From Raillietiella orientalis (Eukaryota): a DNA stretch of 64,000 nt. The DNA is taken from contig JAYWIR010000031.1 in assembly GCA_036172245.1 (NCBI GenBank), positions 372,001 to 436,000 of the forward strand. The letters are read 5' to 3'. Every line of letters starts with the position of its first letter. The stretch's first letter is position 1. Position numbers and translations under genes: made by a program. A model generated the notes under the pieces. That model searched no databases, had not been told where the DNA came from, and saw only the letters and a program-made list of their open reading frames with translations. Below are positions 1 to 64,000 of this stretch, in pieces.

Positions 1-860
1 CCAGCTCTCGGACACAGTACGCACGGTGTTTTTCGCAGCGCGGCGCTGCGAGCGAGTGCAAGGCGCACATACCGCCGTCGCCCCATACGAAGCACCCGCG
101 GGACGTCCGCAGCCTCGGCAGGGAACCACGAGTCTGACATGTGGAGGCCAGTCTCCGCTGCTGGACCTGAATTCTTAAGGCGCGCTGATGCGCAAAAATC
201 ACTGCCGCCGCTTCAGCGGGCGGGGCACTCCGTCGTCGGCGTACGTGTGTGGGTCGTCGTGGTTACGGGGGCAGTTCTTATAGGATGGGCCAACTCGTGC
301 CACCCTGCCGCCGAATGCACCGTCCCAAGGTTTGTCGTGGGAAAACACGCGGGAGGGGGGGGGGGGGGGAAAGGAGGAGCTGCGTAGGGATGAAGCGCCT
401 GGCACTGCGGGTGTGTTCCGAGGGTGCCCAGGAATGCAGATCTTTCGTTTCGCAACCGCTGTGGCAACCCGATTCACCGTTTGCAGAATCTCAATCTCGT
501 CTCATCTCTGATCTGCACCATGCGCTGGCTTCCCCTTGGTAACAGGACGAGCGAGTGAAGACGCCGAAACGCGCCATTCGTTGCGAAACTGAGCCCCCTC
601 CTCCGTTTCGGAGGGCCTGCTGGCATTGCGGACTCATCATCGGGAGAACAAACTTTCCTTTTCCGATCCGGAAGATTCAGGTTGTTACCCCCGCATGCAC
701 TCTCCCGGTGAACATCCTCGGGAGCCTATCGCAGCGACTGTAACGACTCGCCGTCGTTCTAATTCAAATTATGGCCGGGATCCTCCAAAGGATTCAACTG
801 CTCCTCACGAAAAAGCCCTTATCACAAGGAATTTATGCGGAAGTCCGGTTCCTTAGTTGT
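1..860 (+). pseudogene. Decayed Argonaute fragment (end of MID plus PIWI domain), runs off window start
   Basis: Frameshifted motif remnants in PIWI order: LG-GNHE (~113-133; KLGGxNH), SVVGV...AAECTV(Q) (~228-328), RVCSEG (~407-425; RDGVSEG), PAGIAD...KIQVVTPAC (~613-697; PGTVVD...GIQGTSRPAHY). No intact ORF. Confidence 0.45.
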
Positions 861-1269
861 TTTGTGTGCTCGACTCGTCTCCATTTTCAGATAACTCCGC
901 ACACGCGCTCGGAGCTTTGCTCGCTCGTCACCCGTTTCCATGGAAAGCGGCGAAACTCGTGTCAGGAGGCGACATTCCGCTCCATCGGAACGCTGCAGGC
1001 GTAGCAGACGCTCGCTACGGATCAACGGCCACTTCTTCCTCGGAGGAAGACTTTTTATTTTGGAAAGATAGGGATGAAATGTCCATGCCCACTCTCCATG
1101 CTGTGGATTTTTTCGATTCCGGCCTTCTCTGTACTCACATGCGTAGCGAGCCGCGTCGAAGTGGTGGCGTTGCTTCCACGTTCCCTTCCGCGTGCCTCAC
1201 GCCGCTTGTGGGCGTTCTTCTCGGCTTTAGGGAAGGTGAAGGAGGAAACGAAGAGTAGTTTTAGCAGAT

Positions 1270-1720
1270 GAAGGCTCCCGAAAGGAAGGGGGAGGTTCCC
1301 CCTTCCCAGAGGCGCGCAGCGGTGTTCGAACCGGCGGTGCCGATGCAAGGCGACGAGCAAAACAGTCTGGGTTGGAGGATGGCACGCGGGGACGCGGAAC
1401 AACCAACACAGAGTGGCTGGAAGCTTGATCTTTTTAAGCGCGCGTGGTCCTTGCAAGTGCGAGCATCCGCCATCACTCGGGAGGATATGTGGGCGCGATG
1501 AATGCCCGCAACATCCTCAAAAGACCAGAGAGCAGATCGACAGCGCCCTGCACGCGTCCGGCTACGCCTTTCCTCGAGGACAGGCCCTCCAAAGAAACCA
1601 TCTCTTCTTTCAGAGGGTTCAAGAACCGATTGCCTCCTTAGGGATCGCTCACGAAGCTCTTCGACGCCGCCCACTCCACCTGAGGGTGCGTGTGGTAACT
1701 CCTCAAGTTGGGGGGCAACC
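1270..1720 (+). mobile_element. Decayed non-LTR retrotransposon RT fragment (Tx1/L1-like)
   Basis: GDEQNSLGWR (KGD..L.NWRPI) and ISSFRGFKNRLP (RG.RQG.PL); the RICGR segment resembles the LINE copy at ~27270. Confidence 0.35.
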
Positions 1721-1736
1721 ACGGAGGGACCACCCC

Positions 1737-2102
1737 ATGAATCCAGGAAGGGACTCCGGAGGAAGGAGTCCGTTCCTTTCTCTCACGCTTGGGAGGAACA
1801 CCGAAGGGAACCCTTCACCCTGGTTGTCTCTGAAGGGATGCCACGGAGGGAGTCCGCTCCCCGTTTCTTCTCGAAAGGGCACCCGCGAGATGGCCGCTCC
1901 CTGTCCATCTCTGAAGAGAACCCCGAGGGTTCGGCGCTTCCAAATTCCTATGAAGGGTCGGCTTCCCGAAGGGAGCGGCGCGCTTCTCGGAACTCTGGAG
2001 AGACCATCGATCAATCAGCTCCATCTTTACCAATCGGAGGGGAACCCGAAGAATTCCCTGATTCTTGGAAGGACCCGGGAAGTCAGCTTCCAATCACAGC
2101 CA
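1737..2102 (+). repeat. Arm 1 of a diverged inverted repeat (partner 3917-4389)
   Basis: Blocks such as atgaatcc.ggaaggg, ctctgaagagaaccccga, gaagggagcggc and tggaaggacccggga recur in the same order in the reverse complement of 3917-4389. Confidence 0.8.
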
Positions 2103-2439
2103 GCCTACGGGGGCATCCGGCTTCTAGCACTTCCTCATCCGCAACCTGCAGGCCAACCAGTGTCGTCCTGCGGGGCAGGGAGACGCGAAATCCACGGCGA
2201 ACTTCTCATTTCTCGACGTCGACCCTTCCCCGGGCGGGATTCGAACTAGCGACTCTCGGCGTCACGCGTGGAGACCACTTGCTGCGCGACCGCAAACATG
2301 TGCGCCGTTTTTTCTGCAGTCTCTCCGATCCCTGGGCCTCCCTTTCCGACCCCTCCCGGAGCCCCGCTAAGCACCCACGGTTCGGCTGCTCCCCTTCTCG
2401 TCACACTCCCTCCTCGCGAGTGAAAGCGTCTTTGACGGG

Positions 2440-3880
2440 GCGGATGCAGACTGAACCGCGCGGTCCTCGTGAGGGCAGCTCGCCGTAACCACGCCATCGT
2501 CCTTCTCCCTGGGAACGGTTGGGTTCCACACACCCCAGGCGTGAGGAGGAGATTCACCGGGCAGCGCCAGCAGTGGTCATCATATGGGACCGTGTTTCCT
2601 GCTCGGTCTGTGTCGAAAACGCTGATGGCCCCGTCGTCCCTCTCCCGAGGAGCCCGGAAAATGCAAGATCTCTTGCTCCGAGCGATACGTGCGATTTCCG
2701 CCCCTGGAGGAGGAAGGGAGGAGGAGGATGCCTACTCTCCCAGCCGCGCGCGTGCGCCGAAACCGCCATGATGCTGAGAGCGCAGAGGTAGCCCCTGCGC
2801 AAGGAATGGCTGGGGGAAGTCGTGGAGAGGCTTCTGTAAGTCGCTGCTGCCCCCGGTTTTTCCTGCACGCGCGCCGAGGCCAAGGCGTCTTCCAAAAATG
2901 CCTGGAGATCCACAGTAGCGCCGCCTCCACTTCCGGAAACTCATTGCGATCCGGAGCCATTTGGCGGCTGCTCGCATTCGCCGAAAGAAATCCACAGCTG
3001 ATGATGATGGTTGTGTCGCATCTCCGCACGTGGACATCAGGGTGTCCCCTTCAGTTTTCATGCCTCGCCAAAGACGTCTCCATTCCAGAATTTTCCGAAC
3101 AGAAGAAACTCAAGGGCGCACTCGCACATTCGTTTGGGCGTTCCAATCTCGTGTGGCGCAGAAAAGCGGCAAGCCGTTCGGGAGACTTGTGAGCGCGCGG
3201 GGGGGAAAACTCGGGAAGGCAGGAGCGGAGCGGGACCGGGAGCTCTTGGAACGCTGGCGGAACGGCAGCGGGAGGTGCGCGCGGGGCTCGTGTGCCGCAC
3301 CGCTGCATCTTCAGTCGGAGGACTCGGTGGGCTCCGCTTCTGGTGTGGAAGCGCCCTCGGGGAAGGGGGAGGGGAGCGTTTCCCTACCTTTTCCGCTATC
3401 TAGATCAAACAACTCCAAGGTCATTGCTCGCTTGCCATCACGGGCCTGTGTGACATCCAGTGATGCCAGAAAGGGGTTGTCTTTCCCCTCACTATGCTGC
3501 CACCCACGTACGTCTCGTCGAGAGAAGCAAGGTTACCAGCGCGGGAAGCATCGAGAACCGCGGCAGCCTGCAAGCTGAGTTGATTTACACCCAGGACCGC
3601 TCCGGGGCGTTTATTGGAAGTAATACGCATTGCAATAAGAGGACCATTGGCCCTATCAAGTTCTCTCATTTGCACAGCTTGCCGGGCGTCCGATGCTGCG
3701 CAGACCGGAGAGCATGGCGTCGAAAACCCGCGTCTGAGGCCACATGGTTACGGTCTCCGCGCGTGGCACCACCAAGCGTCGCGAGTTCCAATCCTCGGAA
3801 AGAATCGATGCCGAGAAATGGGGGTGCGCTCGAGTTCCTCCTGCAAAATGACGCTGGTTGGCTTCTATTCGGGTGAGGAG
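2440..3880 (+). pseudogene. Decayed intronless Argonaute (N-L1-PAZ-L2-MID)
   Basis: GKSWRGFCKSL at 2814-2846 (L1 consensus EVWFGFHQSV), FSCLAKDVSIPEFSEQK (~3055-3105; PAZ SV..YF..KY), GSVSLPFPLSRSNN (L2 GRVL.PP.L.Y), RIDAEKWG (~3801-3824; KINAKLGG). Colinear, with many frameshifts. Confidence 0.55.
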
Positions 3881-3916
3881 CCGGTAGCGGTTCAAACTGA
3901 ATGCTCCCGATGAGCG

Positions 3917-4389
3917 GCCGAGATTGAGAGTCTACCCTCCCGGGTCCTTCCAGGAGACTGAATCATGGCGTGGGGGTACCCCCCGGTTGTGCAAAGGAGC
4001 AGTCCCTCCCCCCTTGTACCGATAGACCCTCTATCTCGTATTATGGAGCTGGTATGGTACCTCCAGAGTACAGGAAAGCGTGCCGCTCCCTTCAGGGAGA
4101 CCCCTTCCCAGAAAATTCGGAAGCTCCCTTCGGGGTTCTCTTCAGAGAAGGAAGAAACAGAGAGCAGTGCCCTTGAGGGTTCCCTCCGAATAAATTCCTA
4201 GTAGCGGATCCTTTCCAGGTTTCCATCGGAGAAGAAACAGTGGAGCGGTCCCCTCCGGGGGTCCTTCCAAAGAGAATAAGGAAGATTTCCTTTCAAAGTT
4301 TTCTTCGGAGACACCCAGGTTGGAGGTTCCTTCCTGGGATCCTTCCCCAGGCGTGAGAGGAACGGATCCCGAGCCCTTCCGGGATTCAT
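3917..4389 (-). repeat. Arm 2 of the diverged inverted repeat (partner 1737-2102)
   Basis: Reverse complement aligns colinearly, with indels, to 1737-2102. Confidence 0.8.
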
Positions 4390-4519
4390 AGAGTAGCTCC
4401 TTTCCGGAGCACCTTCTATCCTGAAGAATCACACGTACCCTCGGGTGGTGTGGAACGGCATCAAAGAGCTGCGTGAGTATCGCCAGCCAGGAGCGCGACG
4501 GTTCCTAAGGTACTCAGCG

Positions 4520-6780
4520 AACCAAAAAAAAGCTGAAGGGAAAACAGCGAAAACAGAAAAGAACCCAAAAGGATTTCCATCATCCATATAATACATGTAT
4601 ATATTATAATAAGCTCTGGGGGGCACAGTAAGGGATCACGGCCTGCTGGAAGCCGTCCTCTGCTTCGTTTCCAGGATGCTGGCAAGTTCATCTCTCCTAT
4701 TCTGCGAGTGAGATCATCTCATTGCCGTCCGTAAAAAACGTAGGGTGGAGTGGATGGCGTTCCTGCCGCTTCCTCCTCCACTGGAGTAATAATCCCGTGT
4801 AGGCCGCAAAGCGCTGCAAGAGATGCGGCCGGTGGCAGTGCGTCGCGCACGAAGAAGGGTCTCAGTTCGCCACTGAGGTTTCCACATGGGGTCCGAAGGG
4901 TCGTCGCTGCAAAGCGTTTCCATAACGGTCGCAGGGCAACACAGTCCACAAGCACGTGCGGGAAGGCTTCCCGTTCCCCACACCTGCTGCAATTCGGGTC
5001 CACACAACCTCAGGGTCCAGAGATGGCACACGTTGCATAGGAGGCCCCAGTGCAACAGCAGAAGCGTTGACTCCCACCACTTGAGAGAGAGGGTGTGGGT
5101 TCTTCAGGAGCGCTGGGGGCCACTCGAGATCCTCACGGGAAACGCTCAGCAGGTCTCTCCAACGCACAAGTCCTTTTGGGCTAAAGACTTGGGGTCGCAG
5201 TGTCGGTTATCTGGCCGTGGTCCAACCAATAAGCGTCCTGCTTCTGAATGAAATCTCGCAGAAGACTTCTCACTTTGCCGGTAGGTTGCTGCTGCTGAGA
5301 TGCTTCCTCAGGAAAGGCAGCGCCGCGGCAAGGGAAGTTCGTCCTGCCCACCCCCACTTCGTGGGATGCACCATGATCTCCTGGAGCGAGAAGTAGCAAG
5401 CGGAATTGAAATGCAAGAAGAGAAGCGAATGATTCGAGACTCTGTTGAAGGTACCTTCAACAGGAACAGAACGTGAGGATTCCTCCCCCCTACCTTCTTC
5501 CCTAGTTCGACTCGCAAGTAGGGCGAATTTTATTCTTTCCTTTTACGTGGACCTGTTTGGTGGCAACCGTTCGAAATAAAAAAAAGTCTTTTGAGACCCT
5601 CCACTCTTTTTCGACAGAGTTTGTGGGACTCCTCAGACTATGGGGAGTAGGAGATTGTGATATGCGGTTGATGTGGGTGGGTAGGGAAGTGTTGGAGAAG
5701 GAGTAGGGAAGGGGAGGGAATTCCTTCTCCTAGCGTGTGACCATTCAAGCCTTGCACTGACTTCTTTCTCTGCTCTCCGTATTCTTTGCAGGGCGTACCT
5801 GGAAGTTCATGCTGGCAGTTATGAATGCCTATTTCCGTCCTGAAGAGTCCCATCAAGATTTGGGAATGGGTATCTGGGACCTGCACATCACCTCGAAGCT
5901 TTGTCCTCCGGTTGAGAGTGTTTCTTATGAAAAAGGCCAGAATAACCCTTAACGCAGAGAAACACTCCTTCTCCTCGGAAGAGTCCTTGGATGTCCGACC
6001 GGTCAGGCAGAGGATTCGTTGTTTGCTTGAACACTCTCCAATCTTTGGGAGGATTCTGCAGGTGTACATATGGAGTGGACCTTCAAGCGTCCTCATACGA
6101 GACAGTCTCCGCCATCGAATCCTTGTGCCACATAGAATCCCTCCGTGATAAAGCATCAGGAGACGGTCCTGGATCTCTGACGGCACTTCAGGTCTCGAAA
6201 GGACTTCCCCTAGGGCCCGTGGGTTTAGGGGAGATTTGTTCAAGCCTTTCTCACGTCGTTTTGAGAGCTTCCTCTGCGGTGGTCTCCTGCCAAATGCGTT
6301 CCTCCAGTGCTCGAGGGTTGACACTGATTCTCTGTGAGTCCTGGTAATGCCAGAAATCGTGGGTCCGATGGGTCATCCACCTCTTGCAGCTGGCGCTTGT
6401 ACTTCCAACACTCTTCTTTCGTGGGGATGGATGAATGGTTCGAATTCTGCAATGGACAGTTCCTTCCTGCTCCAGAACCAATCTTGCATGGCCAACGGGA
6501 CTCTGATAAACAGCCCGAATGATCATGGCCAGCTCCTCGAGACAGAGTTCCCTGCTTTGAGGAGCAATCTTTAATTTTTCGCTTTTTGTCAATTTCTGTT
6601 CTCTTTCTGATGTGGGAGTCTATCAAGCGCCACTGTCTTGCCGGTACGGACAGCGCAGACGTCAGGGTGTCGGTTCATGACAAGAAGATCGCATGCATAC
6701 GTCGACAGTTCGACAATCCTAGGTAACCCTTCTCAGCGAATGGAGTCGGAATGCTGCCAAAATCCCAGAAGCAGTGGTAA
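4520..6780 (-). mobile_element. Decayed Tx1/L1-clade LINE (RT C-terminal region, zf-RVT, T-rich 3' end)
   Basis: zf-RVT motif CSRCGEREAFPHVLVDC (ORF 4719-5003) preceded by HWGLLC; GLNGHTL (LSL.GR..L); T-rich tail on the minus strand ~4520-4570; same family as 30330-31115. Confidence 0.7.
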
Positions 6781-9700
6781 AGGAGCATAAGGGAACATAA
6801 ATCTTAATGGTGCCACACACTCACGGGTTTCTAAGCATGGACGATGGTGCACCTGCTATAAACAAAACACTTTCAAAATTTGTATCAACTTCTCCTCTTC
6901 TGATACCTGCTGGCCACCCATTTTTGTTTGAATACACAGTGCAGCACCTTCTATTAAAAATGTCTGTAAATATTACAAAAGAGAAATACACAATAAATGG
7001 TGTCATCAAGAACTTGCGTCTGCAACATCCCTCCATTGATAGGAGAGAGTATGAGTGAGTTGCCGAGAAATAGGCTGCAGAACATGCGAGAACAAAGTGA
7101 TAGGAGTTCGGCAGAAAGGCTCTGTGGGCGTGGGGAGCGATAGAAAAATGAAAGCACACCTTTACTTTTAGGCTGTGTGAATGAATTTGAAGAATTCATG
7201 AGCGATTCCGTCAGACGTTCCATGAGGCAGCTACTTTGTTTTATGGTGAACCAGGAGCAATGAAGCAAGGGCGGAAAACAGCAAATAGCTTCCAGACTTC
7301 GTTTGTCGAGGAAACAAGCACGCAGCACAAAAACCTAAAGAACCATTTTTCTGCTTCGGAATGTAATAACTGATGTTATAAAACAACGTTCCTCAGCAAG
7401 GTTGACTGATGCTAGATAGCCAACAACAGAATAAGCACTGGCGAGGTAATTATGAAAATAAACAAAGATAACAAAGGAACAAAGAATGGAAGAGCCTTGA
7501 AGGGCTATGGGAGTAAACAAATCGGAATCAACCAAAACCAGATCTGAAAATCTCACACCATCCCTGCTCAAGAATGATGATAAACCTCCAGCCTAGGAAA
7601 CACAAGATTCGTCTGGAGCCTCAAAGGAGTTCCAACTCCGCCCTCAGACGAAAAGGAAAAAACATTCTGCCGGTTCAAGAGATTCAGGAGCACTCTAGAT
7701 TCCTGATATTTGAAGTCAGAGTAGAAACTGACATCATTCGGTGAGCTTTAAAAATCTGCGTCAGTTGAGAACTCGGCATGTAGAGGGTTCTCCAATACTT
7801 TAGAGAAAAACTGCAGCCATAAAGAGGAACGTTGATCAGAGAGGACATTTCATCGGAGCTTTCTTAGAGAAGAAAAGAGATAAAATGGCATGAAATATAA
7901 TAAAATACCTTTCTGCTTATGCATTCTTTATTTTTTCCCCTTTATTTCTGGACAAAGGAAAATTAAGACAGCAGTACTACCCATCAAAGTATGAGCGAGA
8001 AAAATTAAGTGCAAACGATCCAGAGCATAGGAGGAATTCACTGTTTAGCCTGATACCAGGGTCAGTCCATCAGATCCAATGACAACATCGAGATCTGTTA
8101 ATACTTAATACAACAGCTTGAAGAGTACTTAGGTGCCTAGATACTTGAAGTGTACCAGAGGTGTGACCTCAAAAATGTGACGAAAAAGTTGTTATAAAAG
8201 TTCATAGAAAAAGAATAGAACTGAAACGATGCGGAGCAAAATAATGAAAAATCCTCTAATCAGGATTAATACTGGAACTTGGGAATCTGACGATCCTATC
8301 AAATAGTATTCAGCAGACAGGACCGGTTTCCGTTCAGATAAGATGCGGCCAGAAACATATCAGAAATTTCAATCTCTAATTCACACGCACAGAACAATAA
8401 GGACTGAAATGCATATGATCACCAAGAGATGTTTATTATGCTCACAGAGAAATTAGTGAATAAAAGCATTCCTCTGCCTTAGGAAAGCCGAGATGCCGAA
8501 ACACTCGTGAAAGTGACGACAGCTTAAACTTCGGGAAAAAATGATGGATGCTGATATAGTTCTTAGATCTCTAAAGGTAAACCGAAAAGGAATATGCACA
8601 AGCACCGAATGAGGATATAATACATTGAACACAGCAATGGAAAAACTGATAGCCTATGTGATGACGGGTGTTATGGTTGATGGGATTCACAAATTAAGCG
8701 GTTCTGGAAGCCCAATGTAAACAGAAAACTGAGTTAAGAAGAACCCGATAAGATTGATTAAAAGGAGTGAATCGAAAAAATACAAACACAGCAGACAATT
8801 CAAAGGATCGAAGAATCAGAGAAATAGGAAGCTTACTGTGGAAGAACATTGCTACAAAATAAAAAGCAAATCAAAGCAGACCTTTACTATTCGAATCAGC
8901 AATAATGAAGTGAAAAAAAGAAAAAACAGCAACTTCCTACATAGGTCATACAGAATCTTAACTTCTAGTAATTATGATTAAAGAAATGAGGATTCAAAAA
9001 TTCATTTCATTCTATGACAGTAATGCATATAAATTTCCAACAAACATCATTGGATAATACATTACTAATTTTTTTACGAGATGATAAGGGATTGTAGGGA
9101 ATTTGTAAGGAATAGTAAGGAATTTGTTTCCATGATGGTTTTCAGAGCAAAAACAGGATTGCAGAATCTTGCAGAAGTTTTCATGTCTCAATAACTCTTT
9201 CTCATCTTTCTTTTTGTAATTTCGTAAGGAATTCATCCATGGAGAGGGAGGAAAATATTGCAAACCTACTAATGAAACAAGCAGAAAGAACTAGGCTATC
9301 TCCAAGGTATGGTGTGATTAAGTGGGAAATGTACTGGATATTTGCTTAGAAGTATGTTTTCTCGGTTGTTTGATTCGTTTGCAGTAAATGTGGATGTCAG
9401 ATTTCGTTGATTTTCGTTTTCTGAGTCGCTTTTCCTCTTCCTCCACAGTTATGTGATTATGGTCTTTTTAATATTCACCTTCGAAAACAAAATATGGAAA
9501 ACAAAAAAATAAAGCACTAAATAAATCTAAAATGTAGGTGACAGATACTTATTTTCTAAGTAAAGTGCAAAAGCATTACATTCCACGAAAACTTCTAAAT
9601 ATGTTTGCATAACTGTCAAGTGAATATTATTCATGACTAGAGATTAGATAAGGCCCCTGTCTAATTTTGGAGTAAATTCACGTCATGTTAGCGTACATGG

Positions 9701-11421
9701 TGATAACTCAGTTCAACTATTAAACATATTTGACAACATTTTACAGCCCTTTAAGAAATATCAATGTTCTACTAATGAGGGACCATTGCCACTTTGTGAT
9801 ATTAAATTCATTCAATTAATTAATTCTGTAAAGTACTAAAATAGTAATTAAGTTATTTGATTATACATAATTTTACATTTTGATGCAGTTCGATATCCAG
9901 TTATTTGTAAGTTTATTGAATCCTTAAATTGTCAAGTTGCTATTTCTCATAGCTTTATCCATAGAAAGCAAGGATGTGGCATTTGAGTAGGCTGCAGGAA
10001 TCTGCCATGAATACGAATTATTGTAATCATTGCATATGCTATGTTTGCACGAGAAAAAATCAAAGCACAATAATGCCAGAAAATCTCATAACAGCATCTG
10101 TTTATGCATTACGTGCAAAAATAGCCGTATCTATAGATAAACAAGCGAAACATACCCGCTCTCTTATAGGGTAGTGGACGTAGGCAATGGGGCAAGTGGT
10201 GAGTTAGGGAAAAATGTGGCTGGCACCCTGTTGATGCGGTGTCGAACATTTGGCTAACCATGCTGATGTGTAGCGTGTGTGGATTTGCTGTTCACGTGCG
10301 AATTGATCCGCTTATCTCGTTGCTTACGTGTGCGTTTAATACTCCCCTTTTTCGGGTTTTCTGGGACAGAATTCGAGTAAACTGATCGTTTATAGTATTT
10401 ATTCGTTCTTAATGGGCGTAGTACCCATTTAAATGGGAAATAGAGAAGTTTTGAAGATGTATTCCAAAAGTTATTCATTCTCAGTTATGTATCTTCACTG
10501 GAGCGAAATTTCTTTAATGAATTATGGAAATATCCTAAGGGTATCGTTTACTTACGATGTTTTTGTACTCTGGAGAATTTTAAAGGGGTTCTTGAAATCC
10601 TGGACATAACACAAGTTGTACCTTGCGTAATAACGGAGGAGTGACAACAGTAGGCAGAAACATTAATGCAAAAATGATTATTATTTGATTCCTTTATTCA
10701 TTTTGGGCAATAAATGTTTTGTTGCACAATCAGTATGCCAGAGGTTTTTCATTTTCTGAACTGAAACCAACGTATTCAAATCTTAGAAATGAAGTTCATT
10801 AGGTATTGATGTATGCATCCCAATCGAAAAGTTACATTTGGAAATTATTTCAGAGTTTCCTTATTTTGGTTGCTTGTATTTCGCGGTACTCTGTAATTAG
10901 TAGAGTTCATTAGTACAAAAGGTAGTCTACGTAGTGAAACTAGGTTTTTTAATACCAAAGAGTCTAAGTTTCAGCATTGGAATTGAGCATCAGAAAGATT
11001 CATGATTTCTTTGCGTTGAAAATTTTCAAGGCAAAGCAGTTTCAGTAATTAATTTAGTCATACATGGATTTGCCTAAAGAGTACTTAAACCTTCAATTTA
11101 TTCCTTTGTAATACATCACAAAGGAATAAATTCGAGATGCTGCCTTTTCATTTAAAGCACTTCGTAGAAATGAATCACCCTTAACTAAAACCGAATTTCA
11201 CACGGATAAAAAGATATGCAGCAATGCTCATGTAGGCTGTATTTCAGGATTTGGATTTTTTTAGTAATGAAATCACTGAATTCGTGGAATTAAAATTCAG
11301 TAGAAAACCATGTAAATCCTAATCCCATTTAATACTTTTGCATATTTGAATTATTTCAAGTTCAGTGTTTTGAAAGTAAAACAAACGCAGATGAATTATT
11401 TAATGCAAAAACTTTGCCAGA

Positions 11422-14400
11422 ATGGATTTGATCCGTAGTGGAATTAAATCTGTTCTAGGATCACAAGCTTCCTTGAATGGAACAAAGGATGCTGAAACAG
11501 TAAGAACAGATATACTATGTCATTTCAATAGAAAAAAATATTAAAATGTTTTTCTCCCTAAAGGTTGAAAGATTGATTGATCGCATCCAGTCTTCTACTT
11601 TGCTGGAGGATCGACGGGATGCATGTAGAGCAGTTAAGGTAATTCAAAAAAATGCGATTGAATTTATGTTACAGATAGTCTGAGCTGGAAATGAAGTTGT
11701 ATTTTACTTTTATTGACTGAAACAGTTGTCTTATTAACTTTATTTCCTTCTCTTTTTACAAAAATCCTACACTTAAACACTTTGTTTTGTTATCACTGGT
11801 TTCAAATTTATGATTGTTAATTTGTTTATATATCGAATTTGCAATATAGGAATGCTATGCTGTATTTTGCAGTCACTTTCTAAACGATACCGTGTTGAAG
11901 TTGGAGCAAAAGGAATGGATACCATGATACAAGTACTAGAACAAGACTTTAATGATGCTGCAATTTCAAATTATGCCTTGACAACGTTATGTAATATAAC
12001 CAGCCCACAACTTCATGATGAAGAATGTAAAAAAATTTTTAAACTCCTTTTATTTTTTCTATGAACTTGTACTGTCAGTGGAAATACAAGCTCAGAAATC
12101 TGGGAAAGTATATCCAACTCTTGGTGAAGAATTCACAGAAATATTTATCAAGAAAATAAAGAATGTTAATGTTATTTTAAATGCACTGGATAATTATGAT
12201 TTCTATGTGAGATGGCCTGCTCTTAAGCTTCTAACAAATCTCCTAAAAAATAAGTGAGAAGATTATGCCATTAATCATTTCTTGCAATTTTCTGAATTTA
12301 TTAGAAGTAAAGAGCTTCAACAGTGTGTTTTAATCAACCCAATGGGAATTTCCAAGTTGATGGACATGTTATCTGACAGCTGTGAAGTAATAAGAAATGA
12401 TGTAAGCGACACTTTCAGTACTATATGAAACAGTAATCTCATGTTTTCTTGTAAAGTTTTTGGTTTTTCGTGATAACCTAAAGTGGTTTCATGTTCATGC
12501 ATAAGTGTCATTTGAATGTCAATGTTTAAGAATCATGATATGATATGAATGATGAAGAATCATGCTAAAATTCAGATAAAGATTTTGATGCAACTTGTTT
12601 TAATTTTATTTTGAATTCATTGTTGGTATTGTGTGATATGCTTGTATGTGCCCTGTATTTTGTATCTGCTACTGTTTCCATGTTCCAGACTTTAGTTCTC
12701 CTTCATGAACTCACTAAAGGAAATGCTAATATCCAAAAGATTGTAGCCTTTGAGAATGGCTTTGAAAGATTACTGGATGTATTGCAGAATGAAGGTTATT
12801 CAGAAGGTGGTATCGTGGTGGAGGACTGTCTTCTAGTATTGTTAAACCTACTTAAGCACAATATTTCTAATCATAGTTTCTTTCATGAAGGTAATTGTTG
12901 AAAGATGGAGTATAGTCTATTGTCTCATCTGCTGCAGGAAATTTTATCTGCAAATTGGCTCCATTTTTTGAGTGGACCTCCAGCTCAGAATGTAATCTAG
13001 GATGGCCTTCTCAGAGGGTATCCAATGTATTGCACATGCTGCAGGTAGATAATAATTGAAATACCAAAAGGAGCATCAGATATTCACAATAAAGATTCAC
13101 AGTGTGAGGACAAATTATTGTGTGGATAATTGGAATTCATTGTAGGTGATTCGTACCTTGGTATCCCCTGCAAATCCAACTCAGGTCACATCTTGCTGTC
13201 AGGTTGCCATGCATAATAGTCAGCTATTGGGCACTCTATGTCGTGTCCTTACTTCTAATGATGTTCCTGTGGACATTCTGGATGAAACTATTTGTGCTGT
13301 AGGAGAAATAATGAGGAACAACGAAACAAATCAGGATTATTTTGATGGAATGGTTGCACCATCTACACCACCAAGGTGACAAATACTTTTTGTTTACTGC
13401 ATTTGTGATTTCTAGTATGTAGGCCACTGATTATTGTGCTTCTGATGTCTATGGTAAATGAAACACAAGTATCAACAAGGCGTTGCGCCATTCTTTATTG
13501 TTTCCAGTGCTTTTTATATCACAATAAGAAAGGGCAACAAAAGATCGTTCAAACTCTCCTTCCTGCATCTGCTGAAGGTATTGAAAGCTACCTTTTGGCC
13601 ATTTTTTAACAAGCATCGATATTCAGTGGCTGCAGTTACGGAAGGACAGCTGCTTTGCCGTGGTCTCTTTAGTTCTGATCCCTTGTCTAAATGGTTGGCA
13701 GCTGTAGCATTGTCCCATGTATTGTTAGACAATGTTGCACAGAAGGAAGAGCTGCTTCGGGTTCAGTTGGCCACCAGTTATAATCAGCCATCGATATCTC
13801 TGTTGCAACAATGTTTAGCATTGCTTATTAAGGTGTGCCATCCTTTAGAAGGCAATAAATTGTGTTTGTTACAGGTCAATCATGTCCAGCCACGAGTTGG
13901 CATATTGATGCTCCTGTCTTCTTGGTTGGCATGCTGCCCAGTAGCAGTCAGTCATTTTCTTACTCTTCCTCATGCCATCTCTTATTTGATGGCACAAGTT
14001 TCAATCCAAGACTGTTCAGATGAGCTCGATATTGTTTGCCAAGGACTGTGTGCTCTCTTGTTGGCCCTATGTGTGCATTTTAATAACAATACAGTTGCAG
14101 CATTTACGAGGTGTAGTCTGGCACAGCTTATTGAGAAACGTGTTGGTTTAGAGACATTTCTTACGAAATTATCAGCAGTTTCCAAACATGAATTATATAA
14201 CCAGGCTCACAAGCAACCACAACTCCACTATCCACATTCTACACAGCTACTCTTTGACCACGAGTTCTGCAAATTTTTTAGGATGCTTGAAGGTATAATC
14301 TGTGCCTAAAAGATTGGTGAGAAGCAGATTTCAGCCACTTTGTTGAGGACGCTGACCTCAGTTTGTGACCTTGCTGGTAACAGTTCTCCTACTCCAGAGG

Positions 14401-14939
14401 AAGATGGCATTCGGCAGCAGTTAGAAATAACTTTGCAGAACAAAGATGAGCAGATTAACCAATTGCAAGAAAAAGTGGATATTCTTCAACAAAAGAATGC
14501 ATCTTTACAAGTAAGGTGGTTTTACTATGATTTCTTTTTCCCTATAGTAGTTTGATAGTGTAAGTATGAGCAGCTACAACAAACACTGCAATCCCAGCAG
14601 AATCACACAAGCGGGGAGGTTCAACCTGAAAAAGGTAATAAAAGAGCATGTTCCTCGAATGAATAGAATATATATGTTTTTCTTGTAGATCAACCGGATT
14701 TGTTCAAAGAATTGCAAACAGCTAGGCAGGAAATTGAGAAATTGAAAACCGATCAAGAAGATTTGCTGATCTTGCTCTCGGATCAGGAGTCTAAGCTGAT
14801 TTCATACAGAAAAAGGTTGATTCTCTTAGGGGAGCAGGTAGGATGACGATGATATGTTTTTAACCTTCTAATTCTGCCAAAGCTTGATGATGATGATGAT
14901 GAAGCAGACCATCTTGATGAATGTGATATCATTAAATAA
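11422..14939 (+). CDS. USO1: General vesicular transport factor p115 (USO1), ~15 exons, ~780 aa
   Basis: Spliced translation MDLIRSGIKSVLG...DAET|VERLIDRIQSSTLLEDRRDACRAVK|SLSKRYRVEVG...PMGISKLMDMLSDSCEVIRND|...IQKIVAFENGFERLLD...GGIVVEDCL...EELLRVQLAT...DQEDLLILLSDQ plus acidic tail LDDDDDE; canonical GT-AG introns (e.g. 11500-11563, 11639-11872); stop TAA 14937-14939. Confidence 0.95.
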
Positions 14940-15249
14940 TATGACATTTTTAGTCTTTCGGACATTTCCAGTTCTTGATTTTTTATTACCTCGGATTATT
15001 CCGAGGATTTTAAGACGCCATCATCTGGAAACATTAACATACAAAATTCATTGCTGCAACCATTGATTCTTGTCAGTATCTGTGGCACCCCAGGGTGTTA
15101 TCAGAGATCAGCAATTCCTGCAGGCTACAGTTTTTTGCACAACACTGAACAGAACCACAAGTAACTGCAAATAGGATCAAATCATACACAAAACGTAGCC
15201 TATGCAATCGGAAATACGATCTGTCACACAAAGTACCTATCACGTTTTT

Positions 15250-17960
15250 TCATGATCCAGCATCGGTTGCAAGTTTTTTACCGAGGTGATCCATTTAATG
15301 ACTTTATATGTCAATCAGGAAAATGTGACAAGACTGGTCCATTGACAAGCAAAATTAGAAATTTAGAAAAGTCGAATTTCACGATGAGTCGATTGATCTG
15401 ACCACGAATTCAGTTTTCTCCCTCACCTAGTAAGAGTAATAAAGGGTGTTCGCTGAATCCCCAACCCGCCAATGCGTACGCCCTGATGCATTCAATCTTT
15501 GCATGCGCTAAGATTGTATCCAAGTTTGTTACTACTGTTACTGTGAAATCGGATGCAGAATAAAAATGCAGAGTGTCATAGAGTTTTTGCCTCATTTTAC
15601 GAGCATCGAGTCAATTTTTATTCTTCGGATGCTTATTTCCGTGTTCATGATTTCATCGCCACTTTTATTTTCTGCTTTTGGAAGCAAAATGCATTTGGTT
15701 TTTGCAGCAGCACCCCATAACGGCAAACACGTTGGATGCCGTGGTGGCTGTTGCTTTTGATTCAAGAAATGTCGAAACTTGAAATGCCTTCTTCAATTGC
15801 GCTTAAACGGGAAGTGCATCGAGTTGATATTTCGAACGTCATCTCTACAAGTTAAAGAATGACCAGGCTTCCCGTGTTTCTGGTACAGTTTCACCCCCGC
15901 AGGCTGCTGAGGACTCGTTCAGGTCAGATAGGGAAAACGCTGCCACGTTGGTATAGCAGCACTCGGTCAACTTTCAGCAATTTGCAGAGTTTTCCTCATT
16001 TTGCGTTGCATCTTTTCCAGCCGTGTTCCATTTCTATTTTTCCTTGTGCGTGCTGGCCTTCTACATCTTTTCGATCTTTCGCGCAACCTTTTGCCAGTAC
16101 CAGCTTCATACAAGTTTTGTGTAAAAGTGAAATGCACAGCAGCACGTTTCTCTTTCGCTCGTTCTTTTTGCACGCATTTTCAATGAAATCGCCTTGAATG
16201 GAAACCTTGAAACCTTTTTCCAGATTCTTGTTATCTTTGCAAGCTAGTTTGTAGTTTCGTAAATAGGACAGTTCGTTCAAGTCATTTGCTACTACTATTT
16301 GCTGAATGATTTTTCATCCATGAGGCGCCACTTCTCGAGTTCCTTTCCTGTCTGTCCCGAGATTTGCAGTTCTCTTGTTAGCTTTCTGTAACATAAATAC
16401 ATCTCCTTGCAAATATCACAGTGCTCAAAATGCTGACGAAGGGTGCAGCTTTTTGCATGCATTGCATTTGCTTGACGCTAACCGTCTGCGTGGTGCTTCT
16501 GCCTATCTTGCCGCTACATCTGCCTATCTTCGTCGCTTACGAAAATCTTGTTCATTAATTGGGAGTAAATTGACGGTATTCTGTATTGATATTTACGGTA
16601 CGGTGTACCGGTTTCACATTGTAAAAGTGATAAGTTGGTAACAGTGAGAAACCAGAAGGAATTGTTTGGCAACTGTTCGTCCGATGCTCTTTCTTAATTA
16701 AGCCACGTCGTGCATCCAGAATTCTCGAGCAGTTCTTAATACATCTTATCACGTAAGAAAAAACAAAACACGTTGATTTCTCAACCAGTCCGGGCATCTT
16801 CCATAGTTCCGAATTCAGCATACAAATGATTCGAAAATTGCTCGTCCCGAATTCTCCGGTCCGCAAGACCGAGAAGTTCTTTCGCGTTGAATTGTCCAAA
16901 GGACGCTTTCTTTTAAATTGACAGAGGCTTAAGGGATGCCTAGGGGATGCTGAGGAGCTGATAGAACTGCTAGGATATCATTAAGAACTGTCTCCCAAAG
17001 AAGTAGCGAAGCTATTGTACCTGCGAGAGTAACCGAACAGCGGAGGGGCCTGCAAACGTTCAAGTAATAGCCTGGACATTGGCGGTGGTCAAAAAATAAG
17101 AAGAATCAAAAATAATCGATAGAAATTTCTCATGAATTATTCCTAACAAGATTTCTTTAGATAGTTGGGCCGAAGAGATAAGCTGTTTCTGATAATCACC
17201 TTCAAATCAGAGGTTGCATGGTATTCAGATTTACAAAACCTCGAACACGGTTACCAGGTTTCTCCGCAATCTTGAGATAACATTTTCTATTTTATCATAG
17301 CAGACTATTCGGAATTAAATGCTTGCCACAAAAAAGACTTCTCCAGAAAAACAGTACACTACGATTCCGTTGTCTGAATTCATGCGTAGGTTTTGGTCGA
17401 GGTTGCTAAAATTTTATTCAACAGAAATTTGCTGTATGGCTTAAACCTTATCTCTATCATGTCGTCTAGTTTCTACAATACTTAAAAACTTGTCTTTTAC
17501 TACGGCTGATTGTTTTCATTCTAGTGTCTTCTGCAAGTGATGAGCCAAAAAAATGGATGTGACATAATTTTCTTTTCTTTACAAGAAAAAAACGAAACTT
17601 TCATTCCATGTTCGGATTCCAAATACTACCTGGCTGCTCTTTTTTTAAAGTTTTTCCATTTGAAAGCCAGTGAAATCACTGTCCCAACATATGGCTTAAG
17701 GGGCATAAGCAGTTTTGAAACCAAGCTTCCAATCGGCTTTCGAGAATGCCTTTACCGTAAAAGAAATACTTTGTATTTGTACTGTATCAAAGCTCCAGTA
17801 CTCTTGATCCTAGTACTGCATAGCACCAAGGAAGCGGCCACGAGAAGGCTGCATACATGCAACGGGCCTGAGGGTTTCTTTCGAGATACAATTTAAAAGA
17901 TTTCAACACCAAAAATTGGAAAGGAAAGCATTTATTCACGGAGAACCGGCTTCTTTTTTA
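15250..17960 (-). pseudogene. Near full-length intronless Argonaute pseudogene
   Basis: Colinear remnants: GNRVRGFVNLN and LSETAYLFGP (L1), LRYFFGRQF (PAZ), KRKRPLDNSTRKNF...CSRIL (L2), KRCNAK*GK (~16013-15990; KINAKLGG), IQRVCRYGV (15737-15711; IIVYRDGV), QKLYDTLHFY (QKRHHTRLF), NLDTILAHAK...ALAGWGFSEHP...LGEGEN (VVDT.I.HP...SHAGIQGTSRP...VLWDEN) in ORF 15410-15595. Confidence 0.75.
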
Positions 17961-19199
17961 AGATACACTATGAATGGCGCATGACCAAAGTTCCGATTGG
18001 CAGCACGAAACACTGAAGTTGAAACTCCTCGACATGGCTCTCGAGTCTTTAGCCGTTTCCTACGAAACGCACACACTTCGTAGAGACGTCAACGATGCTC
18101 ACGAACGCCAAATGCTTGGCTTGAATTCCGTTTGTCAATTCGAACCCGAGATTCCGTAAGGGAGGCTGGCGTCCAAAGTCCGACTTCATCAACGGAGAAC
18201 AGCCAATCTCGCAAACTCTGAAGTTGCAGAATCAATTCAAAAATCCAACATCCAACACCTGATGGAATGGAAAATGCGCACACGAATATGCAATTACAAG
18301 TAACTGATTTCTACTACTTGATTCTCAATACGATACACCTACTCAACTAACAAAAAGGAACAAAGTCATATTCAGTCAAGTGTTGTGAGAATGGTAAGTT
18401 CAACATGAAACACAGAAAGTCTCATCTTCTACAGCAATCAGCAAATCATGCAACCATGAGTGAAACAATGGCATTCTCGTACCGCAAATCGTGCCTGCTT
18501 TCTAATTTAACGGATGCAAAATCTGATCAGCTGCAAGAAATTCTACCATAAAGAAACCTGCATTGAGAGCAAACTGGGAATTTGCTACATTTGGAAAAGA
18601 CCTGGCTAGCTAGAAAACTTGCAATAGTCCATGTTCCACCAGAAATCAAAAATAAACGTTGTCTTGGATATGTCATTTTTCCATGATTTGATATTTTGAT
18701 GAAGCTTTGATATTTCCACGTTAGCAACAAGGCTTTTCTTGACTGGCAATCTCCAGCATATGCCACGTTTCCATCGATGATCCCCAAATAGTTCTCATCA
18801 AACTTTTTCTCTGCATGCTGTTTCCTAATCTAACTTTTGTTGGGTATTTCAACTCTATCATGTATATCCTGGAAAAATATTAACAACCTGTTTTCTCATG
18901 CTATTTTAAATAACTGGAGGAGATGGCAAACATTAGTCACGAGTCCTATAAGCCATGAAAATGAAAGCTCTTCAATCAACCTGCAAGAAAAGCATGCTCA
19001 AAATGCAAACTACGATAGGGAAATGTGCTTGACACTGACTGTACAAAACACGTATATAAATACATATATCTAAATAAAAAAGGAGGCATTACGCATGCTC
19101 GATTTCACATGAGCCACATCAAATTACATGATGCAGCCTTGATTTCTGATAAAGAGTAATAACCACTGAAATCTTTGCAAATAGAAGAACACTATTCAT

Positions 19200-22100
19200 T
19201 CAAGCATGAAAATCCAGTAATAATTGACCATCCTTGTTGCAAACTTGAACGCAGCCATCGGAATAGTGAGTTTCTTGTTGGCCGTCATGATACACATACT
19301 TGATAGTGCCGTCTGGATACAACCATTTCTAAATCAACACATTCATTGATTCCTAGTGGAGATCGAGAACTACCTTGAAATTCTGCGACTTAAATTCTTT
19401 CAAACCATCAGGAAACACCACTGTTCTTGTGCCGTCTGCTTTCTTCTCTACATGAGTACCGTCAGGAAGTCTGATCTCTTCTGAACGATTCGAATAAATA
19501 ATTCGCTGATGACCGTCAGGAAATGTTATTATGATTTTACCATCTGGACAGTGGTATTCCTTCTGACCACTAGAATCTAAGGGAATAGAGAAAAAAAGAG
19601 AAAAAAAACTTACCTACTGAATTCTACAAACTGAATGCCGTTGGGATAAGTAGTGTGTTTTACTTGAGCTGCAGCATGGAGATAGACAACAGTCCCATTA
19701 TCCAAATGCTCCTCCACATCCCCATTGGGAAACAGGATGCGACATTCTTTATTCGTTTTTCCAGAAACGACAAATCCTCCTTTGGGAAGCATATGCAGCT
19801 GTCTGTTTCTCAAAACCGGTAATTCATCTTCTATGACTTCTGGTTTCATTAATTCTTCAGCATCTTCAGACTGATGTTTCAAGCAGTCTTCAATCACCGA
19901 TGCATGTGGCTCATCCTGTGAATTTCTGCTCCCAACAACCAGTTGAGGTGTTTGCGTGTCACTTTCACCTGCTAACTGACTTCTTGGATTATCTTGCATT
20001 AAGTCACACACCTGAACAGATGTGGAAATCGCATCCTTATTTGCAGCGGAGGTAGATTCAGGTGGCGGTTTGCTGCATATCAGTGCTGAAGTAATCTTAT
20101 CTGCATCATTAGTGCCAAGGCATCCTTCTGTTTTCTGCAATGCTGCATTGTGTTGATCTAGTTGGTATATACTTTCTGATATGGACTTTTGAGGACAAAC
20201 TTCACAAATAACAATCTCGCTGCTAAAATGTGTGACAGCTTGAACTGGCTTCTCCAAAATAGCCATTTTGTTCTCTTTTACAAATTTGCTTAACTTTGTA
20301 TTCAGCCTATTAAAGCTGAACCCTGCTTTATGCTGTTGCTTTCCCTGCAACATTTGGTTGCTAATACTACTCACTGATCTCCACTAACCTGTGGTGCTTC
20401 TTTGTTGACTGAAGAATTACCTACTTCTTTCAGAATTTGATTCTGTCTTTCAAGAGTTTTGATCTTCTCTTGCAATTTCAAGCGACTCAAGGAATTTTGC
20501 CTATCTTTAGCTTTCAGTTGTTTCTCAAGTTGTTCAATCTGCGAAAGCTTAAATAAATAGAATATATCGGAAGCATAATAACCTTGGCTGTCAGTGCACA
20601 GATTCTCTCACTCTCCTTCATGGCTTTCTGGTTCCGAAACCTTGCTTTATCGTTTTCCAGAGCTATCCGTTCCAACTTGACACGATTTTGTTCAGACAAC
20701 ACTATCTGGAGCATACGCCGCTTTTCCACTACCATATGTTGCTCAAATTGTTGTCTCTGATTTTGTATTGCCTCGGAGAGTTTCTGCAGTTGTTCAATAT
20801 GTTTCCTCAAGTCGGACTCATTTTCAATGCAAAATTGCCTCCCAGTCTTTACGCAGGTTTCACTTTTTTCTTTTGTTTTTTCACTCTCTAGACTTTCTGC
20901 CTTCTTCCGGTTTGTGGCTTCAGGACAAAAATTCACTTGATGCTTGCCAGCAACTTTGAGTTTTTTAAAGGACCCCGATCTGCTGTTTTTCTGATGAGGA
21001 GAAGAAAGCAGTGAAGTCTGCCTTGCTTGCAGAATGCCTTTCTTGCCAGATGCTGCATTTTGGACCTTAGTCTTCCCTGAATGAGATGTACACAGGAGTG
21101 TCTTTCCAGCATGCATGCCCTCTTTTGGTTCGTCAGATATCTTATTTTCCATACTGTTAAACAAGTTATTCAGATGCACAATCAAATCCGAATGCTCATC
21201 TGGAAGAATGCCACCTTGGTTTGATTGAAAAAGTGTTCGCATGTGTACAGGTTGATTATTATCTTTTTGATCATGCAGATGAGCTGGATGCTTGACTTCA
21301 TTTCTGATGCATGATTCTTCTGGAGACAGTTGTTGTTTCAAAGGAATGTCTTTTAATGGTTTGCCCAGTTGATCCATGGGATCACATTCCTGAACACAAA
21401 CGGCAGCTGATTTTCCAACTTCCATCGATATTTCTTCAATATCTGTTTCCCAATCGGAGTTCGAATCAGCTCTGCTGCTTCTCTCTTGTACATCATGGGC
21501 ACTGTGATCATCAGGTGAACTCGGATAAGATTTAATTGGGCTAATAACCGGAGTCAACAAAAACTCCGAATGCTTATTTTTTGTAGGCGTAGAGGTGATA
21601 TCATTTGAGTTGGCAGACTTACTTAAGTATATCAGATTATGAACTTTCGAAGAACTAGAATTAAAACTTGAATGTTCAACAATTTCTTCTAATTTTTCAA
21701 ACACCGCTAGTTCTGCTTTTTCTTTCTGAAATCATAATTTTTTGTGTGATGGATCGTAAACCTACCAGCTAATTCTTTCATTTTCACCGCAATTCAACTA
21801 AAATAACTCAACTCAACCGTTCATTTAAGCTGTCTCGAATTTTTAAAATTTAAATACTCAATAAGATTAAGATTGCCTAAATTAAAGCACCACGACTTTC
21901 ACATGCTACGATAATTGGAAATTACCTTATGCACGTCTGGTACCCTAGGGAATGATTTGTTTTCGTGCACATCACACTTGACGTATTGCAAGATTTCATT
22001 ACACCTTTTTATTTTGTCCAGGAAATTGATACCAGCTGATGTATTGGAACTTATTTTCACTCTGTTCTCATTCTCGCAATCAGGCTTACAATCCGAATAT

Positions 22101-22246
22101 TTCTTTTTTGTATTCGGACAAAGTCCGGGAGCGGTACGCAGATTCATCCGGAATCTACGCAAACCATCCCCCTTTTTGAGATATTGTTTCTCTTTAGTGC
22201 ACGCCACCAAATGGTCGGCTACTTTTCCTGGATCCTCCTCCGTCAT
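19200..22246 (-). CDS. CENPJ: Centriolar protein CENPJ/CPAP/SAS-4, copy 1 (multi-exon)
   Basis: N-terminal QYLKKGDGLRRF (PN2-3 tubulin-binding FLKRGEGLARF) and ELAVFEKLEE, central coiled coil, C-terminal TCP10/G-box repeats (FPNGD, YPNG, FPDG, YPDGTIKYVYHDGQQETHYSDGCVQVCNKDGQLLLD); stop at 19200-19202. Start codon and the small exon near 21765-21800 are uncertain. Confidence 0.92.
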
Positions 22247-23049
22247 TATTCACTCTTTAATCGAAACTTATCCTCCGGAAAACATGACCAAACGAGAACG
22301 AACCGGCAGCCCCAAGGAGCCAGGTGCAGTTCACCCGCGTTACAAGCACCACCATACCATCGGCTACCACCCTCCTCCAACTGATCGCAAACAAGTCGAT
22401 CGAGTTTGGCGCTTCCAAAAGCAGGGCTTACAAGGCTCTTCGAGTCTCGTCTGGTGAAACTCGCGTTTTTTGTGTGTTACAAATCCAACTTCCAGAATAC
22501 GTTATTTCCAGAAACCTCAAATAGAAGATTTAAAAATAAGTTTTATTTGATACTATGAACTGCAATTCATGTCACGAAGCATTTTGGATTTTCGCAATGT
22601 ACTTGCTCTTAGGCCTCAAAAGCTGGCTGTCTGCTTTCTTTCGTCTTGCTGCACACACTTTTTATGGTGATGATCATGACAAAATTAGGGATTATCTACT
22701 ACCAATATTCATCCGATCATTGCAACAACATGCTACGAAATGGTGTTTAATAAGCTGAATTCACAAAGGACAAATACATCGAACTGAAGGCAACAGGCTT
22801 TCTCAAAGCACGGATCTCAAAGTATTCGAGAGCTGCACAATAATTGGGAATCTTCATTCGCTTTAAAATTTCCTATTCATAATTATTATTCTTCATAAAA
22901 AAATAACGATGTGAGACATTACAAAAAACACGAGCTGCTCAAAGAAGAAAACAAACGATAACAGCCATAACAGATGTTTGAATACTGTGATCAATACACA
23001 ATATCGTATTTCATAATAAGAAAATGCTTTTCAAACAATCGAAAACATC

Positions 23050-23900
23050 ACGCCAACGTAGGCAAGAAGCTTTCAAATACATCTTTCGGTTGGATCCAGC
23101 GCATTTCTTCGGAGTCATGCGTTCACAAAAATGAATAGGGTTAGAGGGCCCAGACTTATGGAGAAGCGAGCCGATTGAGGACTGATAAAACGACTCCATC
23201 CATCGAGCTTCATTCGATGCTGAGAGCCTGAAGTACTTCAGGCTTTCTGTTTCCCAGTCCGCCTATGTGGAAGTAATACAATTTCACCTTAGAAGAGGAA
23301 TTTATGAGTGAGCACACTTTGTGTACATTCCGGAGATCGAACTCAAGCAGATGTCCTAAAAGTCTCACAGATGCAAGTCTGGAAAGTACATGTTTGGAAA
23401 AAGGCATGCTCTTTAGTCATCTTTAGACTACGGTGAGCATGATGTATCCCTAGGAATACCTAGTCACCTTCTGACTTGGGTCGACGAAAGACGTCACTAA
23501 AACCTCGCAGCAAGACGGGAAACACTGCTATAAGTGACTTGTACCAGTGGCTCTTGTCTTCTACCTGTCTCTCCCGTATCGTCCTAATCAACGTAAGACG
23601 TTCCAAGAAATTCATTCACGGATTTGTCTATGCCGCTCGCGGTCCAGCTTTTCCCTTCACATCCAGAATCCGGAAAAAATAGCCTTCCCCGGGAATGAGT
23701 TTGTGATGAATAAAATGATCACTGATTCAAAAGTGTTGAGGAAGTGCTTCTATTTTCAAGAAAGGAAACGAACTTTCTCGGTGTGTGATACTACTTTCGA
23801 AACCACTCATGCTTTCCTCTCGATTTCTTGTTTAATCTTACGGATCTATGAGCGGAAGTGAATTGTAAGCTATGTTCCAGAAGGAATACTCCAATCCTGC
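23050..23900 (-). pseudogene. Probable decayed Argonaute fragment (N/L1-PAZ)
   Basis: Weak remnants: FVDPSQKV (L1 xDVSxK) and MESFYQSSIGSLL...NPIHFC (PAZ V..YY...L...P.E.C). Confidence 0.35.
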
Positions 23901-24238
23901 ACAACTATTTACCTGGAACAAGACTGCTAAATCTCAACGTAATCTTCTTTTACTGCTACAAGTCACTTCAGTTGCTTACAATGCAATATTACACAAATTC
24001 TAGAAGCTCATAAAATAATTGTCTTCCCAGAAATTCAAATCAGTGAAGACAGCAAGCACATTATTAGTAATTTTATTTGAATTCAATCCTCAATGGACTG
24101 AAATAATGTTCCATCTACAATTACAAGGCCAGCTTTCAGCCGTTTCTTTTTGATCCATAGCACCATGACAGGGCCATGAAAGGCAGACCAGCAAGCATTT
24201 CTTTCAAATTTATAAATAAAAGCAAGTAAAGCTTCATC

Positions 24239-24881
24239 TCAAATAAGAAACTTAGAGTTTTGGTGGATATGAGGAAGACGCAAGTACACATCTGTACCAA
24301 TTCCTTGCATGGAGTACAGTTGCAAACTTCCTCCCAGGTATTCAGCAAATGCTCGTGAAGAAGGTAATCCAAATCCATACCTTTAAGATCAATTTATGAT
24401 AACAATTGTTTAAATCGTTAGCATCAATGTATTACCCATGCATTTTAAGATCAGAAGGGCTCTCAATGAAATCACATAAAAGACCTCTATCCTGACCTGT
24501 TCTTTGTTTTGAAGTAGAAAAATTATATTTCATGACTTCATTTATCAAATCGTGACCAATTCCTCCTCCTCTATCAGAAATTCTGATTCACGTTAAAATG
24601 AAATACATGTATATATATATATATATATATAAAAGTGTACACAAATACCTGACAACAGAGTCAGTATTATTATTGGCTACTGTGACAAACACATCTGGTA
24701 TTGTATTTCCGTGAGCCTGGACAGAGTGTTCCATGGTTGCACTAATGCTTAATTAATCATGTATGAAAACAATGCTTCTTTACCTAGCTGTATTCTTCAA
24801 TAATTCAGGAATAATCTAATCTAATGGAATATCGATGTAAGGGAAATGGCATTTACATGTCCTGACAGCTTGAATGCTGGT
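24239..24881 (-). pseudogene. BCKDK: 5'-truncated BCKDK copy (part of exon 5 through stop)
   Basis: Duplicate of 59494-60137 ([26 protein letters not shown]); lacks exons 1-4 and has a 1-bp deletion near 24845. Confidence 0.9.
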
Positions 24882-25399
24882 AGGTTACTGGACCTTACCT
24901 TCCGTCCGACCGTCCTCAAATCTCATTTTCTTTTGCCCGGGAGCGGTAGCCGTTCTAGGAGGTCACTCCGTGAGGGCCTCCGTGTCCTCGAAGGCCACCG
25001 TTCTGTTCATGAACTTGCCGTACTCGGCCAGGGTCTCCAGGGCGGCAGCGCTTTTTCCCTGGTCGTCGGAGCTGGAGCTGAGCCACGTCACCATGGCCGA
25101 GGACGTCTTCACTGGAAGCAGAGAACGTTTGCCGGCTGCTGCTCCGGAATCTGAGGAGGAGGAGGAGGCCACCATGGGCCACCGCGCCCTTCCCCTGTTC
25201 CGACTCCACCCCCCCTCTATCCTTCTGAGAAAGGGGGAAGTAAAGGGTTCTACCCGGAAGTGAGTTCACTTTCGGGTGGAACTTCCGGACCAGCCGGCAG
25301 GTGGCAGCAGCGGGCGCGGAGGGAACGAACCTGCCTCTGGCTGCACGTGGGGAAGGAAGCCTCCTCCCCTTGAGGAGACCCCAGTTTCTCTTCTTACCC

Positions 25400-27345
25400 G
25401 AGCGCTCACCGGCGCACCCTTCAACGCCAGGAATCGACCGCGGTGCAGCAGGAGCAAATCCTGACTCGCATCTGCGAGCTCCAGGAGGACATAAGTCAGT
25501 CGGTGGAGGCATGCAAGCGCAAAAAACTGGAGACCAAGCTTTTCGAGGTGAAGGCAGTTTACTGCGCGACGGTCAACTCGGAGACCCTCCCGCGCAAGGT
25601 GGTAGCCAGGGCCGAACGCTCGATGGAAGAACAAGACATGACAGACCAAACCGGCACGGAGAGCAATGCCAGTAGCGAGAAGCCCGCTTCTTCTTCCTCG
25701 GAAAGACTACAACGGTCTCCCCGACAGAAGAAGCTCAGAAAGGGCAAGAAATGAACCCCCTTGATGGCCTCGTCCTTGTCCACCGCCAGGAGACTAAACA
25801 TCGCCTCCTGGAATGTTAATGGACTTCAAGACCAGAAGAGCAAGAAGGAGAAGAATAGTGCGGAACATCGCGCACTACGACATCCTGTGCCTAAAAGAAA
25901 CCCACGTGATGGGGCAGCAAATCAGCTTTGACTTGGAAAGGCGATTGAACGTCCAACTGTTCACCAGCGATGGACATACGTACACCATGGGGGTGGCGAT
26001 CTCAATCAAGAACGAGCTCGCCGCCGCCATCCTGGAAACCTTCTGTCCCGTACCTGGAAGAGTCATCGTCTTACGATTGTCCTGGTCCGCAAACGTTCAC
26101 CTGTTCCTGGTGAATGTTTACGGACCCCACCAATACAAGAATCGGTGCGCGGAGACGCTTCACGAAGCCTTCCGACAAAAGATCGCACCGAAGGACATCG
26201 TCATCATCGTTGGGGACTTCAACATCCCGGATGAAGTCGTCTATTCCCGGGACATTGTTCCCAGGACGGCGTATGGGCGGCTGCCCGACGAGTTCGGACT
26301 GCTATGGCTAACAGCCAGCCACAAACCGATCGATCACGTCCTCTACAGCTCCGACATAGGGAACCGAGTCCTCGGTTTTCGCGACACGCTCCACTCAGTG
26401 TCCGACCACCCGTTGATGAGGTTTTCCCCGAGGACTGAAAACCCTCGCCAAAAGAAGGCGAGGGTTGCCATCAGCATGTCCGCCTAGTTCGAAATGCTAC
26501 CTGATCACCAAGAGCTTATAGAGGCGATTCTGCAGTTGACTACCATCAGCAGAGTCGCCGACTGGGATAGCTTGAAACACTGAGTCCACCTCTTCTGTAA
26601 CATGCAGTTCGGTGACAAGAAATTGAGGCAGGAAGCGTACCGGGAGCTGAACATCCAAAATCGCTCCCTCTCGGAGTACTGGCAAGATTACGAGAGTCGG
26701 TACGTCTTCCAAAACATCAAGGGAGAAGTCGGCGTGCTGGAGAAGAAGAATCTGACAACAGATATCTTCTGCATCTTGTACGATGGTCGCGCCAGGCACA
26801 CGTCGGAGGATATCACCGAAGCCTTCCAAAGGCACTACGTAGAACACTTCCGACGCAGACATCTGTGCAAGTCATACCAAAATAGTTTCTTGAAACATCT
26901 GGAAAGAAGAGTCGAGGAAAAGAATCGAAAGATGCTGGAAGAGGAAATCTCCGAAGAAGAAGCGAAAGCTGCGTCTAAGGACCTTCGCAAGGATGTGGCA
27001 GCGAACCCTGATAGTATTCCCATCACACACTATCAACGGTTACCTGCATGCCCTGTAAAGGGTCATCGGGCTATCCACCGCCTCAATCATGAAGGTTTTG
27101 GCAGGGATATCCCAGGGAACTGGAACGGTTCCCCACTATAACCTCATGGTAAGAGTGACCATCGCCCTTTTCATCACTGCCATTATTGTGCGGTGGTGGA
27201 AGATGAAGACCACGAGGACCACCATATCTCCACTGCACATCCTGAAGGGGTTCATCCAGACGGAGACCGGCATCAGAATCTGCGGACGAGTGCAGGCCTG
27301 GAACTACCGACACATCCTGAGAAGGATTGGAGGAAGAATCTAGGC
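25400..27345 (+). mobile_element. Tx1/L1-clade LINE: ORF1 end plus ORF2 APE endonuclease and RT start, decayed
   Basis: LNIASWNVNGL (~25795-25826), YDILCLKETH, NVYGP, IVGDFN, IDHVL, SDH (APE motifs); EEISEEEAKAASKDLRKDVAANPDSIP (pre-RT K.PGPDGIP). Confidence 0.9.
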
Positions 27346-27769
27346 CCAAACGATACCCAGGTGATTGAGTGCAGTGAACTTTTCAGAGACCCAAAGAAGC
27401 AGACTTCAAGTGAACACTGAAAGTGAAGTGCAGTTTTTGCGCAATTTGTATCAATGAGATTGTAGTGTGAATGAAAAAAAAAAAAAATTAAAGAAAATAA
27501 ATTCACCCCACCCTTGTTGGACTTGAGAAAATTCTAATTGAACAAACATTTTTTCAGATTAATTATGATTTCCCTTAATCGGAGAATAACCGACTTGTTT
27601 TGATTGAAAAATAGGATGTGGAATGGAAGATGCTTTCATGGAGGTGGAACTCTAAAGCACCAGTTCTCACAAACTTTTCTTCTTTTACAGTTGGAATCAT
27701 TAGTTTCCCTCAGAAGTCTTTGAATTCAACCTACTTTTCATAAGAAATATGGATTCCGGGCCTGTCCGA

Positions 27770-28830
27770 TTTCTGCTATGAAAAACATCGGGAATTGCTA
27801 GAAAAGAAATTCATGCGAAACGAAACCTTCCCCACGAGTTTCAAGGACGTTTTCAGTGTGTGAAAGATGCTGTCAGGTCGATGTCTCCGGGCACACTTGC
27901 AAGAAGAGAGAGGCTGTTTCTTTCCTCTCCACTGTGTGATTTCCGATTGAACTCGGTACAAATTGAACCAGCTACTTGGAGGGTGAAAGTACACGTCAAT
28001 GGTACTTTGATTCCAGGTACCTCGAATCGTTTCTTAACATGATTGTGGAGGCGAGACAAGACAGTCCAATTTGTCCGAATTGTGCCAATATGATATCAGA
28101 AATCAGCAGAGAATCATCTGAATCCTTCCCGAATCGGTGATTTCAACCATGAAAACGAACATTCTGATGAAGTCTCCTCACATTCGCTGATAGAGGTGCC
28201 ACGCCGAGTGCTGACATTCGCAATCGCAACGAAGGAAGTTCTCTGCGTGGAAAGTGTGCCAATGGAACTTCGGAAACACGGAAACGGGAAGCGAACAAAA
28301 GGGGGGAAACATCCTTACAGATGGGACAATGCCTTTTTGAAAAGTTGGACTGAGACGGAAATGGGAGTGAGGTCAGCGCCACCACCTCGCGCAAACAGTC
28401 TGAATGTATCTTCGAGTGAAGAAGCTGGCTGGCTGACGCGGGTAGAACTGGAATACGGAGTGCCACAGAAGGCATCTCGGTGACTTTCACGCGGATCGCA
28501 GGAGCGGTGGTGCACGACCAGCCTTGAAGAACCCCCCTTTTCATGAGGGAAAGGACGCGGAGTGGCATGTGCAGCCCAGCTTCGCGCAAACCAGTCATCC
28601 CTGCACAGCCCTTGGTATATGCATTCGTACGCGGCAACGGCACACCTTTCGGTCGTGTGCGTTGGCCAGACGACTTTCCAAAGATGCACACACTTTCAAC
28701 AAAAGCACTCGGCTCAGCAAGGGTCACGGAAGAGCACAGTAGACACCAGGGACCAACTTTACTCGGTATTCTTTTCGACTTTTCCTCAAACTGTCTTGAT
28801 GAAACCACACTACACACCCTAGCTGCACCC
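27770..28830 (+). pseudogene. Decayed Argonaute (PAZ-L2-MID-start of PIWI)
   Basis: SLIEVPRRVL (L2 EV.GRVL), RVELEYGVPQ (MID KAEL..G..TQ), PVIPAQPLVYAF (VF.QPVIF.GADV), HSAQQGSRKSTVD (Y....Q..R.E.I.D). Confidence 0.5.
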
Positions 28831-29099
28831 CTCCTCAACACAATTTGTTTCTTGTAAGCGAATATTGCAGTGAAATTACAAAAGCCCGTGTTTCGTTTTT
28901 TTCAAAGAAGGCGTTCCTCTGTCTTCGACTTCCCTAATCATGACCTTCCCTATTTGTCCCTTATTCGTGAGAATGTTTCCTCATTAAATTCCCCGTTACA
29001 TCATTCCTTTTGTTGAGGTAACATTCCATGGTCTTCACTCGATTGCTTGCCTTATCTGACTCTTTATCTCAAATTCTCACTTCATTGCCTCCATCTTGC

Positions 29100-30330
29100 T
29101 TTTGATGCGGACACCACACAGGTGTCCCATACCTATTCCCCTTCCTCATCCTATAACTGCGATCATCTTCTAGCATACATCGTGCAAATAAATTTCCACT
29201 GTACGGCAAGAAGCACCACCTCTTTCCTAGCAACTTTGTGCAAGACATGAGAGAAGAGACCAAAGAATGCATACACTTCTTTCGAAATGAGGCCATTCAT
29301 TCATTCAGCTCCACCATCCTCAGGTTCAAGACACACGGCCCACTGCTCTTCTCAGTCACTAGCAACGCTGTGCTGCATCCGCAACAACGGAAGAGAAATC
29401 ACTCGCATCCCAATCAAATTATCGTTCAATAATCACGCATGTTTTCAGCAAACCAATTTTTATTCATCATCAGAGAATCATTACGCAAGGCCTACTCCTC
29501 AGCTTCATTGGACGAAAAAAATTCCAAGACCCTGCTGCTTGAGGTAATGACTCGACCACTCCACTTCTTCCTCAAAGAATTGTCTTCTATCCAGGTTTCC
29601 CTGACTTCTTTTCGTTTCTCAATTTCGATATCGAAACTATGTTTCATTCTCTATTACGCTGATTCTCCTCTTCACACTCACTCTGCATGCATGTTTCAGC
29701 ATTGCCTAAGGAACGAACGGGACAACGAATAAAATTCGTGGCTATACACAAACTGACCTATGGGTCTCCCTATCTCCTGAATGTAAACCTCATAGGCACA
29801 GCATCACTCGGAAATCAATAGTAGCCACATTTCGCTTTTCAGCGGTCTACCTTACCTGAATGCATGAACCTACTTTAAATTCGAAGCTTGAACCCATCAG
29901 GATTCCAGAACCAAACCATCATGTATCACGTGATTGTATGTTGGAAGCTGAAATTGACTTCCAAGCTTTGCATTCTTCATTCTGCAGTCACCCACTCACA
30001 CTGAGCGCCATGGTGCTCCTCAACACGCCTCTTTCCTAAGAGGCAACTGGCTGCAACGGATTGACCTCGATCCTTGTGGCTAACGACCGCAGTCCGAACC
30101 ATTGTGGTTTTAAGTTGCGTGACTTCTTTGCTCTGGTGAGACAAAATATGTGGATCTACTGCCTCTCCGAGAACTCGACCACCTAGCTTTAAAAGACAGT
30201 TTCCACGTGGGCAAAGATGAACGGCTCCAGCGATCTGGACTACTCCTGCTTCCGTAGAGGCAGGTACGCTGGACAGCTCCTGCTGGAGGTCGTTTCCAGC
30301 CCACGGAAACTTCTGTGAGCTTCTCCAGCT
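29100..30330 (-). pseudogene. Two juxtaposed decayed Argonaute fragments (MID/PIWI at 30330-29850; L1/PAZ at ~29700-29100)
   Basis: NCLLKLGG...LKTTMVRTAVVSHKDRGQSVAAS (N.KLGG...TM.VG.DV.H....SV.A) and VIHDGL (IYRDGV); downstream LIGMRVISL (PAZ start GLKV.T). Confidence 0.5.
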
Positions 30331-31115
30331 CTTTGCCCCACTGCTGCCCTTACTCAAGAACGCTAGGGACGTCCAGCAAGAGGCATCGCGGGAAGTGTTC
30401 TGCATTATTGAATGCACGAAAGAACTCTCGAAGGCGTAGAAATCTCGAGAACTAGCGGACGCTGCAACCCCGAGTGTCCCGCCTAAGGGACTTGCGCGCT
30501 GGGGTGAGCTCCTCGGCATACCTCCAGAGCAGGTGAAATGAGCCCCAGAGCATTGGAACAATGGCACCCTCCCCTTGAATTGGCGGGAGACGGCGCTGCT
30601 TGCGCTGTATTGGGGACTCCTTTGCAGAGCACGCCTCTCCCATTGGACCCGTGAAAGTGTAGATGCCAATTGTGGAGAGTGCGGGGAACGGGATCCTCCC
30701 GCACCTAATCATCGAATGTGTCGCCCTCCGATTCATGTGGAATCGAGTGTCGTCGATTCTGAACATACCTCTGGGTCAAATTCAAAGGTCATTTTCTGTC
30801 GCCTCCTGACGCGGCACGCTTTACCAGCAGCCGCTTGTAGCAGCCCTCTGCTGCATACGCGGAGTCCTGGACAAATGGACTGTGTCTAGGAGAGGTCACA
30901 ACAGCCGGAATGTCATTCACTGGGCAGTTATCTCTATGGAGAAGGCTTCCCGATGGCTCCGGCTGAGGACATCACGACCGGCACTTGTTTGCATCCAAAG
31001 TCGGATGCAGAGGACCCCTTCCGGCGATCTGCGATCTCTTCCATTCCTCCTTCTTTCCGTAAAACATTGCCCTTTCCTCCCGTTTTTGTTTTTTTTTGTT
31101 TTTTCTTTTTTGTGA
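30330..31115 (+). mobile_element. 3' end of Tx1/L1-clade LINE (zf-RVT plus T-rich tail)
   Basis: LYWGLLCRARLSHWTRESVDANCGECGERD...H, homologous to the zf-RVT region at 4720-5055; T-rich tract 31083-31112. Confidence 0.7.
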
Positions 31116-31559
31116 TTTTCCCCTCCCCCTTGTCAGCGAAGAGGACTTCAAAAGCCTGAGGGCTGGTAAAGACAAGTGTTCAAGACAGGCAGAACCACGT
31201 TTTATCCCTCGATGAACCTCAAGACTTCATTATAAGATTTCATTTTCTGAAAATTTTAATGATAAATGCCCCGGCATATCCGGGTGAAAAACCATAGAAA
31301 CCAAATATGCCACACCCAATTATTTCCAAGTTTCTAAACACAAATTCCACAAGTGTGGACTGAAAATGCCCTGCGTGCCGAAGAAAAGTGCTGTGCACCA
31401 CCACGGACGAAGTCCATGCGATTTGAAAGGAGGGCTTCGAAGTCAGGAAGGAAAAAAAAAACCTTCTTTCCACCACTGGAACTTGTAGAACCCAAGTGCG
31501 TCCCTCAAGACAGGAAGAGGACAGCAACCTGTCGACAAGGTAGGCGATTCCGAACTGTT

Positions 31560-31800
31560 GGAACCTTCGTTAGACTGCTCGATCGATCAAGCAGATCCGC
31601 CGATCGAACCACTTCGACCACCCGCTTTCGCTCCCGCCGCTCTTTCTAGAAGCAATCCTTCCCCTCGAAAACGTTCGGAAATACCCCCCATCCCCCCAAA
31701 CCACGGTGATGCATCGAAATTTTTTCCGGTCGATTTCCCCGAAGATTTATATTCTTGTGCACCTCAATTTTGTTCACGAAGGATTGCCATCCCGCTTGCC
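31560..31800 (+). pseudogene. Possible Argonaute N-terminal fragment
   Basis: PPIPPNHGDASKFFPVDFPEDLY resembles PPRP..G...ANxFxVxxP...LY at the start of the N domain. Confidence 0.35.
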
Positions 31801-32189
31801 TCAGATTCCTTTGTTTTTGTCCTTTTTTTTCTCCGGGGAACGCAATGTCCCGTAAGCCCTTTGAATCTCCAGTCATCAACGTCATGTCTTCGTTTTGTGT
31901 CGATTTCCAATGATGGTGGGTGTGAATGGGATGTTGAACAAAAGTGTAACCTGCAACTGAGCCACCATGCTCATGTTATTCTCAATTGAGCATCCCTGTA
32001 GGTTTTGAAGCGAAACATCGCAATGTTTTTTCCAACATCCTGGTCCGAAAAATTTCTGGTCGCGAAACAAAATAAATAAATAAAAGAAAAAAAGAAAAGA
32101 AAGGAAAACCAACAAAAAAAGAAAAGGAAGAAAAAAACATTATGTCTTCGGAAGCCCTTTTTTCGTGGAAGACGAACACTGGAATTTTG

Positions 32190-32580
32190 GATCAGCATTT
32201 GCATGCATAGGCTGACGTAATGTTTTTGCTTCCACTGCCCTCGTGGATGGAGTGGGTATGCGGAAAACCGACAGCTGGACAGCACATCATTTCAAGCATT
32301 TTTCTTCTACAGGAGCACTCCCTTCCTCCTGGTGGGTCAATCCGCTGCATGCCATCTCCCCCTTTTTTTCGTTGGCTCCCCACAGAGAATAAGCCTCCCC
32401 ACCAAGCCCTTCTCTCCCCACCCGAGATCCCGAGTTGCAATTGGCGTGCCAAGTGGAGGGATGTGTGAATTCACTATCCTCGCCTACCCAACCTTGGAAT
32501 CTTCCGTTTCCGGAGACCCCCTGCATCGCAGGCCATCCAGTGGCCCCTGTGAACAGACAGATTGTTGCTCCCATTGCCCT
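32190..32580 (-). pseudogene. Decayed Argonaute PIWI C-terminus
   Basis: VGEDSEFTHP (VVD..ITHP), HANCNSGSR (SHA..GT.R), AYSLWGANE...GLTH (Y.VLWD.N...LT), CAVQLSVFRIPTP (RC..SVSIP.P). Confidence 0.55.
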
Positions 32581-32626
32581 CTCTATTTAATGTTACTGAA
32601 ATTTTGATATAAATAAACTAATTAGT

Positions 32627-33744
32627 TTATTGAACTATTGCATATAGTAATTTCACAGGTTTTGGTGGATTTGATGAAGTATGCAAGGTTTTTTCCGTCC
32701 AATCATAAAGTGGTTCACCTCTATGACCATTGGCATATAATGCCATAAGTACTTCACCGGCTTCAACTTTTCTACCATTTTTTCTATTTAGATGAATTTC
32801 AGCCATCTGATCAATTGCCTGTTCTTTTGTGTTTCTGTTAGCAAATAAACGAACTGCTAACAATCCAATTTCACTAGCATCAACTATTTCCACATTACCT
32901 GTGGTTTTACCTTGAAGTTCAATTCTCTTTTTGGTATTTAACATGAAATCAAGATTATCCATAGGATCTATCAAAGATAAATCGCCAACCTGTTCTTTAA
33001 GGAACTCCATTAAATATTCTAGTGGTTCTTTTGTTTTCCATCCAGCTTCAGATGCTTGAAATGCTTCATCCAAATCATTCTATTTTTCACCCTAACACAA
33101 ACTTGGTGCCCCTGATTCACACACAATACTATGGGAATCCTCAGATCCACTCCCCTGCAAAGTTTTCACAACTTCCTGGATTTCGATTGCGCTACCAATA
33201 GCCCCCACCCAATGGTTGATCCATATTAGTAATTTGAGCTGTAATTTTTTTATATAAATGTTTTGCAATTCCAAGCATAACGTAATCTAGTTGCTTTGCT
33301 TCAGAGACTGATTTCGTAAATGCACCATTCCACACTGAGCATCGAAAACAATTCCTTCACTACCCACCTGGACTTCACTACACTGGCAATTTTCTTGCAC
33401 AGGATACTTGCAGCAATTCATGGAATTCGATTCACAGTTGCAGTAGCACTTCTTAGGGCATAAACCTCTTTCCCTACTGGAACAATATCGCTTGATTGCA
33501 ACATTGCAACATTCACTCTATGAAGAACACGTTGAAATGCTTGAAATCCAATTTCCACTTTGAAACCTTCAAAGCTTTCTCATTTGTCAACTGTTCCTCC
33601 AGTTTGGCCAAAACCACGGCCAGACATTTCAGCAATATTTGAACCAAAACTAGCTCATGGTGCATAGATTAAACTAACTTGATCACCAACACTACCGGAT
33701 GACTGCTCATCTATCTCGAATCCTTTAACACCTGATGAATTCAT
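32627..33744 (-). pseudogene. deoA: Bacterial-type thymidine/pyrimidine-nucleoside phosphorylase pseudogene (Mollicute-like)
   Basis: SGVKGFEIDEQSSGSVGDQVSLIYAP*ASFGSNIAEMSGRGFGQTGGTVDK*ESFEG...VYALRSATATVNRIP*IAASILCKKIA...GIVFDAQC-GNGAF...ITNMDQPLG-AIGSAIEIQEVVKTLQG...DASEIGLLAVRLFANRNTKEQAIDQMAEIHLNRKNGRKVEAGEVLMALYAN matches the DKHSTGGVGDK/SGRGLGxTGGT/YALRD/SKK/PYNP_C signatures; intronless, with stops and frameshifts; N-terminal ~65 aa missing. Confidence 0.92.
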
Positions 33745-34295
33745 ACTGGAAAAAATCCCCCCTGAAAGATCAGCTTTTTTCCCAGCACGATCAAAAGCGA
33801 ACTTTAATGCGAAACGCATATCCCCCGTTGATGGAAGAGCGTCCAGAATAGTAAGGTCACCACTTTGAAAAATACAAGTGATTTGATCTCAGTCATCAAA
33901 TTTACCTGCACTATCAGTAAGAACACTGCCTGAGTTTGCTGACGTTTCAATTTTTGTTGCTACTTTTCCGACGTCATCAAGTGATTTTTTGAAAACATTA
34001 GATTTTCGTTCACGATGATCACCTAATATTTCTTATTAAGGTTGAAGACTTGCAGCCTCTTCAATTGGTTGATTTGAAATCATTTCTTTATTCATTTCTT
34101 CAATTCATCTTTTCAATCTCCGTGATGCTGAGATTTTGATAAAAACATCGAAATTATCTTGTAATCACGTGTTGTATAGGATTGCAATAGGTCCGTTCAA
34201 AATTCAATTCCTCCCACTTCATTTGACTCATTACTTTTAAACAGGCAATTACTTGATGCTGATACACCAATTGCAATTTTGCTGGCAAACAAGTC
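33745..34295 (-). pseudogene. Mollicute-type lipoprotein-like fragment, in frame with the phosphorylase remnant
   Basis: IAIGVSAS-VIAC lipobox-like signal (VIAC at 34252-34241, one frameshift) followed by a K/N/E/S-rich frame in which TGA reads naturally as Trp (YNT*LQD, LKR*IEE, FDD*DQI). Confidence 0.5.
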
Positions 34296-34815
34296 ACACA
34301 AAATGATTACAAGATAACTCCATAACCCATTGCTGTAAAATCTGCATCAGCTGAGACTGTACAAAATTTCCTCTGCTGCTCAGATTGAATGTGCTGACAA
34401 AGTATTTTGCTCAGCTTTAGCTAAAACATGCAGTTTTTGCACTTTATTTGGCATTTTGCACCCCATTTTTGCACCCCAACGATTCCTTTGAAGTTGCAAT
34501 TACATTCTTATATAATTGATCTGTGGACGAAGGAATCGAATTTCTGTTAAATTATGACTCCGTATTGAATTCGTTCCAGAAACCTCAAAAAATTGAACAG
34601 AATAATTTTCGATTTATTTTGGGAATTTGTATTATGGGAACATAAACGTAAAAATGGGAAATTATTTTCCAAAATGAAAATCACAAAGATGGAAATGTGT
34701 TTCTAGGTGCCTCCTTTCTGCATCTTAGCCGGAGTGGAGGATGTTGGTTCGCTCTTTTTTTGCTCTCTTCACTGTCTGAAGGGTGCAGTGAGTGGCACTG
34801 CCGTGAGGATTCGAA

Positions 34816-35194
34816 ATGGCTCCGAAGTCTGGTAGGGGTGAAGTCTGGTCTGGAAGGCGGTGAAGAACATCACGAAGGGGGACAAGAAGAAGAAGCGGAA
34901 GAGGAAGGAGGAGACTTACTCCATCTACATCCACAAAGTGTTGAAGCAGGTGCACCCGGACACGGGCATCTCCAGCAAGGCCATGTCGATCATGAGCAGC
35001 TTCGTGAACGACATCTCCGAGCACATCGTTGCAGAAGCGTCCCGCCTGTCGCACTACAACAAGCTCACCACCATCACCAGCGGGGAGACGGCGGTATGCA
35101 GACGGCGGTGCGCCTGCTGCTGCCCGGGGAACTGGCCAAGCATGCCGTTTCGTAGGGCACGAAAGAAGTGACCAAGCACACGAGCTCGAAGTAA
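34816..35194 (+). pseudogene. H2B: Histone H2B pseudogene
   Basis: MAPKSG...[69 protein letters not shown]...[30 protein letters not shown]; frameshifts and a premature stop; eroded stem-loop (ggctc..agag) ~35236. Confidence 0.95.
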
Positions 35195-35299
35195 ACTCTG
35201 CTTCCGCCAGCCCGTGCACTCCAACCAACAAGAATGGCTCAAGAGAATCTTCTGCGGTTGTTGTTTTCTCTGTGTCTTTCACGGTTCTTCGGTGCTGTC

Positions 35300-35770
35300 T
35301 TCCGGAGGGTCATCTGGTTGGGCTGCGTTTGTCCTTTTTACGTGCGTTGCTTATATGCTACTTGAAGAGCGGATGCGGGTGGCTACCATCCGTTGCCTTA
35401 GTTTCACAAGCTTCTTTTATGGAATTCCAACGTATTGGAGTACCTCTTCGTTTCCAGGATCCCATGCTCCAAGTGAGCCGATAAGGATCGCATGCACTTT
35501 GGTTTGTTTTCCAGTGTTTCCGAGTTCCATTGCGACATCTTAGCATCTGGCTTCTTTGATCTTCCTGGCTGCGGTGAACGTCTCCTTTCCATTTTCGAAT
35601 AGGCAGGAGATGTCCAGCACACTTATTCGGTCACGTTTTTCTAAAACCAGGTCTGGTTTTAGGCTGGAGGTGCTTCCTGGAACTCTGCGATTTCTCGATT
35701 CGTATCATGGAGGGCGAGACACTGGTCTCATCCTCCGTTCCGCAACGCCGACATATTCTTTCACGTACCC
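35300..35770 (-). mobile_element. 3' end of an R2-group (NeSL/Utopia-like) retrotransposon: CCHC plus restriction-like endonuclease
   Basis: ICRRCGTEDET...LKPDLVLEKRDRISVLDISCLFENG...ARKIK...IGSLGAWDPGNEEVL (PD..D-K REL motif). Confidence 0.85.
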
Positions 35771-35779
35771 TTTTTGTTG

Positions 35780-36420
35780 GTCCCTTTTTTTTTTTGTCTC
35801 CAGAGAAGAATTTCTCTAATGCTGTTTGACTCTGAGGACTTTTTTCGATGTTTTCCTAACAAATTATCATCAAACAAGTTGATCTTCTTGGTAACCACTG
35901 TATTATCAGAGTGTCAATTTTCCACAATGGCTTGTGCTCTGGACCAAACAGAGAGCAATGCTTCAAGGTCGGAACTGAAAATGCATCCCTTGACGCCCTC
36001 CTCTTGCAAGAAAATTTCTTCTCCCACTTCTTTTTGTTGTTGATCGTGGAGATGTTGAAGTCGTTCTGTGCCGAGTTCGGTATGGTGGTCAGGAATTAAT
36101 CTCCTGTGCATCCTCACCTGGAATCCCATTGCTCTACTTATACACAAAATTTCATTTTCGATAGACTCTTCTTCAGAACTCTCTATTTCTCTGAAGGAAA
36201 TGCGATCTGACCAGAATATTTTCCAAGCAAAAAATTCCACTGCTTCCATGCCATATTGATGATCCTTAAGCAGTGAAGGATGCTGTAATGCTCCTTACGA
36301 AATTCCTTAAGAGTGAGTTCTGAGTCACTGGTTATTTTCCAAGCATCTTTAAAACATGGTCTTAGTGAACAGTTTTTTCAAGTTTGAAATTTCTTACGCG
36401 GTCACGCCGGGACGTTTATT
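35780..36420 (-). mobile_element. Decayed L1/Tx1 LINE linker fragment
   Basis: HPSLLKDHQY (W.LN.SLL.D..Y) followed by purine-rich degenerate coding sequence. Confidence 0.4.
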
Positions 36421-36679
36421 GACATAAACCAGCTGGAAACAGTTGTTTCCAGCCAAAGACTACAGAAAACCAGCAACGGAGATACACCACTGGCACGCAG
36501 GCCAGGAAAACGGAAGGTCCTGAACGGATGGGGGAGGAGGGGAATACAAACAAAAAGAAAAGCCTAAACGGGAGGAATGAGCCAGGGAACTTTGGTGACG
36601 CTCCGCAGTCACCGGAAAAGACAAAGAGTAAAAGCACCAAAAGCACTACGGAGCGAATGGGAAGTGGGGCGCGAGAACA

Positions 36680-38122
36680 AAAGTTTGAAATGGCTTGCTG
36701 GTCCATGAGCTGTAAGAGAGAAGTGGTATTGACCAGCAAAAACTTCATGTTGATCAAACTAGATTCACCCACTGAATGTTGTTCTAAAATCGGGGGATGA
36801 GAAGGAGCGTTGTCCCTCACTCGAAGAACTTTGAAGAGAAGGTTTGTTTCAGTGAAGCACTCGCCGCAGGAGGAAATTCTTCATGAATCCACTCGGTGGA
36901 AAACTGTCGGTTAACTCACGCCTTCGGGTAGGCCGTCCACGAAACTTCCAAGCTGCTCTTCACAACACTGCTCTTTCCAAACGTGCGTGGATTTTTAAAA
37001 TGGCGAACGAGCAATGGCTCTATCTTGCAAGGCCCACTAGCTTTACCACAGAGAGACAAGGTGAACGCATCTTTCATCTTGGTTTTTGCCCCTGTGCCCT
37101 CTTTTCTTCTTTTGTAATATAGGTCCTCCTGGGCATTCCTTTCCATATAAGACCTGTTTGATCACGATTGCAATCTTGTTGAGGTGCAAATCCTTTACTG
37201 TATAGAAACTCCTTAAATCATCTTGCAAAATAGTTGGCTTCCTCAAAGTTGGCCCTCGCAGCTTCGCAATGCATCACTGCGCTGCTGATCCTTTTTGGAA
37301 TTGATCGAATGAGCCTGCACTTCGTTTAAGCTCCTCACTTTCAGTACCGGTTTCAAGTGTGCGTTTCTTGAGTTCACCATGCAGATGCTGGGCTTCCTCA
37401 CATCTGATTCTCTCGGTGATGATGTCACCAGCTATTCTCTTCTCATGTGTCCACACCAAAAGGAATTTTTCCATCTCTTCAATAACGTGTGACTTCCTCG
37501 AGGTCAAGCGTGTCGCACCTTCAGCCACAACCCTTGCTCTTGTTGCACCCTTGTTCTTGGGAATGTTTATCTTATCGTTGGCTTTGGCATTTTAAACATT
37601 GCCAAACAGTTTGAAATTAACATGTACCACTTTCTTCTTTCACGGTGATTTTTTTTTCCATTCCAATTGCCGACTCTGCAACCTTTCTTCCACGTGTCGT
37701 TCTTTCGGATGCCATGGTTAATGAAGAAAAAGATATCGAAAATCAAGGGAAGCGTGCATCACACGTACGTCTTACGCAATCCCCGTGGTGCGTAGTGCAA
37801 GGGGAGATGAACACTGCAGTGGGAAGTGGGGAAGGTATGGCAAAGGTACATTGCATCATCTCTATGTACGTAGGCGGGGGATTGCAGCCCGTGTTCACTT
37901 GGCCTCACTTGCAGGCAGATGCAACGCGTCTACGCCGTACCACCAGCGCTTGCCACTGCTGTGTGCATGCATATAAGTGACATACGTTATGTAATTTGTT
38001 TCCCATGCCAATTTGTGTCAACATCCAGAATCCGAACCATAGTTCGAGCTCCGGATCCAATCTTAGCGTTGGAGCTCTGCAAGGCTCGAAGTTGGAAGCG
38101 TTCGAAGGAGGAGGCACCACTG
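36680..38122 (-). mobile_element. Tigger/pogo DNA transposon, 3'-truncated, transposase 37715-36680 decayed
   Basis: EEMEKFLLVWTHEK (HTH CENP-B), GLIWKGMPRRTYITKEEK, KIEPLLVRHFKNPR, DNAPSHP, NTTSLLQLMDQQAISNF (DDE_1); terminal CAGTGGTGCCTC on the minus strand ending at 38122 next to TA (38123-38124). Confidence 0.92.
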
Positions 38123-38124
38123 TA

Positions 38125-38750
38125 TCATATTCTTTTCCTAGACCATCAACAGTTGACTCGAATTGCTCCTGGCAACCAGTTATTGTGAAGCACGCATAAG
38201 AAACCAAGTTTATACCTTCAAAGTGAACAACATTTGGCATTTCCTTACTCACCTAGAGAACTCACTTTCCACCCGTTATACAACACAATAGAGAAATATT
38301 TTTTGGTCATCTTTAAAGCGTCGCTGCTGTTGGAAAGAGGAGAGACTTCCTTAGGCACCTTCTTCCGTGTCTGGAACGACGGGTTCCCTGATTGGGTTCA
38401 CGAGAATGACGCTTCAGTAAATGAATGGAAAAACGATAAGTGTTTGACCACCTCCAACATCTATGCGTTATTTCTGATGCTTGCATTCACATAACTCGTT
38501 GCAGGAAAACTCTGCACTATACTTCACAGTTTTGTGTCCACTTGGGTCACCTTTCGCTCTTCTGCACTCCTTGGCTTTCGTATGGAGAGAGAAGATTGTC
38601 TGCATTCTGCGACTGGCTGTCGGTTTCGCTCACGACGTGGGCTGCAGAGATATGACTGGAGCACCGCGTACGCGCAGCTATCATGAATGAGCTGAGAGGC
38701 TGCAACCTGACAACGGACAGAACATGGCGTCCGTGGACGTTCCGTGCATT
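38125..38750 (+). pseudogene. Decayed Argonaute PAZ-L2 fragment, directly adjacent to the Tigger end
   Basis: WQPVIVKH (GLKV.VTH), PRELTFHPLYNTIEKYF (PA.ELTF....TV..YF), LLGFRMERE (FG..I..E). Confidence 0.45.
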
Positions 38751-39319
38751 GATACTTCGAAAAGGATTCCAAAGACAAAATGCTTGAGAAGCAGCGGAAA
38801 AGAAGGAAGAGGAGAAGGAAGAAAACACGTTAGTAACAATAGTGGGCGAGGTGCACCTAATGAAGGAAAGAGAAGAAGGCGGATTTTTTGGCAATCTGGA
38901 AGCAATTATAAACCCTCTGATTGAAGATCAACTAAAGGAAGACACGAAAAATGAGCAACTACAGTCTACTTACATCGACTGCAAAGAGTGGCGTGATTCC
39001 GCGTTTCCTGTGGGTGGTCATCACCCAGACACGGTTGGTGAGGAGAGCGAAAGAGAACAACCACTGGACGCTGCGAGCAAAATCGAAACAATTCGAAGCA
39101 TCGGGGAACCCAGAGGTAGAAAAAGGAAAATGGATATGGAAACGGAACTATTCTTTCAAGTTCAGGAAAGGGGGAATTCATCTTCATAAGTGAAAAGGGG
39201 TACTTCATTCCAAGCTGAATGGGGTCACGCCTCGCTAGGAGGACCTGCATGAGGCATATCAGCGTAGGAAAACGAACATTCAAGAAATGCTCAAAGTAAG
39301 AACAGGAAAAATGAAAGGA

Positions 39320-39740
39320 AAGAAGGCAAGCATTGATCTGAACGACAAATCCTCAATCCAGAAATTGCACAATATGAACAGAAGAAGAGCAATTCGAGGT
39401 CAGTAGGACCACATTTGGAAGTTGGTGGTTGAGATGGTAGAAGTGCATTTGGAAAAGAAATTCGCAAGTGGAACACACATCCGACAGAGAGCTTTCCTAG
39501 AAGATACCTCTGAGAAGAAGGGTGGCAGCATCTCCAAAACACTTATCTCCAGTTACCCAAGAGGACGAAGCGACGATACTGTGGAGTGCCGAAAACCACT
39601 CCTCTGCAGAAGATGGATGCTGGAAGAAGTGTAGATCCAGAGGAAGAGCTGCTAACCAAAATGCTTCACATTTTGGAAGAATTTCGTCGAGTTCCAGAAG
39701 CCTGGAGAACAACAGTAAACCAACTCGGAAATCAGGGAAA
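39320..39740 (+). mobile_element. NeSL/Utopia-like RT N-terminal fragment
   Basis: IQKLHNMNRRRAIR and SVDPEEELLTKMLHILEEFRRVPEAWRTTV; homologous to ~43090-43480. Confidence 0.7.
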
Positions 39741-39824
39741 ATCCTACTTAGCTCCGCTTCCATCCGGCAAGGAATATGGCCGTGTCTGCCGATGGGACTG
39801 GAGCAGGGCAGACAGAGACAGGTC

Positions 39825-40500
39825 GTGATGGGTGCAAGGAGGGTGCTTCGTTACGTGCACGTCAGCGCTGTCACCTTCAGCGCTCCAACTTACCCGCGCT
39901 GCTGCAGTCTTCGAAGGTGAGGCGTAGCAACTGAGATTTGTTCTCACGAAAGGAAGCTGTGCTGACGTGTAGTCGGCTAACCCGCGTACTTCCTCGAGAG
40001 AATCGCAACCCGAAGTATCGTACCGCTTCGCAATCCATTGCGAAACACAATTGCTTGCATTGCTTGTGAATGGGGAACCTACTACGGGATTCCGAAATCA
40101 ATCAGGAAGTGACTCGTATCCCTGTGAATCCGGGACTCGGGATTCGCTTCGGAAGCCAACCCGAAAGCGATTTTGATCCTTTGCGATTCCGAAACACACG
40201 CTATCGTACCCCAAAGGAATTTTCGAAGTGTTTCGGTATCATCAACTTGAATAGAAAGTTGGGCAGCAAAGCGTATCCACAAGGAAAGCCAAGCAGCAGT
40301 AGGATGGATGCAACTTTTTCAAGAACTTGTCAAACTGTGTGGTGCAGATGTGTTCACAGATAGTGATCAATGGCTTGTACACGTCTTTCAGGTTGAGCCA
40401 CATCTATCCTTGAATTGTGCTGAGCTGCAATTGGCCACAAGCAAATGCCGCTGCGTTTCATGGAGGCGAACCTCCCGAAAGTCAGAATAGGCCAAACCCA
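39825..40500 (+). pseudogene. Decayed Argonaute L2-MID-PIWI start
   Basis: ARRVL, IINLNRKLGSK (LKIN.KLGG), CGADVFTD (GADVxH catalytic-Asp motif), SLN. Confidence 0.55.
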
Positions 40501-40539
40501 TCGCACATTTTGACTGCAAACCAAGGAGGGCATGAGTTG

Positions 40540-41480
40540 CTAGTAAGGAGCTGCAGGAACCGGTGCTTTTAAGGAATGGAATAAAGATGCTGAAGAAAGC
40601 AAGGCCTTGAACAAAAAGGTCAAATCACGGAGAAGCATGGCTTGCTTCCCATTTTGCAAGCAGAAGAAAATGATGGAAGATGTGGTCCTGTCCTCATTGC
40701 GAAGGAACAGAGAAACGAAAGCAGAGGGGTCTGGCAAAATGCAAGAAATAAACACAAGCAGCATTTCAGAGTTGTTTCATGGCTGCTTGCTAGGCTCACT
40801 GCATATCTTCGATGGCGGAGAAGCAGTGAAGTCTCCAGGTATACATGACGCAGGAGCAGGTTGCGCAGTGTTTGGGACGAGGGGAAGGAAGGAATAAAGT
40901 TTACGAAAATGCTGTCTTGTCTTTGGCTATCCTGCAGGATAAATTTCCCAGCTTGCGTACATGAACAGGGTTCTCACACCAAACGGAACGCTGCATCCTT
41001 GTGCAGATGTTGCACGGCGCCACCAGTCGAGACGTTGGATAGGCCGGGAAGGATCCAAATGTCTTGCGTTCCTGTTGACTCGTGTAAGACACTTTTCCTG
41101 TACTCGAATCTTCGGAGAGAGCGAACGCACTGCAAACATAAAGGATTTCCTCGAGAAACGTGAATGGAAATTTTGCAGTCATCTCATCGTCCCTTTTTGT
41201 GGGAAAACCGTTTCTTTTTTTTGTCTCAGGATAAACAAAAACGGAAGAATATTCGGAGGGAATCGGAAGAATCAGCAAAAGGAGGTGCTTCCCAATTGCA
41301 GGGGTGCCACACGGATTACCCCTTGTGGTTTTGCGGAATGTATCGCGATGCCAGAAACGGAATGCTTCATCCTTTCCGTGGAAATGGATACGCAGGAAAG
41401 TTGCTCCCTGGTGTTTTCTAATGCGGTGTGTCAATGAGACCCCAGCAAAAGGCTGATCTTTGCATTCTGAAATCGGTGGT
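40540..41480 (+). pseudogene. Decayed Argonaute N/L1-PAZ-L2 fragment
   Basis: IFGESERTANIKDFLEKREWKFCSHLIVP (PAZ TV.DYF.KRY..L.YP.LP) with weaker flanking L1 and L2 remnants. Confidence 0.4.
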
Positions 41481-42959
41481 CTCACAGAACGACAAACAAG
41501 CCGGATCGGTTGCTGAGTACCTCCTTGGTCGCGTCCTGCGGCAGGAAACTTTTCTTGCACCTTCTCGGTGATTTCAGAACTTTGTTATGCGGAATCGGCT
41601 CCATGTTTGGAGCCAAGCGCCTTCCTTGTCCATGTGTTTCGAAGAAAATCACACAGAAGCGGAACTTTCTAATGCAGGCTCTCCTGGATTGTGAATTACC
41701 TTCATACCCAAGTGTCCTTCTTTTGCAATGTGATTCGTTTATTTTTTTCATTGGATTTTATTGCACACCGTGGAATTTACCACGAGGAAAGAAATTATCC
41801 AATGGAAAATTAAAATTCGCTTCCGCATAGGCGCACTGTGGATGAGTTTCTCATCTGTTCCTACCTCAGCTGAAATCCACTCCTCTTTGTCTTTACAGCC
41901 ACTTCCATTTCTGAAAGTCAGACTTTCTGTAGAATCCTCCACTTCACAGGCACATCATTTCAAATGTTGTATTTGCAATCAACGAGCTACGTCCAAAATG
42001 CTTCTCATGATTCACGTGTCCATTCTGGAACGAATTCGAGAATTCCCCATGAAAGGATCGCGTGTTGCTGATGGAAGCTCCTTTTCTTGACGGAGGGAAG
42101 CAGATGAAAAAGGAATTTAGGCGGAACGCAGTGATCAGTTTGAAAGCATAAATTCCAGGTTCTCGCTTTCCGATGGATACAGAACTAAAGAAAGGAAAGA
42201 CGTTCAACTTTGAGAAAGTGTGATGATGCTCATTATAGTCGAATCCATTCCATCAATTGGGTTTCTCTGCTAATCGAATGGTGAAATTCGCGAAAGAATA
42301 GAAAATTAGCGCCCACATGCATTTTGCAGAGGTACATAATGTGGTTCAGCTACACACGCGGGCAAAAGTTCTTCTTTAGCTGTTCCTTCTTCAGCAGCGT
42401 GCGGTGGTTGCGAATCGGATCGTTTCTTGGACAAAGATGACGGGGATGAAGATGAATGTTTGATATGCGTTGGAGGAGCATCGCCTTGCAGAACTAATGA
42501 TGAACAGATGCAGTGGAGAAACCAAGTTCTACGTACCATAGAGTGAAGTGGACAGAGTGGAGTACGAGGAACAGGCTCAAGAGAAAACGAAAACGAGCAC
42601 TGTTTGGAAAGTGCTGTCCAAACCTAGCAGGTTTAGGCCCATTTCCTCATTTGGTGTCTCGCATCTCGAACTCTGAAAGGTTATTGTGAATCGGTGCACA
42701 TGGGTGTCCTCTTGCTTGCAGTCCTGCCACTCACCACTGTGCGTCCAGGTGACGACGTGCTGTTCCTTTTCTCCCCAATACGGATTTTCACTTCCTTTCC
42801 TTTCGGAGCACGCACGCGGCCATCATGTCTGGAGGATGGATGCGAAGTGCCCATACCATTCTGCGAGGGACTGCCCTTGAGGGATCTTCCGGTGGGAATT
42901 CCCATCGTAGAAACAGGAATGCTTTCCCCTGGGTATTTTGATGTCAAGTGCGTAGAGAG

Positions 42960-45748
42960 CTAGACGAGACGACTGCCACAAAATTCTCAGCTTCAGCAAC
43001 GAAAATGTAACATCACCAGTAAAAATCATCCTAAAAGTGAAAGAGCCGAAACCGTTCAAGAGGAAATTCGTGATAAAGCCTCTAAATAAAGAAGCTATTG
43101 CAAATTTATACAACATGAATAGAAGGAGCGAGATAAGAACGATAGTAGAACAGAAAAATGCCATGTGCTCACACGACACCCAAAAAGTAGAGGACTACTT
43201 TCATCAGGAACTGGAAATTCCCAAAACAGCGAACAAAGAACTGGTGGAAAACATTATTAGAAAGAAAAGAAGAGACCTCTCCTGTGAATATGACTCTTTT
43301 CTCCACTAAGTAGGTGGCCAATCTCCTGAGGGAAGCAGAAAACTCCAGCCCAGGAACGGATGGAATCACATGCACAGGATGGAGAAAAGTGGTTCCCAGC
43401 TGCGAAGGGGATATTCAACATATCATTGAGAACGAAGAACACAATATCCACCTGGAAGTGCACAAAAACCGTTCTGCTCCCGAAGCCAGGAAATACACTT
43501 CAGGAAATGGCAGACTAGTGACCGATCTCCATTGGCAACAGCATCCATGGAGTGTACGCGAAATACCTTCCAAGAATTAAAGAATGGCTTATAACCATTG
43601 AGATTATTTGCCTCCAGCAGAAAAGTTTCGTGCTATTTGATGTAGTGCTCGATCAAAACCTCATCCTACAGACACGTTTGGATCAAGCGAGAAGATATCG
43701 CAAAGGCCTGGGACAAGTCTTCATTGATCTTACAAACGCATTTGGAAATACCTCGCGCTAGTTTCTGCTAGGAACTCTTAAGGAAACAGGAGTAGGTGAG
43801 CAGTTCGTTACGCTCATTCAAGACCTATATGAACACAGCACGACGTTGATCCAAGTGGAGTCGGGGTCACAAGACTACGAAAACTACGAAGAGGAGTCAA
43901 GCAAGGATGCCCGCTGAGGTCCTCGGTCTTCATATGGTCCTTAGAGCCGGTAATTAGAACATTCAAAGAATCTCACGGTGAAGACAGGCCTGCGCAGATG
44001 ACCTGGTGATCCTTGCGGACACCGAAGAAGAATTCAAAAAGCGAATATGTCACATGGAATCAATATCAGAAAGAATCGGACTCACCATCAACCCCACAAA
44101 GTGCACAACACAATTCTACCGAGGGGAAACGCCAAAAGGCTTGAAGCAAATGGAGACTCAGCTCAAGAAGGGTCTCATTGCGAACACGGAACCTCCGGAA
44201 GCCTACAAGTACCTTGGAAAGCCATTCGGAATCGAGATCTTCAACAAGCAAACAACCAAAGAAGACATCCTTACAAAAGCAGAAAATTTTTTATCATCCG
44301 AACTGTCACCGTGGCAGAAGTTGGATGCGCTTAAAGTATTTTTCTTCCCTAGCCTCATCCACTTCGAGAGGCTAGGGATGGACCCGGAATCGGATTGGAA
44401 ATATCCAGACATCAAGATAAGACTGCTAGTAAAGGAAATACTTCGTCTTCCTCCGCAAACGAACACATTTACGGTGACCGGAAAAAAGGTTGCCTTGGGT
44501 TCTTGAGGCTATCCGATGCAGCTGACAACTTCATCGTGAATAGCTGTTGCAAGCTTTGAACATCGCCACACAAAATTGTAAGAAGTCTCGCCGGAGAATC
44601 TTTGCGTGAAGCGTAGCGAAGAAAATACTCCAACCACCCACAGACGAAGAAACCGGTCGATTTCTTTCAGGAGGATGCAACGGGAAGTTTGAAAGAAGCA
44701 GCGGTAGACATCAAGAGCTTGTAGACTACTGCCAAGCAAGCTTCCAAGCGCACCAAGGCCATATTAGATTTCAAAGATGGTGGACCGAAAGTGCAAATTC
44801 ATGGAGTGGTGTTAGATAGTACGGCTAGGAAGAAATTCGCGGCCAACTTCCGAACAATCCAACGAAATAAGATGTGGCTTTCCGTGATAAAAATCATCGG
44901 AACCAAGGGAAAGCTATTAACTGCGTTGGACTACACAAGGATTGCAGCGACTTCTTCACTTCAGATGACCGCCTTCTATTCGTGGGTTGTCGCTTCATGC
45001 ACGCCACAAAGCTGTCCTGCCAATTAGAGAAGCAGCAAGAAGATTACCACCCGATCGCCTGTGCCGAAGATCCAACTCTCGGGAAGAAACATTACCGCAC
45101 ACATGAAATCGTTGCGTCGAGCATTTCCCGATGTACATCTCTCGACATAATGCTATCGTGCTGAGACTGCAAGCAGCCGCCACAAAGGTAGGAGGATGCA
45201 AGCTCATATCAGCGGACCAAAGGGAGCCTGGAGTGGACTCCCGGTTAAAGCCAAATCTCATCTTTGAAAAGTGCGGAAAGTGAAATGTAGTGGACGTCAT
45301 TTGCCCATTCTAAGGCAAGGGAAACGCTGAAGCACCACAAAAGAAAGAGGAAAAATAGGAAAATTTGATCCAAAGCAATAGCCAGACCGACAGAACAGCC
45401 ATCATGCAGGTCTCCATCGTAGGAGCTTTAGGATCGTGGGATGCCAAAAATGTTGCTTTTCTGAGACTACTAGGAATAAAAGGAAATGGCGCCAGAGAGT
45501 TACGAAAATTGGCCATATCGTGCCGCATCAGGGAAAGTAGGGACATCCACTTGACGCACAGACTGGGGCATGAACCCGACGATGCAAGCGACCCCATCCA
45601 ATACATAATAAAGGACAACCCAAGATCCAGTCCATTGTCAAATCAACAGCAAATCATCAATCATAAAGGAAAAAAAGAAAGAGCCAGCGAGAATGATTCT
45701 GCAGATGTAACAATGATGAATTCAAGAAACAAAAATTGCAAGTTTTGA
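42960..45748 (+). mobile_element. R2-group (NeSL/Utopia-like) non-LTR retrotransposon, decayed RT plus REL
   Basis: IANLYNMNRR, SSPGTDGIT, FIDLTNAFG, GVKQGCPL, ADDLVILA, YKYLG, SELSPWQKLDALKVFFFP, LKPNLI...VDVICPF, IVGALGSWD; a C2H2-like CCIC...H remnant at ~41960-42015 may be its N-terminal zinc finger. Confidence 0.92.
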
Positions 45749-45899
45749 AGATTTTCTGATCGCTCCAGATACTTCGTCCCTGTCCCTCCTTTCTCTGACA
45801 GTCAACACAGGAGCTTAGATTGACCCGAGGCTTGGATTCCTTTCAAAGTATTCTCCGCAGCAGTGGTTCTACCTCTTTGCTCGTCCGTCCGTCTCCAGA

Positions 45900-47060
45900 G
45901 CAGAAGTTCGCTCCAAAAAGCACCTTGGAAGGAGGACTCCGTTCCACGGGTTTGCCCTCTGCATCATGGAGAGGTCGAGTAGGGCGTTCTTCACAGCACC
46001 TTTTCTCGTTTTCTCCAGGATTTGCTTTCATACCTGTTGCCAAGACAAGGCGTCGCCGACGTGGATTAGCAGGTACTTGATCTTGCCCTCTGTTCGGAAT
46101 CTCTCCTTCCGTAACACGGAGAGGTCCAGGATTCTGATGGGCAATAGCACGGAGTTCATCAAACCTGGGCCTCTTTTCAAGAAAGCATGTTGATCCCTTT
46201 CGTCTTTCAAGGGAAAGAGCAGATCGTCTGCATACGGCCCGTGCGTCAGTCTGTCGTCGTGAAAACGTATTAAATGGAGGCGACCGCCGCTGTGGACCAG
46301 CGACGAAGCCGCCTTCATGTACACCATGAACAGCATCCGAATGAGGTCGTATCCTTGTCGGTTTCCCTTTTCCATCACGATGACGGCCATGTCTTGCCAA
46401 TTGATGATCGTCTTGAAGAACTGTTTCTTGATATTCTTCTCCACGTGGTCGTAAAAATATTCCGGAAAGCCCAGTTCCCTCAGGACCTCAGGACCTGTCT
46501 CTTCTGTTGATTCCTTGCATACTTCATACCTTCTTCCTCTCTGTATTTGAATTTTTCGCTCTCCTTCTCTGAAGCAGTGAGCTTTCTTCTGAAGAGCGAA
46601 CTAGTTTTGGGGAGCTTCTCCGAACTTTTCTAACAAGTCAGCGTGACCTCTCCAACTAAAACCACAAGGATTCAGAAGAAACGGAGAAGGGATGCAGAGC
46701 TTTATCCTCCGGGTATGACAACTTGCAAGGGTGTAAGGGAATATCAACGTCGCATGACTCGATTCTGTTCTAAAGCAATTTCTAGAGTTCAGCAGTGCGC
46801 AGAGCATTCGTTCGAGTGACCGAGGCCACGTGTTGACTGAAGAACATAAGCTAAGGAATCAGTGGGGGGGTTGCATTGACCATAGAGTTCAGACCTCTAT
46901 GAGAGCATCAATATCGGCATCGCTATTATCAAGCTATTATCAGTTGTCGTCCAGGCAGGGAAGAACCTGCAGGTAGAGTAAATCCTGGACTCCTGCTTTG
47001 GGTTATACCATTGCAAGGAACGAGTTCATCTCAAAGAAATCATCACAGCACAAAGGAGGG
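45900..47060 (-). mobile_element. Decayed Tx1/L1-clade LINE RT fragment
   Basis: KGNRQGYDL..LF, PYADDLLF, IKYL in ORF 46028-46444. Confidence 0.8.
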
Positions 47061-47109
47061 TATGGAAGGTTGGCTCCAGGACTTCTTCGGTTATTTTTAA
47101 TTATATGCA

Positions 47110-47600
47110 TTGCTGCTGACGTGCACAGACTCTCTTGTGAGGCAGTCTTTTTTTTTTATGTGGCGCAAGAAACTTATCGACTCCTTCCCTCCCCACCCCA
47201 TTCGTCGAATTTCGAAAGCAGTCAAAACTCTGCTCCTGAAGTTTCCGATCCTCACTGAATCTGTCTATGTTTCTGATCTCGTTCGAAACTGCGATTCTTT
47301 CGAAGTTCCTCTCTTCGCATTCATCCTGAAGGATCCTGTTGCGTACCAAGGGGTGCACCCCCCTCCCCCTATTCGGACGGAATGCAGCAACGCAACTGCG
47401 TCCCAAAACTAAGCTCCATAGCTTTCGTGTGATTTACCGTATCCGCAGAGCAATGTGTGACACTTTCGCTGATTTCGTGCACACTTCGTACATTCGAGAC
47501 GATAGCTGCTTTGGAACAAAGCTATCATAAGATCATGAAGCTGCTCGACCAGTCCTTCCGCAGCACTCAATGAAGCTGATGGCATGGGAGTCATCATTTA
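47110..47600 (-). pseudogene. Probable decayed Argonaute N/L1 fragment
   Basis: IGGGGCTPWY (LGGGREVWFG) followed by RNIDRFS...SFDCF (LNIDVS...V.DF). Confidence 0.4.
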
Positions 47601-47841
47601 TTCTCAGTCCAACTAAGTAAATGGCAAAGAAAACAAATGAATTTGATGTTTTTTTTTCCATAACTGAAAAACTAAAATAAAATACAGCAGCAAGTGCAAA
47701 TCATATAGAAACGGAACTTCTTGCATTACGTATTGAAGAAGAATCGTCCTCGTGAGCGTACATTCCAAATTTAATGCTTATTTCATGAATTTTTCATTTT
47801 AATTGCTAGTGAATATGCAGCACGTGAGGTGAGCAATTCGC

Positions 47842-49052
47842 GTTTGTTGGATTCGAATTTTCTAATATCCGAATTTTCGAGGTGGCCGTTACGAGGAGCC
47901 AACGAAGGTTCTGTTACAGAGCAGAAGGCAGAAGCAGATTCGACCCATGCAGAAGCCGGCCAGGGCCACGCCGCGGCAAGCGCCTCCGGCGGCCGCTCCC
48001 GTCCTTGCGCGTCGCTCGAGCCCCTCCCAGAACACTCACTGAACTGCTGGTAGGTCTGACGCCGAGTGGGTATGGTAGCCTGGGACCAGGCGTCTCAGAA
48101 GCTGCAGGGTTTCCTGACGTCCTTGTTCCAGAACTGCACGAAGAACCTGAGGAGCATCCCCATATCTGGCGGCACACCTACATTGTCTTGGGATCCGCCT
48201 CCTTGTGGTGGAAAGAGGGCTGGGAGCAGTAGAGCTGCAGGTTGCGGAGGCTGCTGGAGATGTTCCCGATGAGGATGTTCCTGTGGTCGTTGAATATGTC
48301 TACGTAGTTGCCCGAGCAGTCCCCGTACTTGGGCTTCTTCTCCAGGCAGCAGCTGATGCTGCTGCAGATCCCTCGATCTCGTGTCGGATGCCCTCGATCA
48401 AGGGGCCGGCTCCCTTGGCTACGAAGAGGCCTCTCTTCCAGAACGAGTACAGCAGCGGCATCCCGTTGGAGAGCTCGTCCAGGTGGCCCATCAGCCGGAC
48501 CACGTCCCTGGAGGGGTACCTGGAGAGCGGCCGGTTCCTGGGCAGCCGCGAGTCTCCCTTCTTTTGGGCTGCTGCCACGAGCTTCGGGTCGGGGAACTCC
48601 TGCTTCCTGCCCGAGAAGCACGCGGTGAGGTGCCCGCCCGCATTTGGCCTGCGGGCGGCCCTCGTCCTCAAGGGCAGCATCTCGGGAATGGCGTCCGAGT
48701 CGCTGGCGCACTTGGCCGGGTTCCTCTCCATCGGGGAGCCGCCCGCGGAGACCATCCATCTGCAGTGGGACTTGCCCTCGGGCACGAGGTGATCCCGCGA
48801 GACCTAAAGCGGGAGGGACCTCTTCCTTTCCTGCTCTTGCTCCTCCTCCTCCTCTGCGTATTTCCTAAAGTTCTGTATCAAATGCAACCACCGGTTTTGG
48901 AAGCTGCGTTCCTGCTTCAGGTCCTTCTGGGACTGTTTGGAAGCGGTCACAGCTCTGGACGGCTTCTACATGGGTGCGATGGACTTCCAAAAGAACGAAC
49001 ATGTTTGTTAAATTCGAATATTCGAATTCTCCAAAATTCGATTCCAACAAAC
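47842..49052. mobile_element. Candidate non-autonomous TIR element carrying a GC-rich gene fragment
   Basis: gtttgttggattcgaatttt (47842-47861) vs reverse complement of 49033-49052 gtttgttggaatcgaatttt (19/20), with further ttcgaa-rich subterminal repeats; no TSD identified. Confidence 0.5.
47890..48971 (-). pseudogene. GC-rich intronless pseudogene of unknown family
   Basis: ATG at 48971, then one frame with few stops or frameshifts: M*KPSRAV...DLKQERSFQNRWLHLIQNFRKYAEEEEEQ...LSRYPSRDVVRLMGHLDELSNGMPLLYSFWKRGLF...KKPKYGDCSGNYVDIFNDH; strong GC3 bias. Confidence 0.6.
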
Positions 49053-49068
49053 TAGAGAAGATTTAAAG

Positions 49069-49225
49069 CATTAGTCATGAGTCCTCTACGCCATTAAAAC
49101 AAAAAATCCTCAATGAACCTGCAAGAAAAGCACGCTCCAAATTCAAACTACGATAGGGAAATGTGCTTGACATTGACTATACAATATATACATATATATA
49201 TATATATATATAAAAGAGGCATTAC
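49069..49225 (+). repeat. Older diverged copy of the SAS-4 3' flank (18931-19092)
   Basis: cattagtca.gagtcct...aacctgcaagaaaagca...caaactacgatagggaaatgtgcttgaca...gaggcattac shared, with many substitutions and an (AT)n expansion. Confidence 0.9.
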
Positions 49226-49232
49226 ATTACCG

Positions 49233-50194
49233 TCTCTTATTTGATGGCACAAGTTTCAATCCAAGACTGTTCAGATGAGCTCGATATTGTTTGCCAAGGA
49301 CTGTGTGCTCTCTTGTTGGCCCTATGTGTGCATTTTAATAACAATACAGTTGCAGCATTTACGAGGTGTAGTCTGGCACAGCTTATTGAGAAACGTGTTG
49401 GTTTAGAGACATTTCTTACGAAATTATCAGCAGTTTCCAAACATGAATTATATAACCAGGCTCACAAGCAACCACAACTCCACTATCCACATTCTACACA
49501 GCTACTCTTTGACCACGAGTTCTGCAAATTTTTTAGGATGCTTGAAGGTATAATCTGTGCCTAAAAGATTGGTGAGAAGCAGATTTCAGCCACTTTGTTG
49601 AGGACGCTGACCTCAGTTTGTGACCTTGCTGGTAACAGTTCTCCTACTCCAGAGGAAGATGGCATTCGGCAGCAGTTAGAAATAACTTTGCAGAACAAAG
49701 ATGAGCAGATTAACCAATTGCAAGAAAAAGTGGATATTCTTCAACAAAAGAATGCATCTTTACAAGTAAGGTGGTTTTACTATGATTTCTTTTTCCCTAT
49801 AGTAGTTTGATAGTGTAAGTATGAGCAGCTACAACAAACACTGCAATCCCAGCAGAATCTCACAAGCGGGGAGGTTCAACCTGAAAAAGGTAATAAAAGA
49901 GCATGTTCCTCGAATGAATAGAATATATATGTTTTTCTTGTAGATCAACCGGATTTGTTCAAAGAATTGCAAACGGCTAGGCAGGAAATTGAGAAATTGA
50001 AAACCGATCAAGAAGATTTGCTGATCTTGCTCTCGGATCAGGAGTCTAAGCTGATTTCATACAGAAAAAGGTTGATTCTCTTAGGGGAGCAGGTAGGATG
50101 ACGATGATATGTTTTTAACCTTCTAATTCTGCCAAAGCTTGATGATGATGATGATGAAGCAGACCATCTTGATGAATGTGATATCATTAAATAA
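49233..50194 (+). pseudogene. USO1: 5'-truncated USO1 copy (last five exons, starts mid-exon)
   Basis: Duplicate of 13978-14939 without promoter or 5' exons. Confidence 0.9.
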
Positions 50195-50504
50195 TATGAC
50201 ATTTTTAGTCTTTCGGACATTTCCAGTTCTTGATTTTTTATTACCTCGGATTATTCCGAAGATTCTAAGACGCCATCATCTGGAAACATTAACATACAAA
50301 ATTCATTGCTGCAACCATTGATTCTTGTCAGTATCTGTGGCACCCCAGGGTGTTATCAGAGATCAGCAATTCCTGCAGGCTACAGTTTTTTGCACAACAC
50401 TGAACAGAACCACAAGTAACTGCAAATAGGATCAAATCATGCACAAAACGTAGCCTATGCAATCGGAAATACGATCTGTCACACAAAGTACCTATCACGT
50501 TTTT

Positions 50505-53215
50505 TCATGATCCAGCATCGGTTGCAAGTTTTTTACCGAGGTGATCCATTTAATGACTTTATATGTCAATCAGGAAAATGTGACAAGACTGGTCCATTGA
50601 CAAGCAAAATTAGAAATTTAGAAAAGTCGAATTTCACGATGAATCGATTGATCTGACCACGAATTCAGTTTTCTCCCTCACCTAGTAAGAGTAATAAAGG
50701 GTGTTCGCTGAATCCCCAACCCGCCAATGCGTACGCCCTGATGCATTCAATCTTTGCATGCGCTAAGATTGTATCCAAGTTTGTTACTACGGTTACTGTG
50801 AAATCGGATGCAGAATAAAAATGCAGAGTGTCATAGAGTTTTTGCCTCATTTTACGAGCATCGAGTCAATTTTTATTCTTCGGATGCTTATTTCCGTGTT
50901 CATGATTTCATCGCCACTTTTATTTTCTGCTTTTGGAAGCAAAATGCATTTGGTTTTTGCAGCAGCACCCCATAACGGCAAACACGTTGGATGCCGTGGT
51001 GGCTGTTGCTTTTGATTCAAGAAATGTCGAAACTTGAAATGCCTTCTTCAATTGCGCTTAAACGGGAAGTGCATCGAGTTGATATTTCGAACGTCATCTC
51101 TACAAGTTAAAGAATGACCAGGCTTCCCGTGTTTCTGGTACAGTTTCACCCCCGCAGGCTGCTGAGGACTCGTTCAGTTCAGATAGGGAAAACGCTGCCA
51201 CGTTGGTATAGCAGCACTCGGTCAACTTTCAGCAATTTGCAGAGTTTTCCTCATTTTGCGTTGCATCTTTTCCAGCCGTGTTCCATTTCTATTTTTCCTT
51301 GTGCGTGCTGGCCTTCTACATCTTTTCGATCTTTCGCGCAACCTTTTGCCAGTACCAGCTTCATACAAGTTTTGTGTAAAAGTGAAATGCACAGCAGCAC
51401 GTTTCTCTTTCGCTCGTTCTTTTTGCACGCATTTTCAATGAAATCGCCTTGAATGGAAACCTTGAAACCTTTTTCCAGATTCTTGTTATCTTTGCAAGCT
51501 AGTTTGTAGTTTCGTAAATAGGACAGTTCGTTCAAGTCATTTGCTACTACTATTTGCTGAATGATTTTTCATCCATGAGGCGCCACTTCTCGAGTTCCTT
51601 TCCTGTCTGTCCCGAGATTTGCAGTTCTCTTGTTAGCTTTCTGTAACATAAATACATCTCCTTGCAAATATCACAGTGCTCAAAATGCTGACGAAGGGTG
51701 CAGCTTTTTGCATGCATTGCATTTGCTTGACGCTAACCGTCTGCGTTGTGCTTCTGCCTATCTTGCCGCTACATCTGCCTATCTTCGTCGCTTACGAAAA
51801 TCTTGTTCATTAATTGGGAGTAAATTGACGGTATTCTGTATTGATATTTACGGTACGGTGTACCGGTTTCACATTGTAAAAGTGATAAGTTGGTAACAGT
51901 GAGAAACCAGAAGGAATTGTTTGGCAACTGTTCGTCCGATGCTCTTTCTTAATTAAGCCACGTCGTGCATCCAGAATTCTCGAGCAGTTCTTAATACATC
52001 TTATCACGTAAGAAAAAACAAAACACGTTGATTTCTCAACCAGTCCGGGCATCTTCCATAGTTCCGAATTCAGCATACAAATGATTCCAAAATTGCTCGT
52101 CCCGAATTCTCCGGTCCGCGAGACCGAGAAGTTCTTTCGCGTTGAATTGTCCAAAGGACGCTTTCTTTTAAATTGAAAGAGGCTTAAGGGATGCCTAGGG
52201 GATGCTGAGGAGCTGGTAGAACTGCTAGGATATCATTAAGAACTGTCTCCCAAAGAAGTAGCGAAGCTATTGTACCTGCGAGAGTAACCGAACAGCGGAG
52301 GGGCCTGCAAACGTTCAAGTAATAGCCTGGACATTGGCGGTGGTCAAAAAATAAGAAGAATCAAAAATAATCGATAGAAATCTCTCATGAATTATTCCTA
52401 ACAAGATTTCTTTAGATAGTTGGGCCGAAGAGATAAGCTGTTTCTGATAATCACCTTCAAATCAGAGGTTGCATGGTATTCAGATTTACAAAACCTCGAA
52501 CACGGTTACCAGGTTTCTCCGCAATCTTGAGATAACATTTTCTATTTTATCATAGCAGACTATTCGGAATTAAATGCTTGCCACAAAAAAGACTTCTCCA
52601 GAAAAACAGTACACTACGATTCCGTTGTCTGAATTCATGCGTAGGTTTTGGTCGAGGTTGCTAAAATTTTATTCAACAGAAATTTGCTGTATGGCTTAAA
52701 CCTTATCTCTATCATGTCGTCTAGTTTCTACAATACTTAAAAACTTGTCTTTTACTACGGCTGATTGTTTTCATTCTAGTGTCTTCTGCAAGTGATGAGC
52801 CAAAAAAATGGATGTGACATAATTTTCTTTTCTTTACAAGAAAAAAACGAAACTTTCATTCCATGTTCGGATTCCAAATACTACCTGGCTGCTCTTTTTT
52901 TAAACTTTTTCCATTTGAAAGCCAGTGAAATCACTGTCCCAACATATGGCTTAAGGGGCATAAGCAGTTTTGAAACCAAGCTTCCAATCGGCTTTCGAGA
53001 ATGCCTTTACCGTAAAAGAAATACTTTGTATTTGTACTGTATCAAAGCTCCAGTACTCTTGATCCTAGTACTGCATAGCACCAAGGAAGCGGCCACGAGA
53101 AGGCTGCATACATGCAACGGGCCTGAGGGTTTCTTTCGAGATACAATTTAAAAGATTTCAACACCAAAAATTGGAAAGGAAAGCATTTATTCACGGAGAA
53201 CCGGCTTCTTTTTTA
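50505..53215 (-). pseudogene. Duplicate of the near full-length Argonaute pseudogene
   Basis: Copy of 15250-17960. Confidence 0.75.
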
Positions 53216-54454
53216 AGATACACTATGAATGGCGCATGACCAAAGTCCCGATTGGCAGCACGAAACACTGAAGTTGAAACTCCTCGACATAGCTCTCGAG
53301 TCTTTAGCCGTTTCCTACGAAACGCACACACTTCGTAGAGACGTCAACGATGCTCACGAACGCCAAATGCTTGGCTTGAATTCCGTTTGTCAATTCGAAC
53401 CCGAGATTCCGTAAGGGAGGCTGGCGTCCAAAGTCCGACTTCATCAACGGAGAACAGCCAATCTCGCAAACTCTGAAGTTGCAGAATCAATTCAAAAATC
53501 CAACATCCAACACCTGATGGAATGGAAAATGCGCACACGAATATGCAATTACAAGTAACTGATTTCTACTACTTGATTCTCAATACGATACACCTACTCA
53601 ACTAACAAAAAGGAACAAAGTCATATTCAGTCAAGTGTTGTGAGAATGGTAAGTTCAACATGAAACACAGAAAGTCTCATCTTCTACAGCAATCAGCAAA
53701 TCATGCAACCATGAGTGAAACAATGGCATTCTCGTACCGCAAATCGTGCCTGCTTTCTAATTTAACGGATGCAAAATCTGATCAGCTGCAAGAAATTCTA
53801 CCATAAAGAAACCTGCATTGAGAGCAAACTGGGAATTTGCTACATTTGGAAAAGACCTGGCTAGCCAGAAAACTTGCAATAGTCCATGTTCCACCAGAAA
53901 TCAAAAATAAACGTTGTCTTGGATATGTCATTTTTCCATGATTTGATATTTTGATGAAGCTTTGATATTTCCACGTTAGCAACAAGGCTTTTCTTGACTG
54001 GCAATCTCCAGCATATGCCACGTTTCCATCGATGATCCCCAAATAGTTCTCATCAAACTTTTTCTCTGCATGCTGTTTCCTAATCTAACTTTTGTTGGGT
54101 ATTTCAACTCTATCATGTATATCCTGGAAAAATATTAACAACCTGTTTTCTCATGCTATTTTAAATAACTGGAGGAGATGGCAAACATTAGTCACGAGTC
54201 CTATAAGCCATGAAAATGAAAGCTCTTCAATCAACCTGCAAGAAAAGCATGCTCAAAATGCAAACTACGATAGGGAAATGTGCTTGACACTGACTGTACA
54301 AAACACGTATATAAATACATATATCTAAATAAAAAAGGAGGCATTACGCATGCTCGATTTCACATGAGCCACATCAAATTACATGATGCAGCCTTGATTT
54401 CTGATAAAGAGTAATAACCACTGAAATCTTTGCAAATAGAAGAACACTATTCAT

Positions 54455-57400
54455 TCAAGCATGAAAATCCAGTAATAATTGACCATCCTTGTTGCAAACT
54501 TGAACGCAGCCATCGGAATAGTGAGTTTCTTGTTGGCCGTCATGATACACATACTTGATAGTGCCGTCTGGATACAACCATTTCTAAATCAACACATTCA
54601 TTGATTCCTAGTGGAGATCGAGAACTACCTTGAAATTCTGCGACTTAAATTCTTTCAAACCATCAGGAAACACCACTGTTCTTGTGCCGTCTGCTTTCTT
54701 CTCTACATGAGTACCGTCAGGAAGTCTGATCTCTTCTGAACGATTCGAATAAATAATTCGCTGATGACCGTCAGGAAATGTTATTATGATTTTACCATCT
54801 GGACAGTGGTATTCCTTCTGACCACTAGAATCTAAGGGAATAGAGAAAAAAAGAGAAAAAAAACTTACCTACTGAATTCTACAAACTGAATGCCGTTGGG
54901 ATAAGTAGTGTGTTTTACTTGAGCTGCAGCATGGAGATAGACAACAGTCCCATTATCCAAATGCTCCTCCACATCCCCATTGGGAAACAGGATGCGACAT
55001 TCTTTATTCGTTTTTCCAGAAACGACAAATCCTCCTTTGGGAAGCATATGCAGCTGTCTGTTTCTCAAAACCGGTAATTCATCTTCTATGACTTCTGGTT
55101 TCATTAATTCTTCAGCATCTTCAGACTGATGTTTCAAGCAGTCTTCAATCACCGATGCATGTGGCTCATCCTGTGAATTTCTGCTCCCAACAACCAGTTG
55201 AGGTGTTTGCGTGTCACTTTCACCTGCTAACTGACTTCTTGGATTATCTTGCATTAAGTCACACACCTGAACAGATGTGGAAATCGCATCCTTATTTGCA
55301 GCGGAGGTAGATTCAGGTGGCGGTTTGCTGCATATCAGTGCTGAAGTAATCTTATCTGCATCATTAGTGCCAAGGCATCCTTCTGTTTTCTGCAATGCTG
55401 CATTGTGTTGATCTAGTTGGTATATACTTTCTGATATGGACTTTTGAGGACAAACTTCACAAATAACAATCTCGCTGCTAAAATGTGTGACAGCTTGAAC
55501 TGGCTTCTCCAAAATAGCCATTTTGTTCTCTTTTACAAATTTGCTTAACTTTGTATTCAGCCTATTAAAGCTGAACCCTGCTTTATGCTGTTGCTTTCCC
55601 TGCAACATTTGGTTGCTAATACTACTCACTGATCTCCACTAACCTGTGGTGCTTCTTTGTTGACTGAAGAATTACCTACTTCTTTCAGAATTTGATTCTG
55701 TCTTTCAAGAGTTTTGATCTTCTCTTGCAATTTCAAGCGACTCAAGGAATTTTGCCTATCTTTAGCTTTCAGTTGTTTCTCAAGTTGTTCAATCTGCGAA
55801 AGCTTAAATAAATAGAATATATCGGAAGCATAATAACCTTGGCTGTCAGTGCACAGATTCTCTCACTCTCCTTCATGGCTTTCTGGTTCCGAAACCTTGC
55901 TTTATCGTTTTCCAGAGCTATCCGTTCCAACTTGACACGATTTTGTTCAGACAACACTATCTGGAGCATACGCCGCTTTTCCACTACCATATGTTGCTCA
56001 AATTGTTGTCTCTGATTTTGTATTGCCTCGGAGAGTTTCTGCAGTTGTTCAATATGTTTCCTCAAGTCGGATTCATTTTCAATGCAAAATTGCCTCCCAG
56101 TCTTTACGCAGGTTTCACTTTTTTCTTTTGTTTTTTCACTCTCTAGACTTTCTGCCTTCTTCCGGTTTGCGGCTTCAGGACAAAAATTCACTTGATGCTT
56201 GCCAGCAACTTTGAGTTTTTTAAAGGACCCCGATCTGCTGTTTTTCTGATGAGGAGAAGAAAGCAGTGAAGTCTGCCTTGCTTGCAGAATGCCTTTCTTG
56301 CCAGATGCTGCATTTTGGACCTTAGTCTTCCCTGAATGAGATGTACACAGGAGTGTCTTTCCAGCATGCATGCCCTCTTTTGGTTCGTCAGATATCTTAT
56401 TTTCCATACTGTTAAACAAGTTATTCAGATGCACAATCAAATCCGAATGCTCATCTGGAAGAATGCCACCTTGGTTTGATTGAAAAAGTGTTCGCATGTG
56501 TACAGGTTGATTATTATCTTTTTGATCATGCAGATGAGCTGGATGCTTGACTTCATTTCTGATGCATGATTCTTCTGGAGACAGTTGTTGTTTCAAAGGA
56601 ATGTCTTTTAATGGTTTGCCCAGTTGATCCATGGGATCACATTCCTGAACACAAACGGCAGCTGATTTTCCAACTTCCATCGATATTTCTTCAATATCTG
56701 TTTCCCAATCGGAGTTCGAATCAGCTCTGCTGCTTCTCTCTTGTACATCATGGGCACTGTGATCATCAGGTGAACTCGGATAAGATTTAATTGGGCTAAT
56801 AACCGGAGTCAACAAAAACTCCGAATGCTTATTTTTTGTAGGCGTAGAGGTGATATCATTTGAGTTGGCAGACTTACTTAAGTATATCAGATTATGAACT
56901 TTCGAAGAACTAGAATTAAAACTTGAATGTTCAACAATTTCTTCTAATTTTTCAAACACCGCTAGTTCTGCTTTTTCTTTCTGAAATCATAATTTTTTGT
57001 GTGATGGATCGTAAACCTACCAGCTAATTCTTTCATTTTCACCGCAATTCAACTAAAATAACTCAACTCAACCGTTCATTTAAGCTGTCTCGAATTTTTA
57101 AAATTTAAATACTCAATAAGATTAAGATTGCCTAAATTAAAGCACCACGACTTTCACATGCTACGATAATTGGAAATTACCTTATGCACGTCTGGTACCC
57201 TAGGGAATGATTTGTTTTCGTGCACATCACACTTGACGTATTGCAAGATTTCATTACACCTTTTTATTTTGTCCAGGAAATTGATACCAGCTGATGTATT
57301 GGAACTTATTTTCACTCTGTTCTCATTCTCGCAATCAGGCTTACAATCCGAATATTTCTTTTTTGTATTCGGACAAAGTCCGGGAGCGGTACGCAGATTC

Positions 57401-57501
57401 ATCCGGAATCTACGCAAACCATCCCCCTTTTTGAGATATTGTTTCTCTTTAGTGCACGCCACCAAATGGTCGGCTACTTTTCCTGGATCCTCCTCCGTCA
57501 T
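54455..57501 (-). CDS. CENPJ: CENPJ/CPAP/SAS-4, copy 2
   Basis: Duplicate of 19200-22246 with the same open exons; one visible amino-acid change (PEATN vs PEAAN). Confidence 0.92.
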
Positions 57502-58304
57502 TATTCACTCTTTAATCGAAACTTATCCTCCGGAAAACATGACCAAACGAGAACGAACCGGCAGCCCCAAGGAGCCAGGTGCAGTTCACCCGCGTTACAA
57601 GCACCACCATACCATCGGCTACCACCCTCCTCCAACTGATCGCAAACAAGTCGATCGAGTTTGGCGCTTCCAAAAGCAGGGCTTACAAGGCTCTTCGAGT
57701 CTCGTCTGGTGAAACTCGCGTTTTTTGTGTGTTACAAATCCAACTTCCAGAATACGTTATTTCCAGAAACCTCAAATAGAAGATTTAAAAATAAGTTTTA
57801 TTTGATACTATGAACTGCAATTCATGTCACGAAGCATTTTGGATTTTCGCAATGTACTTGCTCTTAGGCCTCAAAAGCTGGCTGTCTGCTTTCTTTCGTC
57901 TTGCTGCACACACTTTTTATGGTGATGATCATGACAAAATTAGGGATTATCTACTACCAATATTCATCCGATCATTGCAACAACATGCTACGAAATGGTG
58001 TTTAATAAGCTGAATTCACAAAGGACAAATACATCGAACTGAAGGCAACAGGCTTTCTCAAAGCACGGATCTCAAAGTATTCGAGAGCTGCACAATAATT
58101 GGGAATCTTCATTCGCTTTAAAATTTCCTATTCATAATTATTATTCTTCATAAAAAAATAACGATGTGAGACATTACAAAAAACACGAGCTGCTCAAAGA
58201 AGAAAACAAACGATAACAGCCATAACAGATGTTTGAATACTGTGATCAATACACAATATCGTATTTCATAATAAGAAAATGCTTTTCAAACAATCGAAAA
58301 CATC

Positions 58305-59155
58305 ACGCCAACGTAGGCAAGAAGCTTTCAAATACATCTTTCGGTTGGATCCAGCGCATTTCTTCGGAGTCATGCGTTCACAAAAATGAATAGGGTTAGA
58401 GGGCCCAGACTTATGGAGAAGCGAGCCGATTGAGGACTGATAAAACGACTCCATCCATCGAGCTTCATTCGATGCTGAGAGCCTGAAGTACTTCAGGCTT
58501 TCTGTTTCCCAGTCCGCCTATGTGGAAGTAATACAATTTCACCTTAGAAGAGGAATTTATGAGTGAGCACACTTTGTGTACATTCCGGAGATCGAACTCA
58601 AGCAGATGTCCTAAAAGTCTCACAGATGCAAGTCTGGAAAGTACATGTTTGGAAAAAGGCATGCTCTTTAGTCATCTTTAGACTACGGTGAGCATGATGT
58701 ATCCCTAGGAATACCTAGTCACCTTCTGACTTGGGTCGACGAAAGACGTCACTAAAACCTCGCAGCAAGACGGGAAACACTGCTATAAGTGACTTGTACC
58801 AGTGGCTCTTGTCTTCTACCTGTCTCTCCCGTATCGTCCTAATCAACGTAAGACGTTCCAAGAAATTCATTCACGGATTTGTCTATGCCGCTCGCGGTCC
58901 AGCTTTTCCCTTCACATCCAGAATCCGGAAAAAATAGCCTTCCCCGGGAATGAGTTTGTGATGAATAAAATGATCACTGATTCAAAAGTGTTGAGGAAGT
59001 GCTTCTATTTTCAAGAAAGGAAACGAACTTTCTCGGTGTGTGATACTACTTTCGAAACCACTCATGCTTTCCTCTCGATTTCTTGTTTAATCTTACGGAT
59101 CTATGAGCGGAAGTGAATTGTAAGCTATGTTCCAGAAGGAATACTCCAATCCTGC
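58305..59155 (-). pseudogene. Duplicate of the probable Argonaute fragment at 23050-23900
   Basis: Copy within the segmental duplication. Confidence 0.35.
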
Positions 59156-59493
59156 ACAACTATTTACCTGGAACAAGACTGCTAAATCTCAACGTAATCT
59201 TCTTTTACTGCTACAAGTCACTTCAGTTGCTTACAATGCAATATTACACAAATTCTAGAAGCTCATAAAATAATTGTCTTCCCAGAAATTCAAATCAGTG
59301 AAGACAGCAAGCACATTATTAGTAATTTTATTTGAATTCAATCCTCAATGGACTGAAATAATGTTCCATCTACAATTACAAGGCCAGCTTTCAGCCGTTT
59401 CTTTTTGATCCATAGCACCATGACAGGGCCATGAAAGGCAGACCAGCAAGCATTTCTTTCAAATTTATAAATAAAAGCAAGTAAAGCTTCATC

Positions 59494-61586
59494 TCAAATA
59501 AGAAACTTAGAGTTTTGGTGGATATGAGGAAGACGCAAGTACACATCTGTACCAATTCCTTGCATGGAGTACAGTTGCAAACTTCCTCCCAGGTATTCAG
59601 CAAATGCTCGTGAAGAAGGTAATCCAAATCCATACCTTTAAGATCAATTTATGATAACAATTGTTTAAATCGTTAGCATCAATGTATTACCCATGCATTT
59701 TAAGATCAGAAGGGCTCTCAATGAAATCACATAAAAGACCTCTATCCTGACCTGTTCTTTGTTTTGAAGTAGAAAAATTATATTTCATGACTTCATTTAT
59801 CAAATCGTGACCAATTCCTCCTCCTCTATCAGAAATTCTGATTCACGTTAAAATGAAATACATGTATATATATATATATATATATAAAAGTGTACACAAA
59901 TACCTGACAACAAAGTCAGTATTATTATTGGCTACTGTGACAAACACATCTGGTATTGTATTTCCGTGAGCCTGGACAGAGTGTTCCATGGTTGCACTAA
60001 TGCTTAATTAATCATGTATGAAAACAATGCTTCTTTACCTAGCTGCATTCTTCAATAATTCAGGAATAATATAATCTAATGGAATATCGATGTAAGGGAA
60101 AATGGCATTTATATGTCCTGAAAGCTTAAATGCAGGTGCTTTTCCATAGCACTGAATGCATTGATCATAAACAAAGTTACACCATTTACTCACTAAATCA
60201 TGTATCTTGAAAGATACATTAATAATACCTACACGATCGGGCTATCAACAAAATGAGTGAAATTTGTTGTATAATCTCACCAATTGTTCTTTCAGCCATG
60301 TATGATGCAGTACTAGCATACGCATACCTAAACGGGATGATAATACATTGTCCAAGAAATCTGACAAGATCTTTTCTTCCTGAAAATATTGATAGAAAAC
60401 TATGTTCACTGCAACTTCTACTACCTTTAGATGTTTTTTGCTCTGACGAAATCCATCAGCAAGTTGAAACACAACATCTTTATGATCATCCAAGAAATCT
60501 TGCAATATTCTTTGAAATTTCACCTCATCTTCGTTATTTTGTATTGGAGGAAAATCATTGATATTATGAAATGTTCGTATGTACAAATCATGGACGAATG
60601 AAATTGAAGGATGGCAACCAACGATAAAAGGTAGCAAGCGAAATGCTTCTACTTGATGAGCGATACGAACTGGTAGCTCATGATGAAGATACTGAGCACT
60701 TCTCTAAAACTGCTTTTAACCATGAAAAGAAAAAACAAAGTTGTATTCAACTGACCAAAATATGAGTTTCATCTGCACTTCTTCCTGAATAAAGGACAGC
60801 TGATGGGGTAAGCCGCACAGATGACTGCAATTGTTAAGCATTTATGAGTGTTCAAATATGAGTACATGTGAAGATCTTCTAATAAAAAAATTTTGAAACA
60901 AGTAAACAAAAAAGCTTCAAAATAAGCTGACAAATAGTAACTTTTTTAGAACAGAGAAATGCATACAAAAACAACAGAGAGTTTTAAAAGGATTGAGTTT
61001 TTCAAAAATCGAATCCTCCGAAGATTTACATGTATGCAGATACATGCATCTTACGCTTACTATTTGTGCATATGTACATACAGAATGAACAGTTTTGAAA
61101 GTATGCTAAATCCTAAAGTAGCGCAAATAAATATTAGACACAAGCTACATCTATATTCCTAAAATATTTGCTTTATTTATGTTCCTGAATTCAACAAGGG
61201 CATAAAAATGAAAAAAGCTCCAAGTATTTTTTTATCGATGCAATTTGATTCTTTGTGCTGACCATGCATGCGCACACGCGTTAAAATATTTATGCAGCTT
61301 TCAATTGTACGTATTTTCAAACAGTTACATAGACTATTCACTAATGTAATACTGTGCGAAGTTTCTAAATACTGAAATGTATTACGATAAATTCAATACT
61401 CAAAGACATCATTAAACCTACTTTTGCTATGGCTGCATCAATTGCCGTATGATTATGATACGTTGTAACTGAATTTCTTGAATGCTGCCCAGAAAACATG
61501 CTGGATAAAGTTAATAAAAGTTTTCGGATGTCTAGTAATCCGGGTGTTTTACTAATTGCATTAGGTAATTTCGTGTGGCAAAACAT
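59494..61586 (-). CDS. BCKDK: Branched-chain alpha-ketoacid dehydrogenase kinase, 8 exons
   Basis: Exons 61586-61422, 60824-60756, 60703-60425, 60379-60281, 60241-60039, 59996-59904, 59837-59691, 59635-59494 splice to ...[23 protein letters not shown]...ELPVRIAH...LPFIVGCHP...LDDHKDVV...SRLGMRML...[13 protein letters not shown]...ISDRGGGI...[18 protein letters not shown]...[10 protein letters not shown]. An alternative ATG lies at 61616. Confidence 0.95.
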
Positions 61587-64000
61587 AGATCTTGATTGGT
61601 ATATGAAACAGCACATCAAATTATGACGGTATTCCAGAAAACATGATTCACGGCAAGAAATCTTACAAAAATTCGAATTTAACAATCGCGAATTAGCTTT
61701 TCGTAGACGTCGAGATTCTGACGCACATAAAATGTATCAGCTTTGTGTTCTGAGGTCACTTGAATTTATGTGCTTTACATTGCAGCTTATGGGATTATTT
61801 TCAATAAACAGGGATACCACAGTTATCCATTCACTAATTGTCGAAGTTGATAAACTAATCAGAATAAAGGTATATAAGCAACATCACAACCTCGTTCAAG
61901 CGTGCTTAAATTCAATGTTAAACCCCAACATGAACTGATCACTATAAATTTTGCACAGATAGATATAGTGTGTATTACTTTTACGATTACATGCTTTTGG
62001 TTTCGTTCAAAACACACTCTTTATTAGGATTATTATCAGGTTTTGGAATAAATTCAATTGGATTATACATTTGTTTTTGAAGCTATTTTTCCCAGTCGAC
62101 ATCGAATCCATTTTCACTAAAAACTGACGAAAGTTAAAAGTTGTTTTACAGTAATATTAATTGAATAATTTGAAATAAATACGAAAATGCCGACCAAATC
62201 AACCCTCCAACCATTCCATCTTTCCAGTTTATGCAAATGATGAAATCATTTATTTTCAATAAATTGACAGATGTAAAAGTTCGTTTATTCGTTAAAACAG
62301 TTATGCTGGATGCTTTCCTCCTTCAAAAAAATGCAGAACTGTTTTCTAGACTGCTTGCATCTCATCTCAAAGAGCCTATTCTCTATTAACTTTGCTTCCG
62401 AATTTGCGATGAGTGATTCATGACACGTTCTAACCACAAAAAGCATCCAAACTGAAAATCCGTCCCAACAACATTCATATGCAAAACACTTAACCATGCT
62501 ATTAGCTGTAGGGAACATAGCAACACTTATTGCAAAATGCCTGTCATTGTACTTGTTGTACTGTAATGTAAAGAAAAATGCACATTGTGAGTATGAAAAT
62601 ATTATGGAAACACGTCATCCACTGAACAACCATATCCGTTCTCAGGACTATACTTGGTCCAGAGGAACGACGATGCCACAATCTCACAGCTTGCAAAGCT
62701 CAAACTTATAATGCAATGTAACAATTGATGCACGATTCTCGTCACAGCATGTCCGAGTGCCAGTACATTGTCTACGCTGTTATACATACTTTGCAAATTT
62801 CAATCTCATCTCCAAATAATTTTTTTTTAATTAATTTATCAGTACTATAGGTAATTACACTACATTAAGCATAGAACTCATCAGATTAAATAATTCTGTA
62901 GTTACTTTGTATTTTCTAAAACTATCTAGCCTTCATTTCGGATCCAAACCCGCAAATTGAAGCTAGGTTGTTTCAGAAGACACCAGTCTTCCAGCTTTTG
63001 GAAATGAAAGTCGCTGAATTTTTTTTCCTATAATTTTGAACTATCCTCCAACGTTTGGATGTAAGCTCTTTTAGGAATGCGATTGAGCATTAGTAAAGTT
63101 TCGATTCTCTGTGCAGTGTGTTTACAATTAGGTTGTAATTCTTCTATTTGATATTTATAGCAACGCTATGTGTACACATCTTTTTTCGATGGCCACTATA
63201 GTGAGTTCAGAAAAGTTTGTATAACGCACATATACTCAAGAAATTAGGTCTAAACGGTTCTCACTAAACTGACATATTGCTATCGTGTATTCAAGAGTTA
63301 CACAGACCGAATTAAAGCTTGAAACCTGACAAAATATGAATTCGAAGGTTATCAGTTTTGTCAACATTTCTCAAATTTTGCAATGCATTTACCGAAACAT
63401 TTTGAAGGATATGTCTGTGCTTATTTTTATGAGATTTCATTTTCAAAGAGTGTAAATGTCCAATGGCTACTGTTTTATTCAGCAAAACTGTTTAAAATCA
63501 GGTTAATAATTGTGGAATTATTAAAATAAATAATTTAAATTAAAAAATTAAGTTAGTACTACAGTGTTTCCTTTTCCTTTAAATCTAAATCAAGTAAATC
63601 AGTCAAGTAAAACTTGGTATCTAGAAACAAGACGCTGTGGTGTTTTTAAATTTTATTACTGCCATCGGGACAGTTTATTCAACACAATGAAAGCTTTTGA
63701 AATTTACAATGCAAATAAAATACTTTACATTATGTATGCAATTTCCCAAAGCGGGAAAAAAAATAAAGTTGCAATAATGAACGACATAGAACGAAAAGTA
63801 GAAATCGCGTATTAGAATGGGATGCTGAAACATGGAAAAGCTGAGACATGGAAGATAAAAATAACGCATGCTCGTGTGATAGTATCATGAAAAACACAGC
63901 TCAATTTTGTATCGAGTCATTTATATACGGGCCAAAGCTCTCCATCATAAGGTAGTAAATAGAATGTTCGGGTCGCTCTTTCATTAGTGTTGGTTTCGCA

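Follow-up and report, generated by a model that had tools for sequence, protein, structure and literature searches.

Among the bacteria whose DNA has moved from a symbiont into an animal chromosome, Wolbachia is the best documented donor. In a survey of 163 ant genomes, the accessible part of the report gives 497 curated loci, with 393 assigned to Wolbachia and 37 to Spiroplasma/Mycoplasma, and among the loci is an expressed etherase gene of Camponotini (PMC13320244). By that account, the transfer of DNA from Spiroplasma to an arthropod nucleus is as such already known from ants (PMC13320244). The initial annotation of the locus studied here proposed a Spiroplasma-like donor and called it far less often reported than Wolbachia; the ant counts, as far as that report sets them out, agree with the lower frequency (37 vs 393 loci), but donors of this kind have already been published (PMC13320244). 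Spiroplasma eriocheiris, the named species to which our locus is most similar, is described in the source consulted as a pathogen of freshwater crustaceans (PMC4607517). In the open-access literature, we found no report of a relic composed of dnaB and the gene for pyrimidine-nucleoside/thymidine phosphorylase (PyNP), nor of a Mirum-like donor. Here, we describe such a relic, which is very probably a functionless fossil of Spiroplasma chromosomal DNA integrated in the nuclear genome of an animal.

The whole stretch of DNA that was analysed, hereafter the window, is 64 kb long, and its features are collected in Table 1. In terms of composition, the bacterial block stands out sharply from its surroundings: in bins of 100 bases, the GC fraction is 0.26–0.46 within the block and rises to 0.53 at 32500–32599 on one side and to 0.50 at 34700–34799 on the other. 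The bacterial DNA thus runs on past position 33744, where the initial annotation had ended it, to about 34700, and the DnaB relic described below lies inside this extension. Upstream of the DnaB start, the AT-rich tail accounts for about 230 bases. No other AT-rich block longer than 200 bases was seen in the region of 24.8–49.3 kb, no Rfam family matched at E <= 0.1 in 31500–35500, and no tRNA was found in 24000–50000.

Table 1. Features of the window (positions are counted from its first base; a dot marks a feature without strand).
Feature	Position	Strand	Basis or remark
USO1/p115 head-domain exon	13458-14306	+	PF04869, E 3e-39
LINE-type endonuclease fragment	25798-26484	+	E 8e-14
AT-rich block of bacterial origin, ~2.1 kb	32600..34700	.	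sharp composition edges
PyNP pseudogene	32627..33735	-	profiles, tblastn, frameshift-aware alignment
DnaB/PyNP junction	33736..33747	-	both pieces on one strand, frame continuous across the join
Replicative helicase DnaB pseudogene, residues ~1-240 of 455	33748..34466	-	DnaB models, tblastn, alignment
AT-rich tail 5' of the DnaB start, no assignable origin	34467..34700	.	GC 30%
Histone H2B relic	34842-35168	+	PF00125, E 8.7e-15; other frame to about 35155
DDE_1 transposase match, sub-threshold	36919-37161	-	Pfam scan, frames of 62-99 residues
LINE reverse-transcriptase fragment	43982-44503	+	E 3e-5

The larger of the two gene remnants in the block derives from a PyNP gene. The initial annotation had assigned a sequence at 32627–33744 to the deoA/pdp family on the basis of the motifs SLIYAP*ASFG, GFGQTGGT, and EIHLNRK; both the coordinates and the motifs are correct on translation of the minus strand, which reads SLIYAP*ASFG, GRGFGQTGGT, and EIHLNRK. 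The family identity is borne out by matches far beyond chance. Indeed, the alpha/beta domain (PF00591, Glycos_transf_3) reaches 47.5 bits (cutoff 27) over profile positions 5–128 of 253 in one frame, with the remainder of the domain falling in other frames, and the C-terminal domain (PF07831, PYNP_C) scores 48.5 bits, again against a cutoff of 27. The NCBIfam model TIGR02644 matches with an E value of 7.5e-41, its 140 bits lying below the cutoff of 409, and the enzyme of S. eriocheiris gives tblastn matches to the window with E values of 6e-56 and 3e-43. In a frameshift-aware alignment, residues 72–437 of the S. eriocheiris enzyme correspond to positions 33735–32630 with 207 of 362 residues identical (57%), and the native stop codon is retained at 32627–32629. 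The alignment opens at residue 72, and the first 71 residues, namely the helical N-terminal domain (PF02885), are absent from the relic.

As the initial annotation had described, this sequence is intronless and broken by frameshifts and stops; the alignment reveals three frameshifts (~33383, ~33330, and ~33206) and five in-frame stops, of which three are TGA (33655, 33580, and 33418) and two TAG (33092 and 33080). The relic nonetheless keeps the order of the alpha/beta and C-terminal domains of the living S. eriocheiris PyNP (P0004; TIGR02644 / PF00591 + PF07831), and the family motifs are still recognisable, GRGLGQTGGT of the living protein having become GRGFGQTGGT. In the segment DKHSSGG, the residues of which we take to serve in phosphate binding or catalysis, the relic reads DEQSSGS. 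The PyNP piece is hence a relic of a family member and not a working enzyme. In a collection of plasmids, the PyNP relic matched a Lactococcus plasmid PyNP gene over 120 bases at 71.5%, which is uninformative.

The initial annotation had read the block as the fossil of a single deoA-type gene. That reading holds for the deoA/pdp part but not for the sole gene, and a relic of the replicative helicase DnaB is joined upstream. Residues 8–95 of the frame in which the PyNP piece starts match the DnaB models of NCBIfam with E values down to 4.6e-8, and S. eriocheiris DnaB finds positions 34457–33748 by tblastn with an E value of 5e-40. A frameshift-aware alignment covers residues 3–240 of the S. eriocheiris protein, 117 of 233 residues being identical (50%), with TIGR00665 scoring 27 bits against its cutoff of 385. 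What remains of the protein is the N-terminal domain, followed by the linker and the Walker A region; the ATPase domain is missing beyond that point. Three frameshifts (~34349, ~34308, and ~34165) and six stops, comprising four TGA (33889, 34105, 34197, and 34380) and two TAA, interrupt it. The Walker A segment, presumably a functional site, is SMGKT in the living relatives and STGDM in the relic, so that GKT has changed to GDM. With an incomplete ATPase domain and a Walker A that is not intact, the DnaB piece is only a relic. By eye, the upstream piece had been guessed to be deoC (deoxyribose-phosphate aldolase), a candidate that was ruled out by the NCBIfam and tblastn matches to DnaB. Where the DnaB relic begins (34454–34478), we also noticed two copies of the 12-base word TTTTGCACCCCA at a distance of 13 bases, which make up a small tandem duplication of the start-codon region.

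The DnaB piece passes head-to-tail into residue 72 of PyNP without a change of strand or frame. In living spiroplasmas, on the other hand, dnaB and the PyNP gene are separated by ~179 kb in one genome (G031) and by ~218 kb in another (G001). Across the Spiroplasma genomes that were examined, some 180–220 kb thus lies between the two genes, which makes the insert a mosaic put together from two widely separated pieces of chromosome. Also, the order in S. eriocheiris is rplI followed by dnaB; unlike this canonical locus, the relic has no recognisable rplI beside it, and a comparison of L9 (rplI) with the sequence upstream of the DnaB piece gave a score of 32 against 29.4 +/- 4.4 for shuffled sequences, which is not detectable.

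Both pieces point to the same donor. The search of proteins with the PyNP core gave matches at E <= 0.001 for 4042 of 4087 candidates, and among the 16 highest-scoring entries the seven that carry a name are all Spiroplasma. The best is S. eriocheiris (156 bits, 64%), followed by the S. citri group at 58%, and the first named entry outside Spiroplasma is Aquibacillus at 116 bits. A search of 82 genomes of the family, of which 79 were scored and 78 matched, returned the same three genomes (G031, G034, and G040) as the best of the 79 for both pieces, with identities of 63–64% for PyNP and 50% for DnaB; the PyNP of the first of these is identical to the protein named S. eriocheiris at NCBI.

Phylogenetic trees gave a consistent picture. 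The PyNP tree, constructed with a careful search from 59 sequences (that of the window, 44 of 100 from the locus search, and 14 of 120 listed proteins), places the relic within a set of 26 that includes the named S. citri, S. kunkelii, S. phoeniceum, and S. eriocheiris (support 99/95), and as sister to the S. eriocheiris trio of the Mirum clade (89/47). In the DnaB tree of 24 sequences, the relic again groups with the S. eriocheiris trio (87/76), inside a clade of 19 (99/99). The sequences from the window are on long branches in these trees (0.95 and 1.1). Grouping the PyNP relic instead with 13 Mycoplasma-type sequences (Mycoplasmopsis, Metamycoplasma, and Mycoplasma spp.), a group chosen post hoc from the tree, was rejected by the AU test (delta lnL 75.2, p 5.5e-6). 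These sequence comparisons argue strongly that both pieces belong inside the Citri-Chrysopicola-Mirum clade of Spiroplasma, and a position as sister of the Mirum-clade S. eriocheiris trio is suggested with moderate support. The Spiroplasma-like donor proposed in the initial annotation is thus upheld by the best matches, by the agreement of the three genomes between the two pieces, by both trees, and by the AU test.

Together, the two relics contain six frameshifts and 11 in-frame stops. Only one of the six frameshifts is located at a homopolymer run; because the other five are not, sequencing error is an unlikely cause. At sites that are invariant in living Spiroplasma, the window has changed at 111 of 548 for PyNP (16 orthologues) and at 101 of 403 for DnaB (18 orthologues), with changes at the first, second, and third codon positions amounting to 23%, 16%, and 28% in PyNP and to 22%, 25%, and 34% in DnaB. 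The corresponding Jukes-Cantor distances are 0.24 and 0.31. When the measured substitution spectrum was applied to the codons of S. eriocheiris, 13.9 stops were predicted without selection, as compared with the 11 observed. This count is near the neutral expectation, and neutral evolution as a pseudogene therefore seems to account for most of the branch. Changes from A/T to G/C (65 of 366 sites in PyNP and 62 of 288 in DnaB) exceed those from G/C to A/T (22 of 182 and 15 of 115). The GC content is 38.0% in the PyNP part, compared with 36.8% over the corresponding stretch of the S. eriocheiris gene, and 36.6% in the DnaB part, compared with 31.3%. The composition of the block has hence moved little toward that of its flanks, which is a point against reading it as an integrated fossil. 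The initial annotation had spoken of a decayed and old transfer; the frameshifts, the stops, and the changes at invariant sites substantiate the decay, and the age would probably be great.

The stops deserve a closer look in terms of the genetic code, as reading TGA as Trp (code 4) opens a frame of 260 residues. None of the seven in-frame TGA codons, however, is located at a Trp column; at these columns, the codons of the relatives specify Leu (TTA, TTG, CTN), Val, or Ala/Ser/Thr, and three of the TGA codons are opposite TTA of S. eriocheiris. The lone Trp column, at PyNP residue 414, is TGA in all 16 orthologues and TGG in the window. Since they are off the Trp columns, the in-frame TGA codons look like acquired stops, and a TGA = Trp footprint was rejected as evidence for Mollicute coding. 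TGA accounts for seven of the 11 stops, against an expectation of about one third (P 0.037, one-sided, uncorrected); this excess beyond the simple model is marginal and says nothing on the genetic code.

A surplus of TGA would nonetheless find a place in a broader reading, in which a Mirum-like Spiroplasma genome was integrated on a larger scale and very long ago, and the relic is one shard of it. The animal that carries it would then belong to a lineage that has no close relative among annotated species and that may lie outside the insects, and the block would be the fossil of a germline-associated symbiosis dating back tens of millions of years. Part of the decay would have occurred inside a degenerating symbiont that read TGA as Trp, where changes to TGA would be missense and tolerated. 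We regard this reading as unlikely.

For the reading that we prefer, a functionless fossil of integrated Spiroplasma DNA, the following course of events can be proposed. Spiroplasma residing in or beside germline cells would have released DNA, which may have been captured at a chromosome break via end-joining. Two fragments, covering dnaB over its 5' half and the PyNP gene over its 3' five-sixths, would have been ligated head-to-tail, either at insertion or through a later internal deletion. Neutral drift would since then have left the six frameshifts, the 11 stops, and ~0.24–0.31 substitutions per Spiroplasma-invariant site. With that number of frameshifts and stops, no product is possible; the block therefore makes no protein and has no function.

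The surroundings of the block are littered with the debris of transposons. The open frames were scanned with Pfam in two sets, namely 91 frames that nearly all have 100 or more residues (80 from 24.5–49.5 kb and 11 from other parts of the window) and 68 frames of 62–99 residues from 29.5–43.5 kb. The H2B relic begins ~140 bases from the edge of the block; it has no counterpart to the initial ~30 residues of the profile and is frameshifted before the C-terminal helix. In the left flank (about 30–32.6 kb), these open-frame scans found no recognisable eukaryotic gene or transposon. The initial annotation had placed the block among animal transposable elements, histone, and Argonaute debris; H2B and LINE debris are indeed present, but no Argonaute debris was found in the open-frame scans, which were not exhaustive. 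Exons of animal USO1/p115 are on the same contig as the insert, and the host is an animal. Their identity to any protein in the collection is at most 53%, with ticks, a horseshoe crab, shrimps, and fishes about equally similar, and the host seems to belong to a lineage without a close annotated relative.

Such a neighbourhood also invites the idea that the pieces arrived indirectly, having first been carried in a mobile element, a virus, or another eukaryote and having then reached this site by transposition or a second transfer, as one of many copies. The LINE fragments, the weak DDE transposase match, and the histone relic would fit this idea, as would the two pieces in one orientation and frame, which resemble captures of gene fragments. 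Around the block, however, no flanking terminal repeats or target-site duplication were seen, the repeats present being short, imperfect, and chance-like, and the 64 kb window has no second copy of the insert. When the 150-residue frame of the PyNP C-terminus was compared with proteins of 82–263 residues in the protein collection for independent copies, furthermore, none of the 24 candidates scored as a related short open frame. An indirect arrival is accordingly judged distinctly improbable.

In the assembly, continuity of the insert with host DNA is indicated by the sharp GC edges, the H2B relic ~140 bp off, and the LINE and USO1 sequences on the same contig. Direct copies of 10.9 kb (13975–24881 and 49230–60137; 99.73% identical, with 28 mismatches and one gap) enclose a repeat-rich block of 24.3 kb that contains the insert, and the second copy starts inside a USO1/p115 exon (13458–14306 vs 49214–49561). 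The pair may have arisen by a segmental duplication of recent date, or two alleles may have been placed in tandem by the assembly, and the local assembly may be imperfect because the 24.3 kb block sits between near-identical copies. Each copy also contains an open frame on the minus strand (23930–24382 and 59185–59637) that, by eye, is like a mitochondrial pyruvate/branched-chain ketoacid dehydrogenase kinase at its ATP-binding end.

The near-identity of these copies as a possible sign of assembly trouble, together with the unannotated left flank of the insert, would suit a misjoin in which a Spiroplasma-like cobiont, alive or in degeneration, had its DNA built into the host contig. We nevertheless consider such an artefact very improbable. 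The piece is only ~2.1 kb long, with eukaryote-type sequence on both sides and the H2B relic close to its edge, and both genes are truncated and fused, which would be intolerable for dnaB in any living cell. The 11 in-frame stops, the change at 20–25% of the Spiroplasma-invariant sites, and the five of six frameshifts away from homopolymer runs speak against it as well, as does a closest known relative that is just 57% (PyNP) and 50% (DnaB) identical. Taken with the small size of the block and with a decay and truncation impossible in a living bacterium, the assembly is best read as indicating a probable chromosomal integration.

Virtually no weight can be given to the idea that the locus is a relic of the animal's own TYMP, which is in the same family and which in a search of solved structures is matched as the human enzyme at E 3e-20, or a domesticated bacterial gene still at work: in that search Bacillus PyNP scores 106 bits vs 76 bits for human TYMP (a comparison of search scores only, the trees being without animal TYMP rows), Spiroplasma reaches 156 bits in a separate search, the PyNP tree puts the relic inside Spiroplasma, the adjoining DnaB relic has no animal counterpart, the sequence is intronless, and a working gene is at odds with six frameshifts and 11 stops that leave no product. 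An origin from animal TYMP, placement with which the initial annotation had named as one result that would overturn its view, is not supported, in view of the lower score of the human protein and of the intronless sequence.

As the block has no function, its biological weight is modest, and so is its interest unless it is part of a larger or datable integration. If orthologous copies occur in related hosts, the relic could date an ancient association between the host and Spiroplasma. For annotation and contamination screens, it is a bacterial-looking block that should not be discarded as a contaminant, and its TGA codons are no proof of Mollicute coding for annotators. The locus furthermore provides a data point outside ants, in the form of a decayed two-gene mosaic closest to Mirum-group spiroplasmas.

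In comparison with the nuclear symbiont inserts of arthropods, from Wolbachia and in ants, as far as the available part of the report describes them, the present relic would likewise be embedded in host chromosomal sequence, as judged here from the assembly (PMC13320244). Those inserts are fragmentary, rearranged, and mostly pseudogenised, as is ours, and the type of donor, a heritable or tissue-invading bacterium associated with arthropods, would be common to both in the terms of that partial account (PMC13320244). Relative to the ant loci as presented there, on the other hand, the genes involved are dnaB and that for PyNP, the donor appears nearest to the Mirum group, and the host is neither an ant nor, with a USO1 identity of 53%, close to any annotated species (PMC13320244). 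Compared with the expressed ant loci covered in the same portion of the survey (PMC13320244), finally, the relic is more decayed.
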